Shown: piece by piece, positions 1 through 64,000 of the stretch
How the letters are laid out: each line of letters starts with the position of its first letter
Numbering within the stretch: the stretch's first letter is position 1
Assembly (NCBI GenBank): GCA_026770705.1
Contig: JANJGN010000041.1
Coordinates: forward strand, 5,394,001 to 5,458,000
Direction of reading: 5' to 3'
Origin: Isurus oxyrinchus
Lineage: Eukaryota
DNA length: 64,000 nucleotides
Translations under genes and position numbers: made by a program
The notes under the pieces: generated by a model
The model's database searches: none
What the model was told of the DNA's origin: nothing
The model's input: only the letters and a program-made list of their open reading frames with translations

Positions 1-480
1 TAGTGTAGAAAAGGGTGATGGAGGTATAGAAATCAGGGACGGGGACGGTCATGCACATGAACAACTTAAGATTGCAAGCGAGGAGATATTGGTTATTATA
101 GCAGACTTTGAAGTAGATATATCCCCAGATCTTGATGTGTTGTTTTCCAGGCTACTGTGCAAGGCAAGGAAGGAGAACATAATTTTCTTCTCCGCCGATG
201 CTGCCAGACCTGCTGAGTTTTTCCAGGTAATTCTGTTTTTGTTTAGGAGAACATAAGTTCCCTGAAATTAATTTCAAAATCCAGCTTCGCCACAGGGGGG
301 TCCCAGATGACTGAATGGCAGCGAATGGGGTATCATTATTCAAAATAAGTGCCGATAAACAAGGGATCTCTCAGCTACAGAATGTAAAATCAGTGGTGTA
401 TGGGGAAAAAAAACAGTCGGAGAGGCTTAACCTCCCGTTGGAGAAAGTTATTAATGAGGGATAGTCAGTATTATTAATCT
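1..480 (+). mobile_element. CR1-clade LINE ORF2 fragment (endonuclease-RT linker)
   Basis: Degenerate 'SPDLD..SRLLCKARKEI' equivalent of CR1 'SPGPDGIYPRLL.EA.EEI'; paralog of 29563-29975. Confidence 0.8.
183..244 (+). mobile_element. 62-bp young retroposed insertion (Penelope-like-element tail) with 12-bp target-site duplication
   Basis: AGGAGAACATAA at 171-182 and 245-256 flanks TTTTCTTCTCCGCCGATGCTGCCAGACCTGCTGAGTTTTTCCAGGTAATTCTGTTTTTGTTT; the paralogous site near 29735 is empty. Confidence 0.85.
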
Positions 481-2200
481 TCTTTGCTATTGACCATTTT
501 TGCAGCTAGTCTAAATATTCTGGTTCAATTAATTCGTAGAAGGTCTCTTGCAGAATTTTGATCCCGTTTGTAAACTTTATTTCCAAGAACTAGATCCAGC
601 AGGGTCTCATTTCTCTTGGAAGCGGAAACACACTGCTGTAGAAATGTTTTTGAGCAAAATTCAGGAACTGTTACCATCACTGTCTGCTTGAGAGAAATTT
701 GACTCCCTCATTTTAAGTTTTCTACAATGTTTGCAACTCACTGTGATGTCCTTGCCAAATTCTTACAACACATCATTCCCACTTACTGGTGACCTATAGA
801 CCACACCAAGAAATTTAATCAGATCTATTTTGTTTCTTAGCTCTAGACAAATAGCTGGTGCCCTTACCCATTTGAGTTATCCTCTGTCTACTGCACAGCA
901 GCACTCTCTTTAAACAGTTCCACCAATCCTCTCCATTTCTTGCTTAACTAAATTTCCCGAATATTTTGAATCCAGGAGTATTCCAGAGACAGTGCAGACC
1001 TTCATTCAACCAGGTCCTTTTTGCCCACCAAATGATATTTCCACACTGAAACCTGCTTGTGTAATTCACCAAACTTAGTTACCACAGCCTGAACATTCAC
1101 ACTAAAATACAATAGCCCACAATTAGACTTTATTACTTTCTAATTAACGTGGCCATACCTATTAATGTTCTGTTCCATTCAGAAGTGCCATATATCCCTC
1201 ACAATTTTCTGTAGACATTGTCATTTATCTATGGTACTGTTTATTGGTTCCCATTCACAATTCACGTTAATTCAAATGCTCCACAGTTACACAGCTAGAA
1301 CGTCCAAAAGAAGCTCTATGTTGGTGCAAATATACCGGCCTATGCGGAACCCTTCTCTTCCAGAGCCAGCCTCAATGTCATAACAATCTAAAACCCTGTC
1401 TCAACTTGCATATTCCTCGAAACACATTCATTTTTTTGATCCGTCAATTTTGATACTTCCTTGCACGTGACACTTGGAGTAATCTAGAGATTAAAATACT
1501 TGAACCCCTGGTTGCGAAATTCCAACCAGGAACCCTAAATGCAAACTGCTGGGCCACAGCACTCCTCCTACCGACGGCATTGGAACCATTGTATTTTCTG
1601 TTGTTGAGAACTTCCCTTTCAGAATGCATTTGTAGCCGAACACAGACAGCGATCTTGGCGCCTAGGAGGGAACACAACTCCCTGGACTGAAAGTGCCACA
1701 CTAATGCTTGCCTACTTCCTATCGTTGGAAACAACCAACACTAATGCTCTTCAATGCTTCATTTTGAACCCCCTTTATAGATATGCAATCAATTATGCCA
1801 TAACCCTACCTCCTGTTGCGCTTCTCAGAGAAACCAGATTGTCATTAGTATTCCATTCTGAAACCTCCTTCTGGAATATGTGGCAAGCAGACTGCCTGCA
1901 ACTTACCTTTCCTTATTTGAATGGTGGATGGACATCTATTCTCAATGTCAACGCATAGACATAAGCTGGAAGGTGACTACATCTATCAATGCAAAGCCCA
2001 CAAATCTGTCAAAATCTGGATTAAGTGTATTGATGCCAGCTGCCGATGAACTTCCAAAACCCAGAGCTCGATATGTTGCCTTCGATGGCACTTCCTGCAG
2101 AAATTATTATCCAGAACGCAGGAGACATTTTGGAGTCCCACATTTCACATAACGTACACTCCATCAGTTGGAGAATTTGTCATTCTTCCGTGTCTTCATT
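480..2200 (-). mobile_element. CR1-clade LINE 5' part (ORF1 esterase/zinc finger plus start of endonuclease), decayed
   Basis: Resembles reverse-strand CR1 ORF1/endonuclease segments typical of elasmobranchs (e.g. GGAGGGAACACAACTCCCTGGAC, TCCCACATTTCACA); many stops. Confidence 0.6.
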
Positions 2201-2429
2201 AAGCTTACTGATGCAAATAAACCAACACAACACAAATAAAACTTCCTAATACTATTAGAGCTGTGTGCTATGAATTCAGCTTACAGAAACTGCTAAATAG
2301 GGATGATTCTTAAGACACCTTACTTATTAGGCGCAGAGTTTATTCACTAGTTACTCATTGTTAATAAATAATAGTTTTACTGCTTTGAGGCTGCAACTTA
2401 TGTTGGGTTGAGTCCGTAAATTTGAAATC

Positions 2430-3200
2430 TCATCGGCCACAACTTACTCATGCTCTTCAATTTCCCACCTTGCGTTTTGCCTCTGAACATTCGCTCTACA
2501 TAATTGCTAGTCAATGACCATCTCCAAGTAGGGAGCACCTCATTATCCCCACCTGGAATTCCGCAATGTTACAGTCAGTGAATCGCCAAATATCAACATC
2601 CTGGTGGTTACCATTGAACTGCACACACCACATAAATACTGTGGAATTAAAGCCAGTGCAGAAGTTGGTAATCTCAAGAGAGTAACTCACAAAGCTGGTC
2701 CAAGATTTACAAAGAGCAAGTTAGGATTATCTTGGTATAACCTCCACTTGCCTACATGACTACAGCTCCAACAACACTCAAGAAGCTGTATGCCATCCAG
2801 GACAAAGAATCCCTCTTCATTGGTACCATATGCACCACTTTTAGAATTCACCCCCTCATTCACAAAAGCACAATGTCATCAGTTTTTTCATCAACAATCT
2901 GCACATCGTCAACTCACGAAGTGTCCTTCCAACCCCTCGGCCGTGAATACGCAAAAGCCCATGAACAGCAGCTACATGAGAACAGCACCGTGAGGAAGAC
3001 CACACCAAAGCCGCTCACCATCCAGACCTGGAAAAACATTGTCGCCTCATCATTGCTCGTGGCTAAAGTCATGGAATCCCAACAGCACTTAGAGTACACT
3101 TACACCACATGGACTGTGGCCGTATAAGAAAGCAGCCACAGTTGGGCAGTTAAATGTTGGTCTAGCTAGCGATTTGCATGTCCATGATAGAATAATTAAA
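2430..3200 (+). mobile_element. L2/Crack-type (CR1 group) LINE, RT C-terminus and 3' tail
   Basis: ORF 2756 'TAPTTLKKLYAIQDKESLFIGT..RIHPLIHK..' matches the 'SAAPTTLKKLDTIQDKAARLIG..IHSLHHRR' type RT end; same family on the minus strand at 45505-46815. Confidence 0.8.
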
Positions 3201-3229
3201 CATAGTGCCCCAGTCGACATTCTCAGAGA

Positions 3230-3570
3230 AGCACCATCAATGTACTTTATAGAGAAAAAATGATTCTCTCTAGTAACCACATGCAGGGCAGTCGCAGCAC
3301 GGAGGTCCATACAGAGAAAATCTCCCTGTAACATTTTTCCAATGAACACTCCCAGGAGGCGTAAAGCATTGGGAGAGTCACAGAGCAAAGCTCCCCCTGC
3401 ACTGCCCCCAATAATCAATCCCAGGAAATTAATGGCACGGGCTAAATGTAACTCAGATCTCTCTCTATACTTCCCAAATACTCACCAAGAGGACAGTTGA
3501 AGCATTGGGTTTGATACCGAGTGAAGCACCCTCTACAAAGTCCCCATCAAAAACTTTCAGGAGAGGGCAG
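3230..3570 (+). repeat. Degenerate tandem repeat, ~65-70 bp unit, ~5 copies
   Basis: Recurring CAGAG(N)AAAGCTCCC..CACTGTCCCC..AACACTCCCAGG motif at ~3310, 3380, 3450 and 3517. Confidence 0.55.
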
Positions 3571-3893
3571 CGTCCCTGACAAAAGGTCCTGCTGTAGCTG
3601 CATCTCAGCGGGAGTTGCAAAGCATTTTAATGCAGTGTTGTTTGGCAGGGGAAGAGATGGTGAGTTACTGGAGAATAGTACCTCCTAGTAATGCTGGTAT
3701 AATGAATGGAGTCACATTACCTTCGGGTGGAGTCTGGACGGAGTCATTCTTAAGGCACCACACATACATGGCAGTATCACGGGTATGGAAGTAGTTATTA
3801 GCAATTGTCAGTTCATGTATGTTCATACAAGTCTCGACGGCACCTTCAGTAGTCACCTAATAAGACTTTACCACATCCCAGCAGCTAAATGAA

Positions 3894-6800
3894 TTATGCT
3901 AGAATCTCAAACTAGCTGGCATAACTCCACGGATTCCAATGGTGTGACCGGTCATAACTTGTCAACATTGCTGGTGAAGTTAGAGATAGTTTCACAAAAT
4001 GAAAACAGAAGACACAAGTCAAATATGCTAAGGTTGAAGCTTCCTTTGAGATTTAGAGGGCGAAGGACTGCAACTGAGCATGTGGATGTCCAATGCCAGG
4101 CTGGTCAAAAGTGCGTAAGTGCAGAATCGAGGAACATGCGCTTATCACAAAAACACAGTGCAAATTCGCACACAAAAAGATGAAATGAAACAGGATGATA
4201 GATATATCCATTTTAGGGGAAACCACTTTGATGAGGAGAAAGACCTGAGTGAGGCAGAATCCAGAGACCTGGCCAAATCACTAAAGGCTGAGCAAAATAC
4301 AAAATGAAGTGTTAGGTTTGTTTTAAAGTAGGCGGCAAACTCAGGGCTTAGCACATCAAGGCGGCAGATGGAGGAAAGCTGCAGCAACAGCTGGCAAAAT
4401 TCAACCAGGTCGCGCAGCTGAAGTGAACCTAAGTTTTATTTATACAATTAATGCAGTTAACTTAAATGACAGGCAGAGTGGAAAGAAACCTGAAGCATTA
4501 GATTAAAAATAAATCGTCCTTTCTTTTGAACCCTTGGTTCTTACTTTAAAAAAATGAATGTTGGGTTAACAGGCCTAACGTTTTGAACACAAATGCAAAT
4601 GTCACAGAGCAATACCGTCAAATACTAAACAGTGAGGGAATTCACAGCTGGATTACTAACAGCTGCAAAGCCATCCTGACCTGAAATGGACAAAAAAATG
4701 GATGCGGCACAGAGAGCCTTAAATGTGCAACAACATTTAAAATAATTAAATTGGGAAATGAAAAATAAATGGCCATGGATCGGTCATTCCAACAGAGCCC
4801 CATGTTTGCTTCTGCAAGGGCTGAAGGGATATATTTCTTTATTTAAATTATTGGATAAATCAGGATTAAGCACAATATCTGGAGACGTCCGGGCCTGTCC
4901 GACCTGAACTTGCACGCCCAGTTGTCCCAATGTAGTAGATTGATAAATTCTCATCCACCTTCAAAGCAACATTAAATGCCGTTCAAGAATCTGTGAAACA
5001 TCAAGTTCACTACTCTGTAGTGATTACAAGTTGCTTTGAACACCCTTAGCAAATTGCAAAACGGCGAATTTACGTTTTTGAACACGTTATATGAGGCACC
5101 AGGAAAGTCAAAAGTTCCTTGAACTCCCAGGAATCTGTCTTTATGGGAAGCCTGATGCATGAATCCTAATTTATTTCCCTTTCAAAGACACATTATTGCT
5201 TCCAGGATTGTACAAGCAGCCACAGGGTAATGAATAAAAATAGCGATGTGGAATGTGGAGGAGAAGAAACAACAAAAAAAAACACATTGCTTGTCTCAAA
5301 GCTGATCTGGATAATTGGAAGTGTCAGATTCAGGCTGCGCATGTAGATTTAAAAAAGCACTGCACAACGCAGTATTAAATGAGGCAGAAATTTCGAGGCT
5401 TGAAGAAACAGAATTTCAGGTAAAGCAAAGCAAGCAGGGGATATAAGCATCCTAAGTTCCACAGCTGACAAATCAAATTGAGAGTTAGAAAATGTCATCC
5501 ATATATACAGCCAGTCAAAACAATAGGGAGTAAACAGATTCACAAACCTGCAAGATTGAAAGGGTCTCTGCAGGATGAACCTATATTCGTCATCAAAATC
5601 ATCAAAAAACAAGATGGTGAATATTATTTGAGGGCAGAAGTACTGCATTGGAACTATCAGTAAAATCAAAGGAATGTACTGAAGCTCAGGGTGCGTTGGC
5701 ATTAGTTGGCCAAGAAAATAAAGAGTCGGAACAGAGCTGATTATCCAGCTTGTTCAAAAAGCAAAAATGAGGTCATTACTCCTCAGCAGCATGAATGCAA
5801 TAAAATCTCTCCTGCACAGCAGAAGGGAAGAAGAGCAGAGTTAAATCGAGGAGCCCCTGCTGAATAAAAGGAAAGTGACGATGAAGCAATTATAACTTCA
5901 GAGCGCAAAGGAAAGCCTAGTGAAGAGTCTTGATACATTACAGATGTCCCTGAGGCCAAGTCATGTTTTTAGGTTAAACGCCGAAGGGAAGCAGTATGAA
6001 TTTTAAATGAGTCTGAACATGAAAACAAAAACAGAATTACCTGGAAAAACTCAGCAGGTCTGGCAGCATCGGCGGAGAAGAAAAAAACGCAGTTTGCAGG
6101 GAAGACTTCACAATTTTTAATATTATAGAAATAAGTTTAATCTGCTAGAAAAAAAGACAGAAAAGGGAATGAAACAACTGACATTGAAAAGAAAAGTCCA
6201 AGCTCTTTCCAAAGCTGAGAGCAGGTATTGAATTTATGAGAAGCACGTTTGGAGAACTGAAATAATTTAATCTTTCACCGGAGACAGGCCTAGCCAACAG
6301 TGAAACCCACATGAAGGGCAAGGACAAAGCTCTCCTGCAGGCAGAGAGGGGAAGGGGCAGTGGCAAAATGGCAATGTCGCTGCATTGGCAACCCAGGGAC
6401 CCAGACTACTGCTCTGGGGACATGGAGGCAACATCCATCATGGCTGCTCTAGGCATTAGAATTCAACTCTTAAAGATGCAAGTGAAAGCTAGCCCCAGTG
6501 GTGGGCACCACCAAAATATCATCGATTATCATAAAATCCCATCACTTCACGAATCTAAGTTAAAGATGGAAACTGCCATTCCAAATTATTTTGACCGACA
6601 AATGACTCCAGAAACACAGCAATGCAGCCGACTCTAAACAGCTCTCAGCAGTCACCTAGCAAGATCAGATCAACAGCAATTCCGTATGGGCAAATAAATG
6701 CCAGTTTCCAGCTACGCCCACACCCTGTGGAAGAATCAGGAAGAAGAGAGATTGAAAAAACATTGTAATTTGAGAATCTGATACTGGATCTCAAGAGACA

Positions 6801-7774
6801 AGGAGGAAAAATCACTGGATTCCTCAAACGGACTGAGAGGCATTTAGTTGTTAAAAATAACTTGCTCAAATGGAAATCAAGAAGCGGGAACATGAACAAA
6901 ATGGTGAGCAGGTGCAAGGAGAAGTCAACTTTCTCACAGAATAGCGCGAGGCTTCTCATCTAAAAATAGGATAAGTAAGCATATAGAATGTGGCACTCAC
7001 GAAAAAAACGCTGCTAAGCGAAAAGTGGTCAGTGTAGAGAACTGACTTTGACGTACAGAGGCTGTGCTTGCTGAGATGTTGGATCTTCAAAATGAAAATA
7101 CACGAAAAAGTTTCCAACCGCCATCCAATGTGAAGAAGTTGGAGAATGTGATGCGTCATATGGGAGAGGGAAGCTAGACTTTGAAGACTCGAACAAGCAG
7201 TTTCAGGATTTAACGAACAGTCAGTGGGCATGTAAAAAACCTGAAAGGAACTGAATGCACATGTCAACGTAACCCTGTATAAAGATTTCACTGATAAATC
7301 TGAAGGAAAAGCAGCTCAACTTCCAGACCAATTGCTGCGCTACAGGAAAATGTTCAGATGTGTGCAAAAAGATTTGAAAGGAAAAGAGCAATCACAACTT
7401 TGGCTGATGTTGCAAAACAAGTGGAAATTAATGTTCTGTTTGTAAAACAACAACATCCAGCTAGATCATGGGGGAGCCAGCGGAAATAGAAAATCCCAGT
7501 CCACTCCAGAATTAGCTCGGAGTGCATATTCCCCTCAAAAGAATGGCACAAACACACGATGCCCGAGCAGATCAAATGGGATGTTGTTAATCAAAAAGGG
7601 AACTCAAAGGAGCACAAAAATCCAATCAAGTGGAGAGAAACAAGTGCGAGAAATGCGGAGCATCACAATCACAATTTCAAACTGAAAACATCAGCCCGAA
7701 GAAGCTACTTAAACCATTCACCAACACCGAACACACAAGAATGTGAAAGAATTGTCAAATATCCAGACACCTGA
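3894..7774 (+). pseudogene. UACA-like: UACA-like (N-Ank family: UACA/RAI14/ANKRD24/35) coiled-coil pseudogene lacking ankyrin repeats, copy A
   Basis: Frame-shifted translation follows the UACA C-terminal region in order: 'ILSSTADKSN*ELENV' ~ 'TLNDTLAKTNRELLDV'; 'SLDTLQMSLRP..QYEF*MSLNMKTQFAGKT' ~ 'ELDTIQECIK..ERKFKATEKELKDQLSEQT'; 'IAALQENVQMCAKRFERKRAITTLADV' ~ 'ITELQRRIQESAKQIEAKDNKITELLNDV'. Many stops and frameshifts. Confidence 0.7.
6023..6084 (-). mobile_element. 62-bp insertion identical to 183-244, opposite orientation
   Basis: Exact reverse complement of 183-244; the paralogous site near 32530 (ATGAAAACGCAATTTGC) lacks it. Confidence 0.85.
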
Positions 7775-7854
7775 ATTCATGATGTAATAGTGTTAGCCAG
7801 GTGCGCAAGGGTTGGGAGTGGAGAGGGGGGAGTGGGGGTGCTGTGGGGGTTTGA

Positions 7855-10800
7855 TGCTGGGCGGCAGAATTGGTGTCGGAAAAATTTAGCAAACAATGGT
7901 TTTATTTTAAATAACTATAGTCAGATGGAAGGGAGGATTGGTCGCTTTTAAATGATGGGCCTATTTTATCAGGTAGCAGCATGGCCATTGTAATGGAAAG
8001 GTTTTCGTCAGAGCAAGATTGAATGTGGTTTGGGGAATAGTGCCGCGAATGGTATGATGCATAGGTTTACATGAATGTAGAATTAGAAGCAAAGTATGAA
8101 GCAACTATTAAAGTCGTTGAACCCATGCATGTGGAACAGCGGATATGTACATTGTTATGGGTTAACAATTAATAGTTCATGTTTAAAATTGCAAGTCAGG
8201 AGACCTCTCAGTGGGAGATCAAAGGAACATTTTCAACAATTCCCAGGGCAGGGCAGGAGGCTACGCTGTCCAAACAAACACCGCCATGATATGTATAGCA
8301 TATGGTTATATATAGATTAATGCCGCTTCTAAGCCGCCGAATCACATAATCCAAAAACTAATATTTCACATGTTTTGATGCAGAGAAATTTCCAACTACA
8401 GACAGCAAACACTCTAAGGGAAGGTACAACAATAGATGATATATAGAACCAATCCGCCTATTCAATGTGCCCATCATACCCATCTCAGCGCTGGTACAGC
8501 AAAGTTTAGATACTGACAACTCTCTGTCAGCAATGCCCCCGTGGAGCATTCCAATGGGTATTATAGCAATGGCTTAGATAGACAGCAGGTCTTTCCCAGT
8601 TAAACCTTCCAACAGCTGGTTAAATACGGGGCTTGATGCATATGTCTATTTATTCATGGCAGGCATATCCCACTAATAGTATTTCACACTTGGCCGAAAC
8701 ATCTGCCAATGTTCTCCTAGGTGTGTTTTCCCAGATATGGCATCCCAATTGCCGATAAGCCTGAGCTGTTTTCGAGTAGCATTTCTTTTCCTTAAGCCTT
8801 GTATTTTCTAACTAACTTGCAGCCAAAGCAGCCTGGCCTGCTGCCACAGTGCTGTGCGTAATTGGATGTGACTGTTGCTGCTCTTTTAGATGCTTCCGTT
8901 CACTGAATTTATGAGAAGGAAAAAGGAACAAAGACACTTCTCTTAGGTTCTGGGTTGTTATGTCAGGTGTGTCATGACTGGAGGTAATGAAGCGAATAAT
9001 AATTAATCTGTGTGGATATTATTTGTATCTTCGTTTGTCTACGTGTGTGTGTGTGTGTGCGTTTTAGTGCAAGTGTATGTTTGTGTGTATGTTTNNNNNN
9101 NNNNNNNNNNNNNNNNNNNNNNNNNNNNNNNNNNNNNNNNNNNNNNNNNNNNNNNNNNNNNNNNNNNNNNNNNNNNNNNNNNNNNNNNNNNNNNNNNNNN
9201 NNNNNNNNNNNNNNNNNNNNNNNNNNNNNNNNNNNNNNNNNNNNNNNNNCTGAACTTCAATTTGGTAGAGGAGCCTCAGCACTATGAAAACGGAATAGTT
9301 TAATCAGTCATATTAAAGGAAAGCGCAATGTAGAGTACATGTTTCAAGTTATAAGTTTTGAACTGAACATTCTGGCCAAAAATCAAAACCTGAGCATGTT
9401 TATGAGCACGTGGGACTTTTAACCTACATACAAATTCACCCACGGGGAAATGGAGTGTATTTTAATGTTTCACAGTTTAACTTGGAACTTTGATACAGAT
9501 GATTCTCAGTTGAATTTATCCTGGTCAGAAACCTCTTTAAACCGTTGAAGAACTCAGGTTTGGCTCCTGACAAAGTTGCCAAAGGAGGAAAATAATTTTT
9601 ATGGACATTTGTAAACATTTGGCATTAATTTAAAATGCTTTAAGTTTCTGTGCAGAAATAATATTTTAAAATGTACCTGTAGAAGATTGAAAATGTCAGT
9701 TCGGCCTTACAATAAAAAGATAAGCCTAAAGCCTGGAATAATTTTGACAAAAATCCAATTTGGACAGTTCAAATAGAACTATGTTAAATGTTAAAAAGAA
9801 CTATGAAAATTCAAATTGCAGACTCTTTCTTTCAAATCAGGTAAAAGCAGCGAACAGCGATACATTAATCCTGTCTTCAAGGAGAAAACGCTTATACACG
9901 AGAGATATCAGGTGAGAAATGCATTACAAAAAGCTGAAAGGCTTAAAAATAATAGAAATTGGATATATAGTTTAGGCACAACTGAAGAAAAGCTAATGGA
10001 ACACTTTAATAAAGCAAGTTTCACTTATGATTGGGGAAGAGTTTTTCGAAATCCGATGAAGTGAAGCAATTGTGTGCAAAGTTATTTCCGCTCCCACAAC
10101 CAAACCCCACAACCACCAAACGCGCAGTGGAGTTAATCAGGTTGTGCTTACTGCTGCTTCCGTTTTACTTCATGATATAACCTTCGGATTTCCAGATTTA
10201 TATTGGCGCTCATGAGATTTCAAGTTTCCAAATTCACAGACGCGAGTGAACATATCAACCCATTGAACTGTGGGTCATAGGCATGTTGGATGGCTTGCGT
10301 TTGTGAACAAAGAGTTTTGTGAATTAAAGATAGAGCAAGTAGTCATATTGGTCCAGCGAACTGGCCTCACCAGATCAGGCTGCTTGTTGCTATTAGTTAT
10401 CTTTCGAGACAGAGTGCTGGAGAACGGGACTTCTGAGCAAACACACCGAACAATGAAAATGGGATTTCTCAACATCAGCTTTGAAAACCAGCAAGCCTGA
10501 AAACAATTGTTTCTGAAAGCGAAATTCATAAAGGAAACTGGACATCAGCTTCTATTCACCATTTCAAAGGGAAATGTACCTGACGTTTAAGGGGATAAAC
10601 AAATTCCAACTTTCAAAAGAAGAACGCTAGTCGGAAACAGTTCAGGCGGCTCCTTGAAAAAAACATGTTTTTTTTGGAAGAAATAAATTGAACACTAAAT
10701 TCAACATGGAGCAACATTAAAAATCGGACACAGCTAAAAGGTTACTTCTGTCAAACCAAAATTATACCTGAAGAAAGAACAAACAGGGCAAAACATGCTA

Positions 10801-10880
10801 ATAACTGGAGTCAAGCGTTTGATTCCAATTTCAAAGATATTATCAAAAATTTTCCTTTTCAGCGCATTCGACCATGACTC
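7855..10880 (+). pseudogene. Decayed multi-exon gene: two CCCH zinc-finger-like motifs, low-complexity region, OB/cold-shock-like segment (copy A)
   Basis: Combining copies A and B gives 'LCQRNVANKCFIGNNY..' and 'SSSMAIV-CKGFQ..KGxCRFGExCREW'. Acceptor/donor-like sites at 8720/8754, 8822 and 8889/8968. The segment after the gap reads 'HVGLLTY..GVYFNVSQF..IYPGQKPL*TVEE'. Confidence 0.4.
9040..9249. other. (GT)n microsatellite running into an assembly gap (N at 9095-9249)
   Basis: Directly visible. Confidence 0.98.
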
Positions 10881-11104
10881 AGTGCTAATGGCGCTCTAAT
10901 TTGAAAACAAAATGCAGAACAATCATCACAAAATCGGTCAAACCTTCTCTGTCAGGCTTCAAGGCCATGCTGCCACCATTGTATTACTCAGGGGTGCAAA
11001 ATAAACTGGTAGTTTTGACAGATCAAAAATGACTTGCGGTCGCCCAGGACACAGTTTGAAGAAAATTACATGCTATCATCATGCCATTACAAGCCAACAA
11101 GCTA

Positions 11105-11480
11105 TTACGAAATGATATTCAGAGGTCTGTTAAATCCTGCCATCTTGTTATTGCATTGAGAATACTGCCTTTTCCGGTGCATTTTAAAACATAAGCATTA
11201 ACCGAGCCCTCCAGTTTCTTGTCCTTCTTAATGTGAAAAACATCAAACTCCATCACTTTCAGCAGTTCAGCCTCTGCTTCAGTCTTTCCCTCCATCCCTG
11301 CCTCCACATTCTCTTGTTGTTCTGAAACGTGACCTTTCTGTTTCGAAGAATTGTGAGCTGACCTCGAGGTACACCTGCCACGTTCCCGGTCTCGATCTTA
11401 TGACCTTGAGCGGCCATGTCACCTGGCTCCCCTCACTTTGCCCTAGAATATTTCCCCAGGCCTCATGAACGAGGTGAGGT
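11105..11480 (-). pseudogene. SNRNP27: Processed pseudogene of U4/U6.U5 tri-snRNP 27 kDa protein, copy A
   Basis: 'HGRSRS*DRDRERGR..MEGKTEAEAELLKVMEFDVFHIKKDKKLEGSVNAYVL' vs SNRNP27 'RSRSRERDRRR..LEGKTEEEIEMMKLMGF.SFDSTKGKKVDGSVNAYAI'; no introns, frameshifted. Confidence 0.88.
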
Positions 11481-11899
11481 ATTTAGTATTGCAACTGTAT
11501 GAGGATCCGAGGAAAGGATTGAGGGTAAGATCTAGAAGTAGGGTAAAAAGGCAAACCTCAGTTGTGAATTGACAGAACTCACCTCCGGTGTCGTTCAATG
11601 TAACACATCAATTTCGTGTCCATGTACGTTCTAATCAATGTAAAGAGTAGATTAAGGGAATAACGTTAGATTGTTATCTTTGATATAAGTTTCTCTTTGC
11701 CTACAAGCTTTTTATGAGAATTGAAATTGATCATTTGGCCGCCGGTTGAGACATTGGGACCGTAGAGGAGTAGAAAAACAAAGAGCTTGAGATAACTACC
11801 CCCCTTTTATCGTTTTGGAAGTTACCTGGAAAAAACAGAATGAATTATTGATTGGCGCATCCTTTTAAACATATGAAATCCCAAATTGAAGTTGATTGG

Positions 11900-12420
11900 C
11901 AGAATCCTGTATCCCCAGATTCAGATTTCCAGCCTCCAGTAAGACGGATATTTTGGAAACGAATTTAAATTATATGTCCCCTGATTCAGATCTCCAGCCG
12001 ACAGTAACAACTATGTTTTGGAGATGAATTTAAAACCTGTGCACAATGATTCAGATCTCCAGTCTGCAGGAACAGGGATTTGTTGGAGGAGGTTTTGAAT
12101 CTTGTCTCCACTTTTCCAGATCTCTATCCTGGGGTACGTGGGAAGTTGTGGAGATGCAAGTGAGTACTGTAGCCGCTGATCCAGATTTGGAGTCTGGAGT
12201 CAACAGCCATGGTTAGAGATGGACTTCAATCCTGTATCCATGGGTCCAGGTATGCTTTCAGAGGTTCATGGGATGTTCTGGAGAAGGTTTTAAATCCTCT
12301 ATGCATTGGTCCAGATCTGCAGTCTGCAGTCACTGGCATGTTGCTGAGGTGAATGTGAATCATGCACCCCCTGATCCAGATCTTCAGTCTGAAGCTTCAA
12401 CGATGGTATGCAGTTGTAGC
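11900..12420 (+). repeat. 65-bp tandem repeat, 8 diverged units (copy A)
   Basis: GAT(T/C)CAGAT core recurs at 11918, 11983, 12048, 12113, 12178, 12243, 12308 and 12373, exactly 65 bp apart. Confidence 0.92.
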
Positions 12421-13059
12421 TGAAAACGATATCCATTGACACACTTTTCAAGATTCTCCTTCAGGAAGTTGGTGTCCATACGTTGATGGTTTTCTATTTT
12501 AATCAACAAGAATGGACAAGCTTAGATTTCTGTCTGTACTGCATTATAAACTCCCTTAAAGCCCTCCCACAAATAATTCAGAATTAAAGTATTATGAGGG
12601 ACCAAGAGACAGTGAATATTAAGAACATCTTCCCATGGGCAGGGAGGGCAATGTCCAGGTTAAATATATTCAGTGAAACTGCTGGAAACGTTACACTGAA
12701 ATTGAGTCCTTTTTTCACCCAGAGGCTGGTGGGTGTTTGGATCTCGCTGTCCCAAAAGGGAATAGAGTGAAAGACACTCTCACATTTAAAGCAAAATAAC
12801 TCGGGTATGAAGTTTAAATGCAGTTACTGCCAATAGCAGAACGGGTAAAACGTTTTGTGACTAAATTTAATCCGTGTAAATCATTGAACGTTTACAGGAG
12901 AAAGGGAGTCCATTCAGCTCTTCACACCTGTATTAACTGCCTGCAAATGTTATTCATCTGGCCCCGTGCTCCGCCCTTCCCTGTAGACAGGTAAATATAC
13001 CTCTTTCAAGCTCAATACCAATTGCCTCTTGAAAACCATGATCAAAATTCCCTCAATCA

Positions 13060-13758
13060 CATCCGAGACCATTCCCGCAGGCTATATTAACTCCCCCATC
13101 CTCACTCTCTTCCCGCTTTTTATAAACCATTTCCTGACTACTTAGAATATAAATCTGTTTTCCAGGCCCTTGGCTTTAAAGCTTCCGTTTCTGCCGGGGG
13201 TTTCTTAATCTAAGTCCACTTCATGCATTTATAAAAACAGACGCTTGCCCAGGGGTAAAATAATTTGCAACATCACCCCGGTGTTATTAACCACCGTTTG
13301 TCACCGTTTTTGTTATGATTTTTACCGCCAGCCTACCACTAGGCTATATTAGCCAACGCCCCCTCCCAGATTAAATCACCATTGAACCTAACCCCAGACC
13401 GCCCTGTTGCTTATCAGACCCTCACTGGAGATTAAGGATCCAGCCTCCGCTTCGCAGAGCTTTCAAACAGTTTGCTCTCTATCAGGGTTCACAACGTTGC
13501 CCCCTCTCTCACAGTTTTTATTAATGAGAACAATCCCGTCGTTGAATACTAATATCAGCCCCTAACCAGCATTCAGGGATTAGCCACCCTTACCTGCTGC
13601 TCTTCGTATGCCGCTTGCACCCAGCGCATTTTATTAAAACGCTCCCATAAACTGAGTCTATTGATCCAAATGTTCTTCTTATGGTTGAAACAAGGGTCTA
13701 GCCCAAAGGGGTATGTAAGTTGGTGCTCTTCTTTCTTTCTTTTTTTCTATTTTTCTTT

Positions 13759-13790
<32 letters not shown>

Positions 13791-14330
13791 TTTATTTTTT
13801 CATTTCTTGCTTTCTTTCTCAGCAGTTTTCTCTCCACGTTTCATATGGGGTCTTCACCTCCTGTACCCTCCTCCCGGTGTGTAATTATCCACCCCCTCGT
13901 CCTCAGTTTCATTAACCCCAACCACCCCCTCCCCACACTCAAATCACCCAGCACACCGCCCCGCACCCAATCGACCACCACGACCCCATTAGTGCCATGG
14001 ATGAAAAGGCCCAGCTTGCTGGCAGGTCTTAGTAAGAGTTTCTGACGGCCCGGGTGTATTTAGAGACTCATTGACCAACAGCTCCTGCACATGTGTTTTT
14101 TGAAAATCCTCCCTCAGCTCAATTTACAGGTCAATTGCCATCTCAATCCCCAAGGCTTAGTGAACCGTTGGTGGCACCTGGGCTACAAACCATCCCTTTC
14201 CTTGAGCATTTCCAAACCAATACACTAGGCCCTTTTTGCAATAAACTCAAAGCTCCACCAAGATTACTAACTCTCTCCCTACCAAGGCATATTAAACCTG
14301 TCCCTCTTCAACTGTTATGATCTTGCTAAG
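13060..14330 (-). mobile_element. Probable class III (ERV-L/ERV-S/SnRV-like) endogenous retrovirus gag remnant, interrupted by a (CTTT)n tract
   Basis: Minus-strand fragments 'DNYTP../RVQEVKTPY/MKRGEK', 'PFGLDPCFNHKKNIWINRLSLWERFNKMRWVQAAYEEQQVRVANP*MLVRA' and 'CMKWT*IKKP' echo class III gag motifs (YTPxEL..PGE; GLxP..K...Q..xE..PxxMxxLIRG; MxKWDGKPT). Confidence 0.45.
13728..13820. repeat. (CTTT)n/T-rich microsatellite
   Basis: Directly visible. Confidence 0.9.
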
Positions 14331-14487
14331 TAATTTAATATTCTCTTCTTAGAGCGATAGTGGTGAAATTATTCCGAGACGGTCCAAATACTTTCAAATT
14401 CTTGTAAAAGTGCTGTGTCCAGTACTGAAAACAATATCTCTTTGATGGCTTGATGTTCTGCATTTTGGAAATCTAGTTAAACCATAT

Positions 14488-15371
14488 TGTGACGAATGTA
14501 TAATATTTCTTGTGATATGATTCTGTATTTAGGTTAATATTGGGTTTCAGAAAGTTTCAGTGCATGTGTGTGTGTGAATTAATTTAAATGCAGACATAAT
14601 TAAATTGATTATTTTCGGGGCCTTCATCAATAAAATAAGGAAGTTCTGAAATGCAAAATATGTAAACATGGCTGCAGATTTGGAATGTGAGATGAGTAAA
14701 GTATGCATTTTAGGTAAATTTGGGTAGTTTGAGTTTCAAAGAGGATTTAACACCTAGCCTGTGAAGCCTAGCAAAGCGGCGTGTTTATATTGGATTCAAA
14801 AAGGTTAACAATAACATTAGCACTATGTAATGATTTTTTGTAGGGAAAAAAAGTAATGTTCGATAGCCATATTGGGAAAATGACATTTTCAATAAAAGGG
14901 AAAAACATGTTACATGGATGTAGAAGTTCTTTATTAGAGGAGACATAGCAAAATCTAACATAAATGGGAAAAAGCCCCCATCGTTTGAGCATTAAGCCTC
15001 TGTCTACAGAAATCAAAGCTGTGAAAAACGCCACTTTGAATTCTTCTATCCAGGGTGTTGTGTTGACTAGCCTGGATGTGATTCAGGTTTTACTGTTACT
15101 GTAATGAGGGTATAAATGGAAATCACGTTAATTAGGCTTTCTGAGCTTTATTATTGTATTAATTTGTACACCTATGAATTTACTTTAAATCTTAATTGTT
15201 GTTATTAAATGTTTGATTTAATTTTCCGAAATCTTGGTGGTCTTCTTACCCCTCAATTCAGGGCATGCATTTCGAAACAAATACATAATGCAAAACCGTT
15301 GTGACTGCTTTATCAGGTATTTTTTTGTAGGATTCTTCCAACTAGCACACATCACCTGCCGCATCATAAAA
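14488..15371 (+). mobile_element. LTR-like segment 5' of the Gmr1-type Gypsy element
   Basis: Starts TGTGACG and ends ..CCGCATCATAAAA; TATA-like GGGTATAAAT near 15108; immediately precedes gag. Confidence 0.55.
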
Positions 15372-18300
15372 AGTGTTGATCCTTGCTATAGGTTTGAAAA
15401 TACTTGTGTGGCTTGGAGTAGCTGAACTTTAACGTTGCAAATACGAGAAGCACTTTGAATTAAGGAGTTGGTGTGAAATGTTGTTTTTAAAACGTCGGGA
15501 GACTGCAAGATGCCCGTATCAATGGGTAAATCGTTGTTGGAAATAGCAGAAATAACTCTGATTTGTTTACCAGAATAAAAGCTAATGTAAACAACAGGTC
15601 TGTTGGTTAAGTTGCTTTTGAGGTTAAATGTGAGAGAAAAGAAAGCAGACATAGTTGAAGTGATAGCGCAGCATTTTAAGTTGGAAGTGAAAACTGAAAG
15701 TAATGAGTCAACTCTGGTGGTAGCGAAACTCCAGTTGGAATTGAGGAGGCATTATTTTCAATGAGCAAAGGAACTGGAAAACCTTGAACTGGATGCAAAA
15801 GAAAAACGAAAGAGAGATTGTTTCAAAAATATATTGGAAATGTGAAAACTCCAGAGGAAAACATTAACAATTCACGAGAGAGTCAAGGAAAGTGACAGAG
15901 AGTTCTGACTTTAATACGTTAGAGTTTACAAAAAGAGACATATGATGCAGATAAATGTTGTGATAATGAAAAACATATAACCCGTTGGTAAGATATCTAA
16001 ACTTGTGCAAGCTTTTCCAAAGATTGAAGAAAAAGTAGTGAAGTCGCACTCTGTTACATTTGAGAAGATAATACAGAGATGAAAAGGCCAGAAGTAAACT
16101 TGACATTGTAGTTACGGTATAGATAATTGGGTAGAGCTCATTTTGGTTATGCTTCACTGTCAGCAGGAAGGTCAGTAGACTTTCACGTGATAAAATACAT
16201 ATTTTGAGTGCATATGAGTTGGATCTTGAGGCAGACATGAAGAAATTTAGGAGTATAAGAAAGTAGCCTGGGAACATGTAACCTGAGTTTAGGAGAGTGT
16301 AACACAGTAATTTCGACTGATAAATCCAGGAATTAAATACAGAGACAACATATGCTGCTTTAGAGAATCAATTATTTTAGATTAACTAAAGTATTCGTGA
16401 CCTTCAAAAGTGAGATCTCATGTTGATGGACAGAGGGTTACAACAGTAAGACATGCCGCAGGAATAGATGATCATTAAATGTTATCTCGTACACCTAATT
16501 ATTTTTTGGCACACTTTTAAATAAGGGAGGCAGAGAAAATAGGAAGCTAAAGGACTGTGTGCAATCAGGGGAGGGAGGGAGTAGTTGCAAATTCCATGGC
16601 ATTCAGTGTTTTTGACCTGATATTTGGTTTCATAAAGATGTTTTTAGTTTCTGCCAGAAATGACATACATGCCAATAGTGGCGAAACCACAATCAGCAAT
16701 TAAAGCGCACCCTTTATTCATTCCAATACCAGCTTGTAGAGAACCATTTAGCACTTCCTTAATAGATTGTTTTGGACCCTCAGCTGAAGCAGAAGTGGGA
16801 AACAGTGTCTTTCAAAAATTATGGTAGCTCTAACAACATTTCCAGCGGCAGTGCATTTCGGGAAGATCATAGTGAAAATTGCAGGGGAAAAGCCATTTCA
16901 CTTCTTCGCAATATGTTGGTTACCTCTGGAAAAGCAATTAGATCAAGGCTCAAATTTTATGTCACAAATATTCAAATAAAAAAAATGGAAAGTTTGGGAA
17001 CGGAGAAAAAAATCAGCCTTTAGCATAATACTCACAATCATAAGGAACTTTAGCAAGTTGAAATCTAATGTTAAAGAGCACGATTAAAGTTTATTGAAAA
17101 TGATGTTCCATTTTTGGGATAAAGTCCCTCCATTTGCATTTCTAAGGGATGCCCACGGGGAGTCCATGGCATTCAGTGTTTTTGACCTGATATTTGAGGT
17201 AGTGGCGGGAGATGCAGTGAAATGAATTAAAGAAAAAGTTATCAATCAAGGTTCCGAGAATTCACATTAGAACAAAATGTCAGATCGCTGGGAAAGACTA
17301 AGCAAGGCCTGCGGGTCGTCCAAAAACATATAAAAATAGAAATGCTCCACAATACTGAAGGCAAGAGCAGATATCTCTTCTAAAGATCAAAGTTTTCTTG
17401 CTGGAGGAAATGTGTGAGTGTGGTGACTTTTCGCTAGTAACAAGAGAAAAGCAAGGTTCACGGGCCTTCGCTAAATCAAAAAGAAACTCAATTCTGTGAA
17501 TAATATAGTGAACAGTCTAAGCAGCTAGAAATTCAACTGAATGTTTCCCGTTAATATGTTAATTCCATATAATGGCTGGGAAGGTAACCAGGAGAGGAAC
17601 TTGTTTGCATTAGTGAAAGGAGAAAGTGGAGAACTTAATATCTCAAACATTTGAAGAATGAAAAATAAATGGGATATTGTAAACTCGACCCTCCAGTAGT
17701 TAAATTGAACAGTTCTGAGGCGGTTAAAATTTAGATGAGAGCATAAGAAATAACAACAGGGGTAGACCATTCGGTCCCTTGAACCTGCTCCGCCATTCAA
17801 TAAGATAATATTTGATCTTCCAGTGATTAGATTTCCATATAGCAATGTAACCCGGATAACCCTTGATTCCCCTGCGATGTTACACTAAATTCCAGAAAAT
17901 AATTTCGAGATGCCTTATGAAAGTTATTACAAACTCATGAAAGTCAATGTACAGATCGACCAAGGAAAACGGCTTTGGCTTTATATGTTGCAATGTTGGG
18001 GATGTCACCAATAAAGCAACATCTACTCATTCTCAATCCATGGACGTTAATCCAAGCGAAGGAAGCAATAAAGTTTATGTTCGAGGATGACATTATTAAA
18101 CCGAGTAACAACATATGGAGCTCATCTCCTATTAAGGCACCTAAACCAGATGGGTCACAATGATTGTATATAGTTTATGGCAACGTTAATGCATTCACAT
18201 ATGCAGATCCATATCTTATTCCACGATTGGAAAACTGTATTGAAAAGATTGGGCAAGCAAGTTTCCTGTTAGAAAAATGATTTATTGTAGGGGTATTAAA

Positions 18301-19430
18301 AGTCCCGTTAACTGAAGAGGCCAAAGTAACATCAGATTTTGGAACAACGAATTGGCTTTTTCAACTGAATGTCATGCCTTTCGGAAAGAAGAACACAACA
18401 GTAACATTTCAATGATTAAGCAAAACGTTATTGAAGGATTATTTAATTGTCGTACATATGTAGTGAGACTTTCGTTGCTTTCAGCTGAGCTTGGGGGGAA
18501 GTTTACAACTATACAATGATGTGTTTGGTCATTTAGAAAGATACAATTTAGTCATAAACTTTGCATAAAGTGAATTTTCCAAAATGAAGTTGATTGATTT
18601 GCGCCAAACTATGGAGAAAAGGCAAAGTGATCTCCAGAAAAGCAAAAAATGAGGGTCATCTAGTATTGAAAGTGCTTAAGAATACTGGAGAGATGTTATG
18701 GTCTATTAGCATACGTGGATTTTTTCGGAAGTTTGTCCTGAATTTCAGCAGGGCAGTGTTTCCCCTGACAACTCAGTAAAGAAAAGCAAAAAATATTTGA
18801 ATGGAAAAAGGATTGTCTAAGTGCCTTTAGCAGCCGGAATGTTGTACTCACCACTCCCACGTTTTTCACAGCATCAAAATATGTGAAGCCAATTAAGCTG
18901 ACTTTTTATGCTAGTGAATGTTGGATCAGTTTTATCACAGGGCAACGAGACGGGAATTGAACGGCCAGTCTGTTACGTTACTGGCAATATATATTTTTTT
19001 TTTCCCCCAGGGAAAATACTCAGAAGTGAGAAAGATAACCTAAATATAGTGCTGGCTGCAGAACATGTTGAAGTTCACTCATCCTAAAATTCTGCAGAAA
19101 TTATTATATTCTAACGACCAGAATCCATTATCCTTCCTAGAAATGTTTCAGAACAAGAATGTGATACTATGTTTTTTAAGTTTAATGCTATTCCCTTAAA
19201 AGTTAAACCTCAGCCATGTCGCTGGAAATTACTTTATCTAGAGCAAATATGGAGGACGAAGAAAACCATAATTAAAATGGGCCTGCGTAGATTACGTTTC
19301 TTATGGAAAATACTAGCATATTTGCTGTAAGAACATAGTTAAAGTCGTAAGATAAGATAAATGTAGTGAAGAGACGAGATGCTAACAGGAAATGTAAATG
19401 CCTCTTAAAGCTACCTTTTCAATTCTTATC
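15372..19430 (+). mobile_element. Gmr1-like Ty3/Gypsy retrotransposon internal region (SCAN-like gag - integrase - RT - RNaseH), decayed, protease region deleted
   Basis: Gag 'LVQAFPKIEEK..TFEKI', 'ILSAYEL..EA..KKFRS', 'VRSHVDGQRVTTVRHAA..DDH'. Integrase zinc finger and core at 16630-17560 precede RT 'SPIKQH..LNP..DIIKPSNNIWSSSPI..PKPDGS..DPYLIPRLENCIEKIGQA' (17975-18560) and RNaseH (~18850-19250). Confidence 0.88.
17735..17875 (-). mobile_element. CR1/SINE 3' tail inserted in the Gypsy element
   Basis: CATAAGAAATA..GTAGACCATTCGGTCCCTTGAACCTGCTCCGCCATTCAATAAGAT, the reverse of a typical elasmobranch CR1 tail. Confidence 0.75.
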
Positions 19431-19431
19431 C

Positions 19432-20319
19432 TGTTACGGGGTAAGTGATGGGAACTAGATGTAATTTTAGACAAGCTACAAATGTATTTATAATGTGAAG
19501 CCTGGGTTTGGTTTCAGTTTGGACTTTTGCAACATTCAGCGGGCCAGCCTGGGGCACTGCTTGGATGTTTACATTTTAATGAATGCTTTACTAATCTTCA
19601 AATGAAGAGATTGGCTTCGATAGGATTTGGTGATTTAGGCAAATTGAAACTAAAACAAGAAGTAAGAAATAAAACTGCGTTGTTGACTCACAACTGGTGA
19701 TCCCGAGGATGTGCAGAGATCCATAAAGACAAGGAGCCTATCACCTTGTAGTTTCAGTTGGTGTTAGAGTGCCAACGAGTCAAGACCCGACGAAAAGGCC
19801 TCAGTCTCTTTCCAACTGGGCATGATGCCAGATTCTTGAGGAACTCGTGGATAACCCTCTAAGGGTAAAGTATAGGTGAATTTGAGCGTTCTGGATATCT
19901 TAAGGGAGATACCAATTGTGCAATTGCTTCTAGTGAATGGTCGGAAGACTACTGGAAAACCAAATTCTTTACCACTGAACAAGCGTTATTCTTGGTCCAG
20001 AACTAATCGTGCCTTATCACTGGGGTCCTGGGTTAATAAGGGCATTAGTAGGATGAAAGGGGCAGTGTGAGTTTCTGTCACTTATTTCGTGTTCTCTGTA
20101 ATGAAAACGTACCAAGTGTTTGGTTGCCTGGTGTAATATGATCATGATTAATTAAACTTTTTTTGCGACTCATGCAAAGTCAAATAAGAGTCCTGTGAAC
20201 CTTCTTCACTAAGGAACCCACGGTTTCAAAATAAATGATTTCTTAAAATAGGCCATCAATCCAGGTTGCATTCTGCTGTGTAACTCTGTTTTTATAAACA
20301 GCGTGGAAAACTTATAACC
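19432..20319 (+). mobile_element. Second LTR-like segment (not visibly similar to 14488-15371)
   Basis: Starts TGTTACG right after the pol end, ends ..CTTATAAC; ATTAAA signal near 20151. Confidence 0.45.
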
Positions 20320-20560
20320 CTCCAGTCCTCGGATATCACTCCAAGGTGCACTTACATGTCATGGTCAGTCAAACCTCTACTCGCAGCCTTCCATCCATTA
20401 GCGACCCACATACATCCGATAGAGGGCAGGTAATGTTCTATTCTGTTGTGATAAAAAAAATGTTGGATAGCAAGACGTTAACTGAACCACTTTGTTCAGT
20501 CCCTGTAATTAACTTCAATCTCCCTGGATCCTAATTGTGTCACAGGAGGGTTCCACTCTG

Positions 20561-20575
20561 CTATTTATATGGGGC
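20561..20575 (+). promoter_or_regulatory. TATA-like box of the GPR139-like gene
   Basis: CTATTTATATGGGG about 140 bp upstream of the ATG at 20706. Confidence 0.4.
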
Positions 20576-20705
20576 TCATTTCAATGTGCCTTCCCCTAAT
20601 GTCAGGGGGACAGTCGCATTCAGCACTCACAAGGATCAACGACTCCATAGAGAGGGGGAGAAAAAATATCAGAACCTGAGAATAATAGATTGGAACGTCA
20701 CAACA

Positions 20706-23700
20706 ATGAATCAGAATCTTAGAAGAAAGTCTTGGAATGTTACAAAAATGGACAGGAGTTTATCCTCGGGGCTTTATTACCTTTCTCCAGATCGGATATC
20801 ATTAGCTGATAGGATCCTGGGTGTAATTTCATTAATCCAAGTGGGTTACTTTCCCATCCTGGCTCTTTTCGGTGTCACCGGTAAGAACCTATATGCAACA
20901 ATCTGTTATTTGAACCAGATTGACTGCATTGCCTTTACTGTCTTTTACATTTCAGGAAGATGGAAGTCATTTGCTACTGTTCCCATTTTAATGACCGTTC
21001 CCTATCCAGTCGCTCCACCCGCCTACCACGCCACTATCTAAGTCTGATCCATAGTGTCGTCGACCCCGAGGCCCCATTTGGCCCTGAGCTGATTTCTGAG
21101 CCCATACCCTTTCCATCCATAAGCCTGTCTTCGACCAGATCTGCAGCCTCACCCACGATCCTCACAGCAGTAGCACATCACCGGAATGCTCCCTCAGCTG
21201 TGCATTTGTCAAAGCCAGACTCGGCTTTTAAAATGTTAATCTGGCCATACAATTGCAGTTATAAACCTTCTTGAAACATACCATGTACAAAACTCTGCTT
21301 TCTGTAAACTAACCCATGCCAAATCTCATTCCACCATCATCCCTGCGCTCACGGGCCAACATTGCTTCCAGGTCTTTCAGCTAGTCAATTTCAAAATTCC
21401 AATCCTGTCACCTGATTACTCTTTAATCTCATTTCTCCAATCACTCCCATGCCCAGAAACTCAGACATGGTGCCCCTTGTTGTGCAGGGGTTTTCAGCAT
21501 GTTTGACACTTGCCTTTTAAACACTGTCTGTACCTGCCCACCGAAAGCCTGTGTTAATCACTCTCAGCTAAATGTTTGTTAAACAACACGAGGCACCCTC
21601 TCCAATTTAATTGAAACGGGCCGGACATCTAACTGTCAGCTGAAGGGCTTTTGACTGACTTCTGTTATTGCAGGGTCCATTGAGGTGCTGTAGATGGTTT
21701 TCATGGTGCTGTGCTGTGAGGGGCTGCATACATTGAGAGAGGAAAGAGGATTTATAGGCCATACCTTGGAAGAGTTTTTGGGCCTGTAATTACAGTGCAT
21801 CTGGACCTCTACCATGACTAGCGAAAGAAGTGGAGTGAAGAGGGAGCGGAACGCCTGTTATCATTTGGGTGTCGGGGGGTGGGGGTTGCTTTGGGGGGCG
21901 GGTGAGGGGGGTTGCACTGCCCTAAGCACCGCGGGATTTTCAGGGACACTTTAGAAACCTATACTTAAAACATGGGCAGAGACAGATATAACTCTGCCAC
22001 GACACTAGGGTGTTACAGTGCCATCTCAACTCCTTTAACAACACTTGGGGCCGCACACCACGTTGAGAGAGCTGCAGTCTTTGGACACGAATTTCACAAG
22101 ATCAGTGAAACTTCTATGGATTCGGAAGATTCCAGGCAGGGGAATAGTTGTTGTTATATTCATTATCTCCCAGTATTTTGCCTAACTATGTATTCACTAG
22201 CCGACAGAGAACATCTATGCTGGGTGCCACGTTTATACCGGTGCTCCCTCAACAGGGAGAAGCATAATGATTGGTCTCATGGCCTCCTAGGGTAGAGGGA
22301 CTCCCGATGGCATGAGTGATTCCGCCGTGGCCGATTAGAATTGACAGAGAAAAGGCTCTGAAAGAACTATCACTGTATTGACGTGCATTTGATGTATGTT
22401 TATGCACAGTACATCATGTTGGTGAATAGCCACTATCGTGACTAGAGCCGCAATCCCTTCATTATGAAGCACTCGGACATTTACAGCATCTTTGATGCTC
22501 CATAGAGAACCACAAAGTGGATTTTCGGAGTTGAAGGCTGCCCCGTCGGTACATGGATCAAAAAACTTTACTTTGCCATTCTGTAACTCCAACCAAGCAG
22601 GTGAACATAGCATGTCAATGCCAAAAGCGATGGAGTTGCATAGAGTATTGTGGATCAGCCTGCCAGAGTGGCAAAGAAACGCTTCTGATTCCTGCGCCGT
22701 TTGGAGTGAACCCTCCAGTACACACTGGAGCAGCTGATCATTTTCATAGTGTTCTGCTTGATCCTTCATATCATCACCATCATAAGGATACAGGCAATGT
22801 CACCAAGAATCCAGAGGGCAACGAAGGTGAAGAGGAGATTGTGTTAAGATATATCGTGGATGCTTTCGCCTTTGACAGGTTGTCTAGATGTGCCCGCTAA
22901 GAATCCTGTTTGCACAAAACTTCCTTTTCTGAAGTTGTACTGAACGTAAATTTAAATGTTTACACAATGGAAATCCAACAGCAAGATCAAAGGACAGGGA
23001 CACTGTTGCTAATAAATGAAACACTTCAAAATTAGATAAGCTAAGAGACATTTTTGAAGATTTCACGCATTAAAAGAGGTTGATAGGCTTTACATGTTGG
23101 TACATTTCTTCAACACAGAGGCTCCGCCACACTGCAGACTAAAAGCCACATATTTACAAAATCCATTTGTCTTCAATCACGGAGGAACGAACAATTCAGT
23201 CCTGCAACGTTTTCAACCAACACATTAAGCAATTTAAGAAATGAGCTGTTCCTCTTCTACACTCCTAATAATTTAAGTATGTGTTGCATTTCTGCAAATC
23301 ATCATGCTTTGTGTGAGGGTGTATGAGTGTTTGTGTTGTACATGATCGTTATTATTTGTGTTTGTGCATTTTGTAAGAAACGGACGTTTATTCTTTCGTT
23401 TGAAATGATAATTCGCAAGAAAGCTCGCTTCGAAATTCTTAAAATACCATCTGTGGAGAAAAGAAACATTCCTTCTGATAACCGCTGAGCATTCCTGTCA
23501 GGAAGATATGTTGAGCAAAATATTAAATTAACCCATTTCTCTTCTTTCTCCTTAATGGAATCATCACCTCTGGCGCCTCTCAATCAACTGCGTCTCCCCT
23601 CTCACTTATGGATTCCACACTCACCCATGGGTACCACCCGTAATACGCACGCTGACCTGGCACTCCGTAAGCCTCAATCACCGCTAAGTGCAACTATTAT

Positions 23701-24847
23701 CCCCCGATTACTCCTTTACTCCCTTGTCTCCTAAATATTCCCGGTCTCCTGCAACTCTCATCTCCACTCCATTTCCACCTCCTTATTTAAACTATTCAAT
23801 GTATTCTTCCTTCCATGGAATAACAGAGATTTTTTATACCTTCTTTCAGGGCCGTTCATTTCAATACACCAGAGGATCCTGTAATACATCTCCATCGCAT
23901 CTCAATCATACTGGCAACTTTGGTGCCAGAGTGATATATCATTTTACTAATTATTACCTTTCCTTGCAGTGAACATATTCACGATTGTGATATTGAGGCG
24001 CCAGAGGTGCGGTCTCTCCAATTGTGTTACCCGTTACCTGGTGGCCATGGCAGTGGCTGATCTACTGGTCATTATCCTCGACCTGATACTGAGGCATATT
24101 CCAATTGTGTTTGATAAGTATTTTATTTTCCTGCAATCAGTCCCAGTGTGTAATATCCACGCCGTCCTGCTCTATGCAGCCACTGACTGTTCTGTGTGGT
24201 TCACCGTCACTTTTACCTTGGATCGATTTGTGGCCATTTGTTGCCCGAAACTGAAAACTAAATATTGCAATGAAAAAACGGCAGCTGTGATTCTGGGAAC
24301 CGTCATTGCACTGAGCTGTTCAAAGAACATTTTCTGGTATTTTTTGCTCACAGGTCAGTACCGGCTGGTAAACTTCCCCTGGTTTTGTGGTTACACAAAA
24401 GAGGTTCTGTTCTCTCCTGTCTGGGTAACAATCGAGTTCACCCATCACATTCTAACACCTTGTGTCCCATTTGTACTGATCCTGCTCATCAATATTTTGA
24501 CAGTCGAGTATATTTTAGTGACCAGCATGACCCGCAGGCGACTTCGGTCTCATAGGAGAGGGGAGAGCCCCAGAGACCCAGAGATGGACAATCGAAAGAA
24601 ATCGATCATGTTACTGTTTTATATTTCAGCCAATTTCATTGTTTTATGGGCAATGTTAATGTTTTATTCCATATGGACCCGAATGTATGATTTTGGCTTT
24701 AATTCACTGTATCTACATTTTTTTGTTCTGCAATTGGGTTTCATGCTGCAGCTCCTGAGTTGCTGCACAAACACTTGGATTTATGCTGTGACACAGACTA
24801 CGTTCAGGGAGCAGTTTTGGAAAATGTTGAAATATCCCTTCAATTAA
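20706..24847 (+). CDS. GPR139-like: Intact two-exon GPR139/GPR142-like class A GPCR, 350 aa (exon 1 20706-20880, exon 2 23970-24847)
   Basis: Exon 1 '..IQVGYFPILALFGVT' + G|GTAAG; exon 2 TTGCAG|TG AAC 'VNIFTIVIL..CGLS.CVTRYLVAMAVADLL', 'TLDRFVAICCP', 'SCCTNTWIYAVTQ..FR'. The phase-1 junction gives 1053 nt with no internal stop and seven hydrophobic helices. Confidence 0.93.
21680..22900 (+). mobile_element. PIF/Harbinger (HARBI1-like) transposase remnant in the GPCR intron
   Basis: 'NFYGFGRFQ' ~ 'NFYATGSFQ'; 'YHCIDVHL..IMLVNSHYRD*SRNPFIMKHS..KWIFGVEGCPVGTWI' ~ 'FHSLNVQL..I..V.ARYPGS.HDAFILR.S..GWLLGD.GYPL..WL'; 'KKRF..TLQYT..FIVFCLILH'. Confidence 0.8.
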
Positions 24848-25369
24848 ATTTTTAATTAGTTCAATGATTGGAAGAGCTGAATATCTGACATTTCTAGGAC
24901 ATAATTTCACAATTCCAGCACTGCATAACGGTCTGTCACTGGGTGGAATGAATCAGTGCAAACTTCCTGAATTTTAACATTGAACTTAACGTTTTCAGTG
25001 GATAGGGGTGGAAACTGGGGTGGGGCTGTTGGGGTGGAGGGACTGCTTTAAGTTGGAATTGAGAAGTCTTAAATTACTAGGAGTTTCCTGAGTTCTCTCA
25101 ATGAATTTAACATTTCCAGCTGGCACGGGGGAATGGGGGTAGGATGGGGGTGTCTTGTGCATTCAATGGGTCCATTTCAATGGAACCGAATCACTCAAAG
25201 CTTCCAGTATTTTCTCCTTTCATTGCTTTTGAATTGAGGAAAATTCATCTCATTGGGAGAACAAATACACCACGATTTTCCAGAATTAAAACATTTTCTC
25301 TTATTTATAGCTGTGGGGGTGGAGTGGTGGAGGGAGGGGGCGAGGGGAGGCAGTGAATGTTACCTCACT

Positions 25370-25640
25370 GACCAACTAGTCCCATCCAATTGGCCGATTG
25401 TAAAGCCTATCGTCCCCTCCGCCACACAGGAACGGAAGGTAATAAAGCTCAAGCCATTTGCACACTTCCATTGCCCACAAGACATGTCCATTATCCTTCT
25501 CTCTCGTACTGATTGAACAGAAAACTAAGCCACTGATAGCCTACTTCCAAAATCGCCGATGCAACTGTCCACTGTTTCTCAGTGATTGGACAGGAATCCT
25601 CCATCCAGCACGTGATTGGAAGCCAAAATGGAATGCCGGA
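25370..25640 (+). promoter_or_regulatory. Promoter-like cluster: CCAAT/ATTGG boxes, E-box, YY1-like site
   Basis: CCAATTGG ~25387, TGATTGG ~25583, CACGTGATTGG ~25609, GCCAAAATGG ~25622. Confidence 0.3.
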
Positions 25641-25919
25641 GTGGAACGTGGTGAGGTCTTGTCAGAGGAGGACTCGTCGCAGCATACAATTCAAGTAACC
25701 AACAACGGCAGTAGGAACACAAACTGAAAGTGAGGTATCAGCAGAAATTAGGGCATGGCAGCAGCACAGCTCACACTGAATTCTATTGTTTATAAAGGAA
25801 GTGGGTATCAATTCATCTGCAGAAAGAGGGCGGCGTTGTAGTGGATTTGGTGTGTGTGTGTGCGGGGCAAGACGGCACAACTGGACCTCGATCTCCCTAA
25901 AAGAGATGCTGATTGACAT

Positions 25920-26240
25920 ACAAAAAGAGAGAGCGAGAGAGAGGCATGTTGCTTAACGGACAAAAAGACACAGAGACTTTGAAAAAGAGATAGAAAGAAT
26001 TTGAGTGGTGTGGGGGGGAGAGAAAGAGGCTGATAGAGAGAGAGGTGGAGGCAGAGTGAGAGATGAACGTACTGGGATGTAGAGGGACAGAAAAACAGAG
26101 AGCGGGAAAGAGATAAAGGGAGAAATAGAGGCTGGAAGAGAACAACAGTGAGAAAGGGAGAGACGAACAATAAGACATGGAGAGAGGAAGACATTGAGTA
26201 ACGGGAGGGGAGGTGAAAAAGAGGTAAGAGAGGGATTGGG
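25920..26240. repeat. GA-rich low-complexity tract
   Basis: Directly visible. Confidence 0.85.
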
Positions 26241-26294
26241 TTAGTCACATCGTGGATGATATTTGGGAATTAAGCAGGGGGACATGGAAATTGC

Positions 26295-26770
26295 AGCTGA
26301 ATGTATTTTAAATAGGGTGAAATCCCACTAACTTAGCACCAATCTGCTGAATGTATTTTAGCCAGTACGCACTTATCAACACCGTGCTGAATCTATTTTA
26401 ACAAACAATAAATCCCACTCACATATTATGACCCCGCTGAACGTATTTTAACCAGCACTAAATCCCATTAACTTATCAATGATCTGCTGAATGTATTTTA
26501 ACCAGCATTAAATCCATTAACTTGTCAACAATCTGTTGAATGTATGTTAGTCAGCAATAAATCCCACTCACACATTACCACTCTGTTGCTTGTATTTTAA
26601 CCAGCTCCAAATACCATTCACTTATCACCACTTTGCTGAATGCATTTTATCCAGCACGAAACACCATTCACTTATGAACACTCTGCTGTATATGTGTTAG
26701 CCAACACTAAATCCACTCAATTATCAACACCCTGCTGAATGTATTCTAAAAGGCACAAAATCACATTCCT
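26295..26770 (+). repeat. ~50-bp minisatellite, ~10 units
   Basis: GCTGAATGTATTTTAACCAGCACTAAATCCCACTCACTTATCAACACTCT consensus repeated in tandem. Confidence 0.92.
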
Positions 26771-27329
26771 GGTCGGGGAATCTTATACATTCATATGTGT
26801 TAAAATTAGAGAATTAGCTTACTATTGATATCCTGAATATATATGTCAACTTATGGTGATGACTTAAAATTACTGCACAAACACGTTAATTTATGCAGTG
26901 AGTCACTCCAAAATCAGACAGCAGTTAAAGTCTGTGGTGAAGTATCCATTCCGAACATCATTCAGAGAATGAGCCAATCCGGGAGCACCACTGCTGTCTG
27001 ACAGGCAGCACAGCCAATCTGGAGCTTCTCCCAGGGACTCACACAACCACTACCCAAAACCACCATCTCCACAGCAACTCAACTAATTCACACACCCCGT
27101 TATTAAAAGCCACATCATCCAATTGGTATGATTGACCAGGTGAATCACGATTCACTGAGCCTATTTGGTATTTTGTTGACATTCGCGTGACAAAATCCTC
27201 GAAATCCGCCTGGTGAATGACACCTTACGTGAACCAAACAGGGAGCATCATTATGTGGCTAAAAAACGCAACAGCCAATCTGGGACTTCATTTGGTAACT
27301 CAGGGCCTTCTTCCCCAATCAGGCAGCTG

Positions 27330-29975
27330 CTTTTGGTGCTTTACGGTCGGGACAGTTGGTCAGCAAGTTTTAGATAGAGGCTAACATACTTACGGCACTC
27401 CTGGCTGCCTGGATGACCATATATGCAGAATGTGGCATCTGTTTACGCGCTTGAGAACCGGGTTTTGGAGCTCAACCATCGGCTGGATGCAGTGGTGCAC
27501 TCCGGTGCGCGAGACTCATATAGACAGCATGTTTCTTTTTTTTCACACAGTCACCGCACAGCTTAAGGAAGTGCAGTCAGACAAGGAATGGGTTACCCAA
27601 GTCAGAGGAAGGGGTGCTAGCAGTTAGTCAGGAAAGCCACCGAGTGTGTCTCATTTAAAAACAGTTTCTTTCTCTGTGTTGGAAAATGGTGACCGTGTTT
27701 ATTCCCATTGAGAATGCAGCCAGAGCCCAGCTACACAAGCTGGGAGTGGAGAAAGTGAGGGAGAACAATCGTGTCGGAGACCCCAAATTGTGGGTGAGTC
27801 AGGCGTATCAGCGGCCAAAGGCATAACTCCAGAATGGTGTGTTGCATCCCTGGAGCCAGGGTCAAGACTGTCATTTTACTGCTCCAAGGAATTCTGAATG
27901 GGGAGGGCGAGCAGTCAAATGACATGGTTCACATTCGTCCTAAATGACTTATGCACAAAGCGGGATGAGGACCAAGAATTTCGGGAGCAAGGTAGCAGCT
28001 TGAAAAGCAGGGCATCAAAGATCCTAATTTCTGGATTAATTCCGATGCCACGTCCTACTGTGAAGAAAAATAGGTGGATAGATTAAATTCATGTGTGGCT
28101 GATGATGTGGTGCAGGAGGACTACTGAAAGTTTTTCGGTCATTGGGTGTGTTTCTTGTAGAGGTGGGAGGTGAGGAAGTCCAAGATATTTTACCTCAACC
28201 GGAAATGCATCAAAATTATTTATTGGTAGGGCTGGGGTTGGGGGTGGTGACGTGGTGCGGGCGCTGGAGAGTGCAGGTTTGCTGGTGCTGTTGTTGCGGG
28301 TTTAAACAAATTTGGCAATGCGATAGGATATGTAATGGATGTTACGTAGGATGTGATTTATAGGCAAGTTTAGAAGAAAAACTACGTCAGCCAGGAAGAC
28401 AGCGATTATATAGTCAAGTTAAGGCACAAAGGAGAATGGCAGGGATGGATGGCACTTATTTTCATCCAAAGAGTCATGTGAGTCGGGCAGAATAATTAAC
28501 AGTGTTGATTAACACAGAGATCTGGTGATGGAAAGGGCAGGGCTGGCAGCTCAAAATTCTGTTTATGGAATCCGCAGTCGAGCCGAGGCTGCCGTTGGGG
28601 GGAGGGCGGTCGGAATAGAGGAGTTGGTTCACAACATTAATCAATGAGTCAATTGCTGCAAAGAGGAAAGATGATACCTTAGTGAGTTCCTCAGATGAGG
28701 CCGTATGGTTTGAGCTGAAATTCAAAAAGGGGCAAATCAATTTGCCACAGCGAAACAGCCAGATTGATAGAAAGGCTGACATGTAGCCAAAATCAGAGAA
28801 GTGGAATAATAACAGGGTAAAAATAGTAGCTTTCCACTTTCCCCTATCTACGAGGATATACAAAGTGGTGATGGCTTAGAGGGGACAGAATTTTCAAAAT
28901 GTACCGAGGGGAGATTTTTAACGTGAAGAACATGAATCCCACAAGAAAGGCAGTAGTGCTGGGCTTAGCATTTGGGAACAAAACTGGGCTATTGGTAGAA
29001 GTTTAAAAGGGGTAGAATTTCTCTGATTTTGTCCATAATTCAGTAAGTGTTAAGGTAGTTATTGGGAAGGATAAAATGCACCTGATATAAAGCTGCTGAA
29101 TTGGGAAAGCATGTTTTTAATAATTTAGTATACGATCCTGTCAAAGTGAACTGGAAGCATCCATCTGTCCAAAAACCTGCATCAGAGCAGAGGGAGTTTT
29201 GCAAAAAATGAAATATTGAGTGCTGGGGCAAACATTTCCAGAGAGCTCTGGATTTCGAGGAATGCACTGGATTGAATGAGGGAAAACAGGAAGCTCCTCG
29301 AGGAAGCTGATGGCTCAAAAAAGCATGAGTCCTTCAAAATATGTAAATTGTGTATAGTTACTTAAATAAGGAAAGTAGGAGATCGAAGAGGGAGCATTGG
29401 AAAACACTGGCAGGTAAAATAAAATAAAGCAAAAAGGCTTTTCGTAAGTATTTTACGGTCAGAGGATCACCAGAGAAAGAGCAGCTCGCATTTGGGACAA
29501 AATTAGTGTGTGGATTTATGAGATTTCGATGTTATTTCAAAAGTGCACCTTGCATCTGTATTTAGTGTAGAGAAGAGCGATGTAGGTATAGAAATCAGCG
29601 ACGGGGACTGTGATGCACATGAACAATTTAGGATTGAGAGGGAGGAGATATTAGATGTTTTATCTGACTTTGAAGTAGATAACTCGCCAGACCTAGATGC
29701 GATGATTTCCAGGCTGCTCTGCAAGGCAAGGAAGGAGATTGAAGTGTCCCTGACATTAATTTCAAAATCCAGCCTCGTCACAGGAGAATCTCAGTTGACT
29801 TATGGTCAGCGAATGTATTATCATTATTCAAATTAGGTGCCAAAAATCCAGGCAGCATTAAATTAGAGGATCTAAAATCAGTGTTAGGGAAACTTTCGGG
29901 AAAAAAAAAATATGTGGGAGAGGACTGACCTCTGCTTGGAGAGGCAGGGATTAATCAGCGATAGTCAGCATTATT
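27330..29975 (+). mobile_element. CR1-clade LINE (ORF1 plus 5' half of ORF2), decayed
   Basis: ORF1 'DDHICRM..', 'VCCIPGARVK', 'KSRASKILISGLIPMPR'; ORF2 'LASVFSVE..EEILDVLSDFEVDNSPDLDAMISRLL'. Confidence 0.85.
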
Positions 29976-30375
29976 AACCTGGATTGCCATTGACCTTTCC
30001 CGCAGTTAATCAAAACATTCTGGTTCTTTTAATCTGTGCAGGGTCTCTTGCGAAATTTTGATCCAGTTGGTACACTTAATTTCCAAGTATGTGGTCCAGC
30101 AGTGCCTCATTTCTCCTGGAACTGGAAACGCACTGCAGTAGAAATGTTTCCTGAGCACAGTTTAGGAACTGCTATTTTCAGTATCTACATTCGACTAATT
30201 GAACTCCCTCGTTCTAAGTATTCTACAATGCTTGCACTTCACTGTAATTTCCTTGCCACATAGAGGTTGTGCCCTTGCCACTTTGGTCTGTACTGTCTCT
30301 CCTGCACTGCAACATCATACAAGTTCGACAATTCCACCGGAAGTCATTTAATAAGACTTTGCAACATCGCAACAG

Positions 30376-33300
30376 CTAAATGAATGAAGCCAAAATCTAA
30401 AAATGGCTGGAATGAGTCCCTGGATTCCCATGGTGTGACCTGAGATAACATGTCAACATTGCTGGTGGAGTTAGTGATATATTTACAAAATGAAAACAGA
30501 AACCCAAAGAGGAGTTTGCTAAATTATGAAGTTTCCTTTGAGACGTGCAGGCCTAAGGTCTGCACCAGAACAAGTGGAAGTCCATTTCCAGGCTGCCCAA
30601 AAGTGCAGAATCGAGGAACATGCGCTGATCTCAAAAAACACAGTGCAATGCACAAACAAACAGACGACATGAGAAAGGATGATAGATGTATCCATTTTAG
30701 GGGAAATCCACTTTTTCAGAAGAAGCACCTGAGTAAGGCAGAGTCCATACAACTGGCCAAATCAATGCAGGCTGAGCAAATTACAAAATGAAGCTGGAGG
30801 TAAGTATTAAAATAGGCAGGACTCTCAGGACTTAGCACATCAAGGCGGCAGCTGGAGGAAAGCTGCAGCAAAAACTGGCAGCATTCCACCAGGAGGCCCA
30901 GCTGAAGTGAACGTAAGTTTTATTTATACAATTAATGCAATTAATTTAAACGACATGCTGAGTAGAGAAGAACCTGCAGCATTTAATAAAAAAAATGCTC
31001 CTTTCATTTGAACCCTGGGTTCTTGCTTTAAGAAAAATGAAAGCCGGGTTAACAGGCCTAACCTTTTGAATAAAATGGGATGGCCACAGTGCAATACTGC
31101 CGAATATTAAAAAAAAAGTGTGGAAATTCACAGCAGGGTTATTGACAGCTGCAGAGCCATCCTGAAGTGGATAAAAATGGATGTGGCACAGACAGCCATA
31201 AATGCGCAATGGCATTTAAAAAGATTAACTCAGGAAAAGAAAAATAAATTGCCTTGGATACGAAATTCCATCACAGCCACATTTTTGCTTCTGCAAGGCA
31301 TGAAGGGATAGTTTTCTTTATTTAAATTATTGGATGATTCAAGTCAAAGCACAATCTCTGGAGTCGTCCAGGCCAGCACCAACTTTACCCTCATTTACTG
31401 AATTGCATGACCGGTAATCCCAAGCTAGTACATTGATAATTCCTCAACCACCTTCAATGACAAAATAAATGCCTTTCATGAATCTTTGAAACATCAAGTT
31501 GAGGACTCTGTAGAGCCTTACAAGATGCATACAAATCCTGTAGCAAATTAACAATCGGCGAAATTACGTCCTTGAACACATTATATGAGGCAACATAAAG
31601 GTCCAGAACTTCCTGGAAATCCCTGGAACCTGTTTTTATGGGGGGCCTGTGAGATGATTGCTAATTACTTTCCCTATAAAATACCGATAATTGCTTCCAG
31701 CATTGTGCAAGCAGCTGGTAGTGAGCAGCAGGGAAATTAATAAAACTAGCGACTTGTCACGTGAAGGAGAAAAAGCATTAAAGAAAAAGCAATCGCTTGT
31801 TTCAAAGCTGAACAGGATGAATTGAAGTGTGAGATTCAGGCTGGATATGTAGATTTGAAAATGCATCGCAAAACGCAGTCTTCAAGGAGCCAGAATTTTC
31901 GAGGCCTGAACAAACAGAAGTTAGAGATAAAACAAATGGGGCAGGGTGGGAATTAGCACCCTCAAATGCACAGTTGGCAAATCAAACCGTGAGTTAGAAA
32001 ATCTCATCCACATGTACAGCCAAGCAAAACAATAGGGAATAAAAAGATTCAAATAAGCAGGAAAATTGAAAGGCTCTCTGCAGAATGAACCTATATAGGT
32101 CAAAAAATCATCAAAAAAAAAGATGTTGAATATTATTTGAGAACAAAGCTGCACTAGAACTATCAGCAGTATCAAAGGAACGTACTGAAGCTCAGAGTGA
32201 GTTGGTGTTAGTTGGCCAAGGAATTAATTAGTCGGAAAACAGCTGATTGTTCTCCTTCTTCAAAAAGCACAAATAAGTACATTATTCTTCAGCAGCATGA
32301 ATACATTAAAATCTCTCCTACACAGCACAACGGAAGAAGAGCACAGTAAAATCGAGGAGAACTTGCTGAATAAAAGGAAAGTGAAGATGAAGCAATTGAA
32401 GCTTCACAGCGCGAAAGAAAGCCTGGAGAAAAAAATTAACACATTACAGATGTCCCTGAGGCCAAATGATTTTCCTATGCAAAATGATGAAGAGTAGCAG
32501 CTTAAATTTCAGCTGACTCTGAACAAAATGAAAACGCAATTTGCAGGGAAGACTCCAGAATTTTGAAAATTATAGGAATAAGCCTAATCTGCCAGAAAAA
32601 AAAGGACAGAAGAGCTGAAGAAACAACTGACATTGAAAGGAAAAGTTAAAGCCCTTTCCAAAAATGCAAGCAGGTGATGAAGTTATGAACAAAACATTTG
32701 GAGAACTGTAGGAATTTACCTGCCAACGGAGACAGGCCTGGCCAACAGTGAAACCCACATGAAGGACAAAGAGAAATCACTGCTGCAGGCAGAGGACGGA
32801 GGGGGGCACTGGCAAACTGGCAGGGTCACTGCATTGGAAGCCCAGAGACCCAGGCTACTGCTCTGGAAGCATGGGCGCCACATCCACCACGGCGGCTGAG
32901 GGAATTAGAATTCAGCTCTTAAACCTGTAATTGCAAGCTAGCCCCAGTGATGGGCACCATGAAACTATCATCGATTATCATCAAATCCCATCACTTTACC
33001 AATGTACGTTAATTGAATGTCTGCCTTGCTGAACTGTTTTGACCGAAAAGTGGCTCCAGGAACCCAGCAATGCAGCCGGCTATAAACTGCGCTCAGCAGT
33101 CACCTAGTGAGTTCAGTTCAAAAGCAAAATCTATGGTCAAACAAATGTCGGTTTTCCAGCTACGCCCAGAACCTGTGGAAGAATAAGGAAGAAGAAAGAT
33201 TGAAAAACGATTGTAATTTGCGAATCTGATACTGAAGCTCAAGAGACAAAAATGAAAAATCACTGGATTCCTCAAACGGACTGAGGGTTGTTGAAAAGTG

Positions 33301-34250
33301 ACCTGGCTGAAATGGAGATCAAGAAGCGGGAACATCAAAGAAATGGTGAGCAGTTCCAAGTGAAGTCAAATTTCTCACAGAATAGCGGGGGGATTTTCAT
33401 CTACAAATAGGCCAAGTAAACTTAAAGAATGTGAGTGTGCAGCACGGCACTCATGAAAGCGACGCTGCTGAGCGAAAAATGGTCAGTGTAGAGAACTAAC
33501 TTTCATGTACAGAGGTTCAGTTTGCTGAGATGTTGGATCTTCAGCATGAAAATACCCCCAAAAAATTAAGCCGCCATCCAATGTGAAGAAGATGGAGAAT
33601 GAGATGTGTCATTTGGAAGAGGGAAGACAGACTCTGAAGACTCGAACAAGCAGTTTCAGGATTTAATGACTGAATTGGGCGAATCAAAGGGGCAGTCAAT
33701 GGGCATATAAAAAAAACTGAAAGGAACTGACTGTACAGGTCAGCGTAACCCTGTATAAAGATTTCACAGATAACTCCGAAGGAAAAGCAGCTCAACTTCC
33801 AGACCAATTGCTGACCTCAAGGAAAATGTTCAGATGTGTGCAAAAAATTTGCAGATAAAAGAGCAATCACAACTTTGGCTGAAGTTGTGAAACAAATGGA
33901 AATTAATGTCCCATTTCTCAATCATCAACATCAAGCTCGATCATGGGGGACACAGTGGAAATAGAAAATCCCAGTCCACTCCAATATTGCTCGGAGTGCA
34001 TATTCACCTCATAAAGAATGGAACAAACACAACTTGCCCGAGCAGATCAAATGGGATGCTGATAATCAGAAAGGGAACTCAAAGGAGCACAATAATCCAA
34101 TCAAATGGAGAGAAACAAGTGTGAGAAATACGGAGCATCATAATTTAAAGCTTAAACTGAAAACGTCAGCCCGAAGAAGCTTTTTAAACTATTCATCCAC
34201 ATGGAACACACAGGAATGTTAAAGAATGTTCAAATATCAAGACAACTGAA
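30376..34250 (+). pseudogene. UACA-like: UACA-like coiled-coil pseudogene, copy B
   Basis: 'ISTLKCTVGKSNRELENL', 'NKYIILQQHEYIK', 'SLEKKINTLQMSLRP..EE*QLKFQLTLNKMKTQFAGKT', 'IADLKENVQMCAKNLQIKE'; paralog of 3894-7774. Confidence 0.7.
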
Positions 34251-34329
34251 TTCATGATGTATTAGCGTTGTCCAGGTCCGCGAGGTTGGGGGGTGGGGAG
34301 AGGGGGAGTGGGGGTGCTGTGGGGAGTAG

Positions 34330-37005
34330 TTGCGAGGTGGCGGTATTGTGTCAGAGAAATGTAGCAAACAAATGTTTTATTGGAAATAATTATAGTCAGA
34401 TGGAAGGAAGGATGGTTGGTTTTAAAGGATGGTGCTATTGTCTCGAGTAGCAGCATGGCGATTGTAATGTAAAGGTTTTCAGGACAGTAAGGGTTAATGT
34501 CGCTTTGGGGAATAGTATCGCGAATGGTCTGATGCATAGGGTTACATGATTGTAGACGTAGAAGCCAAGTATGAAGCAACTAGTAAAGTGGCTGCACCCG
34601 TGTATGCGGAACATCGGATATGTATATCATTAAAGCTTAACAATGAATAGTTCATGTTTAATCATTGCAAGTCGGGAGACCTCTCAGTGGGAGATCAAAG
34701 CAGCATTTTCAACAATCCCCAAATTAGGGCAGGAGGCAACACTGACCAATCAAACATTGCCAGGGCAGGTATAGCATATCGTTATATATAGATTAATGCC
34801 CGATCTAAACGCTCCTAATTACAGAATACATGAACTTGTATTTCACGTGGTTTGATGCAGACAAATTTCCCTCTAAAGACATCAAACACTCTAAGGGAAG
34901 GTACAACAGTAGATGAGGTATATAACCAATCTCCCTATTCACTGTCCTCATCGTACCCATCTCAGCACCGATACACCAAAGATTTAGATACGGACAACTC
35001 TCTGTCTGCAATGTTCCCTTCGAGCATTCCAAAGGCTGTTATAACACTGGCTTAGATTGACAACTGCGCATTCACCAGTAAACCTTCCAATAGCTGGCTC
35101 AATCCGGGGGTTGAGGCATAAGACTGCGGGGAATAACCAGTCAGTACTATTAATGTGATATATAAAGTGAGCTTTATTCATGACAGGCATATCCCACTAT
35201 ACTTATAGTATTTCACAGCTGGTCAAATCATCTGCCAATGTTCTCGTAGATGTGTTTTCCTATTTATGGCGTCCCTATTGCCGATAATCCCAAGCTGTTT
35301 TAGAGTAGCTTTTGTTTTCCATACACCTTGTAATTTCTCACTAACTTGCAGCCAAAGCAGCCTGGACTGCTGCCACTGTGCTGCGCATAATTGCTTGTTA
35401 TTTCCGTTTCTCTTTTAGATGGTTCCGTTCACTGAATTTCTGAGAAGGAAAAAGAAACAAAAGCACTCTTCTTAGCTTCTGGTTTCTTACGTTAGGTGAT
35501 TCATGAATGCAATTGTCGTTAATCTTTTAGATGCTTCCGTTCACTGATTTTGTGAGAAAGAAGATGAAACATAAGCACTTATCTTAATTTCCGTGTTGTT
35601 ACGTCTGGTGTGTCGTGAATGGAGATAGCAAAATGAGTAATAAAGAGTCTATGTGGATAGCTAGTCTGCGTGTGTCTGTCTGTCTCTTTGTGTGTTTTGT
35701 TCATGCGTGTTTCTGTGTGTTTATGTTTCTGTGTGTGTATGTATGCATGTGTCTGTGAGTGTGTGTGTATGTGGGTGTGTGTGTGCGTGCCTGAATTTTT
35801 AATGCTTTTTCTCCCTGAACATTAATTTTGCAGAGGAGCCTCAACACTTTGAATATGGAATCGTTTAATCAGTCATATTAAAGGAAAGCAAAATGTAAAG
35901 AATATGTTTCAAGTTAAAAGTTTTGAATTAAAGTTCTTGCCAAAGATCACAACCTGATTATGTGTTCATGAGCACGTGGGAATTTTACCATAGATACAAA
36001 TTCAACCAAAGGGGGAATGGGGGGTGTTTTAATGTTCCACAGTGTGAATTGGAACTGTGATGCAGCTGATCCTCCGTTGGAGTTATCTTGGGTCAGACAC
36101 GTCTTAAAGCGTTTAAAGATGTTAGGTTTGGCTCCTGATAAAGTTGTCAAAGCAGCAACATGATTTTTAATGAAGTTGTCTCCGCTCCACAACCAAACAC
36201 CTCCACCACAAAACACGCTGTGGAGTTAATCATGTTGTTCTCATAGCTACTTCCGTTTTAGTTAATGATATAACCTTATGATTACCAGAATTATATTGGC
36301 TGTTATTAGATTTCAATTTTCCAAGTTTACAGACGTGAGTGAACATACCATTGAAGTGTGGGTCATAGGCACGATGAATTGCTTGCGTTTTTTAACAAAG
36401 ATGATTATTCATTAAAGCGCCGTGTGAACCCAAGAGTTTTTTTTTGAATTAAAGACAGAGAATAAGGTAATTGTGCTCCAGAGGACTGGCCTTACCAGTT
36501 CACGCTGCTTGTAACTACTAGATAACTTTCGAGAAAGACTGCTTGAGAACGGGACTTCTGAGCAAACTCACCGACCAATGAAGATCGGATTTCTCAAAAC
36601 CAGTTTTGAATACCACCAAGCTTCAGCACAGTTGTTTCTGAAACCAGAATTCATAAAATAAATTAGACATGAGCTTATATTTCCCGTTTTCAAAGGGAGA
36701 CTTAACTGACTTTTAAGGAGATTAACAAACTTTCAAAAGAAGAACGCTAATCGGAAAACAGTTCAGGCGGCTCCTTGGAACAAAAAAACAAGTTTGTTTC
36801 TCGGAAGGAATATATTGAACAATGAATTCAAAATTTGGGCAACATTAAAAATCGGACACAGGCTAACAAGTTACTTTTGTGAAAACAAAATTATATTTGA
36901 AGAAAGAACAGGGCAAAACATGCTAACACCTGCCGTCAAGCATTTGATTCAAATTTGAAAGATATTATCAAAATATTTTCCTTTTGAGCGCATTCGATCA
37001 TCACT
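34330..37005 (+). pseudogene. CCCH-finger/OB-like unknown pseudogene, copy B
   Basis: Paralog of 7855-10880; donor GTGAGC at 35167 and acceptor TTTTGCAG near 35833. Confidence 0.4.
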
Positions 37006-37243
37006 CCTTGCTAATGGCGTTGCAAGTTGAAAACGAAATGCAGAACAATCATCAGAAATTCAGTCAAACCTTCTCTGTAAGGCTTCAAGGCCATCCTGCC
37101 ACCAGTGCATGACTCGTGGTGCAAACTGCACAATGCAGGTCTCTGTCTGGAAGTTAGAGCAGATGAGAAATGGCTGCGGTCGCCAAGACCCATTCTGAAG
37201 AGTATCAGATGCTATCATCATTCCATTACAAGCCAAGAAGCAG

Positions 37244-37635
37244 TTATGCAATGATACCCAGAGGTCTGCTGAATCCAGCCTTCTTGTTATTGTGCTGACT
37301 ATACTGCCTTTTCCGGTGCACATTAACAACGTAAGCATTAACCGAGCCCTCCAGTTGCTTTCCCTTCGTAGTGTGAGAAACATCAAACTCCATCACTTTC
37401 AGAATTTCAGCCTCTGCTTCAGTCCCTCCCTCCGTTCCTGCCTCCACAAACTCTTGTTGTTCTGAAACGTAATCTTTCTGTTTCGAAGTTGATATTTAAA
37501 TCGGTTTGTGAGCTGACCTCGAGTTACACTTCCCACGTTCCCGGTTTGGAACTCATGAACTGGAGCGGTCATGTAACCTGGCTCCCCTCACTTTGCCCTA
37601 CAAAATCTTCCCAGGTCTCATGAACGAGAAGAGGT
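37244..37635 (-). pseudogene. SNRNP27: SNRNP27 processed pseudogene, copy B
   Basis: 'TKGKQLEGSVNAYVVNVHRKRQYSQHNNKKAGFSRPLGIIA*' vs '[41 protein letters not shown]'. Confidence 0.92.
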
Positions 37636-38039
37636 GTTCACTATTGTAACTGTATGGCGATTCGTGGAAATGATTGAGGGTAAGATCTAGAATTAGGGTA
37701 AATAGGCACAACATCAAATGGGAATTGGAAGAACCCACCTCCGGTGTCGTTCATGTAATTTTTCAATTTGGTGACCATGTATGTTCTAATGATTGTAAAG
37801 AGTAGATGGGGGGAATAAAGGTAGATTTTTTTTCTCTTTTGTATATGTGTTTTTCTTTGCCTACGAAATCTTTATGAGAATTGAATTCGAGGCATTGGGA
37901 CTGTTGGGGAGCAGAAAAGCAAAGAGCTTGAAATAACGACCGCATTTTATCCTCTTGGAAGTTAACTGGAAAAACAGGATGAATTATCTATTGGCACATA
38001 CTTTTAAATATAATAAAATCACGTATTGAAGTTGATTGG

Positions 38040-38530
38040 CGGAAACCTGTATCCCCTGATTCAGACCTCCAGCCTACAGTAAGATGGAAATTTTGGAGAT
38101 GAATTTAATTATGTATCCGTTGATCCAGATCTTCAGCCTACAGTAACAATTATATCTTAGAGATGAACTTAAACCCTATATACACTGATACAGATCTCCA
38201 GTCTGCAGGGACAGGGATGTGTTTGATGAGGATTTGAATCTTGTCTCCACTTTTCCAGATCTCCATCCTGGGGTTCCTGGGATGTTGTGGAGTTGAAAGT
38301 GAATAATGTAACCACTGATCCAGATTTCCAGTCTGGAGTAACCAGCCACGGTTGCAGATGGGCATGCAGTTAGTGCTACATGGGATGTTGCGGAGAAGCT
38401 TCTGAACTCTGTATTCAGTTCTCCACATCATCAGTCTGCAGTCATTGCCATGTTGCTCAGCTGAATCTGAATCATGTACCCACTGATCCAGATCTTTAGT
38501 CTGCAGCTACTATGATGTTATGTAGTTGTA
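38040..38530 (+). repeat. 65-bp tandem repeat, copy B
   Basis: Same unit as 11900-12420, with one internal deletion. Confidence 0.88.
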
Positions 38531-39267
38531 GAAGAACCCGATCTGCATTGACTCACTGTGATATACTACACTTGGGGAACTGTGCACATTTTCCCTGGTT
38601 CGGACATACTAGACTTTCCTGGCTCATGGCGTCAATAACCTCCGCCTGTCTCTTCATCAGGTAGCTGACTGGGATATCCCAGCCTTGGAGGGAAATGCAG
38701 ACATCGCCATTGTAAGGGAGGTGAGAACCGCGTCAAAAAAAAAATGTTTTGCTTTCTTTGAGTGCTGCATGAAGGATAGAGTCACTAAAAGTACACATGT
38801 ACCATTGTGAGCCCTGTCTGCGTCTCCGACTGCAGCTGACTGTCATTTCTGTAAGTCACGCTCTGCCGCCTCCTCAAGATGCAGCGCCCAGTGGTCCAGT
38901 GCTTTCTGCTTCATGTGAATAAAACCTGCTGCAGTGCGCAGTGCTCCTTGTCCATGCTCATTTCATATTTGCATCACCGCGCACTGACAAGGGAAGGAGA
39001 TGGAGGTTGGGAAATGTTATGGCCGCATTGACATGCGATTATGCCACAACAGATCTGGTCGCAGACACAATCAATTTGCCGCCAATGTCCAAGGCTCGTC
39101 CAGCACAATCCAGGATATGCCCTGCAACACAAGAAGGGCAGAGGCATCCTGGGTAACAGCAGACTGGCAGACAGTCCAGTGGGGAAATATTGCCGAGCTC
39201 CCAGCATTTACTGCAGACACTATGGTGCCTCAAAGCGCATCAGGGCAAAGACAGCAAACGGGGAGAA

Positions 39268-39405
39268 ATAGAAAATAATGTGGATGCTGCTAATCTGAAA
39301 AGAAAATCCTTAAAATATTGGAAAATTTCAAGAGATTTGACAGCATCTGTGCATAAGAAAGAAACTGACAAACATTTAGGGTCTGTGTGACTCTTCCTAA
39401 GAGCC
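39268..39405 (-). mobile_element. Old Penelope-like-element tail with a degenerate hammerhead-like core
   Basis: Reverse complement reads CTTAGGA-AGAGTC-ACACA-GACCC-TAAATGTT...CACAGATGCTGTCAAATCTCTTGAAATTTTCCAATATTT...TTCAGATTAGCAGCATCC; related to the 62-bp insertions. Confidence 0.6.
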
Positions 39406-39439
39406 TTGCATCAGAGGAAGACTCATAGGGACACAGGAA

Positions 39440-39960
39440 AGAAAGACTCCTGCTGCTTCCCAAATGCCATCTACCCTCAGCTGATGGATATTTTATCCTC
39501 TGTGCTGAACACCACTTTATAGGAGTAATGGCAGCGCAGATTTCACTCTGATTGTGAGTCCGACATGTTCCTTACCAGGAATGAATCAGTAGTGGTACGG
39601 CTCACGAGTTGGCTGAGTCATGAAGGAGCTGGAATGCGATGATTCAAGAACAGGGTTCCTGCTCACCTTCACGAGGGCAATTTACAGTGGGAAGTAACAA
39701 TGTGGCCTAACCACATACACCTACTGCCGAAGGAATAATAATAGGCCATATCTGTCAGGGTTGCTCTGTGCCAGCTGGTGAAAGAAACAGCATCAGGCAA
39801 ATAAAAAACATGTCGATATTGTCCTCACCAACTATCGCTGTTGCATGTGCCAATAGTGGTCTTAGTTGGAGTGATATCCGCACAAAGCTTTTGGAGTTGA
39901 AGTGTTGCCTTCACATCAAAGAATCATTCCAGCGTGCTGAAGTCACTCCCACTCTGTTAG
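39440..39960 (+). mobile_element. L2/Crack-type LINE endonuclease fragment
   Basis: Degenerate 'Y.P.SAD..L..AEHH' and downstream endonuclease-like segments. Confidence 0.5.
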
Positions 39961-40249
39961 ATGTGTTACATTCAGAACGGAGCTAACAGCGCTAAACTGG
40001 GCATATGTGAGGCTATGTAGGCCATCAGCAGCAGCAGAATTCTGGCACAACCACAATCACCAATCATGTCCCGGCTTAAACGGGATAAGCCACTGCTTAT
40101 CCAACTCCATACCTTTCAGCAAAACTTCCCAATCTAAAATAGCCAATCACTCCCCCGCCCCCATCCCCGAATTCTTTAACACTCTCTTTGTTCAGATTAA
40201 GAGCAGTTTCTCTGATTGGAACATAGTACATTGAAACTTAATGAAACAT

Positions 40250-42190
40250 TCTACCATATTACGCTCACTCTTTCCTAAGTGCACCTTTACATCAAGTGTG
40301 TCAATGAGCAATGTTCAGTAGCACAAGACTAGATCTGAAATAAGACGTTCAATGGCTGGTTGTTCAACGTTCTGCTCTAGAACACCATCTTGCAAATGTT
40401 GTAAGAATTCATTCGCCCAAAACATTAGAAGGAATTAGTTTTACTCACCCTGTAATTACGGTGAAATCTCCCATGATTAGATTTCTGTGCTTCATACAAG
40501 AATCTCCAATGTAATGATGTATTCAGAGATGTACATTACCACTGCCGTTTGGTCGACTGTAAACAACTCACTGCAATGTTTTCTGCCCCCTGCTGTCCCT
40601 TAGTTGACCCAAATTGATTCTATATTTTGATATTTCCAACACCAGGCATTTCTCAGCACTGTACCAATGCCATCTTTGATCAATAGGTTTACTGCAATAA
40701 CTTTTCCCAGCTCCTTGTCCTTCCAGAATGACACATGCCTAGGATATTAAGTTCCCAACATTAGTTTGCTTGCAGATACGTCTGTGCAATGTCTAACAGA
40801 TCAAGCATATCAATTTCTATTTGAGATTAAAATTCACGTGTTTTCCTGCGAATGCTGCAGGCATTCACAAACAGAGCCCTGAATTCATTGTTTCATTGCC
40901 GTTTTTGCAAACACTGTCCCTGCCTGCGAGCACACTCCTAAACTTGCAATGTCTTCTCCTTTCTTCCATTACCTGATTACCTTCGTCTTTAAGCCTTCAG
41001 TCATATATTGTCTTGCCATTTCCATTTCATTTATTCCAACTGCCCGAGATGATCTCTTCACCATTTGGTTATTTAAAAACCATCTCTACTTCCTTTGTAC
41101 CATATCCCAATCGAACACAGGGCAGGGCACGGTTAAAGTCTAGACTTCCCTAATGCTAAATTTCCCACAGTCCCAGTTGTAGTGCCAGTGCGACTACATC
41201 CGCACCCATTTCTCCTACACTATTTTTGAGACACATATTAATATTCCTAATGTTATTCACCTGACACCGTTTTTTACATCACACCAGTCATAGTTATAGA
41301 TTGTTAACGTTTCTTTTCTGCTGCTTTACCTCGTGCCTATCTCCCCAGAATCGCTATGCAGAAATTATTTCCTAGTTTTTCCAATGTTTTTTGTACTTAC
41401 ATGGACAACGACCCAGTAAATCCACTCCCTCCAAGTTGAAGCTTCTCTACAGCCTCAGCAGGTGTCGCAAAAGGTACAAGCCTGGAGGTAACCCAGCAGC
41501 CTGGACTCATGGCAGCGAACACAACATGACTAAACAGACGCCTATCACTATTATAATCTTCATTGCCCCACCCATTGACAAAACATTGTTCAGCATTGTG
41601 TCATAATCATTCCACTTGTCTATCTTGCTGTCCTCCCCATTCACAATGGTTCCATCACTTCATACCTATTCAAAAGGTCATGGACCGAGGCTCCTTGAAG
41701 TCTCGGTTCTGGGTGGCCTTATTCACCAGACATGCACTCACACCCCTGCTCGTGACCATTGAACAATCTGAAGTTCTCTCTAAGCTAAGGGGAATTACTG
41801 CCTTCTGGGGCAAAGTTCCCAAGCAACATTTGCCCCCCATTGACTCCCGACAAATGCCTCACAATTTCCGCAGCTCATAATCCAGCTCAATGTATTCAAT
41901 GTACTCCATCGAAATGTACATACTGCTATAATGGCACACCGCCAGCCTGCCACTGCTGACAACCTTACTCATTTAATTTGCCAATTAGGTAATAATTTAC
42001 AGAGATACAGAATGTTGTGCTCAGCTATTTTGGAGACGAGGAGGAAAGCTGTCCAATGACCGGGTGCTGACAAAAGTAGGAAAAGAAACAAGTCTTGACC
42101 TCACTTTCGCAAGTACCCATCTGATCCAAAATCCCAACTCCTCACTCAGTCCACATCTGTCTCAGATGTAGCCGCGAGTCCATGCCTCCT
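40250..42190 (-). mobile_element. CR1-clade LINE 5' part (ORF1/endonuclease), decayed
   Basis: Reverse-strand CR1-like segments (e.g. CCTGGAGGTAACCCAGCAGCCTGGACTC, CTGCGAATGCTGCAGGCATTCA). Confidence 0.55.
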
Positions 42191-45100
42191 GTTTGACATG
42201 CACTTTGAACAACCCAGTGTTTTTATAAAACATCTATTGAATCCCCAGCTAGCTCAGCATTCTCTGACGATAGTTAATATTTATTAAGGGGAATTACGTA
42301 CAGTGCCATGGTTCTGGTGTGATGGCCCAGAAAGAGGACACCGTGCGTAGGAATCGGACAATACGACCAGATGATGTTTTAATGCTGGGTAATTGGTAGC
42401 GGTGTGACTTCTGCACCAGTTCTTCAGCTGGATCTTAAATGTTTGAAGCTTGTACACTTCTCAATAAAATCTTCAAAAAGGAAACCACGCTGTAACCATG
42501 TTGTGTTCTGATTTTCAACGTTAACACACCAAACATAGAAAAAGGATTGGTAAAATGAATGTTAACATTTTGAAACTTGGAAATACACAGAATTTGGCGA
42601 AAGGTAGCCAAGGAAAATTACAGCTGATTAATGTCTAACGCCATCAAACAACGGTTGGATCACTTGTGTGCCATGTTAACATCAAGTGAAGATGCACTGA
42701 AGGTGTGAAGGACAAAAGGTAGATTTGCTTGAGAAGTATGAAAGCATCAACGCTTGCAGATCTGTGCATCTGTAGTCGGTTTCCCTTTGGTCTTCACTGT
42801 GGCAACATCTGAATGATTTGAAAAGCGATTTCTGAGCTTAATTTCAGACTTAGGAATGCTGTGGGTCCGCAGTCAAATGCAGGTTAGACCGGGTTAAGAT
42901 GGCAGTTCTCCTCCCTAAGTGTTCAAGATGGGCCGTCCATACAGTCCTTGAATCTCTTGCTGGACGCAACTGATAATGGTTATTTTTTATAGAGTAGGAT
43001 CAGAACAGACGCCCCCTTCCTGCAACCCTGCTTGAGCTTGCCGCTGGTGACATACAAAATTTCCGGGCTGCCATCCCCTGGGACAGCTTTGAAAGTCGTG
43101 AACTGAGCCGTTTTTTTAGGATCAGTTGGTAAATCACTGAGTCTGGAGACACTTTTGTTTCCTTTGGAGTTACTGATTACTGGCGGGTACATCCTGCAGC
43201 TGCATCTACATCAGTCACTTTGTCTAACACCTCTGCCACAACTGCACAGCCCAATTTTCCTTCCACTCCGGTCTGCCCTTCGGAAGACCCTCCCCCCTCA
43301 CAACCACAATCCCCACAATTCTGTCTCCCCTGCTCCCCACTGTCAGCACCTTCTTCCCATGACTGCTCTTCCCATTGGTCCCACACTGCATTGGAGCTGC
43401 GAGGACTCGATGGGCCGAATGGCCTGCAAGACCTTACTGTCTCAAACTTTTGTTGGAATCAATTGTATTCCAAAGGTGGGCTTTGGCTGCAGTCTAATAT
43501 GATTTCAGGTATGTGAAAGCGAGGTAAAATGCTGGTCGTGTGTGCTCTATGCAGTTCGTGTGCACAGTGCTCAATACCATTCAACTGAGTTGCAATACAT
43601 ACGGGTCGTGTTCGGACGCTTATGGGTATGTTAAATATTTGCTGGGGGGGAAAGGGTAGACCAACGGCCACTTACCATCCAGCCTGATAGTTTGGCACAA
43701 GTGCGGGAGGATGGGAAAATAATGAATCATCACAAGATAAGATCCAACAGCCCATTGCTGGTCAGTCTGGAGAAAACAAAAGCTGTCCATTGCCAAACGT
43801 GCACAAAATTAAGCGCTAATTTCACTTGATAAACACTGAAGGGTGCGCTTCAGTGTGACGTTTCAAACGGGCCCTGAAAGGTTTTTTTTTTCAATTTTTT
43901 GTTCCCGGTTGGCAATTAAATTAATTTAAAATTGTTGATTGAGGTTAACACGGAAACAGCTGGGCTCAGTTTCACCCAATTCCAGATTGAGCACATTATT
44001 CTTCTCGCATTACCTGTGGGCACCTTGCACGATCTCTGGGTCTTGTAGACTGTCAGGCATACAGTGTCACCCTGCCCTGAGACCCTGCTGCAAAGGGTGA
44101 GGGAGCACAGATTGTTATAATAGCTCACAGGACATTTGAATGGCGATATAAAAGAGGAAGAAAGATTCTCACTTCAGCAATGGTGAATGAGGCCATTTCA
44201 CCCTCCTGTCGCTTTCTCCCTAAAACAGATCCTGCTTCCTACCCTCCATTTGTTCTCTAATGGGACACCTAGCAAGATGCCAATAACCAAGAGCTCCCCT
44301 CCCTGCGTGAAACATAGGAGGTACCAGTATGAACAAGGAGCACAGGACTCACTATTTTTAGTTGATCTCTGTAGGAGGTACTGTCTTAAACTACCTGACC
44401 CACAATGTTGCCCCAGGCAAAACGAGACTTAACGTCGATTTTTGCTTAAGATGAACTACGACTCGGGGTGTGCATCGTCATGAACAAAACCCACTGAACG
44501 AATTGTATTAATTAGTCACTGGTGAAAACCACTAACACTCTCGCTTGCACCCCTGCACACCATCATTCACACACGAATCGACTGTGCTATGTGTTGGAAA
44601 ACATGCGAAAGAAATAGAGATACAAGGAGGAAGACTGGAAAGGCTGGATGAACAGAGTGGGGCCCTCATATCAATATATTTACGATTATGAAAGATTTAT
44701 TTTAACATACTGGATGCAGAGCAAAGATTTGCTCTAACGACAATGCTTATAAAACGAGGTCTTAAATAAGAAACAATCGCCAAGAGAACTCACAGGGAAT
44801 TGAAGAATACTTATTTCCACAGAGAGAGATGAGAATGTGGGAGTCATTACCAAACGGAGTGCTCTGTTGTATACATTAGCTCTATTTAAGTGGAAGCTAT
44901 GCAGTCATATTCCAGGGACAGAAATAGACGGACACCCTAACTAGTTATGATTTGAATGGTCAGGCTCTTTCGGTCGGGCGTCTAACTTTTCAGGGGTCTC
45001 TGCTTAAGGGGACGTGGTGGAGGGGAGTGAAGGCACCATTTCACCCTGCTGCTCTTCTCTGCAGCTACAGCTGGTGCTGTTTGGCCTCACCCCATTTTCC

Positions 45101-45504
45101 CATTCACCAGAAAGAACAACGAGTAATCTCCGCAGCCCCCGTCCCCCATTCAAGCAGGATGCCCCTGTCTAGCAATTTCCTTTACCCCCGGTCCAACATA
45201 ATCCGTTATTTTAGAATTGCCTCTGCCTTGGGTGATGTGTTTTTGAGACAGTGGCTTCATCACGGATAGAAAGGGACTGTGTGTCCCGCTAAACTACCAT
45301 TCCGTTTCAAAGTTAAGCCTTGTCTACAGTGCAGCATCATCAGCGTTACACCACCCATCCAGTTTGAGTTCTACCAAATCACGTGATCTCTCCCCACGAG
45401 GACATTGCTCCCAGTTCTCTGCGAAGCCATCAATTCGGTTTGGATGGTGCCTCCTGCCCAGGCCTTCTTCAACACATTCATGATATGGACCAATAACTCC
45501 TCAA

Positions 45505-46815
45505 GTGAGTGGTTTGATTTTATTCATTCATGGGTTGGAAAGCTCGCTGGCTGGGGGAAATGTATTGCCCATCCCAAGTTGCCATTGTGAAGGTGGTGAT
45601 GAGCTGCCTTTTGAACGATTGCAGCGTCTGTCGTATACCTACAACAACAGGGCTGTTAGGAGGTGTTGCGGGGTGGTGTTGGTCGTACCAAAGGATACTG
45701 GCCCAGCGACAGTTAAGTAACACTGATGCATTTCCAAAATGGATGGACGTGTCTTGGGGAGGGGATTGAAGATTGTTTTGCTGCCATCTATCTCCTTACC
45801 TTCTTCAAGGTGCAATTGCCGTAAGCTGGAAGGTGCAGTCGAAGGAGTCGTGTTTTTTTTCCTTGCAGTGCATTTTATAGACGGTATGCACTGCTGCTTT
45901 TGTGCATCGGTGATGGAGGGAGTGAATGATTGGTTTAGCATCATAATCAAGCGGACTGCTTTTCCTGGATGGTGACGAAATTCTGTACTGTTTTGGAGCT
46001 GTGCTCATCCTTAAAAATGGAGAGTATTCCGTCAAACTTCCGACTTGTGCCTGATAGGCAGTGGACAGCCTTTGGGGAGTAAGGAAGTGTGTAACTCCTC
46101 TGTCAATTCTTGGCAGCTGAACTGCTTTTTTAGCCACTTTACCTAGGTGACTAGTCTAGATCAGTTTCTGGTAAATGGCGACCTCCGGAAAGTAGATAGT
46201 TGGGGGATTCAGTGAGGGGGATGCCATTGATTGCCTAGGGGCAATTGTTAGATTGTCTCTTGATGGAGATGGTCATTGTCTGGCACTTTTCTGGCTTGAT
46301 TGTTACTTGCAACTTTTCCGCAACGTGCTGGATATTTTCGAGGGCCTGTATTTCTTTTTCCTGACACGTTGTTTCTCAGTACCAACCATCCCACCCTCAC
46401 CCCATGCCCACCACCACCCTCCTCGGAGGATGAGATGTGCTATGTTATTCACAATCAGTTCGGCAGGAACTTAATACCCTGCATGGCCGGAGGGGCCACA
46501 ACATCCTGACCAGGTCATGCTGCATTTGAACCTGGGCTGCTTCATTTTCTGAGGAATCACGAATGCTCCTGAACATTGTGCAAACGTCAGTGAACATCCC
46601 CACTTCCGACCAGATGATAGATGGACACACATTTATGAAGCAACTGACGCCGTTTGGCACTCGGGAATTACCCTGAGGAAATCCTAAAGAGTGTTGTCTT
46701 CCTTTGCACCTAAGGCGTGTTACCAAACGTCAACAATTTTATTCCGGCTCATTGAGGCCACCCACGGTCAAATGCTGCCTTTATGTCAACGGCTGTCACT
46801 CTCCTCTCGCCTCAG
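45505..46815 (-). mobile_element. L2/Crack-type LINE RT and 3' tail
   Basis: ORF 45805-46137 'VTHFLTPQRLSTAYQAQVGSLTEYSPFLRMSTAP..IHSLHHRCTKAAVHTVYKMHC'; RT 'VGMFTDVCTMF' (ORF 46445-46726). Confidence 0.85.
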
Positions 46816-46859
46816 GAAATAGAGCTTTTCTCCAGATTGTATTCATACTTTGTTTTATA

Positions 46860-48640
46860 ATGATTAACCAAAACATCTCGAAAGGTTATATTTAATTCAA
46901 TATGACTTGTGGCTGTTGTGGAAGTGCACACCAGGCCTGAAGAGATCATGGAGAGATAAAGAATGTTCTTGGCTCTTACCTTGCGGTGCTGGTAATGGTG
47001 AAAAACCCTGAATGTCATCTCTATGGAGCGTGCAATGACACAGATATTCTGTTGAGCTCACCTAAGGGAAAAGGCCAGAAGTTGTAACATGTCCAAGTCA
47101 AATCTCCACCGAAACCTTTGGATCAAGATGTATAGCTGACTGCTCAGCACTTATGTACAATCATAATTTGTTTTATTGTGGCTGGTTCGTATCATGTTGA
47201 GTGGCTGCTCAGTAGAACAGACCTTTAAACGATCACTCTGCCAACATCTCTGCTTGTCGCAAACCCCTTCCATCCTGCACTCAGACAACATTAGCTCTTC
47301 TCCCCCATGTCTCACCACCTTACCGTCAATCAGTCACCCATTACAACTCGTCACCCAAACTCCCACGGCACACTAGCACCTGGTAACACTCCCCTTCAAA
47401 CCATCAACACTAATTTCCCCATTCCCAATGATGCCTCATCGCATGCAATTTTCCTCCATCAACCCTGCTACTCTTCTGTCCACACTGCTATTCCAAGGCT
47501 GCCTGCCATCAGGCCTGGATATCCCTATCAACCCATATCTTCTTCGTTACAAATTTCACCTCAATAGCCTCAGCTTCCCCCATCAACATTAGCTCCTCAC
47601 CTCTAACTTCTCCAACATCCCTGCTTACCGCATAACCTCCGATTTCCACCCTCAAACCGTCTTTTCTTCTCCAATAACTTCCATTTAATTGTCCTGGCCT
47701 TCGAGCATATCAACAACCGTCTGGTCAATAAGATAGAATGATTCCGAAATGTTCAGTAAGTCCTTACGCAACTTGTAAGTTTTGTATTGTACATTTCTCT
47801 TTCGCTCAGCTAACAAAGTGATGATTGTGTCACTTTTGCAGATAGTGTGGTCTCTCCAAATGTGACACTCGGCAGATGCTGACTATGGCAGAGCAAAACT
47901 GGTTTCCTCAGCCTGATATTTCGACTCTTTCTGATAGTTTTAGGAAAAGAGTTTCGTTTCTTCAACTCCACCCCCGTGCGTAATGCCAACACTATCAGAA
48001 ACTGACTGTTCTCCCTGGTTCACAGTCACTCACACCATTGAAATCTCTGTAGCCATTTTTTAGCAAAATCTGAAGAGTAAGTATGGTGTTGGCGGAACAG
48101 CGGCTGAGCTTCGGGTAATAGTGACCGTTTTGGTATGTTTAAGGAAAATTTCCCGATATTTTTTGTAAGCCAATGAGTATTGGCTGACGATAAAAGTCCA
48201 TTCTGTTATGTGACAATATATGACCTGCATTCTCAGTTTTGGAGAAAAATCGAGTTCCTTGATCACATTCTAACGCCGGAGAGGATATTTGCCCCGCTTC
48301 TGCTGTTGAATGGTTTCACTGTCAGGCACAGGTTAATGACCAGCAGAAATTGCAGGACACTCTGGGTAATCAGAAACATGGAAGATCGAAGGGAACCCAA
48401 CAATTTGCTTTTGTCCTCTCAACCAATTGCATCAAGTTATGGTCAAAGTTTATGGTTTACTCATTGTGGTGGCAGATGTTGGATATGTTGTCCAGTTTGA
48501 TGCATCCAGAAACCTTGCACAATGGTTTAATTCATTCTGCAGCTCCTGAGTTGATTCACAATCATTTGTGTTTGTACTATGATTCAGAATATGTTGCGAT
48601 TGCATTTGGAGGACGTTCTAGGATATGATTAAAATAACTG
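46860..48640 (+). pseudogene. GPR139-like: GPR139-like GPCR pseudogene (decayed exon 1 candidate ~46860-47010; exon 2 47810-48640)
   Basis: Acceptor CTCAG| at 47809, then 'NKVMIV..CGLSKCDTR', 'TDCSPWFTVT', 'IEFLDHILTP..LLLLNGFTVRH.LMTSR', 'LQLLS*FT'; stops, frameshifts and deletions. Exon 1 assignment is weaker. Confidence 0.85.
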
Positions 48641-49249
48641 AAACACTGTTCGTGTGCAGCATTGTCCACTGCTCCTTCAGGTTTTCAGCGTCTGGAGGGG
48701 CTTGCCAGAAAGGCAAATGAAAAATCTTGGGGCTTGTCGCTAATGATAACATTGTCTGTTGAACAATTGACTTTTACAACATGAAGTTTCCTCGCTCTGA
48801 TTAGACATTATAGTACCAAGAATAACAGAACTCACATTGGGCAATCCACTGGTCCACTTTCCTTCTCCTTCACAACCATCTGCAAGGGCCCCTCCCAGCA
48901 GCATCACCCACATAACCCAGCACCCCCACCCACCACCCCTAAACTTCATTTGGCCAGCCCATTTGTCCATTATAACGCATTCCACAATTGTCCCTTGCAG
49001 ATATTGCACCTATTTTGTGGATTGATGAGGTGAGTTACAAAGTGTTGCCAGACCCCGGCCTGTTCTTTTTTTAGCAAAATTATTAATCGATTTACTGAAG
49101 AACATGAAAAATATGTGTCACAGTGATGTTGCCAAAAGGGACATTGTCTTTGTTCAATAACTCTACGAGCCTCCACGCATCTTGACTCATCCATGTCCAC
49201 CATTGTTACCCTCCATGTCACACTCTCTCAGCTGCTTTCCTGGTTTGGC

Positions 49250-49820
49250 CTTGAAGAGTTTCATTATGTTCACCTGAACCATCCCATCTCGTAGCGAGTT
49301 CCACATTCTCACCTATCTCTGGACATGAGGTCTCTCCTGAATTCCCGATTGGATAATTTGCTGATTGTCATACATTCATGACCATATAGTTGCGTCCCTC
49401 CCCATAAGATGAAACATTCTCTCTGTATCCAATCACTCAAAAAGCCTGCTTTTAAACTCCTCTATTGTGCCATCCCGGAGACTTGTTTACAATTTTCCAG
49501 AGAGAAGAGTCACAGCCTGAAAAGTCCTCCTGATATGTGTACCCGCACATTCCTGCATCATCCTTATCAGTCCTGTCTGCACTAGTGCCTCTATATGGCT
49601 TTTATAACCATGCATGTTGACCATGAGTGTAATTGCCTAACTTTGGTCAACCAAAGTTTTAATCGGGTACAGCATATCCTTCTGACTTTTCAATTCTATC
49701 CCCTAAGGCATGAAGCCAAGTGTGTGGTTCGGAATTTTTAACGCCCGGTTAACATATAGGTCTACTTTCAATGGTGGAGTTATTTTTACTCACAAATCGC
49801 TAAGTACCTCTTCCCCCTCG
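49250..49820 (-). mobile_element. CR1 LINE 3' fragment
   Basis: GCGAGTTCCACATTCTCACC..CTCCTGAATTCCC and CCAGAGAGAAGAG..CAGCCTG motifs. Confidence 0.65.
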
Positions 49821-51319
49821 AGAGGAAAGAGGAAAGAAGAAGAGATTCGTTTTTTAGTGCCAGTGGGATCAGTTCTGTAAAGCCGGCACATTTCATGCTA
49901 CATGGGTTGAAATGGGGTCCACTGTCATCGGTAGTGATAGGTGTTTAGGCGGTGACGGTGCGGCATGGGAATAGGGACACATGTACAAGCTAATTCGCTT
50001 TGCTGTGAGGCGGGCTTCATGACCGTCTGCTGTAGCCGATGTGAAAGCTTGAACTTAAGCGCCAGCTGAGAACTCATTTAGACTCAGGCGCCATCTTGGT
50101 TAAAGGGATTTTTCCATATCCTCAAAATGACATCATCTAAAAATAGCGAGTGTTTGTGCTGCTGGGCGATATCGGACGCCTTGTAGAATTTTAATAGATG
50201 ATATTAGTGGAGACTGGGTAAATCCACATTAACTAAAATGCTATTAATTGCTGTTTATTTAAAGTGCCCTGATCTGAAGTGATGGGCTTGTATTTGGAGA
50301 TGGTTTTAATGTTTATGGGAGAAAATTAGGGTGATGGTGTTCAGCGTACTTCAGAAAGCTGTTAGTTGAATGGATGGAAATGCTCAAAGTGCGAAATAGA
50401 TACCAAGTGTTCTAAACCATATCGATATAAGGTAGCTCCTGTGAAATATGCTCACCTCCATTATGTTCAGTTGCAATAAAGACTATCTGTGCTCCAGTTA
50501 TCTCATGTGTGTCTCTGAGGTGCTCAAGAGAGAATGTGCAAATCTTTGTTCTTGGTACTTGGATTTCTGGTGCTCTACCAGCACAGATGCTGTTTATTAG
50601 AACTGATCAGGTATTATGTATTTACTAATAGCATGCACGCAATGAAAATTGTCTCCACTTTGAGCATGATAAAGACGGAGTCACCTAAGCTAGTTACTTG
50701 CTAATCAACAGAGAGACCGATCTGTGTAATGATTGAACAAGTGAAAGTTTAAAATAATTGTTAACGACTTATAATTTCAGAGCCAATCTGCAGAGAAGAG
50801 GGCCATTTAGCCCATTAAGCACCTCCTGGATCTTTGAAATTGCTTCTCAATTCTCCCCACTCGATCTCTCCACTTTCCCCATTGCTCTGCCATTGTTCCT
50901 TTTTTAGTTCAATTACCTCCACACCCCTCATTTGCGATTCAACATTGCACCTTCCTCCATTACCCTTTCAGGAATCCCCTTACATGTCACATGGACAGAT
51001 TGTGTATAGATAATTTTTCCACAGCTCCCATCGGGTTATCTGCTTATTACCTTCAATCTGTTTCACCCGATCTTCCAAAAACCAACACTGATTGCCACTA
51101 TTGAAAGAAATGTGTATTTCTCCCTTGGGGCAGATATTGTCCATTTGACCAGCATCAGCAAAACAGATTACCTGATTATTAACTGGCTGATGAATTTTCT
51201 TGCTTGAAGGATTAACGACAGCAACTCATTCTATCTTCAGAGCTCAGGGGCAGCCCAAGGACTGGAATGGTCCACAGGAATTTATCGAGTTCACATGTTC
51301 ATTTTCTGCATTTTGCGTC

Positions 51320-51612
51320 ATCACTGTCTCTCTTTCTATTTCTCATCTCTTTCTGTCGTTATCCTTTGTTCTCCGTATGCCCTCTAGCTCAGCCTCTCCT
51401 CCTTTCTGCTCCGCTCTCTCACATTCTCGCTCTGCATCTTCCTCGCTACGCTCTCTCCCTCTCCCTTCACTCACTTTCTATTTCTCTTTCATTTGATGAT
51501 TCTATTTTGCTCTGTCTCGCTCCTTGTATATTCCACCGTTTTTTTTCTTTCTCGTTGCTCCATCTTATTCTCCAGCTTCCTTTCAAGCTGTATCTCTGTC
51601 TCTCTCTGTCCC
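51320..51612. repeat. CT-rich low-complexity tract
   Basis: Directly visible. Confidence 0.85.
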
Positions 51613-52770
51613 TATATTATCACCTGGACCGGATAGGTAAATATTTGTAATTTTAACACGTTTTCTGTTTGTTAAATATTTGCCTCGAAACGGGACTGAG
51701 CTGTCACAATTAACTCTCCTCCCTGGCACCGTTCAACAAGGTCCGTGGAATGAGCTGAATATAAAGCAGCAGCTCACTCACTCTCTGAGGGGGCAAAGCA
51801 CAAACTACCAATGCTAACTATCATATTCAATCATTTTAATTTTTCAATTACATATGGACGTTCTCTGAGCCGAATAAATATAAGCAGGTGAATATACGAA
51901 CTCAAATATTTGATAATTAGAACGAGGCTATGAACGTTTTGTCATTCAGGGGACGTGAGTGTCGCTGCATCTGCCATCAGATTTTATTGTCAAGCACTAT
52001 ATACCATTGAGAGTCTGTTGGTCAGCCTCCTTCCTGACCACTGCAGTCCATATTATTTATGTACAACGGACGTGCTGTTCAGGAATGTGTATTCAAGGGC
52101 CTGGAAGATGTCCCTGGTGTTCAGCATCAGAAACTGTTTTATTCATCGTGTCCCATTCTCTGTAGCTAGGCCCAGTGAGTTATTCACAATTTTATGAGTT
52201 CACGCAGAGATTCAGCCTCCTCCACCCCTCTAGTCCCTATGTACACTTCCCTCCACCAGCACACCGTCCTGAAATACCCCAATTTCCTTCCGCACACCGG
52301 TGCCTCATGTACTTCCGAAACTGTTCCCCATTTCCTTTCCAACCTGCACCGCTTTTCATTTCCTCTAACCAGACCCTCGACCGAAATGTTCCCTCACTGC
52401 TTCAGGTTAAATGGGCTAGTTGGACCGAATGGCCTGTTGTGACGAAATCACTACGAATGTCCCTATTACAAAGTACTCCAGTGGTGGGCATTGGCTGGAG
52501 ACGAAAGTCAACTCATTTTTACAGGAGAGGGTAAAAATGTTGAAGTTGTCCAAAATGCACTGTGTCTACAATTCTTTGCATGTTGACCAGCTGAGCTTTG
52601 GTTACCATGGATATTTGGAGCACTTTGCCAATTTGTTTAATATTTGCTTGTAACACGGATCTGACCAGGTTAGGCAGTTGCCATCCTGCCTGCCTGTATT
52701 GAACAAGGTGTGACGATCTGGAATTAATGACAAACCCCAGGATGGGATCCAGCTGCTCACTGCCAGTGTG

Positions 52771-53304
52771 TGTTGTCAATACACAGACCGCCCACTCTTG
52801 AGTCTCCTAATTTTGCTTTTTGCAATCGATACACACGGCGGGCTGGTGCTATGCTAACTTTGACCAATGGACGACAGGCGGCTCAGGTACCGGTCACGAT
52901 CATTTATTCCAGTAATTGCGAGGACAGAAGCATCTCTAGGCATCATGCACTAACATGCAGTCAAACTGCAATCATGCAGCGTATTTTATACATTGCTGAT
53001 CCCGTACAAGAAGAATATTCAAATCCCCTTCTTGTCAGAATATATGTTATGTCATACATGCTCTTTGACACCGGCAGACAACTCACCCCTATCCTGGCTG
53101 GGACCAACTTTAGTTTCCTTTTCGGTTGAAAGGATCACTTCATCTATGTTGTTGTCAGCCTCTGCCTCCAATCAGGATCCCAAAGCCTTACTGTTTTTTG
53201 CAGGCTCTAAGACTTTGCAATATTCATCTGGTAACTTTAACTGTTAATGTGCTAGATAGCACCGGATGCATGACGTATTCAAATAATCATTCACTTTCAA
53301 TACA
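52771..53304 (-). mobile_element. 3' LTR of an env-bearing retroelement
   Basis: On the minus strand: purine tract (..GCAGGAAGAA), then TGTA start at 53304, TATAAAA (52984-52990), AATAAA (52903-52908) and ..CAACA end at 52771; directly downstream of env. Confidence 0.6.
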
Positions 53305-53499
53305 TTCTTCCTGCATGACCCCTAAGAATCACCAATACTGGGTCGTTGCCTAGCCCGGATTCGACAAATACATTTGTACTGTCCGTCCCTTTATGTACCA
53401 ACACACATTGATACTGGCCACTAATACAGCTTTGCATTAAAAATTTTGACGGTCAGGTCGGCTGTATCATCTGGTCCTTCACTTGAGGTCTCAGATTTG

Positions 53500-54778
53500 T
53501 TAAACTTCTTCTCCCCCTTTTACATGCCTCCAGCTCCTCTTCTGTGACCCTCAGTCACGATGAATCAGGTAGGTAAAATATATAATAGTTATCAGCTGAA
53601 TCAGAACCAGTGCATGGGAAATAATCCAAATACACGGGTGCATTTGTACATTGGAGCCTCAATTCCACCGTTACGGTGAGGAGGAATCTACTTGCTCGAT
53701 ATCCTCTTTTGACACTCTAACCTGTTTACAGTAAGTTCAATACATCTGCAGAGCTTGTCTCCGAATCGGGGTTAGGTGCTCTGGCAGTTAATATATTATC
53801 ATATGAGAACTGATTCAAATACCCTACCGGGTTATCGTTATGGCTTTCCATGACCTGGGTATTAGTCCATCCTCTCTTGTATATTTAGAGCAGTTGTACA
53901 TTTCCCAGGCTTGCCGGCACCTGCGGGTGTAGGGACAACAATTGATTATGGATGGATCACATCAAGTTACCCCAATACTGGATCATTTGCTGCCACGCAG
54001 TGATACAATATCTCCTATTCCCCATGTATGCAACATGGGTCGGTTTTTTTGCAGCCCATGCAGTTTCCATTATACAATTTGCTGCTGCTTTGAATTCACA
54101 CTTTGTTTCTTCCATCTCATATATTGGATGAGCACATACAAATGCTGTGCTTTCGAAACCGCGCCCTTCTAATATTGTGCTAACTATATTCCCTTGTATG
54201 TCAACTGCTTATGGCAGAATGTCATGTTGCCTAACATAATAGTTTCCCCACATCACCCTAACATGTTCGGCTCAATACAATGTTCTGCTGGGTGTTGACG
54301 TAGGTATAACAGGTATCACTAAGTCAATGCCAATTAGCATGTTACAATTCACAATGCATTCAACATTCTTTCTACATACACGTGTTAAACCTCTGAGCTG
54401 GCACACAGCCAAGTCATGATTTCTATGTCGTGGATGGTTAAATAAAAGTTCATTGGTTGCCCATGATGCAACTCCATCTTCATTATTCTCTTAAATTCAG
54501 TCGGGCTTGTTCCAGTGTACAGGGTCCATTGGTCCTGCAGACATAACTACTGTTTGCTTAACCTGAAATATGTATTCCTTTACTGTTAAATTTATTGATA
54601 GACCACGCATGACCTTCGAGCAAGTTAGCCATGTTATGAATTAACTGTTTCATGTCATGGCCTGTATTAAATTGGATGTCGTGAAATCCATGTCCCCGCT
54701 TAAAATTTCCTTTAGCTGGGAGATCAAGGATTGGACAATTTTGTCAACAGTTTACAGGTCAGTGGACTTAACACAGAA
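53500..54778 (-). mobile_element. env: Decayed retroviral-type envelope gene with paramyxovirus F-like ectodomain and C-terminal TM helix
   Basis: 'STDL*TVDKIVQSLISQLKEIL' (heptad) ... 'LVIPVIP..TLY*AEHV..GNYYVRQHDILP*AVDIQGNIVSTILEGRGFESTAFVCAHPIYEMEETKCEFKAAANCIME..VAYMGNRRYCIT' ... 'HPCIWIISHALVLIQLITIIYFTYLI' (TM); 5' end cut by a CR1. Confidence 0.72.
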
Positions 54779-54789
54779 GCTTCCCCACT

Positions 54790-56100
54790 GAAGCATTCTG
54801 AAGTTTCTATCCATTTGAGTAATAAGGCGGTATTATTCTTCCAACCAAAATGCATAAACTCACTATTCTCAATATTAAACAACATCTAGCAAATGTTGTC
54901 CCATTCACCTTACTTGTCCATATCCATTTGTAAATATCTTATATCTTCATTACAACTTATTCCCCACCTATTTTGGAATTATCTGTAATTTTAGCTATTG
55001 TACATTCTATCCCTCAACCAAAGTCATTCATAACGATTATGAATAGTTGGGCCCTAGGACCGAACCCATTGGAAACCCAATAATTACAGCTGGTGTTCGG
55101 GAAAAAAAGAACCATTTACCCAAACTCCTTTCTTTCTGTTGGTTAGCCAATCCTCTCTCCAAGCTAATATAATACCCATGACTCCATGTGATGTACCTTG
55201 TGAATTAATCTTTTGTGCAGCTTCTTTTCAAAGGCCTTCTGCAGCGCAGAAACACAACATCCACAGTATCTCCATTATCCACTTTGTTTGTCACATGTTC
55301 CAAAAAACTGTAGCAAATTACCCAAACACGAGTTAATTTCATAAAAAAATGCTGACTCTGTTGGACTTTATTTCGACGTTCCAAATGCCCCGTTAGTAAT
55401 TCCTTAATAACGGTTTCCAACAATTTCTAAACGATAGATATTAAACTGGTTTAGAGTTTCCTAATTTCTGCCTCCCCCAATCCTTCTGAATAAGGTCATT
55501 ATATTAATATTGTTCCAATCCAGTGCAACCTTTTTGGAATCCAGAGAATTTTGGAACGTAATTACCAATGCATTCACTATTTCTGCTGCCACATCCTTTA
55601 CGACCACTGGATTTAGGTCAACAGGTCCTGGGGACTTGTCACCCTTTAATCCAAAATGTTTGCTCAGTACGTTTTCTCTAGTTATGGTCATTGTTCTAGG
55701 TTCCTGCATCTCTATTCCCTCTGCTCTGCCTGTTACGATTGGTGTGGCAGTAGTTTCCTCCGCCGTGAAAATTGAGGCAATATATTGAGACTAAACATAT
55801 AGTGCCTTTTCTATGTTCCCCACTGTTAACTCTCCAGTCCTACCATCCAACTGACCAACATTCGCGTTTGCTACACTATTTATTTTTATATACTTTTGGA
55901 AGAATTTGATATCACGTTTTTAATTTTGCGCTAGTTTACTTTCATAGTTTTCCTTTGTTATTTTTATTAACTCTTTGTTCGTCTTTATAATGTTCCAAAT
56001 CTTCCTGCTTGTCACTTTCCTTTTCCACTTGGGATGCCTTAATTTTGGATTTTGTGTTGCCTTTAACTTCCTTGCTTAGCCCTGAAAGATTTTTTTCCCA
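54790..56100 (-). mobile_element. CR1 LINE ORF2 (RT) fragment
   Basis: 'KGDKSPGPVDLNPVVVKDVAAEIVNALVITFQNSLDS..DW' and 'SQHFFMK..FLEHVTNKVDNGDTVDVVFL'. Confidence 0.92.
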
Positions 56101-56635
56101 CTCTTACCATCATTCTTCCTCATTGGAACGATTGTTCTCTTTATTTTTGCGATTTGGCCAAGGCATTTTTGATAATGGTATTTGCACACATTTTTGTGAC
56201 TGAATGTGCTGTACAGGTTGGTTATTGTTTTACATAATTAGTCTGATCGTTTTAAACCGAGTAGGGATGAAATGTACCCTTGGCTCCTGCTATGCTGAAT
56301 CAGTTTTGATTTGTTTTCCCCAATGTTTTTCTCTTCCCGGTAAATTAGTGATGCTTTTGTTCCTGACACGAAGAAATTGTTATCCCTCAAATTGTATTAT
56401 TTGCTACCAGAATTGAATGGCAGATACCGAATTCCTGGACGTCATATATGTTCCGAAATTAAGGGGAATTTGTCAGGCGAAATTCCCAGATTTATTTGTG
56501 TGCAATATTGGCATTCATTGTGTTTCTCTCTTTCTGTTTAAATAACAATCACATTTTTTGCATCACGGTCGCATTTATCAATGATCCGTCAGCGGATATT
56601 TATTGCAAGAAGCATTTCTACCCTTCATGATCTTA

Positions 56636-56925
56636 TCTTTCTATCCATCTATCCATCCACTCATCTATCTATCTATCCATTTATCTATCTATCTATGTAT
56701 TTATCTATCTATCTATCTTCTCCATATCTATCAACCTATCAATACATTTCACTCTCATACTCTCTTGCTCTTTCATTCACACGCTCCATTTCTTGCTCGT
56801 TCTGTCTCGCTCTCTCTCTCTCTCCCGTGTACAACTCTCTTTTCTAATCAGTGTATCCAGTTGGATATCTGTCTATCTGTGCATCTATATGTCTGCCTAT
56901 CTGTCTGTTGGTCTGCCTGTCTAAC
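56636..56925. repeat. (TATC)n/(CT)n/(CTGT)n microsatellite complex
   Basis: Directly visible. Confidence 0.9.
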
Positions 56926-57375
56926 TATCATGATGATTGATTCTCCCGGGACTTCACCATGTGAGTACGTGGCAAAAAAAAAGTGGCAGTCTGTTATCAC
57001 TTGTGACATTAGATCAAGTCAATATTTGCACAATCGATTGCCAAATGCTGCATACAATGCTCGTTCAGGTGGAATTAATTAACTTTGCACTCTCTTCCTT
57101 GTCTTTAGGTCGCTTGACTCAGTTCTCCACAAATGCCTAAATCATTGGATGATTCCTCTATTTCGTTGTGCCAAAGGTTTTCTTATTTCGTTCAGAATCA
57201 TGTTTTCAAATATATCCTTTCCTGTGGCGGGGATGTTGTTAGATGGACCACAAGTTATTGCCAGATCCAAATTGCCCTTGAAAAGGCGGAGGTGCCCTAC
57301 ATTCCATAAATTGTATATTTCATCTGATTGACGTCAGTGGCATTCCCTCAGTACCTAGAAAAAAGTTCGTCAGGC

Positions 57376-58950
57376 TCAGTGTGAATTCAGATGACTGAGG
57401 AGTCCCATTCTGGAGCTACATGTTCTTGATAAAGACGGGCACGTTTTTTTGTGCTGAAGAGTTGAAATCAAAGGCCAAGGTTGGTTCACTTCTCCATGCT
57501 GTGCCTTGGCCGTTCCACCACTCTTGAGCCGCTGAGACTCGAAGCGGTTTTCGATTTGATGCACTGGATGATTCAGGCCGAGTGATCAGCAGCATTCTGC
57601 TCCCGCCCCCTGGTTTTAACACATCCGTGCATTAGGAAAAACTGGAGATTATACAAACAACGTTCTCTTTGACCGCCCTTTGGACGAGGACTGCTAAGAG
57701 GTAGATGCAAGTATGGAAACGCAACCCTTTCCTGAAACATGTGCCCTACAACCGCCAGATGTCTGCTGCATTTGTACAGGATTTTGGCTGGGTGCCTATA
57801 GGCATCAGAGCCTTGCCAAGTCACCAATCCTCCATGCCTACAGGGCTTTTCACCTGAAGCATGGTTGTAAACCCATATGTTAGTACCAGGATTCCGGTGT
57901 GCCGTGTCTATTCTTCAAACGATGCAGGCACACCGGGATGCTTTTAGCAATGTAGTGTCAGGGTCCCATGTACTGGGATCCAACTTGCAATCTCTGAGCT
58001 TAGTTTTCAGATTTCAGACATCCTCTAGTGGAGCTTACTGTGCTCACCGAGTGTGGCGTGTTTCTACGTACGCATTTTCCAGATGAACAGCATGACCTAG
58101 CCAGGGAACCGGGGCTCTAACGAACATACTTTTGATATCAGGCTTGCTGCACTTTGCAAGTTCATTGGTTTTGCGGATTCTCTCCTGCCAGGAACCGTTG
58201 GAAATTCTTCACAGACAGTGATGTTTGAAAGTTTTCATTAGCTTTCTATGTGGCCGAAAGGTTATGCAAGTCTCGCAATAATATAGAAGTGATATAATAA
58301 AAACTGCCTTGAAGGGCTTGATCTTCCATCTGAGGGAAGATTCCATGTTCTCTTTGCCGAAGTCAGTGAGTGAATGCTGTCAAGTGCCGAGCTTGTTTTT
58401 GTCAGTTGGTGTGTAATTTGCCCATCCAGTTAGTGGCCTTGGAGTCCATGTGGCCAAGTGAGAAAAACGTGCGTAATGAACAACGTGGTGCATTGCTCAA
58501 AGCGGCTGTGGTATCTTGGAGCACGTGACCAGCAACGGTTTAATGCAGCATCTCTATCCTTAGTTATATTGTCAAACGAAAGCATTCTGTGTTTCCCGCA
58601 ACGCCCTGAGCACACAGCTGAATGTCTCTGGATACTGACGTTATGAGAGCGCATTTTTCCACGAATACGACTTCCCTCTGTAGCTGCCCAGCAGCCTCTG
58701 TGCAAGGTTTTATTCTTGGCTCATTCAAAAGGCTGCCGGTGGTCCTGAAATGAATCGATAATACTTTGTCAAGTTGTTTGAGTCCATGCTTGGACAAAGA
58801 CCTACAAATATATGACAAACAGAGCTGGTGATATTAAACAGCATTATTTGGCACTGCAAGTGATATGCAAAGGGTTCACACAGATCAAACAGTTTGTATC
58901 CCTCTGATCATGACGCCTTCATCATAGAGCGAATGACACTGACCATCTGT
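57376..58950 (-). mobile_element. RTE-clade (BovB-like) LINE ORF C-terminal half
   Basis: Terminal 'TCPSLSRTCSSRMGLLSHLNSH*' (RTE C2H2-type end 'CxxCxRxCxSRIGLxSH'), 'PRPKGGQRER', and RT 'IHFRTTGSLLN'. Confidence 0.82.
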
Positions 58951-60369
58951 TCAGTGCTGTCTCATATTCCTGGCTGTATTGGATAGTTTATTGACCAAGA
59001 AGGGAGTCTAGGTTGTGTTTTGTGAGGGAGTTGGACGAGGGGGCGGATATACGGCGCTGGTTGGGGAAGAACAGGCAGGAGAGCGGGTCTGAGGACACAA
59101 TCAGAAAAACCATGATCTTTCCGAATTACAGGACAGGCTCAAGGGGCTAAATGACCTACTGAACTTTACTATTCTGTTTTTGGTGTTTGGTTGAAATGCA
59201 GCCCACACCAAAGGTGGAGGAGCCATCGATTTTGGTTCATTGTAATCAGTGTATCTATCTTCTAATGATTGTCTGCAGACTAGATTTGAGGGCCAAGACT
59301 AAAATGTTCAGCGCGGAATGCCGTCCCAGCGATGCACTCTATATATCCGATTGTTTTATTCAAGTAATTGTTTTTCATTCAGTTGAATCATCACTCTGGT
59401 TGGACTATGTGAGTGGGTGAGCAAGAGGATTGGATGACTCGGTGAATTGTTACTGGGGCTGTATGGGGTCGGAATGCCTTGAAAGCATTATGTTGAAATA
59501 TGTTGTTTGAGAAAACAAAGGCCTTCTTCATACAGTATTTATTGAACATCAAGTCACCACCAACACCAACCTTCCAGGTTAAACGTTTGCAGTTATAATT
59601 TCCAGGCAGAATGGTGCAAAGTTATGTGCAATGGAAAAGAATTTCGGTCAAGTCACTGACGGAAGTGTCAGTGCTAGAGGAATCCATGGAAAGATCTGGG
59701 AAGCGTATGAGTTCCCTCTGGAAGTTTAAATGTCACAGACAAACATCACACATGTGCCCTGCTGGAAGATAAAATTTGTCCCGAAAAACATGACAGTGGT
59801 GAACATTTGAAATTTCCCGCACTACCTCTCCTGACAGTTGAGGCCGATTGAGTTTCCTCGAATCATTTTGAGCTACATTAGTAAAGATTAGATTTCCAAT
59901 ATCCCTCCGTGGGTCAAGCATTTCCCACCGTGATTATCCACTATGGGATCTACCAGCTGCTCGTTAAAATATAGCCCCTTCAATTGTATTGACCACAAAC
60001 ATCATTCGAATGTTCGATGTTTCATTTCGAAACGGTTCCTTTTTGAAACAGAGCGACTGACGTAACCTGTTTGTTCAGTGACTAAAACTAATTGATTTCT
60101 TTAGGGGACATGAATGCTCTAATGGGGATTGATCTGCTGCTTATATAACAGTTTCGCTGAATGTCAAGTTTCATGTTTTGCAACAGGCTCTGTGTATCGG
60201 TTTCAACGTGAGTTAGCTCCTCTTACAGTGAATATAATTTGTTGTACTTCATAAGATCCATTTTCAAACCCATACTCGAAGCTGTCATTTTCCGATGTAC
60301 GTTTATGAACATGCTCTCGGATTAACAATATCAATTTCTGTTCTTCTTTCGATTCATAGATGAGAGAAA

Positions 60370-60620
60370 TGCAGGCATGGCGAGCATTTATTGCCCATCT
60401 TTAATTCAACTTGTGAAGTGGGTGGTGAGCTGCTGCAATCTTTGTGGTGTAGTTACATCCACAGTATTATTAGGGGGAAATCCATTAATTTGACAAAGAG
60501 ACAATGAAGGAACGGCGATATTTTCCCGAATCAGGATGATGAGTGGCTTGGAGAGGAACATTCAGCGACAGGCGTCCGCATGACCATGCTGACTTTGACT
60601 TTCTAAATGGTAGCGGCCAT
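60370..60620 (-). mobile_element. L2/Crack-type LINE 3' tail
   Basis: GCATTTATTGCCCATC..GGTGGTGAGCTGC..GACAATGAAGGAACGGCGATAT, same family as the 45505 region. Confidence 0.75.
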
Positions 60621-60888
60621 GGGTTTGATTAGTTAACTAAAGGGCTTCATATTGAGTAAAGGGAACAGCTGTTCTCTGTCCCCTGCCAGGAATGATGTCA
60701 TTCTAGTTTTTCCCTGATGCTCTAGAATAATTAATGTGACATCTCCTTCCGAAGCTCCTAGTTTTTAAAGTGTTTCTCCTGTTTTCCTGAGATAAAACTT
60801 AAAGAAGAAGAGGATTTTTACGTTTCAGCTCACACGTTTATTTCTTCTTGTGCACCCATCTCTGTAGGAAAGACATCTCCTTAAAAAG

Positions 60889-60958
60889 ATGGGTGAACTG
60901 ATACTTCACCAGCTAGAAGCCATTTATTATCCTGTTCTCGCGGCTGTTGGGGTTCCTG
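60889..60958 (+). CDS. GPR139-like: Exon 1 of a third GPR139-like GPCR (exon 2 presumably beyond the window)
   Basis: MGELILHQLEAIYYPVLAAVGVP + G|GTAAG; same phase-1 junction and 'Y(Y/F)P.LA..GV' motif as 20706-20880. Confidence 0.8.
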
Positions 60959-63529
60959 GTAAGAGCTTTAATGCAGTCATTACCCGTATAAATGCATGTT
61001 GACGTTCTTCTCAAGTGCTGTTTCTGATAACATGGAATCGTTTCTTTACAGTTGGGGACACATGAATGCAGGGATGTAAGTTTAAACATAACTTTAAAAG
61101 ATTTCTTACTGTTGCTGTATCTTTCACTCAGGCGTCTCCACTGCCAACACCTTATTCATGGAATGTCTTGTAACAGAGTGGGCTCTGCAATAGATATCAT
61201 AATCAAGTGCAAACCGAGTTTGAACTAGTAGAAAACCCAATCTGTGAAAATCTGTGCAGAGGCAATTTATCATTCTGCAAGTTCCTGCTGGAAATACTTG
61301 AATGCTTTGCTAATGCTATTCATCCATTTCCCAATAGTTAAAGGAACAGGAACACTGTCAAATCGCATACTTACTGCCACAGCGATACGTTTACGAATCT
61401 GGATGCAGAGAGGATATCTGGAAGTCTGGGTGAAACAGATTCCGTTTGTGCAGAAGACATTTGGATGTTTTAGTAACCTGTCTATTGAAATGCATGTATT
61501 TCTAGAACCTCCTTTATCGAACTTAATGAATGTATATGAAGTGCAGTCAACGAAGTGACGCAAAAGGTGACAGGCAATTTCTGGTGGAGAAGCTTCTACA
61601 GGCAGCAAGTTTACAATGAGCTGATTATCCGTTTTGTGGGCTTTGGCCGAGGTTCAAATAGTGCTCAGGACACAAGGGGCTACGACAATGTTTTTCTTCG
61701 AAATAGGGGCATGGAAACTTTGAAAATAACTGCGAATCGATTAGTCATGTGTTACGAAAGTTATTATAACCCATAGTGCAGAACTACTTCACTACAGCAA
61801 TGGAGCATTAGCAGGGAATTTTCAGTGAGGGTGCTAACTGAGACATACGTGGTCAGATTTTGGAAACCCTATGCACCCTGAGTAGTAATCTGGTTATCAT
61901 TAATGTGCTCATTTCAATTTCTAGCCCTCCACTTCCTTTTGTTGAAAACCCTGCTTCCAAATCTAACTGATTTACATTGAGGATTAGTGTAAATTGATAT
62001 TAAGCATTGCCGGAATCCCCTGTGGCTTTGGCAAACCCACATTGCCATGTTACATGGTGGCGCTGACAGAGGGACATTGGAGCATAGGAAATTCGAGTAT
62101 GAGTTGACCATTTGGCCGCACGACGGTGCTCCACTACCCAATTATATCATCGCTTAAATTATGCCTCCACGACATTCCTCGCACTATCTCATATCTTTGG
62201 ACGCATTTACTATTGTGAAATCAGTTCATTGACACATTCAACATACTCAATGATTGCCAATCCACGGAGGTTGCAGTACATAATTTCGAACATTTACCCC
62301 TCCCTGAGTGATGAATTCTTCCTAAGACCAGTTCTAAATGCAGACCTCTTATTCTGATATTGCTTTTCAGGGTTTTAGGCACCCCCAACAGGGGAACAAT
62401 CCAGGCAAATCTACACCAACGAAATTTATAAGAACGATGGATGCTTCAGTGAGATCAATTTTCATGTGCCAATGCTCCAGAAAGCAGAAGATGAGTCTCG
62501 TCAATGTCTCCACATAGGACAATCCCAGCGACCTTAATGTAATCCAAGAGGTAATGTGTTGAACATTCCTTGTCGCAGAGCTACAACAGCACCTAATGAA
62601 ATCCACACAAAAGGGGCAAAGTAGATGCTTTACTGGAAGCACGAACATCACCATAAACATTCCACATGAATATTGCAGATTTGGGTAATCGCTGGCTTGG
62701 GGTTACAAATTATTCTTGTGCACAAATCAGCTAACGCTGTTGGTCCACAGTGCCTCGTGAATGCCCTGTTTTGAGTGGTTTATCAAGGTGAATTGTACGC
62801 CATTTAGCACAATGATTGTCTCACAAAATACAATCGAGAGAAGCCCTGATGTGAAGGCGGAATTTGTCTGAACAAGTACCGTGCGGCGGTTATTCCTATT
62901 AATCCTTTAATGAACAGATGCACCTGTGGTGGGTATGTTGGTGGACCGAATTTACATAGAGTTTTGCACCTGCGTTGTTCCCTGATCACCTGCCAAAGAC
63001 CCAGTCTAGCATTTACATTTATGGACTGGCCAGCTCGAAAATTAATGGCTCAACTGATCCTCTCTTGCTCACAGACATCGAGGTCCGCATTGTGAAGCAT
63101 TTTTCTTTCCCTGTCATTCCCCAAAAGATCATCGATCCATCCACTGAGGGGAAAGGGAGGTGGTCAGCAGGAGGGGATATTCTTTGCCCATGTGTTTCAT
63201 GATATCATGAGATTTCATTTAAATACCACGTGCTCTCAAGGATATGAAAAGTGATGCACACTGAAAGTGTTGCAAAATGGTATTTAGGAATCAGTAATAC
63301 AATTGAGCAATACCGAGAAATTCACATGATATTTCACCGTTTAGATCAGACAATTTCACTCAGATGTTTGCTGATGATTCATATGAACTTTAAAAGCTTT
63401 AAGAGGAATTACTCAGATAAGGATAAACATCTTGAATCATTAAATCTACGGAATGATTGCAAATCAAACTGTCTGCTTTGTCTTGGAATAAGTCAATATT
63501 GTTGAATTATATTAGAGCGTAAATCATCC

Positions 63530-63920
63530 AGACAGGTGTAGCATATTCCATCATACGCCTGATCTGAGTATTTAAATGAAGGAAAGGTTTTGGAGAGTCA
63601 GGGGGTGCTTTGCTCACAACAGCATTCTCAGATTCTGACCTGCCCTTCTAGTCACAGTTTCTTGTCAATTGTTTGTCCAAGGATGGTGAAATTGGCTTCT
63701 TAAGCGATGGTGATGTCATTAAAACTCAAGGACATTTTGATGGATACTCCTTCGGTTCAGTTGGTCATTGCCTGTCAATTTTGTGGGATGCAAATTACCT
63801 GTCGAATTTCAGCATAAGTTTGGCTATTGCCCAGGTATGGATGGACATGGGCATGGATGTTATTAGCATAAGTTGTGTCGCGAATGGCGCTGAACTTTGA
63901 ACAATTATCAGCGGACACAA
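63530..63920 (-). mobile_element. L2/Crack-type LINE RT fragment
   Basis: Similar to 46020-46620 (GGTCATTGCCTG.CA.TT.TGTGG; TGAAC.TTGT.CAA.TATCAG). Confidence 0.7.
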
Positions 63921-64000
63921 CCTTCTCCCAGTAGCCCACACCCTACCCACCACACCAAACCTCTTTCTGTGTTTTAAATGGAAATAATTTCATTGATGCA

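Follow-up and report, generated by a model that had tools for sequence, protein, structure and literature searches.

According to passages of the respective papers, an SnRV-related lineage has already been reported in the elephant shark (PMC4422223), class III endogenous retroviruses (ERVs) are widespread in chondrichthyans (PMC6001957, PMC11089739), and class III dominates the ERV reverse transcriptases (RTs) of these fishes (PMC11089739). Lokiretroviruses, as presented in passages of PMC7947760, are known from lampreys, bony fishes, amphibians and reptiles, and they combine a dual RNase H with an F-like Env that has a signal peptide, an RXKR site, a fusion peptide, a coiled coil and a transmembrane (TM) anchor. 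Lokiretroviruses are further characterised by an RT clade that is sister to all other retroviruses, by a tether before the second RNase H and by an integrase closest to CGIN1. The foamy virus Env has been linked to F in passages of PMC11468914, where the link serves as support for a separate foamy subfamily; the passages searched in that paper do not mention loki, snakehead or walleye viruses, and the main-text passages of Viro3D do not mention snakehead and walleye viruses. In a literature search confined to the main texts of open papers, no statement of an F fold for the Env of SnRV or of the walleye viruses was found. A captured env in sharks was not found in the literature search either, the nearest precedent being the gecko foamy env ERV-Spuma-Ppi/Gja, which is described in passages of PMC6669660 as open, under purifying selection and present at an orthologous locus.

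The window analysed here, a stretch of 64,000 nucleotides from the shark Isurus oxyrinchus, contains a dead, 5'-truncated fossil of a multi-copy ERV, an ordinary relic of a known fish-retrovirus grade with an under-recognised envelope type. The explanation that we consider quite probable joins this fossil, with its predicted F-type Env, to a sister copy on contig C40 that was likely domesticated for its env. It is this sister env that is new, the window copy being only a dead fragment. The features of both copies are collected in Table 1.

The env remnant in the window and its duplicates

On the minus strand, positions 54772-53527 of the window correspond to codons 301-722 of an env that is naturally open in another copy, with a nucleotide identity of 76.9% over 1,267 columns and three frameshifting indels. 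The original prediction had described a decayed frame of about 420 codons. Both the length (422 codons) and the decay stand, with 12 stops in the 433 codons of the frame picked at that time, but the remnant is not a single frame, as the indels interrupt it and the TM anchor is read in another frame. The longest open piece, which contains the peptide quoted in that prediction, falls within residues 210-602 of the structural model described below, the range that aligns to F proteins. No signal peptide, furin site or fusion peptide is found within the window copy, whose 5' env part is missing. Moreover, the reported absence of a gamma-type ISD or CX6CC motif was upheld both in the window env frame and in the open copy, a single CX6CC pattern occurring only off-frame.

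An LTR with TATA and polyadenylation signals had also been proposed, and both signals were located (Table 1). The purine tract is present as well; its position is another matter, since it lies about 180 nt before the LTR, and the polypurine tract of the family, which adjoins the LTR, has decayed in the window copy. The left end of the element had been placed at 52771, which overshoots the LTR by about 75 nt. A search for gag and pol, which took in the window and the following 20 kb, was negative, and the place of the 5' part of the provirus is taken by a LINE fragment foreign to the retrovirus, which from its motifs we take to be of the CR1 type.

Contig C41, on which the window occupies positions 5394001-5458000, carries 15 env copies that are 78-99% identical. 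Those that were compared have common flanks and are therefore segmental duplicates. The ratio of silent to replacement changes was about 1:2 to 1:4 in all seven copies compared, and the C41 env copies, including that of the window, are evidently in neutral decay. A rhodopsin-type GPCR exon was identified at positions 23951-24844 of the window (plus strand; 7tm_1, E 7e-15). Additionally, an internal duplication of the window at a distance of about 26.5 kb was observed (1-12400 versus 29500-38600, about 83% identity). The contig has the appearance of a tandem GPCR array, with which the env fragment was multiplied as a passenger.

Table 1. Coordinates of the features in the window and of the open env in the sister copy.
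Feature	Position	Strand	Evidence or remarks
3' LTR, about 480 bp, ends decayed	52847..53328	-	69% and 72% identical to LTRs from two dispersed copies
AATAAA polyadenylation signal in LTR	52903..52908	-	sequence
TATA-like box in LTR	52984..52990	-	sequence
Purine-rich run just 3' of env, not an LTR-abutting polypurine tract	53505..53521	-	sequence
Decayed env remnant	53527..54772	-	family-env codons 301-722: N-terminal heptad region, Cys-rich core, C-terminal heptad, TM
Transmembrane anchor	53563..53622	-	frame -2 alignment, other frame than the ectodomain piece; open-copy hydropathy peak 688-716
Longest open env piece, 83 aa	53957..54208	-	part of the Cys-rich beta core
CR1-type (presumed) LINE fragment	54966..55976	-	tblastn E 2e-25 with the LINE ORF from locus L105
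Open 724-codon env of the C40 copy	G000:C40:8928251-8930422 (L042:1480-3651)	-	in a decayed provirus

The provirus family and its predicted envelope fold

The family is more than a chance resemblance: of 1,957 candidate places, 40 were scored and yielded 45 matches, and nine of ten dispersed copies have paired LTRs. The two most complete copies measure 8,920 and 8,956 bp. The family layout, of about 8.9 kb, is LTR-gag(CCHC)-stop-PR-RT-tether-RNase H-IN-env-LTR. The order of the Pfam matches was zf-CCHC (two knuckles in gag), protease (below the cut-off), RVT_1, RT_RNaseH_2 (E 6e-9), RNase_H (E 1e-6) and rve, so that a second RNase H follows the tether. The gag stop is in frame with the protease in six of the seven copies read, the seventh having a sense codon. 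The primer site is complementary to tRNA-Ser (Ser was called at three of four loci), and a pyrimidine-rich, splice-acceptor-like site lies upstream of env. For Pol to be made, the gag stop would have to be read through, whereas Env would be translated from a spliced mRNA. The divergence of the LTR pairs in six copies (K2P 0.03-0.16) would correspond to 7-37 or 68-366 My under a rate that is tenfold uncertain, too wide a span for a date in years.

Two further observations concern the structure of the copies. About two dozen of them have in common a single in-register deletion within the 5' portion of env (query positions from about 210 to 490/520), suggesting the spread of a deleted subfamily. 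Young and near-identical Penelope-like (GIY-YIG) elements were found inside several proviral copies (L021:7659-8831, L039:3360-4754 and L117:8356-9999).

The open env of the C40 copy, which encodes 18 Cys, has the following order of elements: a signal peptide, a Thr/Pro-rich linker, RDKR at residue 284, a hydrophobic peptide, heptads, a Trp-rich membrane-proximal region and a TM. An AlphaFold2 model of the monomer was obtained with an alignment of 64 sequences. Residues 200-600 were mostly modelled at pLDDT 80-97, at an overall mean of 63.5 and a pTM of 0.47, and residues 10-196 were poorly predicted and are effectively unmodelled. The top Foldseek matches in the PDB were RSV F (E 6e-11) and paramyxovirus F. 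Using VIA-align, Z scores of 11.3 for NDV F (377 residues aligned, rmsd 18.1), 9.1 for measles F and 9.0 for foamy Env (269 aligned, rmsd 6.5) were obtained, and nine of the ten top rows were F or foamy Env. The original claim of a paramyxovirus-F-like envelope is supported by these comparisons at the level of the predicted structure, according to which the family Env belongs to the class I fusion proteins and is of the F type known from paramyxo- and pneumoviruses. Furin would cut it at RDKR, and a six-helix bundle would then form from the freed hydrophobic peptide together with two heptad regions, as happens in RSV F.

The predicted F core, residues about 210-600, is shared with foamy Env and with paramyxo- and pneumovirus F. 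The family Env differs from foamy Env in having an ordinary N-terminal signal peptide instead of a long leader and in being without the inserted foamy receptor-binding domain; the gag-pol strategy is also different. Profile comparison of Env gave 94.5% for WDSV Env, 92.7% for SnRV Env (over 353 columns) and 65% for PFV Env, with MLV Env as a control at 5.8%. Homology to the SnRV and walleye Env proteins is accompanied by a difference in length, the family Env (724 aa) being shorter than those of the walleye viruses and of SnRV (about 1,130 aa).

The matches in BFVD were a fish filovirus glycoprotein, baculovirus F, and the Env of WEHV1 and WDSV. The best viral structural match there was the fish filovirus glycoprotein A0A2P1GML9 (E 2e-13), with paramyxovirus F ranking behind it. 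A direct link to F did not emerge from sequence searches: in Pfam and the PDB nothing was matched by the env pieces, by the open env or by either of two env profiles, PF00523 included, and a V-set domain was matched in one distant homologue only (E 0.045). One chordate cluster at 0.82 was found for an Env homologue in the ESM Atlas, which is considered a lead only. When viral contigs were scanned, no locus was retrieved by either the env alignment or the RT of the family.

Full-length open F-type env homologues (P0044, P0054, P0062 and P0066) were found in Chiloscyllium punctatum (739 aa), Pelodytes ibericus (723 aa), Mantella aurantiaca (677 aa) and one further assembly. These are candidate captured or recent envs; that of M. 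aurantiaca belongs to a 16-member cluster, suggesting a young family.

The open env of the C40 copy

The decayed C40 provirus that contains this env has a histone H1 gene at a distance of about 4 kb, and an H2B gene is also close by. Of the 62 places scored out of 6,365 candidates, C40 alone has an env that is full-length and free of stops; another scoring covered 129 of 2,876 candidate places, and given these fractions there may be further open copies. Frameshifts are present in the env of each of the 46 other loci that were compared (one place being represented twice). Among the 47 loci the C40 env has both the lowest branch dN (0.033, against 0.050-0.202 for the others) and the lowest dN/dS (0.14, against 0.21-0.92), as calculated from three-way distances.

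Env and pol were compared in eight copies. In this comparison the C40 env branch had a dN of 0.027 and a dS of 0.216, whereas the C40 pol contains 8 stops in 740 codons and has the highest branch dN of the eight copies (0.113). In six other copies with both genes, dN was 0.056-0.079 for env and 0.043-0.071 for pol. The private silent to replacement changes of C40 were 37:24, 45:18 and 27:17 in env versus 30:77, 43:64 and 37:84 in pol (Fisher p 4e-5 to 5e-4). When the same counts were compared between the C40 env and the env of its nearest paralogue, p values of 6e-8 to 0.04 were obtained, while the two pols do not differ. Constraint is weaker in the N-terminal 192 codons of the C40 env (silent to replacement 7:9). 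The C40 LTR pair is the most diverged of the six measured (K2P 0.161). The search for intact or domesticated copies, which had been recommended together with the original prediction, has paid off in this copy: judging from the substitution patterns, its env is under purifying selection and its pol is dead.

The C40 insertion appears to be shared by a second organism (organism B), which is about 3% diverged. Runs of organism A showed 0-1 differences to the C40 locus in seven of the eight listed pieces. For organism B the C40 flanks (49 differences in about 1,580 bases), the LTR, pol and env were recovered in pieces, and indels were listed outside env only. In four organism-B runs, whose short contig pieces cover about 1.3 of the 2.2 kb of env under a 97% filter and possibly have paralogue pieces mixed in, ten env differences were listed, of which six were silent and four were replacements, with no stop or indel (binomial p 0.02-0.05). 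One of the silent differences falls in the furin-site Arg codon. Among the sequencing runs no RNA run with the C40 env was listed, and two runs guessed to be RNA yielded short, paralogue-like pieces with many differences; both results are uninformative on expression.

Since the C40 env has been kept intact under selection, the host likely adopted it as a gene of its own, and we regard it as a likely domesticated F-type envelope. The host would keep the protein at the surface, either as a receptor-blocking antiviral factor or as a cell-cell fusogen; both roles are compatible with the furin site, the fusion peptide and the TM that it has retained. An unlikely alternative is that the C40 env is open owing to a late arrival, by gene conversion or recombination from a replicating virus, or to luck, and that its low dN reflects viral selection. 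A long synonymous branch such as that of C40 (dS 0.22-0.24) is expected from extra viral replication, and a single survivor is more easily expected when candidate copies number in the thousands. However, the nearest paralogue of the C40 env among the 40 places scored is only 88% identical, which disfavours a late replacement, and the silent excess goes on after the split from organism B. As for luck, the simulated chance of a stop-free C40 env at 8% neutral change is 0.0005, before indels are counted, and frameshifts are the rule at every other locus compared.

Domestication of the C40 env by the host is thus the reading that we prefer, and it has known counterparts. Syncytins are open envs under purifying selection at orthologous loci, as is the gecko foamy env. 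The C40 env is likewise open and under purifying selection, and the pieces from organism B are consistent with an orthologous locus. It differs from both in belonging to a cartilaginous fish, in being derived from a non-foamy retrovirus and in lying within a still recognisable provirus, with two organisms compared. Cartilaginous fishes, among which live birth arose repeatedly, thereby gain a concrete candidate for a captured env.

Position of the family within Retroviridae

The family RT scored 137 bits with foamy viruses, 115 with MLV and 76 with Ty3, and its best PDB matches were foamy viruses. Two RT trees were built, one from a quick search with 89 rows and the other from 49 chosen rows under LG+G4 without a mixture model. 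The virus names of IMG/VR contigs were taken from an RT match to the supplement of PMC7947760, from a PDB match or from genome length, and the loki references P0113 and P0115 were labelled by eye against rows of that supplement. In the trees the family falls in Retroviridae, outside the loki clade (100/99) and outside Gypsy (100/100), and it forms a clade with Heterodontus and other proteins (support 99/97). Its placement inside Retroviridae is weakly supported (86-91 bootstrap), as is the deeper branching; reference P0010 shifted its position between the two trees, and HIV-1 forms a long branch. The closest named proteins, with 21 of 49 representatives named, are those of Heterodontus, Heptranchias, Mustelus, Chiloscyllium, Scyliorhinus, Pristiophorus and Rhinoraja, followed by frogs, which points to a shark as the host. 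The family and SnRV were not joined in the free tree, and their grouping was not rejected by the AU test (p=0.061). We take the family to be a lineage of Retroviridae that is rich in chondrichthyan members and belongs to the SnRV / class III grade. A possibly undescribed chondrichthyan retrovirus lineage had been suggested; the grade is already known from elephant-shark ERVs, as reported in PMC4422223.

An in-frame gag-pol stop and a CCHC gag are common to the family and SnRV, and the RT of P0007, a close relative of the family, is 43% identical to that of SnRV. The family differs from SnRV and clade Huo in having its own RT clade and no room for accessory ORFs. The elephant-shark CmiERV lineage I is placed in the same grade by the descriptions in passages of PMC4422223 and PMC6001957. 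The walleye viruses WDSV and WEHV have a read-through pol in common with the family, whereas its RT lies outside their clade in the 49-row tree, and no cyclin or accessory genes were seen in it.

That the family is a cartilaginous-fish lokiretrovirus, as the original prediction had entertained, is very improbable. The F-like Env anatomy and the dual RNase H are indeed those described for lokiretroviruses in passages of PMC7947760, and the loki Env passage in the supplement of that paper resembles the fusion-peptide region of the family, a comparison made by eye only because no loki Env was among the 21 named of the 49 homologue representatives. On the other hand, the family RT lies outside the loki clade in both trees, the grouping of the family with loki was rejected by the AU test (p=0.0016), and in its motifs the RT agrees with the SnRV-type and not with the loki-type rows of the same supplement. 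Moreover, six chondrichthyan genomes were screened in PMC7947760 and none is marked positive in the passages available from it, and no smc-like ORF was seen in the family. The form of this explanation that remains is a recombinant, with a loki env on a non-loki pol.

The RT matches in the PDB and the shared Env fold could also indicate a fish foamy-like ERV, which appears just as improbable as a lokiretrovirus. Foamy viruses have a Gag without CCHC and a Pol that is not fused in frame to Gag. The CCHC knuckles, the in-frame gag-pol stop and the tRNA-Ser primer site of the family do not fit this pattern, there is no space for accessory genes, and a clade with four mammalian foamy viruses was rejected (AU p=0.002; fish FLERVs are absent from the tree). 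An env-bearing Ty3/Gypsy retrotransposon can practically be dismissed, because the RT score with Ty3 is below those with foamy viruses and MLV, Gypsy is excluded at full support and a second RNase H is present where Metaviridae have a single one, even if F-type env is known in Gypsy elements (passages of bioRxiv 10.1101/2023.10.26.564294) and baculovirus F is among the BFVD matches. Of the original prediction, the F-like Env is retained, and the lokiretrovirus and Gypsy identities are not borne out.

A wider reading, which we put forward tentatively as possible but somewhat short of probable, is that an F-type Env domesticated by a shark is expressed as one of its own genes, with the role of a syncytin-like fusogen or of a receptor-blocking factor, the first such case in cartilaginous fishes, and that the F-type Env is the ancestral retroviral envelope. 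If this is true, the F-type Env of loki, foamy, SnRV, walleye epsilon and shark/amphibian viruses would be the ancestral form, later replaced by the gamma/beta-type Env. With F-type Env in a large shark/amphibian lineage, SnRV and the walleye epsilonretroviruses, the four scenarios of Env origin given in passages of PMC7947760 become testable, and an F-type ancestor is favoured.

At least two further ERV families with the same Env type (25-40% identity) were observed in the genome at loci L151-L170, and the RT of one of them is near Latimeria/Xenopus "NYNRIN-like" proteins. Additionally, several host-protein predictions are fused to env pieces, namely Heterodontus fbxo15 isoforms, a Pristiophorus Niban1-like protein and a cadherin-like protein (P0005, P0006, P0059 and P0061); these represent either exonisation or annotation artefacts.
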